Counted from the stretch's first letter, positions 1 to 64,000 are shown. The stretch: DNA of 64,000 bases from Acidobacteriota bacterium (GCA_965263035.1 OZ253580.1:2816001-2880000); one strand, 5' to 3'. Notes: a model not told the origin generated them from the letters alone. Program-made: numbers and translations.

Positions 1-278
1 CTGTGAAAGACGATCTGCAACAACAGGTCTCCCAACTCGTCACACAGCGCGCCCGGAGACGACCAATCCAACGCCTCCAAGACCTCGTAGCTCTCTTCGA
101 TCAGCATCGCCTTGAGGGTTTCGGGCGTTTGCTCCTGATCCCAAGGGCATCCATCGGGACCCCTCAGCGTATCCATCAACTCCACGAGCTTCTGAAAATA
201 GTGGCAGTCCGATTTTTGTGCGTCATTTCCATCGTCCGGCTCTGAACGGATCGCGTCCGCAGGATCCGGTACGGTCAA
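1..278 (-). CDS. mazG: Nucleoside triphosphate pyrophosphohydrolase MazG, N-terminal part (runs off the window; absent from the ORF track)
   Basis: Manual minus-strand translation gives [44 protein letters not shown]...[13 protein letters not shown], the MazG signature. A probable TTG start overlaps the rne stop. Confidence 0.9.
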
Positions 279-2107
279 TTTCCAATCACCTCGAACTGTT
301 CGATCTGAAGCAGCGGGTCCGTCTTGACCCGAACTTTCTGTCCCGTCATCTTCTTGATTTCCTCGAGCACCGCGTTTTCCCCTCCCCGTAACGCCTTCCC
401 GATCTCCGGATGGCAACGAATGGTCATCGACTTGGCGTCCGGAGAGAGGGGAAGCATCCTCTGCACCTGGTGATGAACGGAGTAGCAGACGGTGCGGACG
501 GAACGGGTCAGGCCCGTGCCCTCACAGACCGTACACCTTTGCGAGAGCGTCCTCTCCAGGGACTGCTTGTCCCGTTTCCGGGTCAGTGCCACCAACCCGA
601 ACTCGTTGAAATCGAGAATCTTGAACGGAGCCTTGTCCTTGGACAACTCCCGGCGGAGCGCATCCAGGACCTGCCGCTGGTTCGAGCTGTCGGACATGTC
701 AATGAAATCGATGATGATGATTCCGCCGATGTTGCGGAGCCGGATCTGGCGCACCAGCTCTTTGACGACCTCCAGGTTTGTCCTGGTGATCGTGTCCTCC
801 AGAGAATCGGTCTTGCCCACGTAGCGGCCGGTGTTGACGTCGATAGCGACCAGCGCCTCGGTTTGATTGATCACGATGTGACCGCCGCTCTTCAACCAGA
901 CCTTCGGGCGCAACGCCTTTTTGATCTGCACGTCGATCCCGTAATCCTGGAGAATATCCGAGTCCTTGGGGTACAGCTTGATTCGCGAGACCAGTTCGGG
1001 ACTCAGACGCCGAACCATCTCCAACGTTCTTTCATATTCCTCCTCACCGTCGATGTAGACCTGGCGAAAGTCCGCGGAAAGATAGTCTCGCACCACCCTC
1101 TGCGACAGGCTCGACTCGGAGTAGACCAGCGCCGGCGCCGCCACCCGTTGCCCCTTCCTCTTGACCTGGTCCCAGAGCCGGGTGAGGTACTCCATATCAC
1201 GCCTCAGCTCCTCCTCCGAACGGTTCTCCGCCACCGTTCGTACGATGAAGCCACCCTTGGAGAAATCGCGCCGCAATTCACGGATCAGCCCTCTCAACCG
1301 CCGTCGTTCCACATCGGACACGATTCGCCGGGACACGCCGACGTGGCTGACAGTTGGCATATAGACCAGATACCGGCCAGGAAACGCCACATGGGAAGTA
1401 ATGCGAGGCCCCTTCCTGCCGATCGGTTCCTTGGAAATTTGAACCAGAATCTCCTGATTCTCCTGAAGCACGCTCCCGATGGGCAGATGAGTCGTAGATC
1501 CGCTGCCTTGCCGCTTGCGGCTCCGATTCCTCCGACCCGAATCTCCGGCGGTGCCATTGGCCCTGTCGCCGCCCGACCTGCCCGCGCCACTTCCGCCCGT
1601 GCCTGGCGAAGGAGAATCAAATCCACTCAACCACTCGGGCAGGATCTTGGGAAACCCGCCTGCGGCGGCCGTCCCCATTGCGACGTTCTCCAGATCGATA
1701 CCGGGATCGAGAGCGATTCGGCAGGGGAGAATGGAAGTCCGGCACGATCCCTCCCCTGAGAGTTCGCTTCCGTCGGAGCGGAGAGGCCGCGGCTCGGAGA
1801 TTGCCCCTTGACTTCCGGTGACCGCCGCCCCGTCGGCCTCGGTCTCCGCCCCGAAACCCTCTTCGACGCCGGGATACCTCTCTTCCAGGAAGTCCGAGAC
1901 AAAGAGAAACGCACTGCGGCCCAAGCCGACGTCCACAAAGGCCGCCTGCATCCCCGGCAGGATCTTGGTCACGCGGCCCTTGTAGATATTGCCCAGAATG
2001 CCCCTGGTCTTTTCCCTCTCGATGAAGACTTCCGCAACCTCACCATCTTCCAGGAGTGCAATCGTCATCTCGAGTGGAGTCGAGCCGATGATGAGTTCCT
2101 TGATCAT
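275..2107 (-). CDS. Rne/Rng family ribonuclease
   Basis: [24 protein letters not shown]1 motif, [15 protein letters not shown] and CxxCxGxG. Start set at MIKELII, preceded by GAGGGT. Confidence 0.95.
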
Positions 2108-2351
2108 TGCACCCTCGGGAGACGATCCTGCAGCGGGACCGGTGAAGAGAACGACATCGCCGGTCGGCCGCCGGCTCAGATCTGCCTCCGTGCGCACCGC
2201 CGCGTCATACCCGCGCTCATTATACCTTCAACCCTCGCGCCACCGCTTCCGTCCTCCCGTTGGGACAACGCAACTCCGGGCGGCGACCCCGAGTAATCGG
2301 AACCAGAGAAACGCGGGACGAATCTGCGCAGGTCGACTGGGCGGCAGCGGC

Positions 2352-3437
2352 TCAGTTAACGTAACCCTGAGACTGGGTGCTGAGTACGACGCCCAGAGCC
2401 GCGAAGGTGACGATGGTGAAGGAGCCTCCGTAGCTGAGAAGAGGGAGGGGGATGCCGATCGGCGGCAAGAGTCCAAGCGTCATTCCCACGTTCACCAGAA
2501 TATGGGAAGAGATCATGCTGACCACACCCGTAACCACCAGGATCACGGTCCTGTCGCGCGCCTCGACGGCGATGCGAATCAGCCTCATCAGGACCAACAG
2601 ATACAACAGCAAAATCGTGGCGGCGCCGATCAGGCCCGCCTCCTCGGCCAGAAGCGCGAAAATGAAATCCGAGTGAATTTCCGGGACAAAACCGAAGTGA
2701 CTCTGGCTGCCCTGACCGATTCCTCTCCCGAAAACGCCGCCGGACCCAATGGCGATCTGGGATTGCCGCGTCTGGTAGCCAACGCCCTGAGGGTCCAACT
2801 CGGGATCGAGCGTGGTCAGGATTCGCTGTTTCTGGTAGTCCTTCAGGTAGATCCATACGGCGGGAGAGGCACCCAAAACGGCGAGCAGGCACCAGACCAG
2901 GACTCGCATGCGGAGGCCCGCCACCACGACGATACCCAGCATGATGGGCATGTACATGAGCGCCGTTCCCAGATCGCCTTGAAGCACGACGAGAAACATG
3001 GGAAGCACCGTCAGGAATCCCACCTTCAGGAGATGCCAAGTGCCGGGATGCCGGCTATTCAGGTCGGCCAAGGATTTCGAAAGCGTCAAGAGGACCGCCA
3101 GCTTACCCAGCTCGGAAGGTTGAAAATGAACCGGACCCAGCACCAACCAGCTTCGGCTGCCGTTGATTTCGGAACCATAGAGCAGGACCAGCACCAGGAG
3201 TACCAGACTTCCGCAGTACCAGACCGGAGCATAGTCCGTGTACAGCCGGCAATCCAGGCTCACTAGAACTGCACAGACGCCGATACCCAGGGCAATCCAG
3301 ATGAGTTGCCGGACGAAGAGCCCGCTGGAGCCGGGTTCCGCAGCGCTGTAGACCCCCAAGCCCCCTATCAGCGAGAGCGCCAATACCAGAATCAACAAAA
3401 TCGGGTCCAGCCCCGCGCGAAAATGCCGCCGTATCAT
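2352..3437 (-). CDS. rodA: Rod shape-determining protein RodA (SEDS family)
   Basis: Multi-TM protein with FQPSELGK, QGDLGT, GYQTRQSQIAIGSGG, PEIHSDFIF and PLLSYGGS; follows PBP2. Confidence 0.96.
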   Translation of the reverse strand: MIRRHFRAGLDPILLILVLALSLIGGLGVYSAAEPGSSGLFVRQLIWIALGIGVCAVLVSLDCRLYTDYAPVWYCGSLVLLVLVLLYGSEINGSRSWLVLGPVHFQPSELGKLAVLLTLSKSLADLNSRHPGTWHLLKVGFLTVLPMFLVVLQGDLGTALMYMPIMLGIVVVAGLRMRVLVWCLLAVLGASPAVWIYLKDYQKQRILTTLDPELDPQGVGYQTRQSQIAIGSGGVFGRGIGQGSQSHFGFVPEIHSDFIFALLAEEAGLIGAATILLLYLLVLMRLIRIAVEARDRTVILVVTGVVSMISSHILVNVGMTLGLLPPIGIPLPLLSYGGSFTIVTFAALGVVLSTQSQGYVN

Positions 3438-3443
3438 GGACTG

Positions 3444-5261
3444 CTATTGCCTCGCCATTTCCATAATCCGGCCGGGGCCCCGTTTGTCGTGGAACAGCTG
3501 CAGAATTTTCGCCGCAATCGGAGCTGCCACAGCTCCACCCGAGCCGCCGGCTTCCACCAGGACAACTACGGCGATCTCAGGAAACTTCTGGGGAGCAAAA
3601 CCCACAAACCAAGCATTGGCAGTGAACCGGGAGGCTTGCCCCGCGGCAAGCTTCGAGAGGCCCGCCCGGCCAATGGTCTGCGCCGTTCCCGTCTTCCCAC
3701 ACACGTCGAAGCCGTTGACCTGAGCGGCTCGGCCGGTTCCAAACCGATTCACCACCTCCCACATGGCTTCCCGCACCAAGTCGAGGTTGTCACTCGAGAT
3801 ATTGATGGCAGGCGTGTTTCTTGCCGACTGCCCCCTGGGAAGCTGGTTCCGGGCCACATGCAGGGGAGCGGCAGCTCCTGTGGCCAGGATACCGACCATC
3901 CGAGCCAGCTGCAGTGGCGTCAGGTGGACCGGGCCTTGACCAATGGCGACAGAAACTGTTTCCCCTCGGTACCACTTCTGGCGGTAGATCCGCCTTTTCC
4001 ATTCCCTGGACGGGACCAATCCGGCGACCTCCCCCACCAAGTCGATTCCAGTGGGCCGGTCGAGGCCGATGGCGTGCCCGAAACCGGAGATCAGATCGAT
4101 GCCCAGGCCCTTTCCGAGCTGGTAAAAGTACACATTGCACGAGCTTCGGATGGCTTCCCGGAGCGACACGGATCCATGCCCACCCTTCTTCCAGCATCTG
4201 AAATGATGCCCGTACAGAGTCACGCCGCCGCCGCAAAAATAGGACTGATTCGGATCGATACCCCCCGCTTCCAGACCGGCTAGCGCCACGACCAACTTGA
4301 AGACCGACCCCGGGGCAAACGTACTCTGGAGCGCCCGGTTCTGGAGTGGGTGGTGTTCGTCTGCGACGAGACGGTTCCATTCCCGTCGGCTGATTCGGGC
4401 TGCAAACCAGTTGGGGTCGAAAGCCGGCTGACTCGCCAGGACCAATATCTCGCCGTTTCGGGGGTCGAAGGCAACAACCGCTCCCCGCCTGCCGCCGAGT
4501 TGCTCTTCAGCCGCGATCTGCAGGTCAAGATCAAGCGTGAGCTCCAGCGCGTCTCCCTCCTCGGGAGGGACACGGGCCAGCTCGTCGATGGTGCGGCCCA
4601 GACTGTCGACGAGTATTTTTCGGGATCCGTTCCGGCCCGCCAGATGACGATTGTAGACCCGTTCGACGGCGGACTTCCCCACGATGTCGCCGGCCCTGAA
4701 ATCGGAAAACTCTGCCGTCTCCAACTGAACCCGTGACGCCTCACCCACATAACCCAGGACATGTGCGGCCAATTCACCATACGGGTACGATCGTCTCGGT
4801 TCGGCCAGAACATCCAACTCCGGATGCTCGCCCTTCCGGGAGAGGAGATAGGCCACCTCCGCCATGGTCAGGCTCTTCTTGACCACCAGCGGTTGATACG
4901 GGGAATATCCGTCGGTTGCGGCAAGGTCCTGCTCCAGACTCTGTTCGTCAAGACCAAGTCCCTGGACCAGAAAGTCCACGGTGGCCGCCAAGTTTGACGC
5001 CTCGCTCCGATAACACACCAAGCTGAACGAGTTCACACTGCTCGCCAACACCCGTCCTTCCCGATCGTAGATCACTCCGCGGGGGGCCCTGATGGGGATC
5101 GTACGAGCGCGGTTGCGCTCCGCTGCCACGCTATGGTGCGTGAAATCGACGACGGTCAGATGCCAAAGCTTCAGGAACAGCCCCAGAAACAAGAAGACGA
5201 GAAGCCGTTGGATCCATCGGAGACGAAGCCGGCCGAGTGAATTGTCCTGATAAAGGGGCAT
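3444..5261 (-). CDS. mrdA: Penicillin-binding protein 2
   Basis: N-terminal TM, APRGVIYDR, GSVFK (SxxK), SCN (SxN) and GKTGTAQ. Start MPLYQDN; the longer ORF reads into the upstream repeat. Confidence 0.95.
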   Translation of the reverse strand: MPLYQDNSLGRLRLRWIQRLLVFLFLGLFLKLWHLTVVDFTHHSVAAERNRARTIPIRAPRGVIYDREGRVLASSVNSFSLVCYRSEASNLAATVDFLVQGLGLDEQSLEQDLAATDGYSPYQPLVVKKSLTMAEVAYLLSRKGEHPELDVLAEPRRSYPYGELAAHVLGYVGEASRVQLETAEFSDFRAGDIVGKSAVERVYNRHLAGRNGSRKILVDSLGRTIDELARVPPEEGDALELTLDLDLQIAAEEQLGGRRGAVVAFDPRNGEILVLASQPAFDPNWFAARISRREWNRLVADEHHPLQNRALQSTFAPGSVFKLVVALAGLEAGGIDPNQSYFCGGGVTLYGHHFRCWKKGGHGSVSLREAIRSSCNVYFYQLGKGLGIDLISGFGHAIGLDRPTGIDLVGEVAGLVPSREWKRRIYRQKWYRGETVSVAIGQGPVHLTPLQLARMVGILATGAAAPLHVARNQLPRGQSARNTPAINISSDNLDLVREAMWEVVNRFGTGRAAQVNGFDVCGKTGTAQTIGRAGLSKLAAGQASRFTANAWFVGFAPQKFPEIAVVVLVEAGGSGGAVAAPIAAKILQLFHDKRGPGRIMEMARQ

Positions 5262-5278
5262 GACTACCGATGGACCTC

Positions 5279-5442
5279 TAGCAGTCCGTGGTGAAAGTCC
5301 CGCGAGCACCGAGACCGGTCCTGCGCCGGCCGGACCAGGCGTGATGAGGGAGCATACCGGGAGTACGTGACCGAGTTGCAACGCAGTCCGCCGGGATGCA
5401 GGGACGGTCGAATGCCGTGACGGCTTTTACCACGGGCTGCTA
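5279..5442. mobile_element. Hairpin/MITE-like element type A, copy 1 (between mreD and mrdA)
   Basis: Terminal inverted repeats TAGCAGTCCGTGGTGAAAGTC / GGCTTTTACCACGGGCTGCTA (18/21); closely similar copy at 6865-7028; internally self-complementary. Confidence 0.8.
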
Positions 5443-5488
5443 TGGGACTGCTGCGGCTGGACTGCCCCGACCTGTCCAAAGCGGTCTC

Positions 5489-6058
5489 CTAGAAGGGATC
5501 TTCCTCGACCATCGACTTCCTGGAGAAATTCTTGGGAGGAAACTTGATCCGATCGTAACCGTGAAAAACGAAGACTCCGACCAGCGATGTGACGCAGCTG
5601 CGACCAGCGATGAACAGCAGCAAGCTATTCGACAATGGCTGTCCGAGTAAGTCTAAGATAGCAACGATTAGAATCGTGTCAAGGGAGGCTGCCGCCCCCA
5701 ACAACAACATGCGTCCGAGAACGCCTTCCGGCGACGCCCTCAGGCGCAGCAGACCAACCAGACATCCAATCAAGGTCTTGCTCAAGCCGTTGAGTCCCAA
5801 GAGGCTTCCCAATAGCAGATCGGAGAGCAGGCCGAAGCAAGTGCCCCAGAACGCACCCTTGGCCGCTGCCGAATGCAGGGACAGGTAGAGAACCAGTATC
5901 AGCGGCAGATCCAGGTAGCGCCGCAACTCCGGCAGTGCCCTGCTGAGCAGAATCTCGAAGCTTCCTGCGAGCAGGAGCAGGAGCAGGATCTCGGTGCGGG
6001 AGAATCGGGCTTGCAGAGGGGTCCAACTTGTCTCGGCAACCGGCCGCGGGCGTTTCAA
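5489..6058 (-). CDS. mreD: Rod shape-determining protein MreD
   Basis: Hydrophobic 189-aa protein with DLPLILV and GLLSDLL...GLNGLSKT, located between mreC and mrdA. Confidence 0.88.
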   Translation of the reverse strand: MKRPRPVAETSWTPLQARFSRTEILLLLLLAGSFEILLSRALPELRRYLDLPLILVLYLSLHSAAAKGAFWGTCFGLLSDLLLGSLLGLNGLSKTLIGCLVGLLRLRASPEGVLGRMLLLGAAASLDTILIVAILDLLGQPLSNSLLLFIAGRSCVTSLVGVFVFHGYDRIKFPPKNFSRKSMVEEDPF

Positions 6059-6864
6059 GGCTCACGTGCGACGAGGATTTCCTCGATTTTGGAAAAATCG
6101 ACGAAGGGCTCGACCTTAATATTGCGATATATCATTTCTCCTTTCTCGGAGCTCACTATACGGCCGACCGGAATGCCTTTGGGATAGATCCGGTCGGCCC
6201 CGGAAGTGTAGACCAACTCCCCGACATCCACCGGCTCGTGATTGGGGATGAAATTCCACTCGAGGAGATCGCTTCCGTCGCCCTGGAGCACACCTTGCAG
6301 GCGGGAGTCCGCCAGCATGGCGCCAGCGGAAGCGCCACGGTTGGTCACCAGCTCCACCTCCGAGCTCACGGGTGTGGTCGCCACGACGCGCCCCACGATT
6401 CCCGAGAGACCGATGACGGCCAAGTTTCGCTTGACGCCATGACGGGTCCCGACGTTGATGACGAGACGATGACTGAAGAAGGGAGCGGTCTTCCAGATAA
6501 TGGTGGCCGTCGTGGTTTCGAAAAGATACTGGCGGGCGAGGATCTGGAGTTCCGCGCTGCGGCCCAGCATCGACTGAACGCTCTTGAGCTGCGCGTTCTC
6601 CAGGCGAAGGCTCCCGATCTCTGCCTCCAATTCCTCGTTCCGCTCCTGAACTCCGAAGAGAATCACATAGCGATTCAATGCTCCCCCGACGCTGTCGGCC
6701 ACTGCCGAAACAGCCAGCGCAAGAGGGGAGATCACGGCCACTCCCAGGGTTCTCAGCAGTGTCTGACCGTCGGGATTCCGAACCTGCGCCGAGATCAGCA
6801 CCAAGTGCAACACGATCGCCACGATGACCAGGTGCAGCGACTTCCGTTCGGCCGGCCAACTCAT
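6055..6864 (-). CDS. mreC: Rod shape-determining protein MreC
   Basis: TM segment plus coiled coil, INVGTRHGV, GIVGRV and TSGADRIYPKGIPVG. Start MSWPAER. Confidence 0.93.
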   Translation of the reverse strand: MSWPAERKSLHLVIVAIVLHLVLISAQVRNPDGQTLLRTLGVAVISPLALAVSAVADSVGGALNRYVILFGVQERNEELEAEIGSLRLENAQLKSVQSMLGRSAELQILARQYLFETTTATIIWKTAPFFSHRLVINVGTRHGVKRNLAVIGLSGIVGRVVATTPVSSEVELVTNRGASAGAMLADSRLQGVLQGDGSDLLEWNFIPNHEPVDVGELVYTSGADRIYPKGIPVGRIVSSEKGEMIYRNIKVEPFVDFSKIEEILVAREP

Positions 6865-7028
6865 ATCAGTCCGTGGTGAAAGTCCCGCGAGCACCGAGAC
6901 CGTTCCTGCGCCCGCCGGACCAGGCGCAACGGAGGGAGCAGACCGGGAGTATGTGAGCCGATAGCAACGCAGTCCGCGCACGATGCAGGGACGGTCGAAT
7001 GCCGTGACGACTTTTGCCACGGGCTGAT
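6865..7028. mobile_element. Hairpin/MITE-like element type A, copy 2 (between mreB and mreC)
   Basis: Inverted repeats ATCAGTCCGTGGTGAAAGTC / GACTTTTGCCACGGGCTGAT (17/20); diverged copy of 5279-5442; abuts the mreC ATG. Confidence 0.8.
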
Positions 7029-7038
7029 CCGGAGATCC

Positions 7039-8061
7039 TCAGGAGCTGATCCTCCTCAAGAGCTCAATGTCCTCGAGCATCTTTCCGGTTCCGATAGCGA
7101 CAGAGGAGAGTGGATTCTCGGCCACATAGACGGGAAGACCCGTCTCCTGGCTGAATCGGTAATCCATCTTCTGGAGCAGCGCCCCTCCTCCGGTCAAGAT
7201 GATTCCCGAGTCCGATATGTCGGCGGACAACTCGGGCGGCGTCCTCTCCAGGGCGACTCGGACCGCATTCACGATGGCCACGATGGAGTCGGCCAGCGCC
7301 TCCCGAATCTCTTCATCGGTGACGATCACGGTCTTGGGTATTCCCTCGATGAGGTTCCTTCCCTTCACTTCCGCGGTGATGGTATCCGGCAATTCGGCCG
7401 CCGATCCGAGCTCGATCTTCACTCGCTCAGCCGTCCGCTCGCCGATGAGCAGGTTGTGCTTTCGTTTGATGTACTGAATGATGGCTTCGTCCATTTCGTT
7501 TCCCGCCACCCTGACGGAGCGGCTGTGGACGATCCCCGCAAGACTGATGACGGCGATGTCGGTGGTCCCGCCGCCGATGTCGACGATCATGTTTCCGTTC
7601 GGCTCGGTGATGGGAAGACCAGCCCCGATGGCCGCCGCCATCGCTTCCTCCACCAGATAGACCTCGCTGGCCTTCGCGCGTAGCGCAGATTCGCGAACTG
7701 CCCGCTTTTCCACCTGTGTGATCTCGGAAGGGATGCAAATGATGATCCGGGGATTCAGCAAAAAACTCCTGTTCTGAGCCTTCCTGATGAAATAACGGAG
7801 CATTTCCTCGGTCACGTCGAAGTCGGCGATGACCCCATCCTTCATGGGCTTGATGGCGACGATGTTGCCCGGCGTCCTCCCCAGCATCTCCTTGGCGTCC
7901 GTCCCAACGGCTTCCACCTTGTTGGTGAACTTGTTGATGGCAACGATGGAAGGTTCGTCGACGACGACTCCCTTCCCCCGTGCGAACACGAGAGTATTCG
8001 CCGTGCCCAGATCAATGGCCAGATCGTGGGAAAAAGATTTGAACAGGGAACGAAAAATCAT
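7039..8061 (-). CDS. mreB: Rod shape-determining protein MreB
   Basis: DLAIDLGTANT, VDIGGGTTD and LTGGGALL motifs. Confidence 0.98.
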   Translation of the reverse strand: MIFRSLFKSFSHDLAIDLGTANTLVFARGKGVVVDEPSIVAINKFTNKVEAVGTDAKEMLGRTPGNIVAIKPMKDGVIADFDVTEEMLRYFIRKAQNRSFLLNPRIIICIPSEITQVEKRAVRESALRAKASEVYLVEEAMAAAIGAGLPITEPNGNMIVDIGGGTTDIAVISLAGIVHSRSVRVAGNEMDEAIIQYIKRKHNLLIGERTAERVKIELGSAAELPDTITAEVKGRNLIEGIPKTVIVTDEEIREALADSIVAIVNAVRVALERTPPELSADISDSGIILTGGGALLQKMDYRFSQETGLPVYVAENPLSSVAIGTGKMLEDIELLRRISS

Positions 8062-8257
8062 TGGTCCCTTATGCCCCTCGGGTTTTCAGCGGGACCACAC
8101 GCTCCGCCAAGGCAGCCCCGTTTTACTGGCGCCCATTATCCGACGCCGTCAATATCAGTCGCAAGAGACCTCTCTGCAGAGACCGCGTAGCGGTATCTGG
8201 CCCATGGTATAATCGGCGACTGACGCAAACCTGATTCAGGGGCTGACGGAGGACAGG

Positions 8258-10162
8258 ATGCTACCCTTTTTCCGCAAGAAGCGACGAGGGCTCAAATGGA
8301 TCTTGTGGCTGGTCATCGTAGGTTTGGGCATCGGGATGCTGGGTCTGTTCGTCGATACCCCGGGTCCGAGTTCCGGCGTTTCCTCCGCCCACGCGGCCGA
8401 GGTGGCCGATTTCGTCATTACTTCCAGTGAATTCCGGAGACACTACATCCAACTGGTCGACGCCTACCGCCGCGTCTACAAGTTGGACCGGCAGGATCCT
8501 GCCATCGTCAAGCAGTTGCGCCTGGGCCAACAGGCGCTCGATCAGCTGGTAGCGGAATACGCAACGTTCCACGAAGCCCGACAGATGGGCATCGCCGTGA
8601 CCTCGGATGAAATCGTTCGATTCATTGCCAAGACCCCCGTATTCCAGGAAAACGGCAACTTCATCGGGGTGGATCGCTATCGCGCCATCTTACGCGCCAA
8701 CAACTGGGCGCCCCAGGAATTCGAGGACAGCATCCGGCGACAGCTTGCCCAGGAGAAGCTGCGTAGAATCCTGACTGATGGGATCTTCCCCACGCCCGGA
8801 GAAATCCGGCGAGAGTTTCTGAGCCGGAATCAGGAGGTGAAGCTCCGGTACGTGACCTTCGATCCGGAGGAGTTGGCGCCGGCGGACGTGGAAGCAGAAA
8901 AACTCAAGGAGTATTTCGACGACCGCCAGGAGAATTACCGGGTCGGCGAGCAACGCAGGATACGCTACGTTTCCGGTTCCGTCGACCCTGAGAACGTCAG
9001 CGTCTCAGAAGAGCAGATCCGCGATCGAATGGAGCGCGTCACTGACACGGACCAAGTGAGAGTCAGCCATATTCTGGTTTCGGTGAGAAGCGCTGACGAA
9101 GAACCCGCGGCGAGGGCCAAGGCCCAGGGCCTCTTGCAGCAGCTTCGATCCGGTGCGGATTTCGCACAGTTGGCTCGAGAGCACTCCGAGGACCCCGTTT
9201 CGGCGGCGTCCGGTGGGGACCTTGGTTTTTTCGGACGAGACAAAATGATGCCGGAGTTCGAGAAGGCCGCTTTTGCGTTGAAGCCCGGAGAGCTGAGCGA
9301 TCTGGTAGTGACGCCTTTCGGCTACCACATCATCCGCGGCACCTTCAATCCCGAGCATCACGATGGAGATGCTCGGCGTCCAATCGCCGAATATGAAGCC
9401 CGGCGGCAGGAAGCGGAGAACCAGGCCAAGGAGCTGGCGACGGAAATATCCGGAGAGCTGGCGGAGGACCCGGACCTGGCGAAGGCGGCCAGCGCTCGAG
9501 GTCTCCCGGTCCAGGAATCGGACTACTTCGAGCTCGGCGGATTCATTCCCGGACTGTCCGTCAAGAACGACTTCAACCAGGATGTCTTCGGTCTCCAAGA
9601 GAACCAGTCACTGGAGCCGTACAAAACGGCCGATTCCTACCTGGTGGCTCAGCTCCTGGAGATCCGACCTGCCCACATGCCGCCTTTCGAAGAGTTACGC
9701 GAGAAGGTTCTCTCCGATTACCGCTCCACGCAGGGTGACGAATCCGCTCGGGAGACCGCTTTCGCCATGCATAAGACCATCCAGGGCGACGGCGAGTTCC
9801 AGAAGCTGGCGCAGGAACGAGAACTGCAGGTCATGACGACACCCTTCTTCAAGCGGGGCGCTACCATCGACGAGAACCTCCGATTCTCGCCGCAGGTTCA
9901 CGACCATGCCTTTCGACTGAAGACGGGAGAGGTCGCGCCACCCGTCCTGGTCTCCGGAAAGTACTTCGTGTTCCAAGTGGCCGAGAAGACGGAACTGGAC
10001 CAGGAGAAGTTCGAACGCGAGAAGAGTCAACTGGAAAAGGATTTGACGGAGAAAAAGCGTACGGACTACTTCAATGCCTATGTGGAAGGCACGCTGGAAC
10101 GCCTGCGCAGCGACGACGCCATCACCATCAACCAGGAGTTGGTGGATGCCATGACCGGGTAG
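8258..10162 (+). CDS. PpiD/SurA-type membrane-anchored peptidyl-prolyl isomerase/chaperone
   Basis: N-terminal TM, SurA-like N domain and parvulin motifs (SHILV, FAQLAREHSED, GGDLGFF, TPFGYHII); GGAGG RBS. Confidence 0.9.
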   Translation: MLPFFRKKRRGLKWILWLVIVGLGIGMLGLFVDTPGPSSGVSSAHAAEVADFVITSSEFRRHYIQLVDAYRRVYKLDRQDPAIVKQLRLGQQALDQLVAEYATFHEARQMGIAVTSDEIVRFIAKTPVFQENGNFIGVDRYRAILRANNWAPQEFEDSIRRQLAQEKLRRILTDGIFPTPGEIRREFLSRNQEVKLRYVTFDPEELAPADVEAEKLKEYFDDRQENYRVGEQRRIRYVSGSVDPENVSVSEEQIRDRMERVTDTDQVRVSHILVSVRSADEEPAARAKAQGLLQQLRSGADFAQLAREHSEDPVSAASGGDLGFFGRDKMMPEFEKAAFALKPGELSDLVVTPFGYHIIRGTFNPEHHDGDARRPIAEYEARRQEAENQAKELATEISGELAEDPDLAKAASARGLPVQESDYFELGGFIPGLSVKNDFNQDVFGLQENQSLEPYKTADSYLVAQLLEIRPAHMPPFEELREKVLSDYRSTQGDESARETAFAMHKTIQGDGEFQKLAQERELQVMTTPFFKRGATIDENLRFSPQVHDHAFRLKTGEVAPPVLVSGKYFVFQVAEKTELDQEKFEREKSQLEKDLTEKKRTDYFNAYVEGTLERLRSDDAITINQELVDAMTG

Positions 10163-10230
10163 CCATCATGCGCGGGTCGTAGCGATCCCCGCCACTAGCT
10201 CCCACGTCTCACCGGCAATGCCTCAGCGGA

Positions 10231-12057
10231 CTACTGCACCGTGACCGACTTGGCCAGATTCCGGGGGCGGTCGATATCGCAGCCTCGCTCCCTGGCCACA
10301 TAGTAGGCCAGGAGTTGGAGCGCGATCACGCTCAGGAAAGGCGTGAACATCTCTCCACAGTGCGGAATCTCGATCACGTCGTCGGCCAGCTCGGCCAAGT
10401 GCGTGTCTCCTTCCGTCCCCACCGCGATGACCGGCCCGTTTCGACTCTTGATTTCCTGGATGCTGCCGATCATCTTTCGATAGACACTGTCGCGGGGCGC
10501 CAGGCAGACGGTGGGGAAATTCTCGTCCACCAGGGCAAGAGGTCCGTGCTTCATTTCTCCCGCGGCGTACCCTTCAGCGTGCAGGTAGGAGACCTCCTTC
10601 ATCTTCAGGGCGCCCTCCATCGCCACCGGGTAGCTGAACCTTCTCCCCAGATAAAGAAGGTTCCGGTAGTGGGCGCACCGGCGGGCGATTTCTTCGATGG
10701 CCGGCGCCCGCGCTAGCATGGACTGCATCCTCTCGGGCAGAGCCCGAAGCTCATGGACGAATTCCTGGCCTTCGCTCAATGACATCTGCTGGTGACGGCC
10801 CAGCAGGAGGCCCACGAGATAGAGGATGGCGATCTGGGAGACGAAAACCTTGGTGGAGGCGACACTGATTTCCGGACCGGCATGATTGTAGATTCCGGCG
10901 TCGGTCAGTCGCGCGACAGTGCTGCCGACCACGTTGACGAGGCCCAGGCTGAGAGCTCCCCGCCGTTTCACCTCGCTCACCACGGCCAGGATGTCAGCCG
11001 TCTCCCCCGATTGGCTGATGGCCAGAACCGCTGTGCGCGCTTGCAGGTTCAGCTTGCGGTACTGGAACTCGGAAGCGAGATCGACGTCGACAGGATAGTT
11101 GGTGCAGCTCTCGATGACGTATCGCCCCAGCAAGCCGGCATAGTAGGAGGTCCCACAGGCCAGTATGATGAGCCGCCGCATGTTCCGCAGGCGCCCCCAG
11201 ACTCCCTCCAACCCTCCCAGCTTGGCCAGCCCTTCCGCCTCGATCAGCCTTCCCCGGATAGCCTCTCCGACCACCTCGGGCTGCTCGTAGACGTCCTTGA
11301 GCATGAAGTGGGGGTAACCCTTCTTCTCGGCGGAGGTCATGTCCCAGTCCAGGGTCTGGACCGATCGATTCATGGGCCTCCCACTCAGAGTGCGGATCCG
11401 GTAGCTCCCGGGCTTCAGCAGCGCCACCTCACCATCATGCAGGTAGGCCACCTCTCGAGTGTGACTCATCAAAGCCGCCGCGTCGGACGCAGCAAAAATC
11501 TCACTGTCCCGAATTCCCAGGACCAGGGGACTGCCCAGCCGGGCAACCACGATTTGGGAAGGATCCTCGGAGGAAATCACTCCGATTCCGTAGGTGCCGT
11601 CCACGCGTTGGAGGGCCGAGTTGACCGCATCTTCCAAGTCGCCTCGATAGTATTCCTCGATCAGGTGGGCCAGCACCTCGGAATCGGTGGAAGAGCGGAA
11701 CAGATGACCCTTTTCCCGCAGTTCCTCCCGCAGCTTGCGGTAATTTTCGATGATTCCATTGTGCACCACGAAGATGCGGTCCTGACAATCGCCATGTGGA
11801 TGAGCGTTTTCCGGCGAGGGCACGCCATGCGTGGCCCAACGGGTGTGAGCAATGCCACCCCAGCCTGCCCAAGGCTTGTCCCCGAGAAGATTGGCCAGGT
11901 CCGAAATCTTTCCCACTGCCTTCCGGCAGTGAATGCCGTCATTCACGGCCACCGCAACACCGCTGGAGTCATAGCCGCGGTATTCCAGTCTTCTCAAGCC
12001 GTTGAGGAGGATAGGCAGGGCGGGGCGATCCCCCAGGTAGCAGATAATTCCGCACAT
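10231..12057 (-). CDS. glmS: Glutamine-fructose-6-phosphate aminotransferase
   Basis: MCGII, LEYRGYDSSG, HTRWATHG, SQSGETAD and PRNLAKSVTV. Confidence 0.98.
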   Translation of the reverse strand: MCGIICYLGDRPALPILLNGLRRLEYRGYDSSGVAVAVNDGIHCRKAVGKISDLANLLGDKPWAGWGGIAHTRWATHGVPSPENAHPHGDCQDRIFVVHNGIIENYRKLREELREKGHLFRSSTDSEVLAHLIEEYYRGDLEDAVNSALQRVDGTYGIGVISSEDPSQIVVARLGSPLVLGIRDSEIFAASDAAALMSHTREVAYLHDGEVALLKPGSYRIRTLSGRPMNRSVQTLDWDMTSAEKKGYPHFMLKDVYEQPEVVGEAIRGRLIEAEGLAKLGGLEGVWGRLRNMRRLIILACGTSYYAGLLGRYVIESCTNYPVDVDLASEFQYRKLNLQARTAVLAISQSGETADILAVVSEVKRRGALSLGLVNVVGSTVARLTDAGIYNHAGPEISVASTKVFVSQIAILYLVGLLLGRHQQMSLSEGQEFVHELRALPERMQSMLARAPAIEEIARRCAHYRNLLYLGRRFSYPVAMEGALKMKEVSYLHAEGYAAGEMKHGPLALVDENFPTVCLAPRDSVYRKMIGSIQEIKSRNGPVIAVGTEGDTHLAELADDVIEIPHCGEMFTPFLSVIALQLLAYYVARERGCDIDRPRNLAKSVTVQ

Positions 12058-12069
12058 CGTTCACCCCGG

Positions 12070-12078
12070 ATTATAACA
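12070..12078 (-). promoter_or_regulatory. Extended -10 promoter element (TGnTATAAT) of glmS
   Basis: The minus strand reads TGTTATAAT 12 nt upstream of the glmS ATG. Confidence 0.65.
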
Positions 12079-12245
12079 GTAGCCAATCGGGGCCCTTCCG
12101 TTGCCGTAGCGTCGGCCGGAGTGCGTTCCGCCGGAATGTTGCAGCGGAGCGCCGCGTCCGGGAAAGCGCGTGAAGACACTCGGAAGCGATTGAGCGTTGG
12201 ATCTTTTTCGTAATGGCCTCGAGGTCCCGGTGCGAACCGCGGGCC

Positions 12246-12409
12246 AGGAGTCTGCGCGGTAGGAATGATCGTAGCGAGACAGCGGGGAATCGAGGCCAGA
12301 TTTTCTCGATTTGGAGGTGCATAGTTGTTCTATTCACCGAGAAATCGGGGAAATATGGACCGATTCTACCGCTTTCGCAGTAGATTGATTTCTGCCGCGC
12401 AGGCTCCTA
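12246..12409. mobile_element. Hairpin/MITE-like element type B, full-length copy
   Basis: Inverted repeats AGGAGTCTGCGCGGTAGGAAT / ATTTCTGCCGCGCAGGCTCCT (18/21); right end overlaps the sufT stop; the same ends recur at 16722-16765. Confidence 0.75.
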
Positions 12410-12778
12410 GAGAAGCCCCAATTGAAGTCTTGCCGCCTCGGACATGTTCTCCATGGTCCAGGGCGGATCCCACACGACTTCAACGGCGACTTTCTCTACG
12501 CCGGGAAGCGCTCGAATTTTGGACTCGACGTCCAACGGCAGCGACTCGGCCACCGGACAGCTGGGCGAGGTCAGGGTCATCTTGATATCCACGGCTCCAG
12601 TGGCGTCGACTTCGACCCCGTAGACCAGACCCAACTCGTAGATATCCACCGGAATCTCCGGATCGTAACAACTCCTGAGAACCGATATCACGTCTTCCTG
12701 AATGGGCCCGCCCACTGGCGACGTCCCGCTTCCCGATTCGATCTGGAAACCCGGTTCCGGATTCAATTCTTCTACCAT
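12407..12778 (-). CDS. sufT: SUF-associated DUF59 Fe-S assembly protein (SufT-like)
   Basis: YDPEIPVDIYELGLVY, MTLTSPSCPVA and WDPPW...MSEAARLQLG. Confidence 0.92.
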   Translation of the reverse strand: MVEELNPEPGFQIESGSGTSPVGGPIQEDVISVLRSCYDPEIPVDIYELGLVYGVEVDATGAVDIKMTLTSPSCPVAESLPLDVESKIRALPGVEKVAVEVVWDPPWTMENMSEAARLQLGLL

Positions 12779-12809
12779 GGATCCCCCTCCGCGGCGTGCC
12801 GCCAGAGTC

Positions 12810-13265
12810 TCATTCGGTCGAGACGACCTCGTTTCTCTTTTCGAGTGCCGCCCGTAGCGTATGCCAGGTCAAGGTGGCGCATTTCACCCGAACCGGATAG
12901 CGGCTGACGCCTTCAAACACCACCAACTTGCCCAGATCCGGTTCGGAAAGATCTTGCGAATCGAGATTTCCTGTCACCAATTTGCGAAAACGCTCGAACA
13001 GAGCCTTGATTTCCTCCAGTTTCCGACCCTTCAGCCTCTCGGTCATTATGGAGGCCGAAGCCATGGAGATGGCGCATCCCGAACCCTGAAACGAGATCTC
13101 GTCGACGACGGAGTCGTTCAGCTTGACATACACGGTGACTCGGTCGCCGCAGAGGGGATTGAATCCCTCCGACTGGTGATCCGCGTCCTCCAGAACACCG
13201 AAGTTCCGAGGTCGCCGATTGTGATCCAGGATGACCTCCTGGTAGAGGTCGCTCAGGTCCGACAT
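12810..13265 (-). CDS. sufU: SufU/NifU-like Fe-S scaffold or sulfur-transfer protein
   Basis: LYQEVILDH, NPLCGD, GCAISMASAS and RVKCATL; TGATG overlap with sufS. Confidence 0.95.
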   Translation of the reverse strand: MSDLSDLYQEVILDHNRRPRNFGVLEDADHQSEGFNPLCGDRVTVYVKLNDSVVDEISFQGSGCAISMASASIMTERLKGRKLEEIKALFERFRKLVTGNLDSQDLSEPDLGKLVVFEGVSRYPVRVKCATLTWHTLRAALEKRNEVVSTE

Positions 13266-14530
13266 CACTCAAACACCTCGATCACCTTCTCGAGACCCCG
13301 GCACAAGGCATCGATCTCTTCTCGTGTGTTGTAGAACGCGAGCGACGCCCGCGCCGTCGCCGGCAGCCCATAGTAATCCATCAGGGGCTGGGCACAGTGA
13401 TGGCCGGTCCGAATCGCCACCCCCTCCAGATCCAGAATGGTGCCCAGGTCGTGAGGATGGACTTCGTCCAGAACGAAGGAGAGCACCGCCACCTTCGACG
13501 GTGCGGTGCCGATCAGGCGCAGGCCGGGAACTTGCGAAAGCCGGGAAGTTGCGTATTCCAGGAGCTCGTTCTCGTAGGCCGCCACCCGATCGAGGCCCAG
13601 GTTCTCAAGATAGTCCAGTGCCGCGGCCAACGCGACGACGCCGGCAATATTGGGCGTCCCCCCCTCGAACTTGTGCGGTGGTTCGGCGTACGTGGTCTTC
13701 TCGAAGGATACGGAACGGATCATCTCCCCTCCCCCCTGATAAGGAGGCATGGACTCCAGATGGTTCCATTTACCGTAAAGGATCCCGATTCCGGTGGGTC
13801 CGTAGATCTTGTGTCCGGAGAAGCAATAGAAATCGCAATCCAGTTCCTGCACGTCTACTTTGACATGTGGCGCCGCTTGGGCCCCGTCCAAAAGGACGAG
13901 TGCCCCGTGCCCATGCGCCATTTCAACCAGCTTCCGCACCGGGTTGATGGTCCCGAGAACGTTGGACACATGGGTCACCGCGACGATCCGGGTGCGATGG
14001 TTCAACAACTTCTCGTACTCGTCCAGATACAGCTCGCCCCGGCCGGACACGGGAATGACCCGTAACCGAGCGCCTTTTTCCTGGCAGAGCATCTGCCAGG
14101 GAACGATATTGGAATGGTGCTCCATTTGGGACACGACAACCTCGTCACCCGGATTCAAAACGCTCCGTCCCGCGGTCTGGGCCACCAGATTGATGGCCTC
14201 GGTCGCGCCCCGGACGAAGACGATCTCTTCGGTTCGGGCGGCGTTGAGGAACTTCCGCACTTTTTCGCGAGTCGCCTCATAGGCTTCCGTAGCTCGGACG
14301 CTCAAGAGATGGACGCCCCGCTGAATGTTGGCGTTGCCGCGGGAATAGTATCGGGTTAGCGCATCGATGACCTGCCAGGGTTTCTGGCTGGTGGCCGCAT
14401 TGTCCAGGTAGGCCAGTGGCTTGCCGTGAACCTTCCGGGAGAGGATCGGGAAATCCCGGCGGATGTGTCCAGGATTCAGCCCTCCTGACACTCTCCGGTG
14501 ATCGTTTCGGGCCGTTGTGCTGAAACTCAC
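13265..14530 (-). CDS. sufS: Cysteine desulfurase SufS
   Basis: YLDNAATSQKP, SGHKIYGPTG and RTGHHCAQP (group II). Confidence 0.97.
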   Translation of the reverse strand: MSFSTTARNDHRRVSGGLNPGHIRRDFPILSRKVHGKPLAYLDNAATSQKPWQVIDALTRYYSRGNANIQRGVHLLSVRATEAYEATREKVRKFLNAARTEEIVFVRGATEAINLVAQTAGRSVLNPGDEVVVSQMEHHSNIVPWQMLCQEKGARLRVIPVSGRGELYLDEYEKLLNHRTRIVAVTHVSNVLGTINPVRKLVEMAHGHGALVLLDGAQAAPHVKVDVQELDCDFYCFSGHKIYGPTGIGILYGKWNHLESMPPYQGGGEMIRSVSFEKTTYAEPPHKFEGGTPNIAGVVALAAALDYLENLGLDRVAAYENELLEYATSRLSQVPGLRLIGTAPSKVAVLSFVLDEVHPHDLGTILDLEGVAIRTGHHCAQPLMDYYGLPATARASLAFYNTREEIDALCRGLEKVIEVFE

Positions 14531-15870
14531 GCCATTGCCTTTCTCAGAAAACGCCCCTGAGGCAGCCGTTCAAAAAGCAGCGAGCTGAGTCGATCTCGCA
14601 GGTTGGCCAGCCGTACCTGGCGGATCAAATCTTCGGCAAAGCCGTAGATCAGGATGCTTCGCGCCATGTCTTCATCGATTCCTCGCGACCGCATGTAGAA
14701 GATGGCTTCCTGGTCGAGCTGGCCGATGGTGGCGCCGTGAGTGCATTTGACTTCGTCAGCGTAGATCTCCAGTTGTGGCTTCGTATTCACCAGGGCTCGA
14801 TCGGACAAGAGCAGGTTGTTGTTGGTCTGCACCGAGTCAGTCTTCTGGGCTCCGGGATGGACCACGATACGGCCGCGGAACACCCCTCGGGAACGCCCGC
14901 CGAGGATTCCCTTGTACAGCTCCCGGCTACCGCAATGAGGAGCCGCGTGTTCGATCCGGGTGTGGTTGTCGACCAACTGGTCACCGGAAGCGATGAAAAT
15001 ACCGTCCAGCGCCGCGTCCGCGCCTTCACCCCCCAGAACCACGTTCAATTCGTTGCGCGTCAGCATCCCCCCCAGGTCCGCCGACATGGTCCGCAACACA
15101 CTGTTGGATTCCTGCCGGATCTCCAGGGTCGAGACATGATGGGCGGCGGAACTCTCCTCCTGCAGCCGATAGTGATCCAGGTTGGCGTTCTCCCCCACCG
15201 CCACCTCGGTCACCGGATTGCTGAAATAGGATGTCTCTCCGACTCCCAGGTAGTGCTCGACCACGGAGCATTCGCTGCCGGCGCCGACCAGGATCAGATT
15301 CCGGGGATGGGTCGCGAATGCCGGCCCACCGTTGCCCGTGGAGAGAAAAACGAGATGGATGGGATCCGGGATCCGGACCCCTGCAGAGACTCGGACCACC
15401 GCCCCATCCTCAATGAATGCGGTGTTGAGATTAGCGAACGGATTGCGCTCAGCTTCGACATACCGGGCCAGGTGAGCCTCGACCTCTTCGGGACTTTCCC
15501 GAAGAATGGCCGCCAATGAGCCGACCCGGACCCCACTCTCCAGCTGGTCCAAGTGGGACAAATCGGCGCAGTACCGTCCATTCAGGAAGACGCAATGGAT
15601 ACCGCCGGGGCCGCCGGCAGCCCTGGACTCCGCCCGGCAATGTCCGTCCGGAGAAGGCGCGGGAGCGGTCTCATACGCGGTGGCTGCCAGGGAGGCGACA
15701 TTTGTGTAACGCCAATCCTCATCGGCGATGGTGGGGAACCCCGTCTCGACGAAGCGGAACATGGCTTCCCGGCGAAGTTGGGACAACCAGACGGGACTGT
15801 CCGCCGCCGTCTCGTCCAAACGGTTGAATCGTTCCAGATAGGAGTCCAGGGATCTTCGTGCGACCTTCAT
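14527..15870 (-). CDS. sufD: Fe-S cluster assembly protein SufD
   Basis: EDWRYT, PQLEIYADEVKCTHGATIG and FYMRSRGI. Confidence 0.96.
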   Translation of the reverse strand: MKVARRSLDSYLERFNRLDETAADSPVWLSQLRREAMFRFVETGFPTIADEDWRYTNVASLAATAYETAPAPSPDGHCRAESRAAGGPGGIHCVFLNGRYCADLSHLDQLESGVRVGSLAAILRESPEEVEAHLARYVEAERNPFANLNTAFIEDGAVVRVSAGVRIPDPIHLVFLSTGNGGPAFATHPRNLILVGAGSECSVVEHYLGVGETSYFSNPVTEVAVGENANLDHYRLQEESSAAHHVSTLEIRQESNSVLRTMSADLGGMLTRNELNVVLGGEGADAALDGIFIASGDQLVDNHTRIEHAAPHCGSRELYKGILGGRSRGVFRGRIVVHPGAQKTDSVQTNNNLLLSDRALVNTKPQLEIYADEVKCTHGATIGQLDQEAIFYMRSRGIDEDMARSILIYGFAEDLIRQVRLANLRDRLSSLLFERLPQGRFLRKAMA

Positions 15871-15894
15871 CTCGATTCGTACCTCGATCCCCGG

Positions 15895-16662
15895 CTACGC
15901 TCCCGCCACCGCCTGCGGCCGGTCCAGCTCCAGACCGGTATACCCGCTCTCTTCCAGTTCCAGCGCCAGCTCCTTGCCCCCCGTTCGGACGATGCGGCCA
16001 CGGGCCAGGACATGGACGAAGTCGGGGACGATGTAATTGAGCAGACGCTGGTAGTGGGTCACGATGATGATGGCCCGTTCGGGCGACCTCATGGCGTTGA
16101 CCCCGTGGGCGACGACCTTCAGCGCGTCGATATCCAGTCCCGAATCGGTCTCATCCATGATGCACAGATCCGGCTCCAGAACAGCCATCTGGAAGACCTC
16201 GTTGCGTTTCTTCTCGCCGCCTGAGAAGCCTTCGTTCACCGGCCGGGTGAGGAGGCTCTCGTCGATTTTCAGAAGCCGGGTCTTCTTACGGACCGACTTG
16301 AGGAAATCCAGGGCGTCGATCTCTTCCAGGGAGCGGCTGACCCGGATCGAGTTGAGGGCGGCTCTCAAGAAGTAAGTGTTGCTCACCCCGGGAATCTCCA
16401 CCGGATACTGAAAGGCCAGGAATATCCCGGCCTGCGCCCGCTCTTCCGGGGAACACTCCAGCAGATCTTCGTCCTTGTAGGTAATCGTTCCCCGGGTGAC
16501 CTCGTAGTCTTCCCGGCCGGCCAACACCTGAGCCAAGGTGCTCTTGCCAGACCCGTTGGGGCCCATGATGGAGTGGATCTCTCCCTTTCGGACCGTCAGA
16601 TCCACACCCTTTAGGATCTTCGTATCCCCCGATCTCACATGCAGATCGCTGATTTCGAGCAT
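15895..16662 (-). CDS. sufC: Fe-S cluster assembly ATPase SufC
   Basis: GPNGSGKST, FQYPVEIPGV, GFSGGEKKRNE and DETDSGLDID. Confidence 0.98.
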   Translation of the reverse strand: MLEISDLHVRSGDTKILKGVDLTVRKGEIHSIMGPNGSGKSTLAQVLAGREDYEVTRGTITYKDEDLLECSPEERAQAGIFLAFQYPVEIPGVSNTYFLRAALNSIRVSRSLEEIDALDFLKSVRKKTRLLKIDESLLTRPVNEGFSGGEKKRNEVFQMAVLEPDLCIMDETDSGLDIDALKVVAHGVNAMRSPERAIIIVTHYQRLLNYIVPDFVHVLARGRIVRTGGKELALELEESGYTGLELDRPQAVAGA

Positions 16663-16721
16663 TGGATTCCCTTCCTGAATTCAGGAGCCTCGCGGCTTGA
16701 TGGATTGGCAGCCTGACGGCT

Positions 16722-16762
16722 TAGGAGCCTGCACGGCAGAAATTGATCTACCGCGCAGACTC

Positions 16763-16765
<3 letters not shown>
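16722..16765. repeat. 44-bp internally deleted derivative of element type B (opposite orientation), forming a hairpin at the sufB stop
   Basis: The minus strand reads TAGGAGTCTGCGCG-GTAG-ATCAATTTCTGCCGTGCAGGCTCCTA, i.e. the left and right ends of 12246-12409 joined at GTAG. Confidence 0.75.
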
Positions 16766-18220
<1,455 letters not shown>

Positions 18221-18270
18221 GGGATTCCTTTCTCACCGACGATGGCCGTTCCGGCAATCCTTCAGTGCTT

Positions 18271-18741
18271 CTAGCCTGTGACCTGCGGCCGTTCCGGCTC
18301 ATTCCCACGGCCCGCTTCCAGTGGGATCAACGAGTCTGAGAGGGGAGAAGTCATGTCCAGCAGACTGATCCTCTCCAGCGTATCGAGAACGGCCTGGTTG
18401 ATCACCTGCCAGTTGCCTCGGATACGGCAGACCGGTTCCTGCTTGCACTCTCCGGGCGTCCCGATGCACTCGGTCATGGCAATGGGCCCCTCGATGACGT
18501 TGATGACGTCCGCCACCGAGATTCGCCCCGGCTTGAGCGCCAGCCTATAGCCCCCCTTGGCGCCGCGGCGGGACGACAGGACTCCTTCCCGAGCCAAGAC
18601 CTTGAGGATCTTGCTGACCATGGGCAGCGGGATCCGGGTTTGGTCGGAAAGTGTGCGAGCACTGTAGGTCAGCCCCCCGCCACCGGCAAAATGCGTCAAC
18701 AGAACGATTCCGTAGTCGGCCTCCTTACTCATTCGAATCAC
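18271..18741 (-). CDS. Rrf2-family regulator of the SUF operon
   Basis: SKEADYG...SRRGAKGGYRL winged HTH with three C-terminal Cys; first gene of the suf operon. Confidence 0.93.
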   Translation of the reverse strand: MIRMSKEADYGIVLLTHFAGGGGLTYSARTLSDQTRIPLPMVSKILKVLAREGVLSSRRGAKGGYRLALKPGRISVADVINVIEGPIAMTECIGTPGECKQEPVCRIRGNWQVINQAVLDTLERISLLDMTSPLSDSLIPLEAGRGNEPERPQVTG

Positions 18742-18766
18742 GTTCGCATCACCCTCACGACCACAT

Positions 18767-18796
18767 ATAGTACTAATTTGGTCCTGTTTCTGTCAA
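18767..18796 (-). promoter_or_regulatory. Sigma70-type promoter of the suf operon with an overlapping putative Rrf2 operator
   Basis: The minus strand reads TTGACA-N18-TACTAT. The imperfect inverted repeat ATAGTACT-AATTT-GGTCCTGT spans the spacer and -10. Confidence 0.7.
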
Positions 18797-18939
18797 CGCA
18801 CGCGGCAGTCTATTTTCGAACGTATCTCACACCCTGCGGAGGGCTCTCCGGACCCGGATTTCTCACCGGGGACGCTGCCCGCTGAAATCACGGGAGGAGA
18901 TCCGTCGAGCCATGAGGGTGTTGACGGAAAGTAGAAAGG

Positions 18940-19932
18940 CTACGGCCCGGGTCCCGGCGGCGAACCCGGCGCGTAATATCCGGGCCGAGTATGTACGACG
19001 GCACCGGGAACCGCTGCCCGAATCGTCACCTCGCGCCAGGAACCGTCGCGCGCTCGGTTCGTCGGACGATAGGAGATATAGTATTGATTCTTAAGCTCTT
19101 CCGCCACACGCACATAGACGTCGGAGAGACTTGCAAAGGCCTCACTATCGAGCACCCGGCCACCGGTTCGATCAGCCAGCGTGCGGAGGAATCTCTTCAC
19201 GCCCAGGATGTACTCGTCCGTCATCTGCCTGGGGACGAGCCGGCCTCGGCTCTGGAGTTGGATTCGCATGTTCATGGCGCTTATCCAGTAAGCTTCCACC
19301 GTCGAGGCGATGTAGGTCATGGCCTTGGAGCGGGTCACCAGATCCAGAGCCTCCTCGGCGCTGACCATGCTGTGAGTGTCGATGCCGTCGGAGAGAAGAA
19401 TGATGGCCTTCCTTCCCGACACGCTTGCCAAGAGGTCGTTGCAGGTCACGTAAAGGGCGTCGTTCAAAACGGTCTTTCCTTTGGCATAGATCTTCAGCAT
19501 CGCATTCTCGATCCGCTGACGGTCGTTGGTCCAATCGAGAATGAGCTTGGGGACGCTGCTGAAAGTGATGACGGCGATCTGGTCCTCCTCGCCGAGACTG
19601 TCCACGAAACGAAGCGCCGCCCGCCGGATTTCGCTCTGACTTCCCCGGGTGCTGCCGCTGACGTCCACCAGTAGCACCACACGCACGGGCAACGCCTCGC
19701 TGTAGAAATTCAGGATCTCCTGCCGGACGCTGCCCTCGTACACGGAGAACTGATCGCGGGTCAGCCCCCGGAGGAAACCTCCCTCGGTGGAGCGCGCGTT
19801 CACGGAAAGGAAAACCTGGTCTACGGCGACGCCGATTCGAAAGCCGGTGTCGGTTTCTTCGGCTTCGGCGGGGACGTCGTCCTGGATACCGGGCCAGAAG
19901 AGACCCCAGATCAACAATGCCAGATGGGCCAC
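18940..19932 (-). CDS. Secreted VWA-domain protein (acidobacterial VWFA-related type)
   Basis: Signal-like N-terminus, MIDAS DVSGS, LLSDGID and C-terminal QYYISYRP...DGSWR...RPGYY. Confidence 0.88.
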   Translation of the reverse strand: MAHLALLIWGLFWPGIQDDVPAEAEETDTGFRIGVAVDQVFLSVNARSTEGGFLRGLTRDQFSVYEGSVRQEILNFYSEALPVRVVLLVDVSGSTRGSQSEIRRAALRFVDSLGEEDQIAVITFSSVPKLILDWTNDRQRIENAMLKIYAKGKTVLNDALYVTCNDLLASVSGRKAIILLSDGIDTHSMVSAEEALDLVTRSKAMTYIASTVEAYWISAMNMRIQLQSRGRLVPRQMTDEYILGVKRFLRTLADRTGGRVLDSEAFASLSDVYVRVAEELKNQYYISYRPTNRARDGSWREVTIRAAVPGAVVHTRPGYYAPGSPPGPGP

Positions 19933-19968
19933 GGGTCCATTATAGCGGAGGACCCGAATTGGATGCGG

Positions 19969-20424
19969 TCAGGACAGGGGGGACTTCGACTTTTCCAGGA
20001 GACGAATCCGGCCGATCTCCAGTCCCGGGTCCACCGCCTTGCACATGTCGTACAGCGTGAGGGCGGTCACGGCCACCGCCGTCAGGGCCTCCATCTCCAC
20101 GCCGGTCGCCCAGCGGCAGCTGACTCGGCTCCGGATCAAGAACCCCGACTCGTCCAACTCCACGTCCACATCTACGAAATCCAGGTTGATGTTGTGGCAG
20201 AGTGGAATGAGGCCGCTCGCCCGCTTGGCCGCCTCGATTCCGGCCAAGCGGGCGACTTCGAACGGATTGCCCTTGGGAAGACCGGCTTCGAGTATCACCT
20301 GGCGGGTACTCTCTGAAATCAGGACCTGCCCCTCGGCCACCGCCGTCCTCCGGACCAGTTCTTTGGAGCCGATGTCCACCATGTGCGCTCTTCCCGTCGA
20401 ATCCACATGGGTCAACCGCGTCAT
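19969..20424 (-). CDS. moaC: Cyclic pyranopterin monophosphate synthase MoaC
   Basis: LTHVD...AHMVDI, LIPLCH, TGVEMEALT and YDMCKAVD. Confidence 0.97.
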   Translation of the reverse strand: MTRLTHVDSTGRAHMVDIGSKELVRRTAVAEGQVLISESTRQVILEAGLPKGNPFEVARLAGIEAAKRASGLIPLCHNINLDFVDVDVELDESGFLIRSRVSCRWATGVEMEALTAVAVTALTLYDMCKAVDPGLEIGRIRLLEKSKSPLS

Positions 20425-20435
20425 CTCGCCTCCTC

Positions 20436-21674
20436 TCATGCCAATTGGCCTCGACCCGGGTCGGCATCCAGGAGCAGAACCGCGACCCGTGCTCCGGCAG
20501 CGATACCGGAAACGTGGGAGGGAATGATCAACAGAGAATCCGCTCTGGAGAATCCCGTCAGATCGGCAGACCCTCCCGTCTCGACGGGAGAAACCCGGAG
20601 GTTTCCGCCCCACTCCGTGCGGGCCGGCTTGAAGAAGGTGCGGCCCGGCTTGTGGGAAACCGCCTGCGTCAAAGTCGCCTCGATCCGGCGTAGCGAGACC
20701 GAATCGAATCCCATCCACCGGCGAACCAATGGCCTCACAAAGAGCTGAAACGTGACGAACGCCGAAACCGGATTGCCGGGAAGACCGAAGGCCAGCGCCG
20801 ACCCCTTTCGGCCCACGCAGATCGGTTTCCCGGGTTTGACGGCGGCTTTGTGGAAAATCAGTCTGGCTCCTTCTCGTTCCAAGACCCGGTGGACGAAATC
20901 ATACTCGCCCATGGACACGCCGCCGGAGAGAAGGAGGAGGTCGAATTTCAGTCCGGATCGAATGACCTCCGCGATGCGTTCCGGATCGTCCGCCACCGAG
21001 ACCTCCGATTCGACCTTCAGGCCGAGCCGGCGACAGAGCGCCGCTATCATGGGACCGTTGGAATTTCGAATCTGCCCGAACCGGGGACGGGCTTCGACCG
21101 GAACCAACTCATCTCCGGTGGAAACCACGGCGGCCGAAAGTGGGCGAAAGACTTCCGGCCGAGCCTGACCGAAGGAAGCCAGGACGCCAATCTCGGCGGG
21201 GCCGATCAATCTTCCCGCTTCCAGAACCACGCTTCCCTTGGCGACTTCTCTACCCTGCCTCGAGAGGTTCGCTCCCGGCGCTACGGTTTTCAAGATCTCC
21301 ACGGTGGATCCATCGACCATTCTCGATTCCTCCACCATCTGAACCGCATCGGTGTCGGGCGGGACGGGCGCCCCGGTCATGATCCGTACCGTTTCGCCCG
21401 GAGCTACGGACGGCAACGAATCTGCTCCGGCCGCCACCTCTCCAACCACTTCCAAGCGCGCCGGAACAGTCTTTACGTCGTCGCTACGGACGGCAAAACC
21501 GTCCATGAACGATTTGTTGAATGGGGGCACGTCCGCGTCCGCATGGACGGGAGACGCCAGAACTCGATCCAGACACCGCTCCAACGGCAGCGCAACCGAC
21601 ACAGGAGACGGACACTGGGAAAGAATCCGCTCCAGGGCGTCTTCATAGGGAAGTAACTCGACCATTTCGCTCAT
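20436..21674 (-). CDS. moeA: Molybdopterin molybdotransferase MoeA
   Basis: PPFNKSFMDGFAV, IMTGAPVP, STGDEL, SGGVSMGEYD and GLPGNPVS. Confidence 0.96.
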   Translation of the reverse strand: MSEMVELLPYEDALERILSQCPSPVSVALPLERCLDRVLASPVHADADVPPFNKSFMDGFAVRSDDVKTVPARLEVVGEVAAGADSLPSVAPGETVRIMTGAPVPPDTDAVQMVEESRMVDGSTVEILKTVAPGANLSRQGREVAKGSVVLEAGRLIGPAEIGVLASFGQARPEVFRPLSAAVVSTGDELVPVEARPRFGQIRNSNGPMIAALCRRLGLKVESEVSVADDPERIAEVIRSGLKFDLLLLSGGVSMGEYDFVHRVLEREGARLIFHKAAVKPGKPICVGRKGSALAFGLPGNPVSAFVTFQLFVRPLVRRWMGFDSVSLRRIEATLTQAVSHKPGRTFFKPARTEWGGNLRVSPVETGGSADLTGFSRADSLLIIPSHVSGIAAGARVAVLLLDADPGRGQLA

Positions 21675-21822
21675 ACCCCCTGTTCGGTTTCGATAGCTGC
21701 AAGAACGGGCCGATGTGACGGCAGAGTTTCTGGCCAGGCCAGCACCGGATTCCATCCCGAAGAACTACATGCAACTATCTGATATGGAAGAGGTTATCGA
21801 TAGCGGTGCGCCGGCGTGGGAG

Positions 21823-23424
21823 CTATAGCACCACCTGCTCCCGATACTCCCCGAAAACCTCACCCATGGCAGCAGACATTTCTCCAACCGTCGCGCCCGC
21901 CTCGATCCCCTCTATGATGGCGGGCATCAGATTCTCCCGTCCCCGGGCCATTCGGGTCAATCTCTCTACGGATCTCTCCCAGCGATCCCGATCCCGCCGA
22001 GCCCGATGCCGTGACAATTCCGCAATCTGCCGCTCTCTCGTCTCGGGATCCACCCTCAGCAACTCAATGTCCGCCGGCTCTTCATCTCGAAACCGATTGA
22101 CTCCCACGACCACCCGTTCCCCCGACTCCAACGTTCTCTGAAGACGATGGGCCGAATCCTGGATCTCTCGTTGGATGAACCCGTTCTCTATGGCCGGCAC
22201 CATCCCTCCCATGGACCGGATGCGCTCCAGATAGCTCTCCGCTTCCTCCTCCAGACGGCTCGTGAGCTTTTCCAGGTACCAACTCCCGCCGAGCGGGTCC
22301 GCCACGTCCGTCAGACCCGATTCGTGGGCCAGAATCTGTTGGGTCCGGAGCGCCAACTGAGCGGCGGCCTCCGTCGGAAGAGACATCGCCTCGTCTTTCC
22401 CATTGGTGTGAAGCGACTGGGTGCCGCCCAGGACCGCAGCCAACGCCTGTACCGTGGTTCGGACCACATTGTTGTCAGGCTGCTGCGCCGTCAGCGTACT
22501 TCCGCCGGTCTGGGTGTGAAAACGCATCATGCAGGACTTCGGATTCGCGGCGCCCCAGCGTTCCTTGACGCAACGGGCCCAGAGCCGGCGGGCCGCTCGG
22601 AACTTGGCCACCTCCTCGAAAAGGTCGTTGTGAGCAGCGAAGAAAAAAGAAAGCCGGGGGGCAAAGTCATCGATATGGAGACCCGCCTTCAAGATCGAGT
22701 CGACGTAGGTTTCAGCATTGGCCAGAGTGAAACCGATTTCCTGAGCGGCCGTAGAGCCGGCCTCCCGGATATGGTAGCCGCTGATGGAAATGGGATTCCA
22801 TCCGGGAACCGTCCCCTGGCAGAACGTCACCAGGTCGGTGACCAGCCGGAGGGACGCCTCCACCGGGTAGAGATAGGTGCCGCGAGCAATGTACTCCTTG
22901 AGAATGTCGTTCTGGACCGTGCCCCGTAACGCCCCCCAGGACGTCCCTTGACTGCGTGCCTGAACCAGATAGAGCGCCAGCAGAATCGGCGCGGTTGCAT
23001 TGATGGTCATGGAAGTGGAGACCCGGCTGAGGTCGATTTCATGAAATAAGGTCTCCATGTCCCACAGGCCATCGATGGCAACGCCGGCGCGGCCGACCTC
23101 TCCCTCCGCCAGGGGATGGTCCGAATCCAAGCCCAGCTGAGTCGGCAGGTCGAATGCCACCGACAGACCGCGGTTGCCCTGAGAAAGGAGATAGCGGTAT
23201 CGCCGATTCGATTCTCGAGCCGTGGCGTACCCCGAATACTGGCGGATCGTCCAGAGTCGGTCACGATACATGCCGGAATAGGCGCCACGAGTGAAGGGAA
23301 ACCGGCCCGGTTCGTTCAGCTCGGCCTGCTCGTCGAATTCCGGAAGGTTTTCCGGTCCGACGAATGTCTTTTCGGGTCCATCGGTGCCGGTGCCGAAGCC
23401 GGATCTGCCGCCGTCGTTCCTCAC
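21823..23424 (-). CDS. Methylmalonyl-CoA mutase large (substrate-binding) subunit, without a B12-binding domain
   Basis: [17 protein letters not shown] (Tyr, MCM-type), [21 protein letters not shown] and GGTQSLHTN. Confidence 0.92.
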
Positions 23425-23538
23425 TTTACATGCACCTCCCGTTTGATATCATGGGCTCAATTCACGGCCAGGGTTCCGCAAGGTCGAGGCCTTGCTTGAT
23501 TTCGGCTGGATGTTAGCAACGGGAAGGGTGGAACTCAA

Positions 23539-23802
23539 ATGCGAGACGGGCAGTTGAAGGACTACAAGAAGAAGCTCGAGTCGGCCATCAACGACGCCCT
23601 CGTCAGCTCCCCCCAGATCAACGCCGCCATTCAGGGTATTCGAGAACACGGATACGATGTTTTCCTCATCATCGAAGCCACCATCGGTTTCAATGCGAGG
23701 GGGAGTGGAACGGCGCCAGCCAAAAAACTGTCAACGGTGCGGCTGCAGTTGACGGGTCAGGACGAGAAGTTTCTGCGTTCGCTGAAGATCAGTCCCGAGT
23801 AG
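23539..23802 (+). CDS. Small hypothetical protein (87 aa)
   Basis: Fills the gap upstream of mnmG with plausible composition (GYDVFLIIEATIGF); no function recognised. Confidence 0.75.
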   Translation: MRDGQLKDYKKKLESAINDALVSSPQINAAIQGIREHGYDVFLIIEATIGFNARGSGTAPAKKLSTVRLQLTGQDEKFLRSLKISPE

Positions 23803-23869
23803 CAAACCCTTCGTGGCCGGCTCCATTGGGGACGCCTGCTGCTGAGAAGACTCGGATATAATCCCCGCC

Positions 23870-25774
23870 ATGCCCGATCTCTCGGTCGACGTCATTGTCA
23901 TTGGGGGCGGCCACGCCGGTTGCGAGGCGGCGTTTGCCGCGGCCCGATTGGGAGCCAATACCGCCCTGGTTACGATAAACCGCGAAATGATTGCCCAGAT
24001 GTCATGCAACCCGTCCGTCGGGGGCATCGGCAAGGGTCACCTGGTGCGGGAGATCGATGCCCTGGGGGGCGTTATCGGCCAAGCGGCGGATTCGAACGGA
24101 ATCCACTTCCGTCTGCTCAATCGGAGTCGCGGCCCTGCGGTCCAAGCCCCTCGCGCCCAGTGCGACAAGAAACTCTATCGGCAGGAGATGCAGCATCGGC
24201 TGCGTTGTCAGAAAAACCTCACGGTAGTCCAGGCAGAGGCCACTGCCCTGTTGCGGAATGGAAACCGAATCGCCGGCATTGAAACCGCTGCCGGCGGTCG
24301 GGTCGACGCACCCTGCGTCGTATTGACCACCGGCACCTTCCTGAACGGGCTCTGCCATCTGGGACAGAAGAAGTTTCGTGCCGGCCGTTCGGGAGAAAAG
24401 GCTTCCGTGCAGCTCGCGCGCTCCTTGAAGTCCATCGGCTTTCGCCTCGGCCGCCTGAAGACGGGGACACCGCCGAGGCTTGAAAAGAGAAGCATCGACT
24501 TCTCGCGTTTCGAAGTTCAACCCAGCGATCCGGATCCCACCTTGTTCTCGTTCCAAAGCCAGGGGCCGAGACTGCGCCAAGTCGACTGTTGGCTCACGCT
24601 CACCAACAGCCGTGTCCATGATGTGATCCGCAACAACCTGCATCGCAGCCCCCTCTACAGCGGTGACATCGTCGGTCTCGGACCTCGTTATTGCCCCTCC
24701 ATCGAGGACAAGGTGGTGAAATTTCCGCACCACGACCGCCATCAGCTCTTCCTGGAGCCGGAAGGACTCGATTCCGAGCTCATCTATGTGAGCGGTCTCT
24801 CCACCAGTCTCCCGGTGGACGTACAGGAAGAAATTCTGGCCCAGATCGACGGCTTGGAAGAAACGACCATGATCCGGCCAGGTTATGCGGTCGAGTACGA
24901 TTACGTCCAGCCGTCAGAGTTGCGTCCTTCGCTGGAGACCAAGAAGGTCGAGGGGTTGTTTCATGCCGGCCAGATCAACGGGACCACGGGCTATGAGGAA
25001 GCCGCCGGCCAGGGAATCCTGGCCGGAATCAATGCCGCCCTCAAGGCCGCCGGGGACGAGCCTTTCGTACCCAGCCGCAGCGAGAGCTACCTGGGGATCC
25101 TGGTGGACGATCTGGTCACCAAGGACGTCGACGAACCGTATCGGATGTTCACGTCCAGAGCCGAGTGCCGCCTGCTGCTCAGGATCGACAATGCCGACCG
25201 TCGACTCATGCCTCACGGCCATAGGCTGGGACTGGTGTCATCGAAGCTCTTCGACAGATTCCAGCACAAATGGAAGCGGATCGACGATGCCATCGAATTT
25301 TTGCGGAAAACTCGTCTGAAGAAAGCGTCCCGCCTGATGGAGGACCTGCGGTTGCAGACCGGCGCTCCCCGCGGAGCCTGCCTGGACCGTCTGCTCAAGC
25401 GGCCCGAGGTCGACATTCGCGATATGACTCCCATTTTGAGGGAGCACAGGCATTATCTGAGCCGGGAGGAGGGGAAGGTCGTTCAGACGCAGATCCGGTA
25501 CGAAGGCTATATCCGCTTGCAGATGGAGGATGTCCGACGGCTGAAGAACATGGAGGGCAGAATCATCCCTGCCGGACTCGACTTCGGCATCGTCAACGGG
25601 CTTTCCCTGGAGATGAGGGAGCGTTTGGAGCGGGTTCGCCCCACCAGCCTGGGTCAGGCTTCTCGAATTCCCGGAATCACTCCTGCCGCTCTGTCGATGC
25701 TGAGCATTCACCTCGAAGTGAGAAGAAGGTCTCTGGTGCGGGAGCCTGCCGCCGGAACGATTTCCCAAGCATGA
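23870..25774 (+). CDS. mnmG: tRNA uridine-5-carboxymethylaminomethyl(34) synthesis enzyme MnmG (GidA)
   Basis: [39 protein letters not shown] and [14 protein letters not shown]. Confidence 0.98.
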
Positions 25775-26409
25775 GCCGCTTCTCGAAATACGTCTCTTCG
25801 CTTGAAACCCTCTTTGGCCTGACCCTCCACCAAGCGCAACGGAACGGCGTCCGGACCTATCTGCGGTTGCTGGCCAAATGGAACTCGCGGGTGAACCTGA
25901 CCCGCCTGGTTCGGATAGAAGACGAACTGCGATTTCATTTCTTCGAATCGTTCTGGCTGGCACAGCGGTTCCTGGAGCCGAGCCATGCCGTAGTGGACGT
26001 CGGCAGCGGAGCGGGGTTCCCAGGGCTGGCGATGCAACTCTATTACCCCAGTCTCTCCCTGACCCTCGTCGAAAAGAACTTCAAGAAGACCGTTTTTCTG
26101 AAGGAAGTCGCCCGGACTCTCTCCCTGCGGGCCCGGATCGTTCACGGACAAGCCGAAACCGACGCCGACTGGGAGGGCGTCCAACTGGTCACGGTCCGCG
26201 GGCTCAAGCCGTCACCCAGGTTGACCGAAACCTTGGGCCGCCGCGGCATCCCGTTACTGGCGCTTCATGGTGAGAAGCTCAGCGAAACCCTGAAGGGGCG
26301 CCGGTGTGTTCGCCGGGAACGGGTTCCGGGCTCGAGACGCCGTTTTGCGACGCTATTTGGCTACGACCCGCCGAAACCGGTTCGCATGTTTCACGTGAAA
26401 CAATGCTGA
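25771..26409 (+). CDS. rsmG: 16S rRNA m7G527 methyltransferase RsmG (GidB)
   Basis: [14 protein letters not shown] and [10 protein letters not shown]; ATGA overlap with mnmG. Confidence 0.9.
26387..26402. promoter_or_regulatory. parS: parS site
   Basis: Perfect palindrome TGTTTCACGTGAAACA immediately upstream of parA-parB. Confidence 0.93.
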
Positions 26410-26647
26410 CTTGGTTCGACGAGCGCACCGGGACGCCGTTGGTCCGGCTTTTGGTCTGCTCGTACCCATTCGATGCACCGAACCATAGCGGCAGGAAATC
26501 GTCGAATCCGTCCCCGGGGAACAAGTGTCCGCTTCCGGACGGCTTCGGCCGGCTCGCCGCCTATCCGTCGAAACGGGATACTTGGGTGTCCCGCTCTCCG
26601 GATCTTTCACCGCCTGCTGTTACTATGCCGGAACCCGGAACCGCGAA

Positions 26648-27454
26648 ATGACGAGAACCATCGCCATTGCCAACCAGAAAGGTGGTGTCGGCAAGACCAC
26701 GACCGCAATCAACTTGGCCGCCTCGCTGGCTATCGCGGCGTGGCGCGTCCTCCTGGTTGACCTGGACCCCCAGGGAAACGCCACGTCGGGATTGGGAATC
26801 GACAAGAACGAAGACGCTCTTTTCATCTATGACATTCTCGCGGACGGCGCGGATCCGCTTTCGGCCCTGAGGCGGACCGAGATGGAGAACCTGCATCTCC
26901 TCCCTGCCAATCGCGCTCTTGTCGGCGCCACAGTGGAGCTACTCGACGCGTCGGACCGTGAATGGCTTGTCGCCAGGGCTCTGAACCGTATTCGCGAGAG
27001 TTACGACTTCATTCTGATCGACTGCCCGCCGTCGCTGGGCATTCTCACTCTCAACGGCTTGGTGGCCGCCGACTCGGTCCTCATTCCCATCCAGGCAGAA
27101 TATTTTGCCCTGGAAGGGCTCTCGGACCTCATGGAGACGATTCGCCGCATCCGGGAAGGGTACAACCCCGGTCTGGAGCTGGAAGGGATTCTCCTGACCA
27201 TGTATGACGAGCGCCTCATTCTCTCCTCCCAGATTCGAGCTGACGTCTGCTCTCACCTCGGATCTCACGTTTTCGACACCTTTATTCCCCGCAACGTCCG
27301 GCTGGCCGAATGCACCAGCTTTGGGCAACCCATTCTGCTTTATGACGCCCATTGTAAAGGAGCCGACAGCTACCAAAGCCTGGCCCGGGAATTGGTTGGC
27401 CGGCGCCAGCCGGGACCGAATCAGGACCCGACATCCCATGAGGTGAACGGATGA
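26648..27454 (+). CDS. parA: Chromosome partitioning ATPase ParA/Soj
   Basis: NQKGGVGKTTT, DLDPQGNATSG, DCPPSLG and IPRNVRLAE. Confidence 0.97.
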   Translation: MTRTIAIANQKGGVGKTTTAINLAASLAIAAWRVLLVDLDPQGNATSGLGIDKNEDALFIYDILADGADPLSALRRTEMENLHLLPANRALVGATVELLDASDREWLVARALNRIRESYDFILIDCPPSLGILTLNGLVAADSVLIPIQAEYFALEGLSDLMETIRRIREGYNPGLELEGILLTMYDERLILSSQIRADVCSHLGSHVFDTFIPRNVRLAECTSFGQPILLYDAHCKGADSYQSLARELVGRRQPGPNQDPTSHEVNG

Positions 27455-28281
27455 AGCGAAGAGTTCTCGGACGGGGCCTGGCTGCTCTGCTGCCCAGGCC
27501 CGAAGCCGCCTCCTTTTTCCTTCAAATCGAACTGAAAAGGATCCGGCCGAATCCTTTTCAGCCCAGAATCCGCATGGACAGCGCCAGACTGCAGGAGCTC
27601 GCCGATTCGATCACCGAAAACGGCGTTCTCCAACCCATCGTGGTCCGGTCCCGGCCTGAGGGCTACGAGATTGTCGCCGGCGAACGCCGCTGGAAGGCGG
27701 CTCAACAGGCCGGTCTTGCTCGGATTCCTGCCGTCGTCCAGGACCTTTCCGACGAAAGAATGGTGGAAGTCGCCGTTGTCGAGAATATCCAGCGCGACGA
27801 ATTGAGTCCGATCGAGGAAGCGCACGCGTACCATATCCTGATCCAGGATTTTCGACTCACCCAGGAACAGGTGTCTCAACGCGTCGGCCGCAGCCGCGCA
27901 GCCGTCGCCAACACTCTTCGCCTGCTGCGTCTTCCCAAAGCTGTGCAGGAATCCCTTCTGGACGGCAAGATCAGCATGGGGCACGCCCGAGCCCTGATTC
28001 CCCTGACTCAAGCACAGCAATTGAAGTTGGCCCGCCAAATCGTGTCGGCGGACCTCTCGGTCCGGCAGGTAGAACGCCGCGTACAGGCGCTGCGCCGCGA
28101 CCCACCCTCGCCTCCGGCTTCCCTTGACCCCAACGTCAAGGCCGCGCAGCAGCGGCTGGAACGCCGCTGGAAGACGAGAGTTAAAATCCGCACCCGGGGC
28201 TCAACGGGCCAGATCGTATTCCACTTCAAATCCAGCGAGGAACTGGACCGCTTGTACGAGAACCTCATGAAGGAGGAGTGA
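27451..28281 (+). CDS. parB: Chromosome partitioning protein ParB/Spo0J
   Basis: LGRGLAAL, NPFQPR, AGERRWKA, ENIQR and an HTH. Confidence 0.97.
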   Translation: MKRRVLGRGLAALLPRPEAASFFLQIELKRIRPNPFQPRIRMDSARLQELADSITENGVLQPIVVRSRPEGYEIVAGERRWKAAQQAGLARIPAVVQDLSDERMVEVAVVENIQRDELSPIEEAHAYHILIQDFRLTQEQVSQRVGRSRAAVANTLRLLRLPKAVQESLLDGKISMGHARALIPLTQAQQLKLARQIVSADLSVRQVERRVQALRRDPPSPPASLDPNVKAAQQRLERRWKTRVKIRTRGSTGQIVFHFKSSEELDRLYENLMKEE

Positions 28282-28294
28282 GCCCTTCCTCCCG

Positions 28295-29722
28295 CTATTT
28301 CCCGATGCAGAAAGAGCCGAAAATCTGTCCCAGCAGGTCTTCCACGGTTGTCTCGCCCGTCACCGCGTCCAGTTCGGTCAAGGCTCCCCGCAGGTGGTAC
28401 AGCGGGAATTCTTCGCTCAGACCGTCCCGATAGGCATCCATTCCCTCACCGAGCATCTGCCGGGCACGCTGCAGACACTCCTTGTGTCGGATGTCGGTGA
28501 TCACTACGCGTTCCCGCTCCCAGTCGCTGTCAGGCGCCACGGCCTCCCGGATAGCCCGCCTGAGGGTGTCCATCCCCTGACCTGTCAACGCCGAAACGTC
28601 GGACCTGCTGCGAGCGCCGGACTCCAATTCGGAAGGGATTCGAACTGCGGCCTCCAGGTCCACCTTGTTCACCACCAGCAGATAGGGCTTGCCCTTGAGC
28701 TCCGACCAGATTCTGGCGTCCTCCGCGGAGAAGTCTCGGCTGCGATCGACCACGAACAAGGTCAAGTCCGACGCGCCGACGTAGTCCAATGATTTCCGGA
28801 CACCGAGCCGCTCCACCGGGCTTCTCGCTCTTCGGATTCCAGCCGTATCCACCAGCTGCATCGGGATGCCCTCCAGATCCACAGCTTGGTCTATGGCGTC
28901 TCTGGTGGTACCGGCGACCGAACTGACGATAGCCCTTTCTGTTCTACATAAACAATTGAAAATACTAGACTTACCAGCATTTGTCCTGCCGGCGATGGTG
29001 GCCACGAACCCGTCTCTGAGAACCCGTCCGACGCGAAAGGATTCCTCCAGTTCGCCGATGCGGCCGGCGATCCGTCGCAAGTCCCGTAGCAATTTGTCCC
29101 GGCTGTCGGGTTCCACGGGATCTTCGACGAATTCCAATCCCGTTTCCAGGTGGGAGACAACCCGCACCAGGCTCTCCTTCACCGAGCGGAGCGCCCGGGA
29201 CAACTTGCCGTCCAATTGGTCCCGGGCGACGCGCGCCTGGTGCGCGGTCTGGCTTCGGATCAGATCGCGGACCGCCTCTGCCTGGGCCAGATCCATCTTC
29301 CCGTTGAGAAACGCTCGCAGCGTAAATTCCCCCGGTTCAGCCAGGCGGGCGCCCACTTCCAGGAGGCCATCCACGATCTGCGCCTCTACCGCAGGGCTTC
29401 CATGGCAGGAAATCTCCACGACGTCCTCCCCGGTGTAGGAGGCCGGTGCCGCGAAAAACGTCACCAGCACCTGGTCGATTCGATTCCCGCCTCGGTCCAG
29501 AAAGTCCGTCAAAGACGAATGTCGGGGTTTCCAAGCTCGGCGGAGGGAGGGAGGAAGCCGCCGGCCCACCAGACTCCGGCTGGACGGACCGCTGACGCGA
29601 ATCACCTTGACGGCTCCGCGCCCCGGCGGCGTGGCGGCCGCAACTATGGTTTCACCGTAGGAGTCTGTGGCGTCAGGAGGTTGCGTAGATGATGACGCGC
29701 CGATTGGATCCCGTGCCTTCAC
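28295..29722 (-). CDS. mnmE: tRNA modification GTPase MnmE (start uncertain)
   Basis: SYTGEDVVEISCHG, GRTNAGKSS, GTTRD, DTAGIR, NKVD and C-terminal FCIGK. Confidence 0.97.
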   Translation of the reverse strand: MKARDPIGASSSTQPPDATDSYGETIVAAATPPGRGAVKVIRVSGPSSRSLVGRRLPPSLRRAWKPRHSSLTDFLDRGGNRIDQVLVTFFAAPASYTGEDVVEISCHGSPAVEAQIVDGLLEVGARLAEPGEFTLRAFLNGKMDLAQAEAVRDLIRSQTAHQARVARDQLDGKLSRALRSVKESLVRVVSHLETGLEFVEDPVEPDSRDKLLRDLRRIAGRIGELEESFRVGRVLRDGFVATIAGRTNAGKSSIFNCLCRTERAIVSSVAGTTRDAIDQAVDLEGIPMQLVDTAGIRRARSPVERLGVRKSLDYVGASDLTLFVVDRSRDFSAEDARIWSELKGKPYLLVVNKVDLEAAVRIPSELESGARSRSDVSALTGQGMDTLRRAIREAVAPDSDWERERVVITDIRHKECLQRARQMLGEGMDAYRDGLSEEFPLYHLRGALTELDAVTGETTVEDLLGQIFGSFCIGK

Positions 29723-30251
29723 TTTCAGTCCGAACTCCGGGCTCGTCGGCCAAGCTCAAATGAATGATTCTCCGCTCGGCCGACGGCAGAGACTGGAGCA
29801 CGAACTCCCGGCCGGTGAGCCGCACCTGCTCCGCGGCCTTTCCCGCCAGCAGCCTCAACTCCCCGTCCCGATCCGTGCGGTAACCATTGCAATCGACCCA
29901 AAAGTTACAGCCTGTCAGAGACTTGCGGTAGTAGATCTGGTTCAGAAGATGATTCACCGCGTAGAGGAAACGGGCGTTGTTGGCCAGGACCACCTCGCTG
30001 TCGTGTCCGCTGAGGCGAAAACTGATCAGGTCGCCATCGAGACTTGATTCGAAGGAGAGGTCCAGCCCCATCCCCTCCAACAAGTTCATCAGAAACACCT
30101 CCGAGCTGGCCAGGATCTCACCATTGTCAACCTTTGGCTGAACCTTCCACCGCCGTCCCGATCCGCTACGATCTCGAGGCTGGCGCCAGCTCTCCCGGCG
30201 ACGCCCGGATTGGCCTCCGGACGGAGGTTTCCAGGGCCGGGACTCCATCAC
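29673..30251 (-). CDS. jag: Jag/KhpB-like RNA-binding protein (KH + R3H, short form)
   Basis: ERRIIH R3H motif and TESEGTGSNRRVII; lies between yidC and mnmE. Confidence 0.85.
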   Translation of the reverse strand: MMESRPWKPPSGGQSGRRRESWRQPRDRSGSGRRWKVQPKVDNGEILASSEVFLMNLLEGMGLDLSFESSLDGDLISFRLSGHDSEVVLANNARFLYAVNHLLNQIYYRKSLTGCNFWVDCNGYRTDRDGELRLLAGKAAEQVRLTGREFVLQSLPSAERRIIHLSLADEPGVRTESEGTGSNRRVIIYATS

Positions 30252-31954
30252 TTCTTCCTGGTTTTCTTGGGGAGGGACTTACGCTTCGGGGCCAACTCAG
30301 GCTTCCATCTCTGCATCAAAACCTGGAACATCATAGCAAAGAGGTTGCTGAACAGAAAGTAGACCACCAAGCCACTGGACAGGTTCAAGAAGAAGAACGT
30401 GAAGACTACCGGCAACAGCATCATCATGCGCTTCTGCATCGGATCTCCGGCCGCAGGCGTCATCTTCTGTTGGACCACCATGCTCACCCCCATGACGATG
30501 GGGGTGATGTAGTACGGGTCGTGCCTCGAGAGATCCTGTATCCAGGCCACAAACGGCGCGGCTCGCAATTCGATGGAGGAATCCAGCATTCGGAAAAAGG
30601 CGAAAAGAAAGGGCATCTGGATCACCAGCGGCAGACACCCGCCCAAAGGATTCACACCCTGCTCCTTGTACAAACCCATCATTTCTGAGTTCATCCGCTG
30701 GCGTCTGGGGTCGCTCCGCTTCATCCTCTTGTACCGATCCTGGATGGAGCGGATCTTGGGTTGAAGCTGGGACATTTTCTTCATGGACGCGATCTGCTTG
30801 TAGCGCAGGGGGAAAAGAGCCAGATTGATGAGGAAGGTGAGAATGATGATGGCGACGCCGTAATTCCCCACATAGGCATAGGTCAGCTTCAGGCAATAGA
30901 GCAGGGGCTTCACCAGAACGTCGAACCAGCCGTAGTCGATGATGCCGCCCAAGAATGGGTCGGCAAAAGCCAACTCCTCTTGATCCTTGGGCCCCAGAAA
31001 CAAGGTGTACCGAGCCGTGCCCCTGAATTCTGCTTCTCCCAACACCAGCGGCGTCTCTTCCGACTCGCCGCCATCCCTCCCCGGCCACAAGACCGCCGAC
31101 AGACGCGCCGCGCGGATCTCGTCGGGCGCGATCACGACGCAGGTAAAATACTTGCTGTCGACAGCTACCCAGCGAGCAGACGTCTCGATCCGGTGGGCTC
31201 CGTCGGCCAGATCGGAAGCGTCGTACTTTTCCACCGAGCCCGCCGCGTAGTAGGCAACGCCGGGACTCAAAAAATCCGTAGAGGTGCCTCCCTCCGCGTC
31301 CGCCTGCCCGATGCCCGGCCCCAGCAGGACCGAATAAGCTGCCGGTCTTCCCCCGAGCTCGACCCGTGTCCGGACGTCCAATGTATGGCCCGATTGAGGA
31401 ATGCTGATCTCTTCTTCAACCAGGAGGCCCTGGCTCCGGTAGCTGAACGCAATCTGCGCAGGCGCCTGCACCCTGCCGGCCGCCGCTCCCGCGACCTCGA
31501 ACGGTGAGGTGGAAAGCTCCAGGTCCAGATCTTCATCGTCCAGGCGCAGTTGCATGGGTCTGGGAAGTGTCTCGGAGAGGCCCTGCACCAACAGTTCCAC
31601 CGGTTCGCCGGACTCATCCGTGTACCGTTTGAGGTGCACGCTCTTCAGGCGGGCGCCGGTGCTGCTCCAGGTCAGCACCATATCGTCGTTCTCGACCTGA
31701 ATCTTGCGATCCTGCCCCTGGGTTGGGCTCAAGGCCTCGCTGCTCCCGGGCCGCTCCTGGAATATGCGCTCCTGGAATATGCGCTCCTGGGAGGGCTCGG
31801 GATCGATACTTTTTTCCTCGACCCGCTGCTCCTCAGATGTTTCCACGACCGGTGGCGCCGGGGATGGCCCAAGCCGCTGGTAAAGGAAGGGAATCAACAG
31901 CAGGACGGCCATGGAAAGAAGCATCGCCATAAGGAGGCGCTTCTCCATGTCCAT
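30248..31954 (-). CDS. yidC: Membrane protein insertase YidC
   Basis: EKRLLMA TM1, IDYGWF, NYGVAIIILT, NPLGGCLP and WIQDLS. Confidence 0.97.
   Translation of the reverse strand: MDMEKRLLMAMLLSMAVLLLIPFLYQRLGPSPAPPVVETSEEQRVEEKSIDPEPSQERIFQERIFQERPGSSEALSPTQGQDRKIQVENDDMVLTWSSTGARLKSVHLKRYTDESGEPVELLVQGLSETLPRPMQLRLDDEDLDLELSTSPFEVAGAAAGRVQAPAQIAFSYRSQGLLVEEEISIPQSGHTLDVRTRVELGGRPAAYSVLLGPGIGQADAEGGTSTDFLSPGVAYYAAGSVEKYDASDLADGAHRIETSARWVAVDSKYFTCVVIAPDEIRAARLSAVLWPGRDGGESEETPLVLGEAEFRGTARYTLFLGPKDQEELAFADPFLGGIIDYGWFDVLVKPLLYCLKLTYAYVGNYGVAIIILTFLINLALFPLRYKQIASMKKMSQLQPKIRSIQDRYKRMKRSDPRRQRMNSEMMGLYKEQGVNPLGGCLPLVIQMPFLFAFFRMLDSSIELRAAPFVAWIQDLSRHDPYYITPIVMGVSMVVQQKMTPAAGDPMQKRMMMLLPVVFTFFFLNLSSGLVVYFLFSNLFAMMFQVLMQRWKPELAPKRKSLPKKTRKK
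31752..31790. repeat. In-frame 15-bp tandem repeat (2.6 copies) in the yidC linker
   Basis: CGCTCCTGGAATATG x2 plus CGCTCCTGG; encodes QERIFQERIFQER. Confidence 0.9.
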
Positions 31955-32024
31955 CTGTTCCGGTCCGTGACCACCCAGCATCGCCTACTACAATCCACGA
32001 ATCGCGTCTCTCGCGACCAGGCCT

Positions 32025-32234
32025 CTACGGAAGAGGGTCGAACCCTCCGGCGTGCCAAGGGTGACAACATGCCACTCGCCTGAGCCCAAGCAGGATCCCC
32101 CTGAGCACTCCTTTTTTCTGAATCGCTTGGCGCATGTACTCCGAACAGGAGGGGTGAAACCGACAGCACGGGGGCACCACAGGAGAAACGAACTTCTGGT
32201 ACAAGCTCAGACCTTCGGTCAGGAACCGTCTCAC
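32025..32234 (-). CDS. yidD: Membrane protein insertion efficiency factor YidD
   Basis: CRFHPSCSEY...CHPWHAGGFDP. Confidence 0.93.
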   Translation of the reverse strand: MRRFLTEGLSLYQKFVSPVVPPCCRFHPSCSEYMRQAIQKKGVLRGILLGLRRVACCHPWHAGGFDPLP

Positions 32235-32590
32235 GACCCCTGCTTCCTTCTCTTCCAGCGCGAAACCACTCGAAGAAATTCTCCTTGAAGTTCCCGGAAC
32301 GTTGCCACCGCGGCGCAACGCCGAACGTTGACCACTAGATCGGAGCAGGGAAGGATCCCCTGCTTGTTCGTGCGGAAGCTTTCCCGCAGGCGCCGTCTGA
32401 TGCGGTTCCTCACGACCGGCCGTCCCACCTTCCGCGACGCGGCAAGCCCCAGCCGGCTGAACTGCCGCCCGTTCTCCCGGAAGTAGAGGACGAAGTAGGG
32501 CGTGAAGACCTTGTACCCTTCCCGGTAAACGGCTAGATATTCTTTCCGGGTGTGCAGGCGCTCTTCCCAGGAGAAACCGAACTGTTTCAC
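32231..32590 (-). CDS. rnpA: Ribonuclease P protein component
   Basis: [25 protein letters not shown] (RNR motif). Confidence 0.95.
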
Positions 32591-32727
32591 CCGCTCACCG
32601 AAAGCATCGTCCGCTTTTTGGCTCGCCGCCGCCTCAGAATCGACCGGCCCGCCGGCGACGCCATGCGCGCCCGGAATCCATGATTCTTTTTGCGACGACG
32701 ATTGTTCGGTTGAAAGGTTCGCTTCAT
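32587..32727 (-). CDS. rpmH: 50S ribosomal protein L34
   Basis: [22 protein letters not shown]. Confidence 0.97.
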
Positions 32728-32842
32728 CTCCGTCTCCGCCCGTATCGAAAGGAACCAGATGCTATCAATTCCGGGCGCCGGGTTCAACTCGCCCCGACAC
32801 CTCCCGACCCGAGCCTCTTTCCTCTCTCATCTGCGGGCACGG

Positions 32843-33712
32843 CTACATGCCCTTCTTTTCATGAGTCGCATCCCTGAGGTAACAACCCAGCACGGTCAAG
32901 AACTCCGTCAATTCACCGAGGTGGCTCAACGCATTGCGCACCCGCGCCTCACCCGTGTTCCCGAGAAAGTCGAGGTAGAACAGATACTCCCAGGGACGGC
33001 CATGGATGGGGCGGGACTCGATCTTGGTGAGGTCGATGTCCCGCAGTGCGAAGACGCTCAGACACTTGAAGAGCGCCCCTGCGGCGTTCTTGAAACTGAA
33101 GACGATGGAGGTCTTGTCCGCGGCTTCGGATACCGAGGATTCGTCCGAGAGCAGAAAGAAACGGGTGAAGTTCTCCTCTCTGTCCTCGATCCGCTCCATC
33201 AGGACTTTCGCGCCATAAAACCAGGCGGCATTCTTGCCGGCGATGGCGGCATGTTCCCGGAGGCCTCCTTCTACGATCTCCTTGACGCTTCCGGAAGTAT
33301 CGTAGCCGGTTTCCCGCACCAAATGCGGATACCGCTTGAAGAACAGCTCACACTGATCCAGCGCCACCGGATGGGAGCGGACCGTTTTCACGTCCTCGAA
33401 AGTACCTCCGGCCAGCGTGATCAGGCTGTGCTCAACGGGCAGATTCGTCTCCTGTCGAATTTTCAATCCGTGACGAACCAGAAGATCGTAGTTCCGGTGA
33501 ATCGATCCCGCCAGAGAATTCTCGATGGGAATGACGCAACAGCCACATTCTCCCTGGGCCGTACGCAAAAAGACGTCGTCAAACGTCCGGCAGCAGAGAA
33601 ACTCCACGGGTCCCGGGACCATCTGCACGGACGCCTGCTCGCTGAACGATCCGCGTTCTCCCTGAATCGCAACCCCGGTCGCCTTTTCCTCATCGTGCAG
33701 ATCCACGTCCAA
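32843..33712 (-). CDS. pheA: Prephenate dehydratase (with ACT domain)
   Basis: VAIQGERGSFS, PIENSLAG, SHPVALDQC, NFTRF and LTKIESRP. TTG start after GGAGG; the longer ORF overlaps the tRNA. Confidence 0.93.
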   Translation of the reverse strand: MDVDLHDEEKATGVAIQGERGSFSEQASVQMVPGPVEFLCCRTFDDVFLRTAQGECGCCVIPIENSLAGSIHRNYDLLVRHGLKIRQETNLPVEHSLITLAGGTFEDVKTVRSHPVALDQCELFFKRYPHLVRETGYDTSGSVKEIVEGGLREHAAIAGKNAAWFYGAKVLMERIEDREENFTRFFLLSDESSVSEAADKTSIVFSFKNAAGALFKCLSVFALRDIDLTKIESRPIHGRPWEYLFYLDFLGNTGEARVRNALSHLGELTEFLTVLGCYLRDATHEKKGM

Positions 33713-33763
33713 CCCGAACCTCCCTTTCTGCTCTCGTCCACCCTCTGCCCCGGAGCCATCCGG

Positions 33764-33859
33764 CGGAGGCACATGGGAATCGAACCCACCGGCCCCGACT
33801 CTCGCCGCGGCCCGACTGATTTTGAAGACCAGGCCCGTCACCAGACGAGAAGTGCCTCC
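33764..33859 (-). tRNA. selC: tRNA-Sec (UCA)
   Basis: 8-bp acceptor stem GGAGGCAC/GTGCCTCC, anticodon loop CTTCAAA, long variable arm and GGTTCGATTCC T-arm; CCA not encoded. Confidence 0.93.
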
Positions 33860-33969
33860 GTGCCGACATTTTAGCCCGAATTTCTCGCCGCGGGGCGCGA
33901 TGAGGAATGCGGGCCGGCGTTCGGGCTGCTCTTTTCCAGCCGGACGCCGGGTGCTACCATCACGCAAGT

Positions 33970-35136
33970 ATGGCCAAGACGCGGGAACGGCGGCGGCCGG
34001 AGTCCGTGCAATCGCTCTGCCGCACCGCCACACGCTTACGCGACCAAGCCAAGGGCCGAACCATCAGTTTTTCTCCCAAAGTCTTCATTCCCCTGACCCG
34101 CCTCTGCCGCGACCGTTGCGGCTACTGTGCCTTCCGCCAGGATCCCAGTGATGAGTTCCCATCCTACATGACCCCGGACCAGGTCCTCACCGTCGTTCGG
34201 CGGGGAGAAGAACTGGGCTGCCGCGAGGCCCTTTTCGTTTTGGGCGACCGCCCTGAGCGATGCTACCCGCGAGCGCGCCGCTGGCTGCGTCAGCACGGAT
34301 ACGACAGCACCATCGAGTATCTCTACGATATGTGTTCCCTGGTTCTGGAGGAGACCCGTCTCTTCCCCCACAGCAATCCCGGCATCCTCACTCGGCGCGA
34401 GTTGGCGGCCCTGAAACAGGTCAACGCCTCCATGGGTCTGATGCTGGAAAGCGCGAGCCGTAGACTCTCCGAACCGGGAGGGCCGCATTATCAGAATCCG
34501 ACCAAGGATCCCCAGCTTCGCCTCCGAGTGCTTCAGGACGCCGGCGAGCTGAAGATCCCTTTTACAACAGGCCTCCTCATCGGAATCGGAGAAACCTTCC
34601 AGGAACGAATCGATTCCCTTCACCGGCTCCGGCGTCTCCAGAGCCGATACGGCCACCTGCAGGAATTCATCATCCAGAACTTCGTTCCCAAGCCGGGAAC
34701 CCCCATGGAGTCAGTCCCCGGTGCGACCGGCCGGGAGATGATGGAAACCATCTCACACGCCCGTCTGATCCTGGGCGGCTCCGCCAACCTGCAGGCACCC
34801 CCCAATCTCTCGGCGCACAACCGTCGCTATCTGGATTACCTGGATGCGGGAATCAACGATTGGGGCGGCATTTCTCCACTGACCATCGACTTCGTGAATC
34901 CCGAGGCGCCCTGGCCCCGAATAGCCGACTTGGCGCGCCAGGCCGAATCGCGGGGCTTCCGGCTCAGGGCCCGCTATCCCGTCTATCCCGAATACATTCG
35001 AGGCCCTTCTCCATATCTGACCCCCTCTCTTCGCTCCCGATTGCAATCCGAGGCGGACCCGGACGGGTATTTCCCGGTCGATTCCCTCCGCACTCCGGTG
35101 CCGGTTTCAGCAGGGGAGCACACCGGTGCCAACTGA
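33970..35136 (+). CDS. cofG: FO synthase subunit CofG (radical SAM)
   Basis: VFIPLTRLCRDRCGYC, PHSNPG, SMGLMLE, FTTGLLIGIGE, QAPPNL and GINDWGGISPLT. Confidence 0.95.
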   Translation: MAKTRERRRPESVQSLCRTATRLRDQAKGRTISFSPKVFIPLTRLCRDRCGYCAFRQDPSDEFPSYMTPDQVLTVVRRGEELGCREALFVLGDRPERCYPRARRWLRQHGYDSTIEYLYDMCSLVLEETRLFPHSNPGILTRRELAALKQVNASMGLMLESASRRLSEPGGPHYQNPTKDPQLRLRVLQDAGELKIPFTTGLLIGIGETFQERIDSLHRLRRLQSRYGHLQEFIIQNFVPKPGTPMESVPGATGREMMETISHARLILGGSANLQAPPNLSAHNRRYLDYLDAGINDWGGISPLTIDFVNPEAPWPRIADLARQAESRGFRLRARYPVYPEYIRGPSPYLTPSLRSRLQSEADPDGYFPVDSLRTPVPVSAGEHTGAN

Positions 35137-36409
35137 TCTGGAGCGGGTGCTGAGCGGCGTTCGAATCGACGTCGCCCGTATCTTGGGCAACTCCCTGGAT
35201 GGGCGCGATCTCGCGGTCCCCGACATGGTCGTGATGTTAAAGTGCCAGGGACCCGAGTTTCTCGCCCTACTACAAGCCGCCGACTCCCTGAGGCGCCGTT
35301 CCGTCGGCGATCGAGTGACCTACGTGGTCAACCGAAATATCAATTTCACCAATGTCTGCGCAAAGAAATGCAGCTTTTGCGCCTTTAGCCGAACCTACCG
35401 CAGCGACGAAGGCTATTTGCTGCCCGTGTCTGAAATCGTCCGCCGGGCCCGGGAGGCTTGGCAATTCGGCGCAACGGAGGTCTGCATTCAGGCTGGCCTG
35501 CCACCGGCCATGCCGGGAGACCTCTACATTCGAATCTGCCAAGCCGTGACCGACGCCCTGCCGGGGCTGCACGTCCACGCCTTTTCGCCGGAGGAGATCT
35601 CTTACGGGTGCCAGTGTTCCGGGATGCAGGTTCGAGATTACCTGGCAGAACTCCTCGACGCGGGGATCGGCAGCCTGCCCGGCACATCGGCCGAAATCCT
35701 GGACGACGATCTGCGCAACCTCATCTCGCCCGGACGTATCAGCAGCGGGGAATGGACCCGAATCATCTCGACGGCCCACTCCCTCGGCATCCGGACCTCC
35801 TCCACCATGATGTTCGGTCACCTCGAGACCCCGGTGCACGTCGCCCGGCACCTGGCACACCTGAGAACCATCCAACGCCGGACCGGCGGCTTCACCGAGT
35901 TCGTTCCCTTGGGCTTCGTCCACACGGAGGCGCCCCTGTACCAGAGCAAACGGCTGCCGAATCTCCGGCCCGGGCCCACGGGTTGGGAGGTTCTGAAGGT
36001 CCACGCCGTCTCCCGGCTGGCCCTCGACAAGGATATCCCCAACCTTCAGGTCTCCTGGGTCAAGGAAGGGATGAAACTGGCTCAACTCTGCCTGGCAGCC
36101 GGTGGAAACGACCTGGGGGGCACGCTGATCAACGAGAGTATTTCCACCACCGCCGGGGCCGGCCACGGCCAACTGGTGACCCCGGAAGAGTTGCATCGCC
36201 TGATTCGCGATGCGGGCAGAGTTCCGGCGGAACGGAACACACTCTACGGGACCCTGCGCACCTTCTCCGGCAGCGACGAAGACGGGGCTCACCCTCTGGA
36301 CTCCTTGCGCCCTGACGACCGGGACCGCTTCGGCTCCTACGCCCAGTTGACCCGGTCGCGGAGGTTTCGCTTCAACCCCGGTGCACCCCGGAGACATTCC
36401 TCGGATTGA
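35126..36409 (+). CDS. cofH: FO synthase subunit CofH (radical SAM)
   Basis: VTYVVNRNINFTNVCAKKCSFC, PGTSAEILDD, QVSWVKEG and NDLGGTLINESIS; overlaps cofG. Confidence 0.93.
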   Translation: MPTDLERVLSGVRIDVARILGNSLDGRDLAVPDMVVMLKCQGPEFLALLQAADSLRRRSVGDRVTYVVNRNINFTNVCAKKCSFCAFSRTYRSDEGYLLPVSEIVRRAREAWQFGATEVCIQAGLPPAMPGDLYIRICQAVTDALPGLHVHAFSPEEISYGCQCSGMQVRDYLAELLDAGIGSLPGTSAEILDDDLRNLISPGRISSGEWTRIISTAHSLGIRTSSTMMFGHLETPVHVARHLAHLRTIQRRTGGFTEFVPLGFVHTEAPLYQSKRLPNLRPGPTGWEVLKVHAVSRLALDKDIPNLQVSWVKEGMKLAQLCLAAGGNDLGGTLINESISTTAGAGHGQLVTPEELHRLIRDAGRVPAERNTLYGTLRTFSGSDEDGAHPLDSLRPDDRDRFGSYAQLTRSRRFRFNPGAPRRHSSD

Positions 36410-36446
36410 CTGCCAAGCCGATGTGCCGAATGTAGACTGCCCGGGG

Positions 36447-37202
36447 TTAGCGAAACAGGTCCCGCTCCGGAAGCCGCACCAGATTTGACCCGGCGCCTGG
36501 GCCTGCTTCCAGCCGCGCACCCTGGACCAAGGCCGCCGGCACCCGTCGCCGCTTTCCCATCACCAGCTCCGCCGCGGCGGCGATTTCGTCGGCACGGGCG
36601 ATGCAGGTGGCCTGAAGCGTTCGGCCGAACCCGTCCTTTCTTCCCCGATAGTCCGACAGCGGCATTCCTCCCGCCACGCCAATGGCCACGTTTACCTGTC
36701 CGTCGCGCCAGGGGCGGCCGAAGGTATCGGCGATGATCACCGCCAGGTCCACCCCCAATGCCTCTATCAGACACGTCCTGATGGCGGCTGCGGACCGGTC
36801 CGGGTCCTCCGGAAGCAAGGTGGCCATCCCTTCCGGACTGTTGGAGAGATCGACACCGGCATTGGCGCAAACGAACCCGTGCCTGGTTTCAGCCAGCAGC
36901 ACGCCCCGATCCATCCTCACGATCCTCCGACTCTCGGACAGGGCCAATTCGACCACCCTGGGATCCCGGCCCCATTCACGCGCCCAGGAGTTGGCCAACG
37001 GCGACGGGGTGACCGTCGCCAGAGGAACAGTCCGCCCCTCCGCCTTGGAAACGATCTTGTGAGCCAGCACCAGAATATCCCCTCGGCGGACCTGGAAAGG
37101 GATCCTCCTCAGCGCCTCCACCAGCAACGGGCCCAGAGCGTCCCCCGCCTTCACTTCAGGGAGTCCCGGGATGCCCAGGATGCGCACGCCGATGTCACTC
37201 AT
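36447..37202 (-). CDS. cofE: Coenzyme F420-0:L-glutamate ligase (single domain)
   Basis: GLPEVKAGD, KIVSKAEGR, ANAGVDLSN, LLPEDPD and DTFGRPWRDG. Confidence 0.95.
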   Translation of the reverse strand: MSDIGVRILGIPGLPEVKAGDALGPLLVEALRRIPFQVRRGDILVLAHKIVSKAEGRTVPLATVTPSPLANSWAREWGRDPRVVELALSESRRIVRMDRGVLLAETRHGFVCANAGVDLSNSPEGMATLLPEDPDRSAAAIRTCLIEALGVDLAVIIADTFGRPWRDGQVNVAIGVAGGMPLSDYRGRKDGFGRTLQATCIARADEIAAAAELVMGKRRRVPAALVQGARLEAGPGAGSNLVRLPERDLFR

Positions 37203-37869
37203 AAGGATTCCACACCTTCTCAGCCAGACGGGCGACGAGGCCACTCTCGGCGAGGTAGTTCCTGGTCGCTGCCCCTCCCTCCCTCTGCCAGAACCGCACC
37301 AGATCTTCGGGTCCGTCCAGATCCAGACCGAACCGCGGGTTCGACAGCACGGTGGCAGGCACCCGTGCGCGGCGCGCCTCGGCCAGATGCCGGCGCAGGC
37401 TGTCCCGGCCGAAACGGGACGGAAAGGCATCCGGCGGCATTCTCAACAGGGCATTGGTGCCCCGGCCGTCTCGCGAGGGCACCAGAAGAGCCCCCGGGGA
37501 AGCCAGCGGGCGGCCCAGCAGAGCGTCCACATCCCGTCCCTGGATGAGCGGGACGTCCAACGGCACCCGGAGAACACACGTTGCTCCCTGTTGGTGAAGC
37601 GCGACTGCGCTCTCGTCCACGGAGCGGCTCTCGGAGGATTGGCACCGCTCCCGAATGAATCCCCACTGCCGCCGTGCGGCGTAGGCCGCAAGCTCCGGGT
37701 CTCGGCCGGCCACGACCACCTTGTCCGGCGTTCCCGCGCAAGCCAGCGCCCTGCCCACATCCTCCAACATGGCCCAGACCAGCCCAATCCTTTCCCGGCG
37801 GGACAGCCACGGAGCCATTCGCCGCTTGGCCTGGACGATCTCCTTGACTGGTATCAGAACGACTTTCAC
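37195..37869 (-). CDS. cofC: 2-phospho-L-lactate/PEP guanylyltransferase
   Basis: LIPVK...AKRRM, AMLEDV, DVPL, GTNALL, FGRDS and DLDGPEDL. Confidence 0.92.
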   Translation of the reverse strand: MKVVLIPVKEIVQAKRRMAPWLSRRERIGLVWAMLEDVGRALACAGTPDKVVVAGRDPELAAYAARRQWGFIRERCQSSESRSVDESAVALHQQGATCVLRVPLDVPLIQGRDVDALLGRPLASPGALLVPSRDGRGTNALLRMPPDAFPSRFGRDSLRRHLAEARRARVPATVLSNPRFGLDLDGPEDLVRFWQREGGAATRNYLAESGLVARLAEKVWNPYE

Positions 37870-38846
37870 GCCAACCGCAGCAGGGCGCGAGCCAACGCCC
37901 GTTTCGCGCCGGAGGTGTCCATGACCGTATTCCGGACCACGACCCGGATGCCCAGGCGCTCGATGGACGCCGCGCTGCCCGCATCGCGCTCATCCAATAC
38001 GAAAACGTCCAGAAGACCCTGATAAATCCGGGCAACTCCCTCGGCCGAGACCGGATGGCCCAGCTCCCTGAGCATTTTTGCCGCCGGCCCTTTGAGGGCG
38101 CGCCCGCCCACGATCGGACTCACCGCCACCACCAGACCCCGGCTCTTCACCACGGCCCTCCTGACCCCGGGGACCGCCAGAATGGGCCCCACGCTGATAA
38201 AGGGGTTGCTGGGACAGATGACGATGATCCGGGCATTTCGAATGACCTTCTCCACACCCGGGGCGGCACGCTGACAACTTAGCCCAGTGTATTCGAAGCC
38301 GCGAACCCGGGGCGCGCACTTCTCCCTGACCAGATACTCCTGAAGATGAAGGCGGCCGACATCGGTCTCCACCAGCGTCGGCGTGTAGCCTTCAGCCATG
38401 GGCAGAACCGAGACCTCCACACCCAGGGCTTCGCAGATGTGCGCGGTCACGACGGCGAGGCCCCACCCCCGGTTCAACAAGGATGTCCGCCAGAGATGAG
38501 TCGCCAGATCCTGGTCCCCCAAGCCGAACCAAGTGTTCGCGCCGAAGCGCCCGAGGGCTTCCAGACACCGGAAGGTGTCACCTTCGAGGCCCCACCCCCA
38601 CGTCCGGTTGGACAAACCTGCCAGCGTATAGGTGATGGTGTCGAGATCCGGGCAGACCCGGAGCCCGAAAATCTCCAGATCATCCCCGGTGTTGACGACG
38701 ACGGAAAGGCGCCTCCCGAGCCCCTCCTGCGCCATGCCCCAGACCAGTTTCGCGGCGCCGACGCCTCCGGCCAATGCCACGACGCGGACATCACCCTCTG
38801 GGGACGGTCCATCACCGAATTCGGCGCGACGAGGGGCTGTCGCCAC
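37866..38846 (-). CDS. cofD: LPPG/EPPG:FO phosphotransferase
   Basis: LAGGVGAAK, NTGDD, CPDLDTITYTLAG, LGDQDLATH, PSNPFISV and KGPAAKM. Confidence 0.95.
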   Translation of the reverse strand: MATAPRRAEFGDGPSPEGDVRVVALAGGVGAAKLVWGMAQEGLGRRLSVVVNTGDDLEIFGLRVCPDLDTITYTLAGLSNRTWGWGLEGDTFRCLEALGRFGANTWFGLGDQDLATHLWRTSLLNRGWGLAVVTAHICEALGVEVSVLPMAEGYTPTLVETDVGRLHLQEYLVREKCAPRVRGFEYTGLSCQRAAPGVEKVIRNARIIVICPSNPFISVGPILAVPGVRRAVVKSRGLVVAVSPIVGGRALKGPAAKMLRELGHPVSAEGVARIYQGLLDVFVLDERDAGSAASIERLGIRVVVRNTVMDTSGAKRALARALLRLA

Positions 38847-38852
38847 GGATCG

Positions 38853-39512
38853 TCAAAGCCCCACGACACGGAAACGCGACCCGTGAACCCGGTATCGGCG
38901 ATTGACGCTGATCAGAAGGGCACTCATTCGCTCCAGCGTGCGGGCCGCACTGAGCGGACCCGCATCCACCGTTCGGACTCCCGGCCATCGGCTCAGCAAT
39001 TGCGCCACCTCCCGCTTCCGGCGCGGCGATTCCCCACACACGAAGACATCGCAGTCGAGCGGAGCCGCCACCTCTCCCAGAAGGCGCGCCGGCACCGTCT
39101 TCAGGGCTGCCACCAAGGCACCCGGATCAGGGAGGCCCGCAGCCAACTGCTCGCTGCCGGAGCCGGCCTCCAAGGGGGCCATCTTGACCCGGCCAGCGTG
39201 GAACACCACCGGAACCGTGACATCCACCCAAGTCGTCCCCTTCGCCGCGTGCGGCGCACAAGTGGACACCAACTCGGCGGCCCCGGTGAAGGGCGCCGCC
39301 AGAAAAAGGGTCCCGGACTGCGTTGCCACGTCTGCGTTCAGGCCGCCTCGGATCCGGGATTCGCCGCCCAGGAGCCGATTCAGTTCCGACGCCGTCCTGG
39401 TCGCTCGGGTCCGGCTTCGGGATCCTACAAGCACATCGAACCCCGCTTTGGCCAGACGCAGGGCGATGCCCCGGCCCTCCTGCCCGGTGCCGCCGAGCAC
39501 ACCCAGCTTCAC
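38853..39512 (-). CDS. npdG: NADPH-dependent F420 reductase (F420H2:NADP+ oxidoreductase)
   Basis: LGGTGQEGRGIALRLA...VGSR, GSGSEQ and DAGPLSAARTLE...LLISVNRRY; first gene of the cofD-C-E operon. Confidence 0.88.
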   Translation of the reverse strand: MKLGVLGGTGQEGRGIALRLAKAGFDVLVGSRSRTRATRTASELNRLLGGESRIRGGLNADVATQSGTLFLAAPFTGAAELVSTCAPHAAKGTTWVDVTVPVVFHAGRVKMAPLEAGSGSEQLAAGLPDPGALVAALKTVPARLLGEVAAPLDCDVFVCGESPRRKREVAQLLSRWPGVRTVDAGPLSAARTLERMSALLISVNRRYRVHGSRFRVVGL

Positions 39513-39788
39513 AATCCGCCCTCTTTCTTCACCTGTCCCCCGGGACCCCAACCCGAGATCTACGCTTCCCGGAAGCCGCATTACAACAAAGCGGGATGGC
39601 CCCCACAAGTCTCACATTCAGCGGCTTTTGTCCGCTCGGTGCCACTGGCTTCACGGGCGCGCAAGGCTTGCGAGGGAGAGAGCGTCCGCGTAATCTCTCC
39701 ACTGCATTGATGAGTTGATGGAGGGGCCGCCAGCAGCATTTTCGCGGCGGTGTAACGGCTTGGGCCCGGATGTTCCGGGTGGCTGTCA

Positions 39789-42700
39789 ATGAACTCAGTA
39801 TCCGAATACCTCAAGGGCAAGACACTGTTCATCACCGGAGCCACCGGCTTCCTGGGGCAGTGCCTGGTCGAGAAAATCATCTGGGCGGTACCGGACGTCG
39901 AGCGCGTCTACGTCCTGATCCGCCCGCGAACGAACCTGCGCGGCGCGGTCGTGACCGCCCAGATGAGGTTGGAACGGGAACTCTTCCAATCCAGTTGCTT
40001 CGACCGCCTCCGGGGCAGGCTCGGTGACGGCTTTTTGGCCTTCCTGAAAGAAAAACTGGTCGCGGTTTCCGGAGACTTGTCCAGGGACGGCCTGAACATC
40101 GACGAGCCGACGCGGCTTCGCCTTCAGGGCGAGACCGACATCGTCATCAACAGTGCCGCCGTCGTCTCCTTCGACGCCCCGTTGGACGAAGCCTACCACC
40201 TGAACGTCCGGGGAGCTCAGCGCGTCGCCCGGTTCGCCCAATCCTGCGACCACTGCGTCCTGGTGCACGTTTCCACCGCCTACGTCTGCGGCGCCGCCGT
40301 CGGTTCCGTGCCGGAAACGATTCCGGGGGGATCGGTTCAGGGCGCTGGGCTCTTCCCGGCGCGAGCCTTCAGCGACGTGGATCTGGACATCGAACGCATC
40401 GAGACGATACTCACCTCGGTCCGGGAACGCGCCTATGCGCCCGAACTCGAGCGCGAATTCGCGGCGGCCCTGCTGCGCCGGTTCAAGCGGTCGAAGCGGG
40501 GCCGCAACGTTCGGAGACGGGAGAAGATCGAGAATCTCCGCAAGAAATGGATCCAGAACCAGCTTTCCCACGAAGGGATGCGCTGGGCTCGCGAGCGGGG
40601 CTGGAACGACACGTACACCTACACCAAGGCCATCGGGGAGCGGATGGTCTTGCGGACCCGGAACGGAGCTCCGACCATCATCATTCGCCCCTCCGTCATC
40701 GAGAGCGGTTTTTCCGAACCGAGCCCCGGATGGCTCGAGGGCCTTCGCATGGCGGACCCTCTAATTGCCGCCATCGGCAAGGGGCGCCTCCGGGCCCTGC
40801 CCCTGAGCCCCAAGGTCATCATCGACCTGGTGCCCGTGGATATGGTGGTGAACGCGCTGCTGGCGGCGCTCCCCGCCGTCTCGACCGCGACGGGCGTCCA
40901 GATCTACCAGGTGGCCACCGGGTCCTGCAATCCCATCACGCTGGGCTATCTCTACGATCTCATCTATCGCTATTTCAAGAGAAACCCCATGTTCGACAAG
41001 TCGGGGCGGCCGATCAACATCCGCCGCCTCCGCTTCCCGAAACCGACCAGCTTCCGTTTGCAACATCGACTCAAGGCGTTGCCCCTGAACGCGGCGGCCA
41101 GCATCTTGGACAAGCTCTCCGTATTCGAAGCGTTCGACGGCGCCCAGCGCTTCAACCGCCGCCTTTCGGCCCTGAAGGCCGCTCATGAGAAGCTGTATTA
41201 CTTCGGAGAAATCTACGAACCGTATCTGAACCTGAATTGCCGCTTCGGAGTGGAGAACACGCTGGGCCTTCTGGACACGATGCCCCCCGAGGAGCGGGAA
41301 GTCTTCAACTTCGACGTGACGCGCCTGAACTGGCGCCACTACGTTCAGAACATCCACATCCCAGGGGTCAAGAAATTCATTTTGAAGATGGAGGGAGCCG
41401 GAACGCTGGAACTGGATGTCCAACCGTCCGGTGAAGGCCAATCCGTCTCGACCATCAACGACCTCCTGGCATACAGCGCATCCCGGTACTCCGAGAAGAC
41501 CGCGCTTCGGATGCAGCGCGCCGGTGAGTGGATCAGCTATACGTACGCGGATCTCCAGCGCCGGGCCCGGACCGTCGGCCGGCAACTCCAGATCGAGGGC
41601 CTGGTCAAGGGCGACCGAGTGGTCCTTTTTGCGGAAAACCAGCCGGACTGGGGCGCCGCGTACCTGGGTGCAGCTTCCCGGGGCGTCGTGGTCGTTCCCC
41701 TCGATGCCCAGGCGTGGCACCGTGAGGTCTGGTCCGTCGCCCGCTTCACCGAGGCCCGTGCCATCCTGGCTTCCGATCGCACGATCGAGCGGCTGACGCC
41801 CGGCAGCCTGGCGCGGAATGAAGCCGGCGAGACCCCAATTCGACTCCTGAACATCAACGACCTGGCCCAACCGTTCGACCTTCCGCAATACCCCGGAAGC
41901 ACCGGAACGGCGGCCCCTGTTCCCGAGCCGCCCGGCGACCGCCCGGTGAGAGTCGAAGCCGAGGATCCGGCTTCCATCATCTTCACCACCACCACGGCAG
42001 CGGACCCCAAGGGGGCCGTTCACACTCATTCCAGCTTCCTCAGCAATCTCCACGGCATGAACCGTTATCTGGCGGCAGAGGAGACGGATCAGATCCTTTC
42101 AGTACTCCCTCTTTACCATGCTCTGGAGTTCACGTGCGGCTTCCTGTCCCCCCTGTACGGGGGCGCGACCATCACCTACCTTCACTCCCTGAAGCCGCGA
42201 GTCATCCTGAAGACCATGCGGGAGACGGGCACCACCTGCATGTTGGGCGTCCCCAGTCTCTACGCACTGATCCGGGACGACATCAACCGGCGCACCCTGC
42301 GCGCCTCCAAGTCACCTCTGAAGTCCAACCTGGTGGCCAAATCGCGCCAGCTCAGCAAGTCCATCGACAAGACCTTCGGCAAGAACCTGGGGCGCCAGAT
42401 CTTCGCTCGGGTCCACCAGGAATTCGGGGGCAAGATCCGAGCATTCGTCAGTGGCGGTTCTTCTCTGGGCGACGAACTCTACGATGACTTCAAGGCCTTG
42501 GGCCTGACCATCTACGAGGGCTACGGGCTCACCGAGACCGCGCCGGTCCTCACGGTCAATCCGTTGAATCGAAGCCGTCGGGGCTCGGCCGGCAAGCCGT
42601 TGCCCGGGACCGAGTTGCGGATCTTTCGGGCCAATGACCGGGGAGAGGGCGAGATCATCGTCCGTACGCCCAGCCTTATGAAGGGCTATTACAAGAACCC

Positions 42701-44159
42701 GAAAGCCACCCGGGCCGCGATGCGAGACGGCTGGTTTCACACCGGTGATCTGGGGTGGGTGGACGAGGACGGGTACCTCTACATTACAGGGCGCAAGAAA
42801 AACGTCATCGTCACAGGCGCCGGCAAGAACGTCTACCCCGTGGACCTGGAGGCCATCTACCGCAACGTTCCGGCCGTCGAAGACATCTGCGTGGTGGGAA
42901 CGCCCAAGGGACTGACCGAAGACGTCCATGCCGTGATCGTGCCCAAGAAGGAGATATTGCGGGACGTGGCGATGGAGGAATGGCCGCGGGCCATGAAGCG
43001 GGCCACTCGCGCCCTGGCCCGCCAGCTCCCGGGCTATCAGCGGCTGCAGCACATCCATCTTGCGGAAACGCCCCTACCGCGGCGCGGTGACGGGTCTCTC
43101 GCCCGCGACGTGATCCTGCAAAACGTGCGCCGAAGCCTCGCCCGCTCTCAGGCTCGCGGCGGACCGGGAGCGCGTCCCCGGGACAGTGACGTCGCAGCGG
43201 AGCTGACTCGGGAGCTGAGCCGCATTTCCGGGATTCCCGCAGCGGAAATCACGCCCGAATCTCATCTCTACACCGACGTGGGCCTGGATTCGCTCGCCGC
43301 CATGGAGCTGCTGATTCAACTGGAGCACCGGTTCGGCATCTCGCTATCGGAAGAGCGCGTCGCCTCCCTGGTGAGCTTTGGCCATCTGGTCGATGCGGTG
43401 AAGGAGAGCAAGGCGGCGACTGTGGCCGGACGCACCGACACCATCGCCGTCCGGTCCACCTTGCCATGGTCACAGCGCCCGTCCGTAGACCGCGCCCTCC
43501 TCGGCCTCTCCTTCTCCGCTCTGCGGCTCCTGTACGCAAGCTACTTCCGGCTGCAGCTGCGTTTTCCGGAACACCTTCCCCGTGAGGAGGCCTACATCAT
43601 CGCCGCCAACCATTCCAGCCATCTGGACAGCGGCGCCATCATTGCCGCATTGGCGGGGGCGCTGGGACCAAGCCAAGCCAGGAAGCTCCATCTTCTCGGG
43701 GCCCGCGACTACTTCTTCAACAATCCCCTTCGCGCCTGGTTTTTCAGCACCTTTCTCAACGTGGTGCCCATCGAACGGGAGGAGACCTCGCTGGCGGGAC
43801 TCCGCACCATCCAGACGATCCTGCAGGAAGGCGAACCCGTTCTCATCTTTCCGGAGGGGACGCGGTCCCGCACCGGGGAACTCCGATCCTTCAAGCCGGG
43901 GCTGGGCCTCATCGCCCGGGAGCTCAGGGTGCCGATCGTCCCCACTCACATCGACGGCACCTATCGGGCCTTCCCGGCGGGACGCTACCTTCCCCGTCCG
44001 GGACGGCTGGCGGTGACATTCGGCAAACCGATCAGGACCGAGCAATACTTCACGGACGGCGTCGATGAGTCCCGCGTCCGCCTCTACCGAAAGATCGCCG
44101 GGGACATCCGCGAGCATGTCATCCGGTTGGGGGACGGGGTCCGGGAGGAACCGGTTTGA
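39789..44159 (+). CDS. ElbD-like multifunctional enzyme: fatty acyl reductase + AMP-binding + ACP + PlsC-type acyltransferase
   Basis: TGATGFLG and YTYTK (FAR); YEGYGLTE, FHTGDLG and GKNVYP (AMP-binding); GLDSL (ACP); NHSSHLD and FPEGTRS (acyltransferase). The domain order matches myxobacterial ElbD. Confidence 0.88.
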   Translation: MNSVSEYLKGKTLFITGATGFLGQCLVEKIIWAVPDVERVYVLIRPRTNLRGAVVTAQMRLERELFQSSCFDRLRGRLGDGFLAFLKEKLVAVSGDLSRDGLNIDEPTRLRLQGETDIVINSAAVVSFDAPLDEAYHLNVRGAQRVARFAQSCDHCVLVHVSTAYVCGAAVGSVPETIPGGSVQGAGLFPARAFSDVDLDIERIETILTSVRERAYAPELEREFAAALLRRFKRSKRGRNVRRREKIENLRKKWIQNQLSHEGMRWARERGWNDTYTYTKAIGERMVLRTRNGAPTIIIRPSVIESGFSEPSPGWLEGLRMADPLIAAIGKGRLRALPLSPKVIIDLVPVDMVVNALLAALPAVSTATGVQIYQVATGSCNPITLGYLYDLIYRYFKRNPMFDKSGRPINIRRLRFPKPTSFRLQHRLKALPLNAAASILDKLSVFEAFDGAQRFNRRLSALKAAHEKLYYFGEIYEPYLNLNCRFGVENTLGLLDTMPPEEREVFNFDVTRLNWRHYVQNIHIPGVKKFILKMEGAGTLELDVQPSGEGQSVSTINDLLAYSASRYSEKTALRMQRAGEWISYTYADLQRRARTVGRQLQIEGLVKGDRVVLFAENQPDWGAAYLGAASRGVVVVPLDAQAWHREVWSVARFTEARAILASDRTIERLTPGSLARNEAGETPIRLLNINDLAQPFDLPQYPGSTGTAAPVPEPPGDRPVRVEAEDPASIIFTTTTAADPKGAVHTHSSFLSNLHGMNRYLAAEETDQILSVLPLYHALEFTCGFLSPLYGGATITYLHSLKPRVILKTMRETGTTCMLGVPSLYALIRDDINRRTLRASKSPLKSNLVAKSRQLSKSIDKTFGKNLGRQIFARVHQEFGGKIRAFVSGGSSLGDELYDDFKALGLTIYEGYGLTETAPVLTVNPLNRSRRGSAGKPLPGTELRIFRANDRGEGEIIVRTPSLMKGYYKNPKATRAAMRDGWFHTGDLGWVDEDGYLYITGRKKNVIVTGAGKNVYPVDLEAIYRNVPAVEDICVVGTPKGLTEDVHAVIVPKKEILRDVAMEEWPRAMKRATRALARQLPGYQRLQHIHLAETPLPRRGDGSLARDVILQNVRRSLARSQARGGPGARPRDSDVAAELTRELSRISGIPAAEITPESHLYTDVGLDSLAAMELLIQLEHRFGISLSEERVASLVSFGHLVDAVKESKAATVAGRTDTIAVRSTLPWSQRPSVDRALLGLSFSALRLLYASYFRLQLRFPEHLPREEAYIIAANHSSHLDSGAIIAALAGALGPSQARKLHLLGARDYFFNNPLRAWFFSTFLNVVPIEREETSLAGLRTIQTILQEGEPVLIFPEGTRSRTGELRSFKPGLGLIARELRVPIVPTHIDGTYRAFPAGRYLPRPGRLAVTFGKPIRTEQYFTDGVDESRVRLYRKIAGDIREHVIRLGDGVREEPV

Positions 44160-44185
44160 CCCGGCAGGCCACGCCCCTCTAGAAT
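44156..44185 (+). promoter_or_regulatory. Sigma70-type promoter of tRNA-Ser
   Basis: TTGACC-N18-TAGAAT; the -35 overlaps the stop of the upstream gene. Confidence 0.6.
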
Positions 44186-44202
44186 GGCGTCCTTCTCTGG
44201 CC

Positions 44203-44294
44203 GGAGAGGTGCTGGAGTGGCTGAACAGGGCTGCCTGCTAAGCAGTTACTCGGGGGAACCTGGGTCGGGGGTTCGAATCCCCCCCTCTCCGCCA
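44203..44294 (+). tRNA. tRNA-Ser (GCT)
   Basis: GGAGAGG/CCTCTCC acceptor stem, CT-GCT-AA loop, long variable arm, GGTTCGAATCC and encoded CCA. Confidence 0.96.
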
Positions 44295-44329
44295 CCCGCC
44301 TGCCTTCACTCTCCTCTTTCCTGTGTTTC

Positions 44330-45133
44330 TCAGAAACGGAACACCAACAAGAACTGAGGAATCACTTCGTCCGCGTCCTCGAAGCCGAACTTGTTGATCC
44401 AGACGTGCATTTCGACCCCTGCGAAGATCCGGCCCGGGCGCTTGGCGATTGCCTTGCCCACGTCGAACCGCAACTGCGGCTGAAGCAGGACCCAGTAGGG
44501 TGCGCGGGTCCCGAACTCGGTGTCTCGCGGGCTCTGCCATTCTCCGTGCCCCTCGAAAGAGAACGACCCGCCGGCGATCTCGAAGGGCAGGCCCCAGTTG
44601 AAGTCGACAAGATGGCTGTTGCCTTCCTTTGGGGCGCCGCCGGCCGCAACTCCCTGGTTGCGATCCACCAGATACACGTAATCGACGTTCGCAAAGGCGA
44701 AACCGGCAAGATCGAGCTGGAACCGGAAACCGGGGCCGATCTTGAGAACCTTTGCCTGAGCTCCCCAGTTCAGCCCCCCCAGGGGACCGATCCCCCGGAT
44801 GCGCCCCCAAGACAGTTTCTGTCCGGTGATCGATCCCAGGTCGAAGTAGGGATACCACTCCATGTAGATATCCCGGTCCGCACTCGACCCCGAGCAGCAG
44901 ATCATGTCCACGAAGAAGAAGTTCTCTCCGTGGCTCCAGCCGCTGGCGTGCTGAAGGGTCAGAATATTCTGAAACCCACTGGGGCTCACCAGGTGAGGCC
45001 GGAGTGCGCTGCCACCCTGGTAATGAGCCTCGGTAACGCTCCACCCCTGGGCCAGAACGTCCCCCTCGAACACCAGTGGACAAACCGCAATCAGAACCAG
45101 GACGACGCTGCAACGGCGGCTCGTCTTCTTCAT
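44330..45133 (-). CDS. Outer-membrane beta-barrel protein, Tsx/nucleoside-channel-like
   Basis: Signal peptide, TLQHASGWSHGENFFFVD, LLQPQLRFDVG, WINKFG and terminal Phe. Confidence 0.75.
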   Translation of the reverse strand: MKKTSRRCSVVLVLIAVCPLVFEGDVLAQGWSVTEAHYQGGSALRPHLVSPSGFQNILTLQHASGWSHGENFFFVDMICCSGSSADRDIYMEWYPYFDLGSITGQKLSWGRIRGIGPLGGLNWGAQAKVLKIGPGFRFQLDLAGFAFANVDYVYLVDRNQGVAAGGAPKEGNSHLVDFNWGLPFEIAGGSFSFEGHGEWQSPRDTEFGTRAPYWVLLQPQLRFDVGKAIAKRPGRIFAGVEMHVWINKFGFEDADEVIPQFLLVFRF

Positions 45134-45188
45134 GGCATGCAATGGCTACAAATTCGGTGCGGACCTCTGGACGCCGCGCTGTGGCCTT

Positions 45189-45857
45189 TCAGTGCGCCGC
45201 CGGTTTCCGCTTCCAGGCAAATTTGCCGATCAAGGGTACGAAAATACATCGTTCCGCGCGGCTGGTTCGATATCCGTCTCCCCCCCGGGTCACGATGTGC
45301 AGGACCTGCGAAAAATCCCGTCCCACGGGGATCACCAAGCGCCCTGTTTCGCTCAGCTGCAGCAGCAGGGGCTCGGGGATTCTGGGAGATGCTGCGCCGA
45401 CGATGATGCTCTTGAACGGTGCGCATTCTTCCCAGCCCAGCGTCCCGTCGGCCACTCTCACTTGGACATCCTGATACCCCAGCTCGGCGAGCCGATTCAC
45501 CGCCTGGTTGGCGAGTTCCGGGATCCGTTCCACGGTGAAGACCTGAGCCTTCATGGTCGAAAGCAACGCAGCCTGATACCCGCTTCCGGTCCCTATCTCC
45601 AGCACCCGGTTGCCCGGGGACACCCTCGCCGCCTGAACCATGGCGGCAATCATGTAGGGCTGACTGACGGTCTGATCATGGCCGATGGGAATGGGGCCGT
45701 CATCGTACGCCCGCTCAACCCATTTGTCAGGCACGAAACGATGACGGGGGACTTCCAGGAACGCCTCCAGGATCCTGCGGTCCCGGATGCCTCGGGCTCT
45801 CAGTTGCTTCTCCACCATCTTGCGGCGTTCCGGGCCGTAGGATGCGCGTCGTTTCAT
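45189..45857 (-). CDS. pcm: Protein-L-isoaspartate O-methyltransferase
   Basis: VPRHRFV, QTVSQPY, VLEIGTGSGYQAA and DGTLGW. Confidence 0.96.
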   Translation of the reverse strand: MKRRASYGPERRKMVEKQLRARGIRDRRILEAFLEVPRHRFVPDKWVERAYDDGPIPIGHDQTVSQPYMIAAMVQAARVSPGNRVLEIGTGSGYQAALLSTMKAQVFTVERIPELANQAVNRLAELGYQDVQVRVADGTLGWEECAPFKSIIVGAASPRIPEPLLLQLSETGRLVIPVGRDFSQVLHIVTRGGDGYRTSRAERCIFVPLIGKFAWKRKPAAH

Positions 45858-46636
45858 GCCGCTCCCCGGCAGAATGACCTCCGATGAACCGGCGTCCTCC
45901 CATATTTCTCGATTGCCCGACGGTGCTGTCTGGTCGGGTAGCCCTTGTGGCGGGCAAATCCATATTCCGGATACACGCGGTCCAGCTTGATCATGATCCG
46001 ATCCCGATGGGTCTTCGCCAGGATCGATGCCCCGGCTATTGAGAAGTGCCTGCGATCCCCGCCGACGCAGGTCTCCTGCGGGATCTCGAGGTCCGGAATC
46101 CGGCGGCCGTCCACCAGAGCAACCTCCGGCGCCGGCCGGAGAACTGCGACGGCCCGCTTCATGGCCAGAAGACCGGCATGGAAGATATTCAGCCGGTCGA
46201 TCTCCGGCACCGACGCCTCTCCGATCCCCATGGCCACCGCGTCTCGGGAAATGATCTCGGCCAGCTCGTTGCGGCGGGCGCTCGAGAGTCTCTTGGAGTC
46301 GTCCATCCCGCAGATTTCAGTGCCCGGTTGGAAAATCACCGCGGCAGCGACGACCGGTCCCGCCAGCGGGCCCATGCCGGCTTCGTCTACGCCGGCGACC
46401 CGTACGGTCCCACTCCGCCACAGCCCTCGCTCCTTTTCCAGCATCGAATTCAACCGGCGGCTCTCCGCTCGGGCTGCGGCTCTCGCTCGCGCCAGGCGAC
46501 GCCCAAGACGCCGCACGCCGACTCTCGCGTCCCCCGCCAAGGTGGACAGGACCGCGGAAGTCACCCGGACTTCACCGGTGGCGAGGACTTCCCTGATCTG
46601 GGACAGGGTCAACCGAGACAGCTCCAGTGCCACCAT
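45854..46636 (-). CDS. rnhB: Ribonuclease HII
   Basis: AGVDEAGMGPLAGPV, DDSKRL, SIAGASILAK, HKGY and HRRSF. Confidence 0.96.
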   Translation of the reverse strand: MVALELSRLTLSQIREVLATGEVRVTSAVLSTLAGDARVGVRRLGRRLARARAAARAESRRLNSMLEKERGLWRSGTVRVAGVDEAGMGPLAGPVVAAAVIFQPGTEICGMDDSKRLSSARRNELAEIISRDAVAMGIGEASVPEIDRLNIFHAGLLAMKRAVAVLRPAPEVALVDGRRIPDLEIPQETCVGGDRRHFSIAGASILAKTHRDRIMIKLDRVYPEYGFARHKGYPTRQHRRAIEKYGRTPVHRRSFCRGAA

Positions 46637-46740
46637 GTAGTTCGCCACTCCAGCCGATTTCGACACGCATGAGCTCGGCCAGGGCACCGGCAGGCAGGGA
46701 ATGCGAAAAGGCCAGATCTTTTTCGGGTACCCGAAAGTCC

Positions 46741-46748
46741 ATTATAAT
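46741..46748. promoter_or_regulatory. Palindromic ATTATAAT: overlapping -10 elements for divergent rnhB and tyrA
   Basis: TATAAT is readable on both strands, between two divergent genes. Confidence 0.55.
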
Positions 46749-46756
46749 GCCCCGTT

Positions 46757-47506
46757 GTGAGCACCGGCAATATCGGCCTCCTGGGCTTTGGGCGCTTTGG
46801 CCAACTGGTCTACCGCCACCTGCCCGCCGGTAAGGTCGCCGGCGTATTCGATCAAGATCCCGCAAAACTGGCCGGCTTGTCCGATGCCGCCACCCTGGAG
46901 CAGGTTCTCACGGCCAAGTACATCATTATCGCCACCCCCATCTCCGCCATCGACCCCGTCTGCAAACAGATTTCTCCGAGCCTCAGGACCGGCCAAGTGA
47001 TCGTGGACACCTGCAGTGTCAAACAATATCCCGTCGACTGCATGTTGTCCCGCCTCCCCGCCGGGATTCAGATTCTGGGCACCCACCCCCTGTTCGGACC
47101 CGACAGCGGCAGGAATGGAATCGGGGGCATGAAGATCGCAGTCTGCCCGGTGCGAATCGAGTCCGCGAATTACGACCGCATACACGTCTTTCTCCACGAC
47201 CTCGGGTTGGAGGTCATCGAGACGACGCCGCGGGAGCACGACCGCAGACTCGCTCGCACTCAAGCCATCTTCCACCTCATCTCCCAGGCGCTGAAGGAGT
47301 TGGATTGGCGGGGGCAGCGACTCTCCACACCGGGCCCGGCTGCCTTCTATCGGCTGGCCGAAACCGTTCAGAACGACACGGCAGAGCTGTTTCTGGATAT
47401 GGAGCGGCGCAACGTCTACGCCCGCGCGTACCGGCGACAGTTCATCAGCAAACTGGTCGAGATCGACGAACTTCTCTCCCGGGGCGAGACGTCCGATCCG
47501 GCTTGA
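46757..47506 (+). CDS. tyrA: Prephenate/arogenate dehydrogenase
   Basis: GFGRFG Rossmann motif, DTCSVK, THPLFGP and EHDR. Confidence 0.88.
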   Translation: MSTGNIGLLGFGRFGQLVYRHLPAGKVAGVFDQDPAKLAGLSDAATLEQVLTAKYIIIATPISAIDPVCKQISPSLRTGQVIVDTCSVKQYPVDCMLSRLPAGIQILGTHPLFGPDSGRNGIGGMKIAVCPVRIESANYDRIHVFLHDLGLEVIETTPREHDRRLARTQAIFHLISQALKELDWRGQRLSTPGPAAFYRLAETVQNDTAELFLDMERRNVYARAYRRQFISKLVEIDELLSRGETSDPA

Positions 47507-47512
47507 GAAATC

Positions 47513-48196
47513 ATGAGCGCCGAAGCAGTGCACCTGTCGCAGCGCCTTCGTCTGGCCGCAGGGAGTACGGCCGGGTGGGCCCTGATTTGGAGCCTTGGCA
47601 CACTCCTTCGGTATCGAGTCGAAGGTTGGGAACACTTTGCCCGGTTAAATCGCCGGGGCATTCCCTTCATCTTCAGCTTCTGGCACAACCAGATCTTTTG
47701 CGCCACCCATTTCTGGCGATTCCGGGAGATCGGCGTGATCACCAGCCAGCATGCCGACGGGGAGTACATGGCTCGCATCATTCGCCGATTCGGGTACTTT
47801 CCGGCCAGGGGATCCAGCCGTCGGGGCTCTACCCAGGCTCTCCTCCAACTCAAACGCCATCTGGCCGACGGCCGGCCCGTGGGTTTTGCCGCCGACGGAC
47901 CCGTGGGCCCGGTCTACAAGGTCAAGCCGGGGCCGCTCTGGCTCTCCATGAAGACTGGGGTTCCCATCCTTCCGTTCCACATCCAGCCTCGCCGATTCTG
48001 GGCAGGGTCCGGTTGGGACGGATTTCGAATCCCCAAGCCCTTCTCCCAAGCTCTGGTGAAGATCGGACAGCCGCTCCTTGTACCCCCCGAACAATCCGCC
48101 GCGGACTGCCTGACCAGGTATCAGGAAACAATGGACGCCCTCAAGGAATACTGCGAATCCTACCCCTGGAGCCGGAAGAGCCGCCTGGAGGGCTGA
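47513..48196 (+). CDS. Lysophospholipid acyltransferase family protein (DUF374)
   Basis: FWHNQ, SQHADGE, RGSSRRG, DGPVGP and IPKPFS. Confidence 0.88.
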   Translation: MSAEAVHLSQRLRLAAGSTAGWALIWSLGTLLRYRVEGWEHFARLNRRGIPFIFSFWHNQIFCATHFWRFREIGVITSQHADGEYMARIIRRFGYFPARGSSRRGSTQALLQLKRHLADGRPVGFAADGPVGPVYKVKPGPLWLSMKTGVPILPFHIQPRRFWAGSGWDGFRIPKPFSQALVKIGQPLLVPPEQSAADCLTRYQETMDALKEYCESYPWSRKSRLEG

Positions 48197-49625
48197 TACT
48201 GACGTCGCGCTGGAAGAAGAACATTTTCCAGGTAGGGATTTCCAACAGGGCTATTCGAAAATTGTATCGTCCCGGCCGTGCGAACAGCTTGTTGGTGTAG
48301 ATGATTCCGCGGCCCGATCGGAGCTCCTTCCTTTCCAGGGTGGCCCTGAAGAACTCTCTCATCCTTACGACTTCCCGCCCGTTCGCATCCACCAGCTGGC
48401 CGATGATTCCCAATTGGGTTCGCACATCTCCTCCCTTCTCCCGAGACAGCGTATGGGGGCTGATCTTGATTCGGAAGGGCAACCCGACCTTGCCCGCGAT
48501 CTGCCCCCTGGGCCGGAGGATGTCGACATCGGCACCCAGCTCGTACCGTTCCAGACCCTCGTCCTCGGGTTGTCCCAGCTCGACCTCGCTGAAGAACAGG
48601 GCCTCGATGAACTTTTTCTTGGCGCGGAGACGGCCGGGTGCCCGAGTGAACGGACGCGACACCAATAAATTGGAGTTCGGAGTGGTGACCACTGCCGGCG
48701 AGTCGGGATCGATCCCCGGCGCCGCGTCGCCGTAGACACCAAGGGAGTAGAGGTTGCCGAAAACGTCGTCGTTAATTCTTGCCAGAGTGGAATCGAAATC
48801 CAGGATGGTTTCGATTCCGCTGAAGTGCATTCCACCGGTCTTCGCGGCCAAACGCGCGAAGGCGGCTGCCTTCTCCTCAGCCTTCGGGTCCGCCGCAGCG
48901 ATGAGGCCCGGCGCCGTCGGCAGCGCCGTCGCCGACGGAACCAGAATGGTATAGATTCTCACATCCTCGCGCAGGGCCAGGGCTGCGGTCCGCTCCGCTC
49001 GGCGGTAGGCATCGTCCATCCCGTCGGATACCAGAATCAACACCTTTCCGTCGCCGGGCCTCGCCCGGGTGCCGAGCGGTGCAAGCAGTGCCTCCACCGA
49101 CTGGTAAATTGCGGTTCGCCCCTGGTGCGGGCGGGCCGCCGCGAAGGCCTTTTCCGCAAGTTCCTTGCGGGAGGTGAACTCTTGAAACACCAGCAACTTG
49201 TCGGTAAACCCGAAGACGCCGATCTGGGTGAACAGGTGGATGTTGTCCAAGAAGTTCTGGGCGGCCATGATCTCCTCCGCCCTGGTGCCAAAGGTGCTTC
49301 CACTCACGTCCAGAAGAAAGGCTATCCAGAGGCGACCCAGATCGGGTGTCTGTTTTCGCGGGGGCCGAAAAAAGACGATCTCCCTTTCCGCTCCTCCCTG
49401 GATAACGCGGAAGTCCTCCTGCGTCAGGGAGTTGACCAACCTGTTCCGGGAATCTCTGACGGTGAATCGAAGCAGAACCAGATCCACTCTGACCCGGATC
49501 GCTTCGTCCTGAGCCTGGTCCTGTGGAATCGCCCAAGTCGGACCCAGCCAGATCCAGAGAATCGGGGCCAGGGTCAGCCGCCTGAGCTGCCCCCACCGTC
49601 GCCGACTCCGGATCTCACGTTTCAT
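48141..49625 (-). CDS. Secreted VWA-domain protein with a C-terminal extension
   Basis: Signal peptide, IRVRVDLV, LDVSGS and LVSDGMD; overlaps the convergent gene by 56 bp. Confidence 0.82.
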   Translation of the reverse strand: MKREIRSRRRWGQLRRLTLAPILWIWLGPTWAIPQDQAQDEAIRVRVDLVLLRFTVRDSRNRLVNSLTQEDFRVIQGGAEREIVFFRPPRKQTPDLGRLWIAFLLDVSGSTFGTRAEEIMAAQNFLDNIHLFTQIGVFGFTDKLLVFQEFTSRKELAEKAFAAARPHQGRTAIYQSVEALLAPLGTRARPGDGKVLILVSDGMDDAYRRAERTAALALREDVRIYTILVPSATALPTAPGLIAAADPKAEEKAAAFARLAAKTGGMHFSGIETILDFDSTLARINDDVFGNLYSLGVYGDAAPGIDPDSPAVVTTPNSNLLVSRPFTRAPGRLRAKKKFIEALFFSEVELGQPEDEGLERYELGADVDILRPRGQIAGKVGLPFRIKISPHTLSREKGGDVRTQLGIIGQLVDANGREVVRMREFFRATLERKELRSGRGIIYTNKLFARPGRYNFRIALLEIPTWKMFFFQRDVSISPPGGSSGSRGRIRSIP

Positions 49626-49626
49626 T

Positions 49627-50178
49627 TCAAATTTTCCGGGCGCCCACCAAGTGCAGAAACTCACTCCGGGACCGCTGATCATCCCTGAACTTGCCCAGCA
49701 TGGCGGAAGTCATGATCCGAGCTTGCCGCTTTTCGACCCCCCGCATCAACATGCACAAGTGCTGCGCCTCGACAACGACCGCTACGCCCTTGGGCCGAAT
49801 CTTGCTGTTGACGGTCTCGGCAATTTGTTGGGTGAGCCGTTCCTGGACTTGTAGGCGCCGCGCGAACATGTCCACGATTCTCGGAATCTTGCTGAGCCCG
49901 ATGACCCGGCCCGAAGGTAGGTATCCGACATGGCATCTGCCGAAGAAGGGGAGCAGATGATGTTCGCAAAGGCTATAGACCTCGATGTCTTTGACGATGA
50001 CCATTTCATCGTAATTCACCTTGAAATAGGCGCCGTTGAGCAACTCGTCCACATCCTGCGCGTATCCTCTGGTCAGGAAACGCATAGTGCGCCCCACCCT
50101 TTCAGGGGTGCCGACAAGCCCCTCCCGCTCGGGGTCCTCTCCGATCTCATGAAGCAACTGTCTGACCAACTCCTCCAC
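49627..50178 (-). CDS. folE: GTP cyclohydrolase I (start uncertain, may extend upstream)
   Basis: [33 protein letters not shown] and HLCMLMRG. Confidence 0.96.
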
Positions 50179-50230
50179 GGCCAACCTCCTGCTATTCCCG
50201 TTCCCCGAACTTCCGTCCTGGCAACCAGTA

Positions 50231-50572
50231 TCAACCCGGAGGCCAGCCCAGGTGTCGACCGCCCAAAACATGGGCGTGAATGTGAAACGCGCTCTGCCCG
50301 GCCGCGGCGCCGTTGTTCAGGACGACACGATAGCCCGAGGCCAACCCTTCATCGCGCGCTACCACCTTGGCGAGCAGCAACAGCCGGCCAAGCAGGACGG
50401 CGTCTTCCTCCGCCGCTTCGCCCAAAGAGCCAATGTGCTGCTTGGGAATCACCAGGATATGGGTGGGGGCCTGTGGGTTGATGTCTCGAAAAGCCATCGC
50501 CCATTCGTCCTCCGCCACCACAGCCGCGCGAAGTTCTCCGCTCACGATCCTGCAGAACAGGCAATCGCTCAT
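50231..50572 (-). CDS. Histidine triad nucleotide-binding protein
   Basis: [16 protein letters not shown] and HIHAH. Confidence 0.95.
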
Positions 50573-50573
50573 G

Positions 50574-51482
50574 CTACACCTCGCCTTGGTTCTCCCGGAC
50601 CAACACCAGACAACGTTCGATGCCCGCCAGATCCTTCCTGGTTTCCACGTCCCGCCAGCCCCAACGCCGCGCCAATCGGCCGACACGCTCCTTGGCGCCC
50701 GCGCCGATCTCCAGAACCAGAGGACCCGACGGCTCCAACACCGACGGACATCCCTCCAGCAACGCTTTGTACATCTCCATCCCGTCTCGGCCCGCAAAGA
50801 CGGCCTCGCAGGGCTCATAGGCGGCGACAGCCCGGTCGACACTCCCGCGGTCGGCGGTTGCCACGTAGGGGGGGTTCGCCACTACCAAGTCCCAACGGCC
50901 CGTCCACCCCGACTGCGCTGACAGGGCTCGCCCCTCCAGAAACTCGACCCGGGATTCGCAACCGTGGCGCACCGCGTTCTTCTTCGCCACCACCAGGGCA
51001 CGCTGCGATATGTCCGTGGCCGTTACCCGGACCCGCTGCCGTTCGGCGGCCAACGTCACCGCTATGGCCCCCGAACCCGTTCCCACGTCGAGCACTCTCG
51101 GATTGCGCTGGGCCATGCCGTCGAGCCATTCCAAACAGACATCCACCAAAAGTTCCGTCTCCGACCGCGGAATCAGCACTCCCGGCCCAACCGCGAAACT
51201 CCTTCCGTAGAACTCCTGATTCCCCAACAGATACTGGATCGGATAATGCGCTCCTCGCTTCTGGAGCCAGCTTGCCCATCTCGCGACCTGACCGGGGACC
51301 AATCGCAATTCGGGGTGCGCCAACAGGTACGCTCGAGGACGCCCCAGAATGGAACCAAGCATCAACTCCGCATCCAGACGAGGACAACGGAGACGATTTC
51401 GCTTGAGGTGCGAGGTTCCCTGCCGAACCGCCTCCGCCACCGTCAGCCCTGCCGGAATCCTGTCCAGATGCGATTCAAGCAA
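50574..51482 (-). CDS. prmC: Release factor glutamine methyltransferase
   Basis: PIQYLLG, LIPRSETE, DVGTGSG and NPPY; follows prfA. Confidence 0.96.
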   Translation of the reverse strand: MLESHLDRIPAGLTVAEAVRQGTSHLKRNRLRCPRLDAELMLGSILGRPRAYLLAHPELRLVPGQVARWASWLQKRGAHYPIQYLLGNQEFYGRSFAVGPGVLIPRSETELLVDVCLEWLDGMAQRNPRVLDVGTGSGAIAVTLAAERQRVRVTATDISQRALVVAKKNAVRHGCESRVEFLEGRALSAQSGWTGRWDLVVANPPYVATADRGSVDRAVAAYEPCEAVFAGRDGMEMYKALLEGCPSVLEPSGPLVLEIGAGAKERVGRLARRWGWRDVETRKDLAGIERCLVLVRENQGEV

Positions 51483-52548
51483 TTTTCTCTGCTTTCAGCG
51501 CTTCAGCCTGATTGAAAGCGATCAGGGGATCGAGAACGTCGTCGAGCGCGCCCCCCAGCACGGCTTCCAACCGGTGAAACGAGACCCCGATCCTGTGGTC
51601 GGTGATGCGATTCTGGGGAAAGTTGTAGGTTCGGATCTTCTCGCTTCGATCGCCGCTGCCGACCAGGGCCCGGCGCGTTGCCGCCACCTCGTCGTGCCGT
51701 TCTCTGAGAGCCCGCTCGTACAACCGGGATCTCAACACTTTGAGCGCCTTGTTCTTGTTCTTGAGCTGCGACTTTTCGTCCTGGCAGGTTACAACCTCGC
51801 CGCTGGGAATGTGGGTGACACGCACCGCTGAGTAAGTCGTGTTCACCGACTGGCCACCGGGACCGGAGGAGCAGTAGGTGTCCCACCGCAGGTCCTTGGG
51901 ATGGATCTTGACATCGATGTCATCCGCTTCCGGCAAAACGGCAACCGTCACGGCGGAAGTGTGAACCCTTCCCTGAGTCTCCGTTTCCGGAACCCGTTGG
52001 ACGCGATGCACGCCGCCCTCGAATTTCAGCCGGCCGTAGACCTTTTTGCCTTCGATGGTGGCGCTTACCTCCTTCAGTCCGCCCGCATCGTTGGCATGCG
52101 CGGAGATGATGTCCACCCTCCACCCGTGCGACTCGGCATACCTTCCGTACATACGGAACATTTCCTGTGCGAACAGGCTGGCTTCGGTGCCCCCCGTGCC
52201 GGCCCGGATCTCCAGGATGGCATTCTTTCCGTCGTTCGGGTCCCGGGGCAGGAGCAAGACACGCAACTCCTCTTCCTGCTCGCAGACGCGAGCCTCGAGC
52301 AGCTTCAACTCGCCTCTTGCCAACTCCACCAACTCAGAGTCCGCCTCGGCCCGAGCCATCTCCCTGAGATCCTTCACCTCCCGCTGCGTTCGCCGGTGCT
52401 CCCTGTATTTTTCCACCAGTGGGCGCAACTCCGAATGTGTTTTCGCGACCTCCCGGAAACGATCTCGGGAGGCAACGACCTGAGGATCTCCCAATTGTCG
52501 GGAAACCTCCTCGTACGTTGCTTCCAGGGCCCGCAATTTCTCTAACAT
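51475..52548 (-). CDS. prfA: Peptide chain release factor 1
   Basis: EIRAGTGG, HRVQRVPETE (PxT), GGQ and RSEKIRTYNFPQ. Confidence 0.97.
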   Translation of the reverse strand: MLEKLRALEATYEEVSRQLGDPQVVASRDRFREVAKTHSELRPLVEKYREHRRTQREVKDLREMARAEADSELVELARGELKLLEARVCEQEEELRVLLLPRDPNDGKNAILEIRAGTGGTEASLFAQEMFRMYGRYAESHGWRVDIISAHANDAGGLKEVSATIEGKKVYGRLKFEGGVHRVQRVPETETQGRVHTSAVTVAVLPEADDIDVKIHPKDLRWDTYCSSGPGGQSVNTTYSAVRVTHIPSGEVVTCQDEKSQLKNKNKALKVLRSRLYERALRERHDEVAATRRALVGSGDRSEKIRTYNFPQNRITDHRIGVSFHRLEAVLGGALDDVLDPLIAFNQAEALKAEKIA

Positions 52549-52677
52549 GACGGGGGCTGCCGGAGACTTGTCTCCCCAGCTCTGGGTCTGGGTTCCAAGG
52601 TCCCGCGACGGAAGTCGCCACGGCATTCGGGCGCAACACCGGCACCGGCGCGCCGCTGGGACCGCCGCCGCAGACTC

Positions 52678-52884
52678 CTATCGGATGAGGCCGTACTTCC
52701 TCTGGAACCGCTCGACGCGGCCTGCGGTGTCTATCAGCTTCTGCTTACCGGTGAAAAAGGGGTGACAACTGGAACAGATCTCGAGGCGCAGTTGGCCCGT
52801 GTGGGTGGATCGGGTCTCCCAACCCGCACCGCACGCACAGTGCACCGTGACCACACCGTAGTCGGGATGGATGCCTGCTTTCAT
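52678..52884 (-). CDS. rpmE: 50S ribosomal protein L31 (Zn-binding type)
   Basis: [13 protein letters not shown] and [10 protein letters not shown]. Confidence 0.97.
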
Positions 52885-53235
52885 CTCGGACCGTTCCCCT
52901 TTCTCGCTCGCCTTGCACGCAACCACCGCGGAGTTTAGCAAATCGGCGGCTTCGAGTCGAGCCCGGCCCCGCTGAGGGGCCGAGCGTCCCTGGGATCCCG
53001 GCGAGACCGAAACGGTCGCCGGGCGAGCCGCTTCTCACGCCTCGAACCTTCGGGCCGCGACCCTTGACAACACGGACGGACGACGGTACATGATCAACCT
53101 CACGCACCCGGGGCGGTTGCGGAAGGCGGACTGAATATCCTATCCTGAGTGCTCCCTCTTTGAGTATGTCAGCCGGTGAGGAGGGGGGAGTTTGCAGTTT
53201 GCCAGGGAAGATGACGACGGCCGGCAGGAGGAACA

Positions 53236-55029
53236 TTGCGGATGGCTCCAACTGGAACCGACAAAGGGCTTGAACGCCTGATTGCTGCGGGGCTCTCGAA
53301 CGTCGCGCTCCCCACCATCGAGATCGCCGACGACCTCGATCACGATGCGTTGGCGCAAGCGTACGATTCGAGCTTCAAGAACCTTTCCGAGGGTGAGGTG
53401 ATCCCCGGAACGGTCATCGAGGTCACCGATTCTCATGTTCTGATCGATATTGGATTCAAGTCCGAAGGCCGGGTTCCCATCAGCGAGTTCCGCGAGCGGG
53501 GCGGTGTCATCAACGTCAAGCCCGGCGATACCGTAGACGTTCTGATGGAGAATTCGGAGACGTTGGACGGCGGGGTGATTCTCTCTCGCGAGAAGGCCGA
53601 GAGAATGAAGATCTGGGATAGCATCGAGCGCGCCTACCAGGAACAGGCGGTGATCCCGGGGCGCGTCATCGAGCGGGTGAAGGGGGGTCTTTCCGTCGAT
53701 ATTGGCGTTCGTGCCTTCCTGCCGGGATCCCAGGTCGACATGCATCCGGTTCGTAATTTGGACAGCTTGCGCGACCAGGAACTCCAACTCCGGGTGATCA
53801 AGGTAAACAAGCGCCGCGGTAACATTGTCCTATCGCGAAAGGCTGTCCTGGAGGAGGAATACTTCAAGCGCAAGAAGGAAACTCTCCAGAGCCTGGAAGA
53901 GGGGAAGGTCACGCCGGGCATCGTGAAGAACATCACCGATTACGGCGCCTTTGTCGACCTGGGTGGTATCGACGGCCTGCTGCACATCACCGACATGTCC
54001 TGGGGCCGGGTCAACCACCCGTCCGACCTCTTCAAGGTAGGTGACAAGATCGACGTCAAGATTCTCAAATTCGACAGAATCGACGAGAAAGTCTCCCTCG
54101 GATACAAGCAACTCACTGCTGATCCCTGGTACACCGTGGCCCAGCGATACCCACGTGGCTCCCGTGTCCCCTCCGTGGTCGTCAGCATTACCGATTACGG
54201 CGCCTTCGTCGAACTCGAGGAGGGTGTCGAGGGGCTCATCCACATCTCCGAGATGACTTGGAACCGCCGGATCAAGCATCCGTCCAAGATCCTCTCCATC
54301 CGAGACGAGGTCCAAGCCGTCGTCCTCGATGTCGACGCCAAGGCCAGGCGCATCTCCATGGGCATAAAACAGACCGAACCGAATCCCTGGGATTCGGTTG
54401 AGGAGCGCTACGCCATCAACTCCGTCATCAACGGCATCGTCCGGAATCTGACCGATTTCGGCGCCTTTGTCGAGGTGGAGGAGGGAATCGAGGGCCTGGT
54501 CCATATCTCCGACCTGAGCTGGACGAAAAAGATCAAGCATCCATCGGATGTTCTAAAGAAAGGGGATGAGGTCACCGCCGTGGTTCTGAGTGTCGACGGC
54601 GAAAACCAGCGCCTGTCGCTTGGGATCAAGCAACTGGGACCCGACAAGTGGGAGGATTTTTTCTCCCGGCACCAGGTCGGCGATCGCTTGCTGGGCAAGG
54701 TTGTCCGGCTGACCTCCTTTGGCGCGTTCGTGGAGCTGGAGGAGGGCGTGGAAGGTCTCTGCCACATCTCCGAGCTGTCCGAGGATCGAGTCGAGGATCC
54801 CACATCCCACGTCTCGGTAGGCCAGGAACTCGATTTCGAGATCATCAAGCTCAACCTCCTCGAGCGGAAAATCGGGCTTTCCCTGAAGGCCCTGGTCGAG
54901 CGGAGCAACCGGGAAACCTGGTCCTACCGTCCGGAAGTGGGCAAGACCTCCATTGGAGAATTGGCGGGTGGCCAACTGGGCGGCCTCAAGCAGCGGGCCA
55001 TCGACGCAACGAGCACCAAGAATGACTAA
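53236..55029 (+). CDS. rpsA: 30S ribosomal protein S1 (start at 53236 TTG or 53242 ATG)
   Basis: Six S1 repeats (DIGFKSEG, TDYGAFVDLGGIDGLLH, etc.); AGGAGG RBS. Confidence 0.97.
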   Translation: MRMAPTGTDKGLERLIAAGLSNVALPTIEIADDLDHDALAQAYDSSFKNLSEGEVIPGTVIEVTDSHVLIDIGFKSEGRVPISEFRERGGVINVKPGDTVDVLMENSETLDGGVILSREKAERMKIWDSIERAYQEQAVIPGRVIERVKGGLSVDIGVRAFLPGSQVDMHPVRNLDSLRDQELQLRVIKVNKRRGNIVLSRKAVLEEEYFKRKKETLQSLEEGKVTPGIVKNITDYGAFVDLGGIDGLLHITDMSWGRVNHPSDLFKVGDKIDVKILKFDRIDEKVSLGYKQLTADPWYTVAQRYPRGSRVPSVVVSITDYGAFVELEEGVEGLIHISEMTWNRRIKHPSKILSIRDEVQAVVLDVDAKARRISMGIKQTEPNPWDSVEERYAINSVINGIVRNLTDFGAFVEVEEGIEGLVHISDLSWTKKIKHPSDVLKKGDEVTAVVLSVDGENQRLSLGIKQLGPDKWEDFFSRHQVGDRLLGKVVRLTSFGAFVELEEGVEGLCHISELSEDRVEDPTSHVSVGQELDFEIIKLNLLERKIGLSLKALVERSNRETWSYRPEVGKTSIGELAGGQLGGLKQRAIDATSTKND

Positions 55030-55297
55030 AGCCCAGCTGGTTGAGCGCGTTGCCGGTGGCTCAAGCCTCACCAGAAAGGAAGCCGAGGTCGTCGTCCAGG
55101 CCGTCCTTGACAGCATCGTCCAATCTCTGAAAGGCGGCACCAAGGTCGAGTTGCGAGGCTTCGGCAGCTTCCGGCTACGCAACCGTGCGGCACGCATCGG
55201 GCGCAATCCCAAGACCGGTGCCATGGTCCACGTTCCCGCCAAGCGGGTCCCCTATTTCAAGCCGGGCAAGGACCTGAAAGAGTTGATCAACTCCTAA
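55022..55297 (+). CDS. ihfB: Integration host factor beta / HU-family protein
   Basis: MTKAQLVE, VELRGFGSF, GRNPKTG and PYFKPGK; follows rpsA. Confidence 0.9.
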   Translation: MTKAQLVERVAGGSSLTRKEAEVVVQAVLDSIVQSLKGGTKVELRGFGSFRLRNRAARIGRNPKTGAMVHVPAKRVPYFKPGKDLKELINS

Positions 55298-55748
55298 ACA
55301 ACGACAACGCCGGCAAGTCGTCACCCGCCACCGGAATACTCCAATGCGGCCAACTTCTCGCCGGTGCGGTGTCGGCAGGAGTCGAATCAGCGACCGGGAA
55401 AACACCCAAAACGTCAAAAAACGCCCAACCGCCGCTCCTCGCGAAACGCAAGCGGACCCAAATTTAACTAAATCTTCATAAAACCCTTGCGGGCACTGAA
55501 AAAAGGGCATTCCCTGTCACACAACCTTACTGAACAGCTCGTTTTTGTTCCGTAAGTTATTGGATCAAAAAGGATTTCTAATCACCAGATGGGCTCGTCC
55601 CGGGACCACGAAAGAATCTTCTTTCTCCTCTGAGACGCTCTGTGCTACCTTGTTTCGCACCGGGACCGTAGATGATCGCGGGCGTAGCGCCGCTTGCCCG
55701 TTTCTGCATTTCAAAGTCCACAGAAGTTTCGGTAGAGAGTGGTGAGTT

Positions 55749-57074
55749 TTGGATTTATGGAGCGACATCGTAGCTTCCCTCAAAGCTGCGGGGCAGATCT
55801 CACCCGAGAATCTGGCCGTCTATTTCCAGGCCACCTCGCAAGTTCACTACGACCATATCTCACGGCAACTCGTGGTCCGGGTTCCCAACCGCCGCTTCAG
55901 CAGGTGGATCTCCCACCAATACGGCGATCTCCTAAAAGCGAAGATGGGAGAGATGGGGTTTCCAAATGCGGAAATTGTTTTCCAGGTAGATCTGGACGAA
56001 CCCAAATCAAGCCTGATCTCGTCGCCTCATCTGCTGGGCTCCTACATCGGCGCGGCCGAGTGCAACCTGAACCAACGTTACACGTTTGCCAACTTCGTCG
56101 TCGGGTCGAGCAACCAATTCGCCCACGCCGCCGCGCTGGCAGTCGCGGAACGTCCTTCCAGGAGCTACAACCCTCTCTTTCTCTACGGCGGCGTCGGGCT
56201 GGGCAAAACTCACCTCATGCACGCTATCGGACACTCGATCAAGATTGAATTGCCCACTGTAACTCTGGCCTACGTCCCCTCGGAACGCTTCACCAACGAC
56301 CTCGTCAACTCCATCCGTTACGACCGGACCGCCGGTTTTCGACAGAAATACCGGAACATCGACGTGCTGCTGATGGACGACGTCCAGTTCCTCGCCGGCA
56401 AGGAAAAGACTCAAGAGGAATTCTTCCACACCTTCAACAGCCTGTACGACGCCCAAAAGCAGATCGTCATCTCCAGCGATTCCCCGCCTCACGAAATCCC
56501 GACCCTGGAGGAGCGTCTACACAGTCGCTTCCAGTGGGGCTTGATTGCAGACATACAAGCCCCGGACCTGGAAACCAAGGTAGCCATTCTTCGGAAGAAA
56601 GCAGCCTTGCAACGAGTGGAACTCCCGGATGACGTTGCTTTCTTCATCTCAAGCAACACCAAGTCCAACATCCGCCAACTCGAAGGATCCCTCATTCGTC
56701 TCATCGCCTACAGTAGTCTGATCGGCGAGGAGATCACCCTCGACCTGGCCCAATCCACCCTCAAGGATCTCGCCGAGTCCGCCCAGCGAGTGATCACCAT
56801 CGGTGAAATTCAACGGGTCGTCGCCCAACACTACTCCCTGACGCTGTCCCAGCTCATGAGTCGGAGCAACTCCCCGAGAATTGTGGTTCCGAGACAGATC
56901 GCCATGTACCTCTGCAAGGAGTTGACCCAGGCCTCTCTACCTCAGACCGGCCGCGCCTTCGGAAACAGGCATCACACGACCGTGCTTCACGCTGTCCGGA
57001 AGATCTCTCGGCTCATCAAGCATGACCCGCTCATGCGTTCCACCGTCAACAAGCTGACCGACGAAGTTTCATGA
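55749..57074 (+). CDS. dnaA: Chromosomal replication initiator DnaA
   Basis: YTFANFVVG, YNPLFLYGGVGLGKTHL, QEEFFHTFN and RQIAMYL...HTTVLHA. Confidence 0.98.
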   Translation: MDLWSDIVASLKAAGQISPENLAVYFQATSQVHYDHISRQLVVRVPNRRFSRWISHQYGDLLKAKMGEMGFPNAEIVFQVDLDEPKSSLISSPHLLGSYIGAAECNLNQRYTFANFVVGSSNQFAHAAALAVAERPSRSYNPLFLYGGVGLGKTHLMHAIGHSIKIELPTVTLAYVPSERFTNDLVNSIRYDRTAGFRQKYRNIDVLLMDDVQFLAGKEKTQEEFFHTFNSLYDAQKQIVISSDSPPHEIPTLEERLHSRFQWGLIADIQAPDLETKVAILRKKAALQRVELPDDVAFFISSNTKSNIRQLEGSLIRLIAYSSLIGEEITLDLAQSTLKDLAESAQRVITIGEIQRVVAQHYSLTLSQLMSRSNSPRIVVPRQIAMYLCKELTQASLPQTGRAFGNRHHTTVLHAVRKISRLIKHDPLMRSTVNKLTDEVS

Positions 57075-57302
57075 CGTTTTCCCGCTTTTCCACCGGTGGT
57101 AGAATGTAATGGCTGTGGAAAAGGCCGGCGGGGCTCACACTTGGCCTTTTTCCACCTCGTGTCATGAGCCGAATTCACAACTGGAGAGTAACTATATCCG
57201 CTTGAAAACAAACGTTTCTTTCAACTCTTCCACAGTCTGCACAACCTCTACGACGACGATTAGATATACATTTTCTCTTGTGACCCGGAGACGGAGAACA
57301 CC
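57075..57302. other. oriC: Probable replication origin oriC
   Basis: AT-rich dnaA-dnaN gap with boxes TTTTCCACC (57086, 57148), TGTGGAAAA (57114) and tandem TCTTCCACA/GTCTGCACA (57226-57243), followed by a trio-like CTACGACGACGATTA. By eye the + strand shifts from C-rich to G-rich here. Confidence 0.8.
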
Positions 57303-58442
57303 ATGGACATAACTTTGAAGCGGGAGCATTTGTTCCCCGAGGTCCAACACCTTCAGACCATCGTCGAAAGAAAAACGACGGTGCCCATCCTTGGGCATGT
57401 ACTTCTTGAGACTATCGGGAACAATATCCTCCTGACAGCCACCGACCTGGATGTATCCCTGCGTTGCCGCTGTGAAGCTCAAGTGCGGGTGAGCGGCACC
57501 TTTACCATTTCAGCGAGAAAACTCTTCGAGATCGTCCGCTTGGCCCCCCAAGATTCCGCCATTCACATTAAATCCATAGACGAGGGGGATTGGGTCGAGA
57601 TCAGCTACGGCCGATCCCGGTTCAAGGTGGCTGCTTTGGGGAAGGAAAACTTTCCCGAGATCGGCGAGGCGGAAGGTCAGATCATTCGCATGGACGCGGC
57701 CATGGTTCGGCGTATGATCGGAAGTTGCGTCTTCGCCATCACCCAGGAGGAGAGCCGGTATACTCTAAGTGGTGCGTTGGCCGTGATTACTCCTTCGGAT
57801 TTGTCCCTGGTCACCACGGATGGGCATCGTCTGGTCATTGTCCAACGGGATGTGGAGATGGGTATCGACCAGGAGGAGCTTCGAGTTCTGATTCCCAAGA
57901 AAGCACTTGTCGAAATGATGAAGTTGCTGGGTGAAACCGACGGGGATATCGAATTCCGGAGTGGAGAAAGAAGGATCTCGTTTCGAATGGGCCGACGGCT
58001 CTTGATCTCACGCATGCTCAGCGGCGAGTTTCCAAACTACAAGATGGTCATACCGCAAGGGAACGATCTGGACGCGCAGTTGGGCACCTTGGGCTTCACA
58101 GCGGCCTTGAGGCGGGTCGCGGTCGTAGCGGATCGGGAGACACGGTCGGTCGAGCTGAGCCTGAACGAGGGACAGGTCAAGCTGGCGTGCCAAAATGCGA
58201 ATGGGGAGCGGGCCGCCGAAGCGATGGAGACGAGCTACAAGGGGACACCGATCGTGATCGGTTTCAACGTGGATTATCTACTTGACTTCGTCAACGTCGT
58301 CGACAGCGGGCAGGTGCGCATCTCGCTCAAAGACTCGGATACTCAGGGGTTGCTCCAACCCATCAGTGCGCCCGATGCAGACGACTCCGAAGCGGGCGGC
58401 GAATACAAGATTCACTATGTCGTCATGCCTCTGAGCCTCTGA
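57303..58442 (+). CDS. dnaN: DNA polymerase III beta clamp
   Basis: TVPILGHVL, ATDLD, TTDGHRL, GEFPNY, IGFNVDYL and YVVMP. Confidence 0.97.
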   Translation: MDITLKREHLFPEVQHLQTIVERKTTVPILGHVLLETIGNNILLTATDLDVSLRCRCEAQVRVSGTFTISARKLFEIVRLAPQDSAIHIKSIDEGDWVEISYGRSRFKVAALGKENFPEIGEAEGQIIRMDAAMVRRMIGSCVFAITQEESRYTLSGALAVITPSDLSLVTTDGHRLVIVQRDVEMGIDQEELRVLIPKKALVEMMKLLGETDGDIEFRSGERRISFRMGRRLLISRMLSGEFPNYKMVIPQGNDLDAQLGTLGFTAALRRVAVVADRETRSVELSLNEGQVKLACQNANGERAAEAMETSYKGTPIVIGFNVDYLLDFVNVVDSGQVRISLKDSDTQGLLQPISAPDADDSEAGGEYKIHYVVMPLSL

Positions 58443-58452
58443 GCCTCTGAGC
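58427..58452. repeat. 8-bp tandem repeat (GCCTCTGA x3) spanning the dnaN stop
   Basis: GCCTCTGA GCCTCTGA GCCTCTGA GC, read directly. Confidence 0.85.
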
Positions 58453-58489
58453 TGTACCGTTCCGTCTGCGACACATGCACCGGGTATAA

Positions 58490-61015
<2,526 letters not shown>

Positions 61016-61153
61016 GCGCTCGCGATCGAGATCGTCGCGGCCGGTTTCCTGGCGTTTCTACCGTGACCCCGGCGCCGCACCTCTCCCCAGTCGGGCGCCG
61101 CCTCGCCCGCGGCTCGTGATTTTTCGAATGGCTAGGATCGGAGGAACAAGTCG

Positions 61154-63616
61154 ATGAGAGAGTACCAGGGCCGGGAGATCCCGGTGACCATCGAAGCGGA
61201 GATGAAGACCTCCTACCTGGACTACGCCATGTCGGTCATCGTGGGGCGGGCCCTGCCGGATGTCCGAGACGGGTTGAAGCCGGTTCATCGGCGCATCCTC
61301 TACGCCATGAGTGAGATGAACAACACCAGGAGGAGGCCCCACAAGAAGTCGGCGCGGGTCGTGGGCGAGGTCATCGGAAAGTATCATCCCCACGGCGATG
61401 TGGCGGTCTACGATGCGCTGGTCCGAATGGCTCAGGACTTTTCCATGCGGGAGATGCTGATCGACGGACAGGGGAACTTCGGATCCATCGACGGAGACTC
61501 GCCGGCAGCCATGCGGTACACCGAGGTCCGAATGGCGCAAATCGCCGGTGAGATCCTGGCGGACATCGAGAAGGAGACGGTCGATTTTCAGGCCAACTAC
61601 GACGAGTCACTGCAGGAGCCGACCGTTTTGCCGGCTCGAATTCCCAATCTCTTGATCAACGGGGCCTCCGGGATTGCCGTGGGGATGGCGACCAATGTGC
61701 CTCCCCACAACCTCAGTGAGGTCATCGACGGCCTTTTGCTCCTGCTCGATCGACCGGATGCGACATTGTCGGAGCTTATGCAGTTGATTCGGGGACCGGA
61801 TTTTCCCACCGCGGGCATCATCTACGGGCGCAAGGCCATCCACAGTGCGTACGCTACGGGCCGCGGCATCATCCAGCTGCGGGCCAAGGCCGCCATCGAG
61901 AAGATCAGAAAAGACAAGGAGGCCATCATCATCGATGAGCTCCCGTATCAGGTCAACAAAGCCAAGCTCATCGAGACGATTGCAGCGCTCGTTCGCAGCA
62001 AGAGAATCGATGGGATCAGCGACTTGAGAGACGAGTCCGATCGGGACGGGATGCGGGTCGTCATCGAGCTGAAACGAGGCGAGCAGCCACAGGTGGTCCT
62101 GAACCAGCTCTACAAACTGACGCCGATGCAGAATTCGTTCGGGATTATTCTGCTGGCCCTGACGGCCGGCCGGCCGCGCGTCCTGACCCTCAAGGAAATG
62201 CTGAACCATTTCCTTGCACACCGCAGGATCGTCGTTCGGCGGCGCACACAGTTCGACCTGAAGAAGGCCGAAAAGCGGGCACACATCCTGGAGGGCCTTG
62301 CCAAGGCGCTGAATCACCTGGATCTGGTGATCGCCCTGATCCGAGGTTCGAGGACGCCGGCGGAGGCCAAGACACAGTTGATCCAGCGCCTTGAGTTCAC
62401 CGAAATCCAGGCTCAGGCCATACTTGAAATGCGGCTGCAGCGCCTCACAGGCCTGGAACGGGACAAGATCGTGGAGGAACTGGAGCGGATTCGGGACCGG
62501 ATCGTCCAGCTGCGGAAGATTCTCACCAGCGGGGCCGAACTCAGGCGGGTGATCCGCGACGAACTCATGGAGATTCAGGACAGGTACCATTCGCCGCGCC
62601 GCACGGTGATCCTGGACGAGGCGATCGACCTGACGATCGAGGACCTCATCGCCGAGGAGCAAGTGGTCATCACAGCCACGCACGGTGGCTACATCAAGCG
62701 GACGGCCCTTCACATCTACCGTAGTCAGCATCGCGGAGGCAAGGGCCGGATCGGAATGTCCACGCGCACGGTCGTTGACGTCCTCGACTATCTTTTTGTC
62801 GCCTCCACGCACAGTTACATCCTCATCTTCACGAACCAGGGGAGAGTCTATTGGCTGAAAGTTTATGAGATTCCCGATGTGGGGGCCGCCGGCAAGGGGA
62901 AGCCGATCGTCAATTTGGTCAAGTTGGAGCGGGGCGAGAAGGTCGCGGATATGATCGCCGTGCAGGACTTCAAGACGCCCGGGTTCATCATCATGGCGTC
63001 GCGCCGAGGACGAGTGAAGAAGACGGCATTGACGGCGTACTCCAGACCGAGAGCAAAGGGGATCATCGCATGTTCGGTGGAGCGGGGGGATGAGCTGATC
63101 GTGGTGAGCCGAACCAGCGGCCAGGACGACATTCTTCTCTGCACCGCCGACGGTCAGGCCGCGCGCTTCGCGGAAGATCAGGTTCGGGAGATGGGACGCG
63201 TCGCGCGGGGAGTACGGGGCATCCGGCTCAGGCCAGGCGACTCAGTAGTCAGCATGGGCGTCATCCAAAGGGACCATGAGAGTATTCTGGCGGTGACCGA
63301 GAGAGGGTTCGGAAAACGAACCCCCGAGACGGAGTACCCGCGCAAGGGCCGCGCCTGTCTGGGCGTGATCAACATCAAGACCACCGCCCGCAATGGCAAG
63401 GTCGTTACCACCTTCCCAGTGGGACGCGGGGCGGAGTTGATCATCATTACCGAAAAAGGCAAGATCATTCGCCTGGAGGCGGACACCATCCGGCTGACGA
63501 CGACCCGCGCCGCTCTGGGCGTGAAGCTGATGGATTTGGGGGACGGAGACACAGTGGCCGATGTGAGCCTGGTGGCCGACGGGGCCGACGGATTGGAATC
63601 GGAGGCTTCGGAATGA
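61154..63616 (+). CDS. gyrA: DNA gyrase subunit A
   Basis: [22 protein letters not shown] and the GyrA-box QHRGGKG. Confidence 0.98.
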
Positions 63617-64000
63617 GATCTGCGGTCCCCTGGTTGGTCCTCGTCGCAGCGGCCGCGATTCTGTTCCTCTACGGTCACGACCAGGCGAGAGCGGAATTCG
63701 AGAGGGCACGTGAACTCTGGCTCACTGGGGAGTATCGGGCGGCGACCCGAGTCTTTGAAAGCGTCCGCCGCTTTCACCCCGACAGCCGGCATGCTGCGGA
63801 AGCCCTCTGGGAGATCGCTTCCATCTACTACTCGCATCACTACGACCTGTCCGAGGCGCGTACGCATCTGGAGGAGCTGGTCTCCCAATACCCGGCGAGC
63901 TCCCGTGTCGACGCCGCGCTTGTCCGCCTGGCGGAAATCCATGAAGCTGGAGAATATGACCTGGCTGCGGCCGTGAAGTATTGGTCCCTGGTCCTGGACC
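63613..64000 (+). CDS. Membrane-anchored or secreted TPR-repeat protein (partial; absent from the ORF track)
   Basis: ATGA overlap with gyrA. Manual translation [18 protein letters not shown]...[13 protein letters not shown]...[17 protein letters not shown] stays open to the window end. Confidence 0.8.

What the first reader, a model, noticed from the sequence alone, without database searches (positions are those of the whole stretch)
5279..12409. Two ~163-bp hairpin element types with unrelated ends but the same size, fold and central motif
Seen: type A (5279-5442, 6865-7028) and type B (12246-12409) have different terminal repeats, yet all three are about 163-164 bp. The type A copies fold into one long imperfect hairpin; type B has paired ends and an apical stem. 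All carry a similar apex: GAGGGAGCATACCGGGAGTACGTGACCGAG (A1), GAGGGAGCAGACCGGGAGTATGTGAGCCGA (A2) and GAGGTGCATAGTTGTTCTATTCACCGAG (B). In all three, every mismatch in the terminal repeats is G-T/G-U-pairable on the + strand, which is antisense to the host operons. Inference: a superfamily of structured non-autonomous elements (ERIC/Correia-like in behaviour) whose conserved apex may be a protein-recognition site. It could be a mobile structured-RNA or ssDNA system that picks up different ends. No transposase is in the window.
Basis: partly seen in the sequence, partly recalled or inferred. Interest (0 to 1): 0.75.

Follow-up and report, generated by a model that had tools for sequence, protein, structure and literature searches.

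The report
Two related hairpin-shaped miniature transposons
The three ~160-bp hairpins are copies of two related families of small non-coding mobile DNA elements (MITEs) that have multiplied in a group of uncultured soil-type Acidobacteriota; this is an ordinary kind of element, here in undescribed families with a few odd features.

Summary
All three sequences fold as long imperfect hairpins, and the + strand folds far better. The boundaries need correcting: the quoted 164 bp includes target-site duplication. The elements proper are A1 5282-5439, A2 6867-7026 (158/160 bp) and B 12248-12406 (159 bp).

Both types are multicopy. The 4 nt outside the element match on both sides in 53 of 82 A copies (consensus NTAN), and 8 of 10 B copies sit in CTAG. 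Two filled/empty site comparisons confirm a 4-bp duplication.

So these are MITEs moved in trans by a DDE-type transposase that is absent from the window and not identified.

The ends are not unrelated. A and B share the terminal motif SAGTCYG...GGTRRAAR, the same left/right T/C asymmetry and a homologous apex (GGTGCATA).

Orientation relative to flanking genes is random (14 antisense, 12 sense), so "antisense to host operons" is chance.

The G·T strand bias (14 versus 3) and the conserved apex remain unexplained.

There is no Rfam hit, and no paper in the library prints the motifs. Verdict: new members of a known kind.

The parts
5282..5439 (+). Type A MITE copy A1 (158 bp, CAGTCCGTGG...CCACGGGCTG). 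It lies between mreD (5489-6058, -) and the PBP2 gene (3444-5261, -).
   Evidence: Genes from Pfam.
5278..5281 (.). Left target-site duplication of A1 (CTAG). Its right partner is CTAT at 5440-5443, with one mismatch.
6867..7026 (+). Type A MITE copy A2 (160 bp), between mreC (6058-6864, -) and mreB (7039-8061, -).
   Evidence: MreC domain.
6863..6866 (.). Left target-site duplication of A2 (ATAT). It overlaps the likely mreC start codon (CAT 6862-6864 on +). The right partner at 7027-7030 is ATCC (decayed).
12248..12406 (+). Type B MITE copy (159 bp, GAGTCTGCGCGG...CCGCGCAGGCTC), between glmS (10231-12057, -) and a SufT-like FeS_assembly_P gene (12407-12778, -).
   Evidence: Genes.
12407..12410 (.). 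Right target-site duplication of B (CTAG). CTA at 12407-12409 is the TAG stop codon of the - strand gene 12407-12778. The left partner at 12244-12247 is CCAG, with one mismatch.
16725..16762 (-). Mini-B: a 38-nt hairpin made of the two B termini only, flanked by TTAG (16721-16724) and CTAG (16763-16766). CTA at 16763-16765 is the stop codon of the sufB/D-like gene 16763-18220 (-).
   Evidence: Gene.
5352..5369 (+). Apex stem-loop of A1 (GCATAC-CGGGA-GTACGTG).
6938..6955 (+). Apex stem-loop of A2 (GCAGACCGGGAGTATGTG).
12316..12338 (+). Apex stem-loop of B (GGTGCATAG-TTGTT-CTATTCACC). It shares GGTGCATA with the commonest A subfamily.

Best explanation
A1, A2 and B, plus a 38-nt mini-B at 16725-16762, are copies of two sister families of foldback-type MITEs. 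These are non-coding, about 158-bp, almost fully self-complementary derivatives of a DNA transposon.

How they most likely work:
- They are moved in trans by a DDE-type transposase encoded elsewhere in the genome. It recognises the shared termini (SAGTCYG...) and makes a 4-bp staggered cut at N-T-A-N tetranucleotides (CTAG for B).
- In this G+C-rich genome such sites lie mostly between genes, often in stop codons. Copies therefore land inside operons, and the duplication restores the stop or start codon.
- Once inserted they are carried passively in operon transcripts, where either strand forms a long hairpin.

What is shown: multicopy status, size uniformity, the 4-bp duplication, insertion polymorphism, kinship of A and B, and absence of orientation bias.

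What is inferred: the transposase class (IS5-like target, or the IS4-superfamily/IS1634 elements seen in the same genomes) and any effect on mRNA processing or stability.
For: 1. Copy number. Of these, 83 are type-A arms in 72 loci from 9 Acidobacteriota assemblies, and 26 loci are chance matches in other phyla.
2. Size. There are 82 distinct full A copies including the window's two: 59 are exactly 158 bp, 75 are 156-160 bp, 3 are 97-98 bp, 3 are 170 bp and 1 is 414 bp.
3. B is also multicopy. Eight distinct further full-length copies at 92-96% identity lie in the flanks of A loci.
4. Target-site duplication. The 4 nt outside CAG...CTG are identical on both sides in 53 of 82 A copies, and 32 of those 53 are non-palindromic (TTAG, GTAA, ATAG and others). 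This excludes a 2-bp TA duplication plus a variable terminal base. Of 10 B copies, 8 have CTAG on both sides (the 10 include one overlap duplicate, L041/L042).
5. Filled versus empty sites.
   - L003 has ...TTAC[158 bp]TTAC..., where the paralogous IS copy in L048 has a single TCAC.
   - L073, syntenic to the window at about 90%, has GTAT[short A]ATAT where the window has a single ATAT near 18770.
   - L073 lacks B at the glmS/sufT spacer.
6. The same exact 158-bp sequence occurs 24 times in 3 assemblies, which points to recent amplification.
7. A and B are related in termini, T/C end asymmetry, apex, size and duplication.
8. A stop codon lies in or against the duplication in 14 of the 65 A copies that have both flanks called. 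The same holds for B and mini-B in the window.
9. IS5 is reported to duplicate a Py-T-A-Pu tetranucleotide, mostly CTAG (PMC5493358, passages read).
10. IS1634-family elements in the same genomes are flanked by 4-bp CTAG/CTAA.
Against: - No autonomous element with A or B termini was found in the 1.31 Mb fetched. No arm pair is more than 414 bp apart within 6 kb, and two relaxed terminal-motif searches found none.
- The IS1634-type elements present have unrelated terminal repeats.
- In 29 of 82 A copies the two flanking tetranucleotides differ, mostly by one base. All three window copies are among the imperfect ones.
- A plain MITE model leaves three things unexplained:
   - the near full-length self-complementarity;
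   - the strand bias of wobble mismatches (7 G·T versus 2 A·C in A, 7 versus 1 in B);
   - why the apex is better conserved than its flanks.
- Gene orientation and stop-codon counts rest on my own crude codon-usage gene caller.
Confidence: 0.85

Rival explanations
1. The elements are primarily a structured RNA (cis-regulatory or small RNA) that functions as the + strand hairpin. The apex would be a protein-binding site, and mobility would be secondary.
For: - The + strand folds are 17-30 kcal/mol more stable than the - strand folds, both for the window copies and for the consensus.
- Transition mismatches between the arms are 14 G·T versus 3 A·C on the strand defined by the shared termini.
- Among 51 distinct A copies, 99.2% of cells are paired. 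Four pairs show compensatory changes against 0.5 expected (0 of 500 shuffles reach this). Derived G·U cells number 12 against 5 derived A·C cells.
- The apex is conserved within A and shared with B.
Against: - Orientation relative to co-directional flanking genes is random (14 antisense, 12 sense for A; 2 and 2 for B). It is also random relative to replication.
- No promoter-like or terminator-like site lies inside the elements.
- No Rfam match, even at E up to 10.
- Copies are so alike (mean 92-95% identity) that covariation is thin. The 4 compensated pairs trace to one 3-copy subfamily plus two single sequences.
- Sub-apical halves occur in mixed combinations, so pairing there is not maintained.
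Confidence: 0.08
2. They are REPIN-like doublets moved as single-stranded DNA hairpins by a REP-associated tyrosine (HUH/Y1) transposase.
For: - The long hairpin shape and G·T-tolerant pairing on one strand would suit an ssDNA substrate.
- A REP-associated tyrosine transposase homologue exists in the same genomes. L024 17707-18717 matches Pfam Y1_Tnp at E 8.5e-7, and NCBIfam REP_Tyr_transpos at E 1.5e-13 (50.8 bits, below that model's 80-bit cut-off).
Against: - 4-bp target-site duplications are present. From recalled knowledge, HUH/Y1 transposition makes none.
- The RAYT-like gene is flanked by a different repeat, AAGGGGACAGTCTGTTTTGC.
- It shares only a 7-mer with the A and B termini.
Confidence: 0.03
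3. They are IS630/Tc1-mariner-type MITEs (as ISfinder files ERIC/MITEEc1), which duplicate only TA, with a variable first base belonging to the element.
For: - TA is the core of most flanks. Before CAG the trinucleotides are TAG 29, TAT 16, TAA 12 and TAC 4 of 82.
- The ends begin with CAGT, which from recall is typical of Tc1-like ends.
Against: - Identity of all four flanking bases in 53 of 82 copies, 32 of them non-palindromic, cannot arise from a 2-bp duplication.
- The L003/L048 comparison shows 162 extra bases, that is 158 + 4.
- TTGA, TCAA and TCGA duplications lack TA.
Confidence: 0.04

Closest known systems
Bacterial MITEs in general (reviewed in PMC10969869, passages read; census in PMC11602168, passages read)
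   Same: Small, non-coding and multicopy. They have terminal inverted repeats and a target-site duplication, are mainly intergenic, and depend on a transposase in trans.
   Different: The A and B sequences match nothing found here: Rfam, plasmid and phage BLAST, and full-text motif searches. The census supplement could not be opened, so prior listing there is unchecked.
IS5 and its target choice (PMC5493358, passages read)
   Same: 4-bp duplication of a T-A-centred tetranucleotide, with CTAG the commonest. Type B uses CTAG in 8 of 10 copies.
   Different: - Type A accepts N-T-A-N and some non-TA sites such as TTGA and TCAA.
- No IS5-family gene with matching ends was found.
- Comparison with IS5-family terminal repeats needs ISfinder, which was not available.
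Correia elements of Neisseria and ERIC/MITEEc1 of enterobacteria (features recalled, not checked by any search)
   Same: Elements of about 100-160 bp that sit between genes of operons, are co-transcribed, and fold into long RNA hairpins.
   Different: From recall, both duplicate TA only. Here the duplication is 4 bp. The sequences were not compared.
REPIN/RAYT systems (PMC3733652 seen in the search listing only; features recalled)
   Same: Long imperfect hairpins in many copies. A RAYT-like gene occurs in the same genomes.
   Different: A and B have target-site duplications and lack the repeats that flank the RAYT-like gene.
Type C MITE and IS1634-family elements of the same genomes
   Same: Same target type: CTAG, CTAC and CTAA, 4 bp.
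   Different: - Type C (130 bp) has only short terminal repeats (CCCGCATTTCTCACC) and an unpaired A+T-rich inside.
- Its ends resemble the L003 IS1634-type element (CCCGAGTTTACC), not A or B.

Membership tests
MITE (non-autonomous DNA transposon derivative) | Terminal inverted repeats | tested here: met
   The terminal 18-21 nt pair, and the whole element is self-complementary.
MITE (non-autonomous DNA transposon derivative) | Target-site duplication of fixed length | tested here: met
   4 bp, identical on both sides in 53 of 82 A copies and 8 of 10 B copies. Two filled/empty comparisons agree.
MITE (non-autonomous DNA transposon derivative) | Small, uniform size without a transposase gene | tested here: met
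   59 of 82 A copies are exactly 158 bp. B is 158-159 bp. That is too short for a transposase.
MITE (non-autonomous DNA transposon derivative) | Many dispersed copies and insertion polymorphism between related genomes | tested here: met
   83 arms in 72 loci from 9 assemblies. L073 and the window differ at three sites.
MITE (non-autonomous DNA transposon derivative) | An autonomous element with the same termini in the same genomes | tested here: inconclusive
   None in the 1.31 Mb fetched.
IS5-family-derived MITE | 4-bp Py-T-A-Pu duplication | tested here: met
   Met for B (CTAG 8 of 10). A is looser (NTAN). IS5 rule from PMC5493358.
IS5-family-derived MITE | Termini matching an IS5-family insertion sequence | not testable with these tools
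   ISfinder is not available. No IS5-family gene was seen among the repeated segments examined.
IS630/Tc1-type MITE (ERIC-like) | 2-bp TA duplication | tested here: not met
   The duplication is 4 bp, with 32 non-palindromic identical tetranucleotides and 162 extra bases at a filled site.
REPIN / RAYT | No target-site duplication; the repeats flank a single RAYT gene | tested here: not met
   Duplications are present. The RAYT-like gene in L024 is flanked by other repeats.
Any Rfam RNA family | Covariance-model match | tested here: not met
   No match in 5000-12700 at E up to 10. At gathering scores the window yields only tRNA-Sec and one tRNA.

The most novel reading that the evidence does not exclude
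The elements may be more than passive MITEs. On this reading the conserved apex stem-loop (GGTGCATA...TAT) and the one-strand G·U/G·T bias, both shared by two families whose arms have otherwise diverged, mean that a single-stranded hairpin form is recognised by a protein at the apex. That form could be a transposition intermediate or a transcript. This would be a hairpin-dependent step in a transposition pathway that still leaves a 4-bp duplication, or a domesticated RNA processing or stability module spread through operons by transposition.
Probability: 0.12. Interest if true: 0.7.

Novelty: new member of a known kind. Interest (0 to 1): 0.35.

Why it matters
These are abundant, recently active mobile elements.

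They occur in a clade of uncultured Acidobacteriota and sit inside essential operons (mreBCD-pbp2-rodA, suf, glmS) next to the replication origin. Three practical consequences follow:
- They explain contig breaks and spurious ORFs in such MAGs.
- They provide insertion-polymorphism markers between closely related genomes.
- They show how a T-A-centred target in a G+C-rich genome steers insertions onto stop codons.

If the apex and the strand bias turn out to be functional, the elements would offer a tractable case of a structure-dependent step in MITE biology.

Tried and rejected
I folded them singly instead.
- A gapped pattern for the shared termini exceeded the tool's gap limit. A first sliding-fold script timed out. 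I replaced both with a G·U-tolerant stem scan.
- Rfam at gathering and at E up to 10 gave nothing.
- BLAST of A against plasmids and phages, and of B against plasmids, found no match.
- Full-text search for four terminal motifs returned 0 papers. Searches on MITEs and Acidobacteria returned 7 papers, none on these elements judging from the listing.
- The supplement of the MITE census (PMC11602168) could not be read.
- Search for an autonomous partner:
   - the L037 candidate (1,713 bp) is an A copy cut by an integrase-bearing insertion;
   - the L060 pair (2,342 bp) is two separate copies, one of them orthologous to the L079 copy.
- The repeated segments near copies are IS4, IS1634, TnpB and RAYT-like genes with unrelated ends.
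- The 188-bp spacer at 12058-12245 has no copy elsewhere.
- The hairpin-like hits at 45772-45843 and 62301-62394 lie inside called genes and are unrelated.
- The L022 11421-11578 hairpin is a different repeat.
- Promoter and terminator scans found nothing inside the elements.


Full report
**1. The observation**

The three stretches are as described.
- A1 and A2 are repeats of each other: three blocks at 95%, 85% and 96% identity, 90% overall.
- Each stretch folds as a single long imperfect hairpin. As RNA, the + strand gives -94.9, -83.8 and -94.7 kcal/mol (z -7.7, -5.9, -10.8; 0 of 200 shuffles as good). The - strand gives only -78.1, -74.5 and -65.2.
- The gap between strands means that many arm mismatches are G·U-pairable on the + strand only.
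- A G·U-tolerant stem scan of all 64 kb (at least 22 of 24 pairs at the ends, span 60-260) finds these three and two unrelated sites inside genes.
- Rfam gives nothing for the region even at E up to 10. For the whole window it gives only tRNA-Sec and one tRNA.

**2. Setting**

Pfam on 52 called genes shows where the elements sit.
- They lie inside - strand operons:
   - mreB (7039-8061) / A2 / mreC (6058-6864) / mreD (5489-6058) / A1 / PBP2 (3444-5261) / rodA / RNase G;
   - a SufT-like gene (12407-12778) / B / glmS (10231-12057).
- The window is the chromosomal origin region. It holds dnaA at 55749-57071, dnaN, gyrB, gyrA, rnpA, yidC, mnmE, gidA, gidB and parAB.
- No transposase or integrase domain is present.

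**3. Copies elsewhere**

- Of 109 pattern matches, 83 are true type-A arms in 72 loci. The other 26 loci are chance hits in unrelated phyla.
- The 72 loci come from 9 assemblies, eight labelled Acidobacteriota (one of them as Candidatus Aminicenantes) and one simply "bacterium".
- After removing duplicates there are 82 full A copies including the window's two. By length: 59 are exactly 158 bp, 75 are 156-160 bp, 3 are 97-98 bp (apex deleted), 3 are 170 bp, and 1 is 414 bp because another MITE is nested in it.
- BLAST of B against the same loci found 8 distinct further full-length copies at 92-96% identity in the flanks. B is therefore also multicopy in the same genomes.
- One exact 158-bp sequence occurs 24 times in three assemblies. 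Mean pairwise identity is 95% within assemblies and 92% between them.

**4. True boundaries and the target-site duplication**

- The four bases immediately outside CAG...CTG are identical on the two sides in 53 of 82 A copies. Counts: CTAG 9, TTAG 6, TTAA 5, TTGA 5, ATAT 5, ATAG 4, GTAA 4, GTAG 3, and others.
- Of those 53, 32 are non-palindromic. This rules out the alternative of a TA duplication plus a variable, self-complementary terminal base.
- Most of the other 29 copies differ at one base.
- For B, 8 of 10 copies (counting one locus-overlap duplicate, L041/L042) have CTAG on both sides. The element proper is GAGTCTGCGCGG...CCGCGCAGGCTC, 159 bp.
- Two filled/empty comparisons agree:
   - L003 reads TTAC[158 bp]TTAC where a paralogous sequence in L048 reads TCAC once.
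   - L073 is syntenic with window 8360-28641 at about 90%. It reads GTAT[98-bp A]ATAT where the window has ATAT once.
- L073 also lacks B, and indeed the whole 349-bp spacer, between glmS and the SufT-like gene. It carries a 42-nt mini-B insertion that the window lacks.

**5. A and B are kin**

- Termini. CAGTC--CGTGGTGAAAG (A) aligns with GAGTCTGCGCGGTAGAAA (B).
- End asymmetry. In both families the left end has T at position 4 and the right end has C. The same holds at the T/C before RRAAR.
- Apex. CGATTCG--GGTGCATA...TATGTGCC--CGAATCG (A) aligns with GATTTGGAGGTGCATA...TATTCGCCGAGAAATCG (B).
- The full-length alignment scores z 3.6 against 500 shuffles that keep the mirror symmetry. One of the 500 reaches it.
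- Within A, mean column conservation is as follows:

| Region | Conservation |
|---|---|
| 5' terminal arm | 98% |
| 3' terminal arm | 97% |
| Apex stem-loop | 94.5% |
| Sub-apical flanks | 75-79% |

- The sub-apical flanks occur in mixed left/right combinations.

**6. Strand questions**

Arm-versus-arm comparison:

| Sequence | Watson-Crick | G·T on + | A·C on + | Other mismatches | Indel columns |
|---|---|---|---|---|---|
| Commonest A copy | 59 | 7 | 2 | 6 | 10 |
| B consensus | 59 | 7 | 1 | 10 | 4 |

- Consensus folds are -103.1 (+) versus -85.5 (-) for A, and -89.8 versus -60.6 for B.
- With the two families oriented by their shared termini, the bias is 14 to 3.
- Among 51 distinct A copies, 99.2% of cells pair. 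Four pairs carry compensatory changes against 0.5 in shuffles (0 of 500 reach this). These trace to one three-copy subfamily and two single sequences.
- Derived G·U cells number 12 and derived A·C cells 5, my count.
- Orientation, however, is random.
   - With a codon-usage gene caller trained on the window's Pfam-confirmed genes, the 82 A copies split as: 14 antisense and 12 sense between co-directional genes, 17 between convergent genes, 22 between divergent genes, 4 apparently inside genes, and 13 too close to a locus edge.
   - B (9 copies) splits 2, 2, 3 and 2.
   - In the 6.29-Mb CBDCJH chromosome, orientation is 9(+):14(-) where local GC skew is positive and 11:11 where it is negative.
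- The window's three-out-of-three antisense arrangement is therefore chance.
- The wobble bias is a property of the element itself, not of how copies sit in the host.

**7. Where they land**

- In 14 of the 65 A copies with both neighbours called, a neighbour's stop codon lies in or against the duplication. In 15 of 65, a start codon lies within 30 nt.
- In the window:
   - the CTAG to the right of B contains the stop of gene 12407-12778;
   - the CTAG beside mini-B contains the stop of gene 16763-18220;
   - the ATAT beside A2 overlaps the likely mreC start.
- A T-A-centred target in a G+C-rich genome explains the intergenic, intra-operon placement. This step is inference.

**8. Which transposase**

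- No element with A or B termini and a coding-size interior was found in the fetched DNA.
- A 4-bp Py-T-A-Pu duplication, mostly CTAG, is the reported rule for IS5 (PMC5493358, passages read).
- In the same genomes, IS1634-family elements (NCBIfam, E 1e-85 to 1e-90) are flanked by CTAG or CTAA.
- A 130-bp type C MITE with ends resembling one of those elements also duplicates CTAG/CTAC.
- Their termini are unrelated to A and B.
- The class (DDE, 4-bp stagger) is well supported. The family is open.

**9. Known or new**

- The kind is known: a bacterial MITE that forms a hairpin and sits in operons, like Correia, ERIC or RUP elements. Those comparisons are from recall.
- Membership of the TA-duplicating IS630 type fails on the duplication length.
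- Membership of the REPIN/RAYT type fails on the presence of duplications and on the repeats flanking the RAYT-like gene.
- I found no prior description:
   - Rfam;
   - plasmid and phage BLAST;
   - text search for four motifs, 0 papers;
   - 7 papers on MITEs plus Acidobacteria, none on these elements by listing.
- ISfinder and the census supplement remain unchecked.

**10. Verdict**

This is a real feature, correctly spotted. It is best read as two sister families of foldback MITEs with a 4-bp NTAN duplication, that is, new members of a known kind. The conserved apex and the one-strand wobble bias are unexplained and keep a small chance of something more interesting.

Noticed in passing
window 16725-16762: Mini-B: a 38-nt hairpin made only of the two B termini, flanked by TTAG and CTAG, in the opposite orientation to B. 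A similar insertion of about 42 nt sits at a different site in L073 (about 10260-10305) and is absent from the window.
   Followed up: partly
window 52681-63613: The window is the replication-origin region. It holds dnaA (55749-57071), dnaN, gyrB and gyrA, with rnpA, yidC, mnmE, gidA, gidB and parAB upstream (23870-32590).
   Followed up: no
window 33765-33859 (-): A tRNA-Sec gene (Rfam, 69 bits) overlaps the 5' end of my call for the prephenate dehydratase gene (32846-33841). That gene start is probably over-extended.
   Followed up: no
window 33907-39512: A cluster of coenzyme F420-type genes: two radical-SAM CofG/H-like genes, an F420-0:gamma-glutamyl ligase, CofD, and an F420-dependent NADP oxidoreductase.
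   Followed up: no
window 39789-44156 (+): One 1,456-aa protein combines fatty-acyl reductase (NAD_binding_4, Sterile), AMP-binding, carrier (PP-binding) and acyltransferase domains.
   Followed up: no
window 12058-12245: A unique 188-bp spacer between the glmS start and element B has no copy in the fetched loci and is absent from the syntenic L073. No Rfam match, so no glmS ribozyme was detected.
   Followed up: partly
L059 5680-5809; L062 7878-8007; L048 10030-10157; L069 about 10052-10290: A third MITE family (type C, 130 bp) has ends CCCGCATTTCTCACC, an A+T-rich unpaired interior, and a CTAG/CTAC duplication. In L069 it is nested inside a type A copy, giving the 414-bp variant.
   Followed up: partly
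L018 7953-9993; L067 11724-13764; L056 3596-5636; L003 4654-6730: IS1634-family insertion sequences are flanked by 4-bp CTAG/CTAA duplications. In L018 the element shares its CTAG with the adjacent type A copy, which suggests a common hot spot.
   Followed up: partly
L024 17266-19091: A REP-associated tyrosine transposase-like gene is flanked on both sides by several inverted copies of AAGGGGACAGTCTGTTTTGC. The segment is repeated in L033 at 90% identity.
   Followed up: partly
L037 9995-11500: A type A copy is interrupted after about 120 bp by DNA that encodes a tyrosine integrase (Arm-DNA-bind_3, Phage_int_M, Phage_integrase).
   Followed up: partly
L044 4140-6527 (-): An IS4-family transposase is fused to an N-terminal DruA-like (Druantia) domain. 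The segment is repeated in L048 at 96% identity.
   Followed up: no
window 53917-54777: The direct repeats D1/D2 reported by the repeat finder are the S1 domains of ribosomal protein S1 (53236-55026). This is ordinary.
   Followed up: yes
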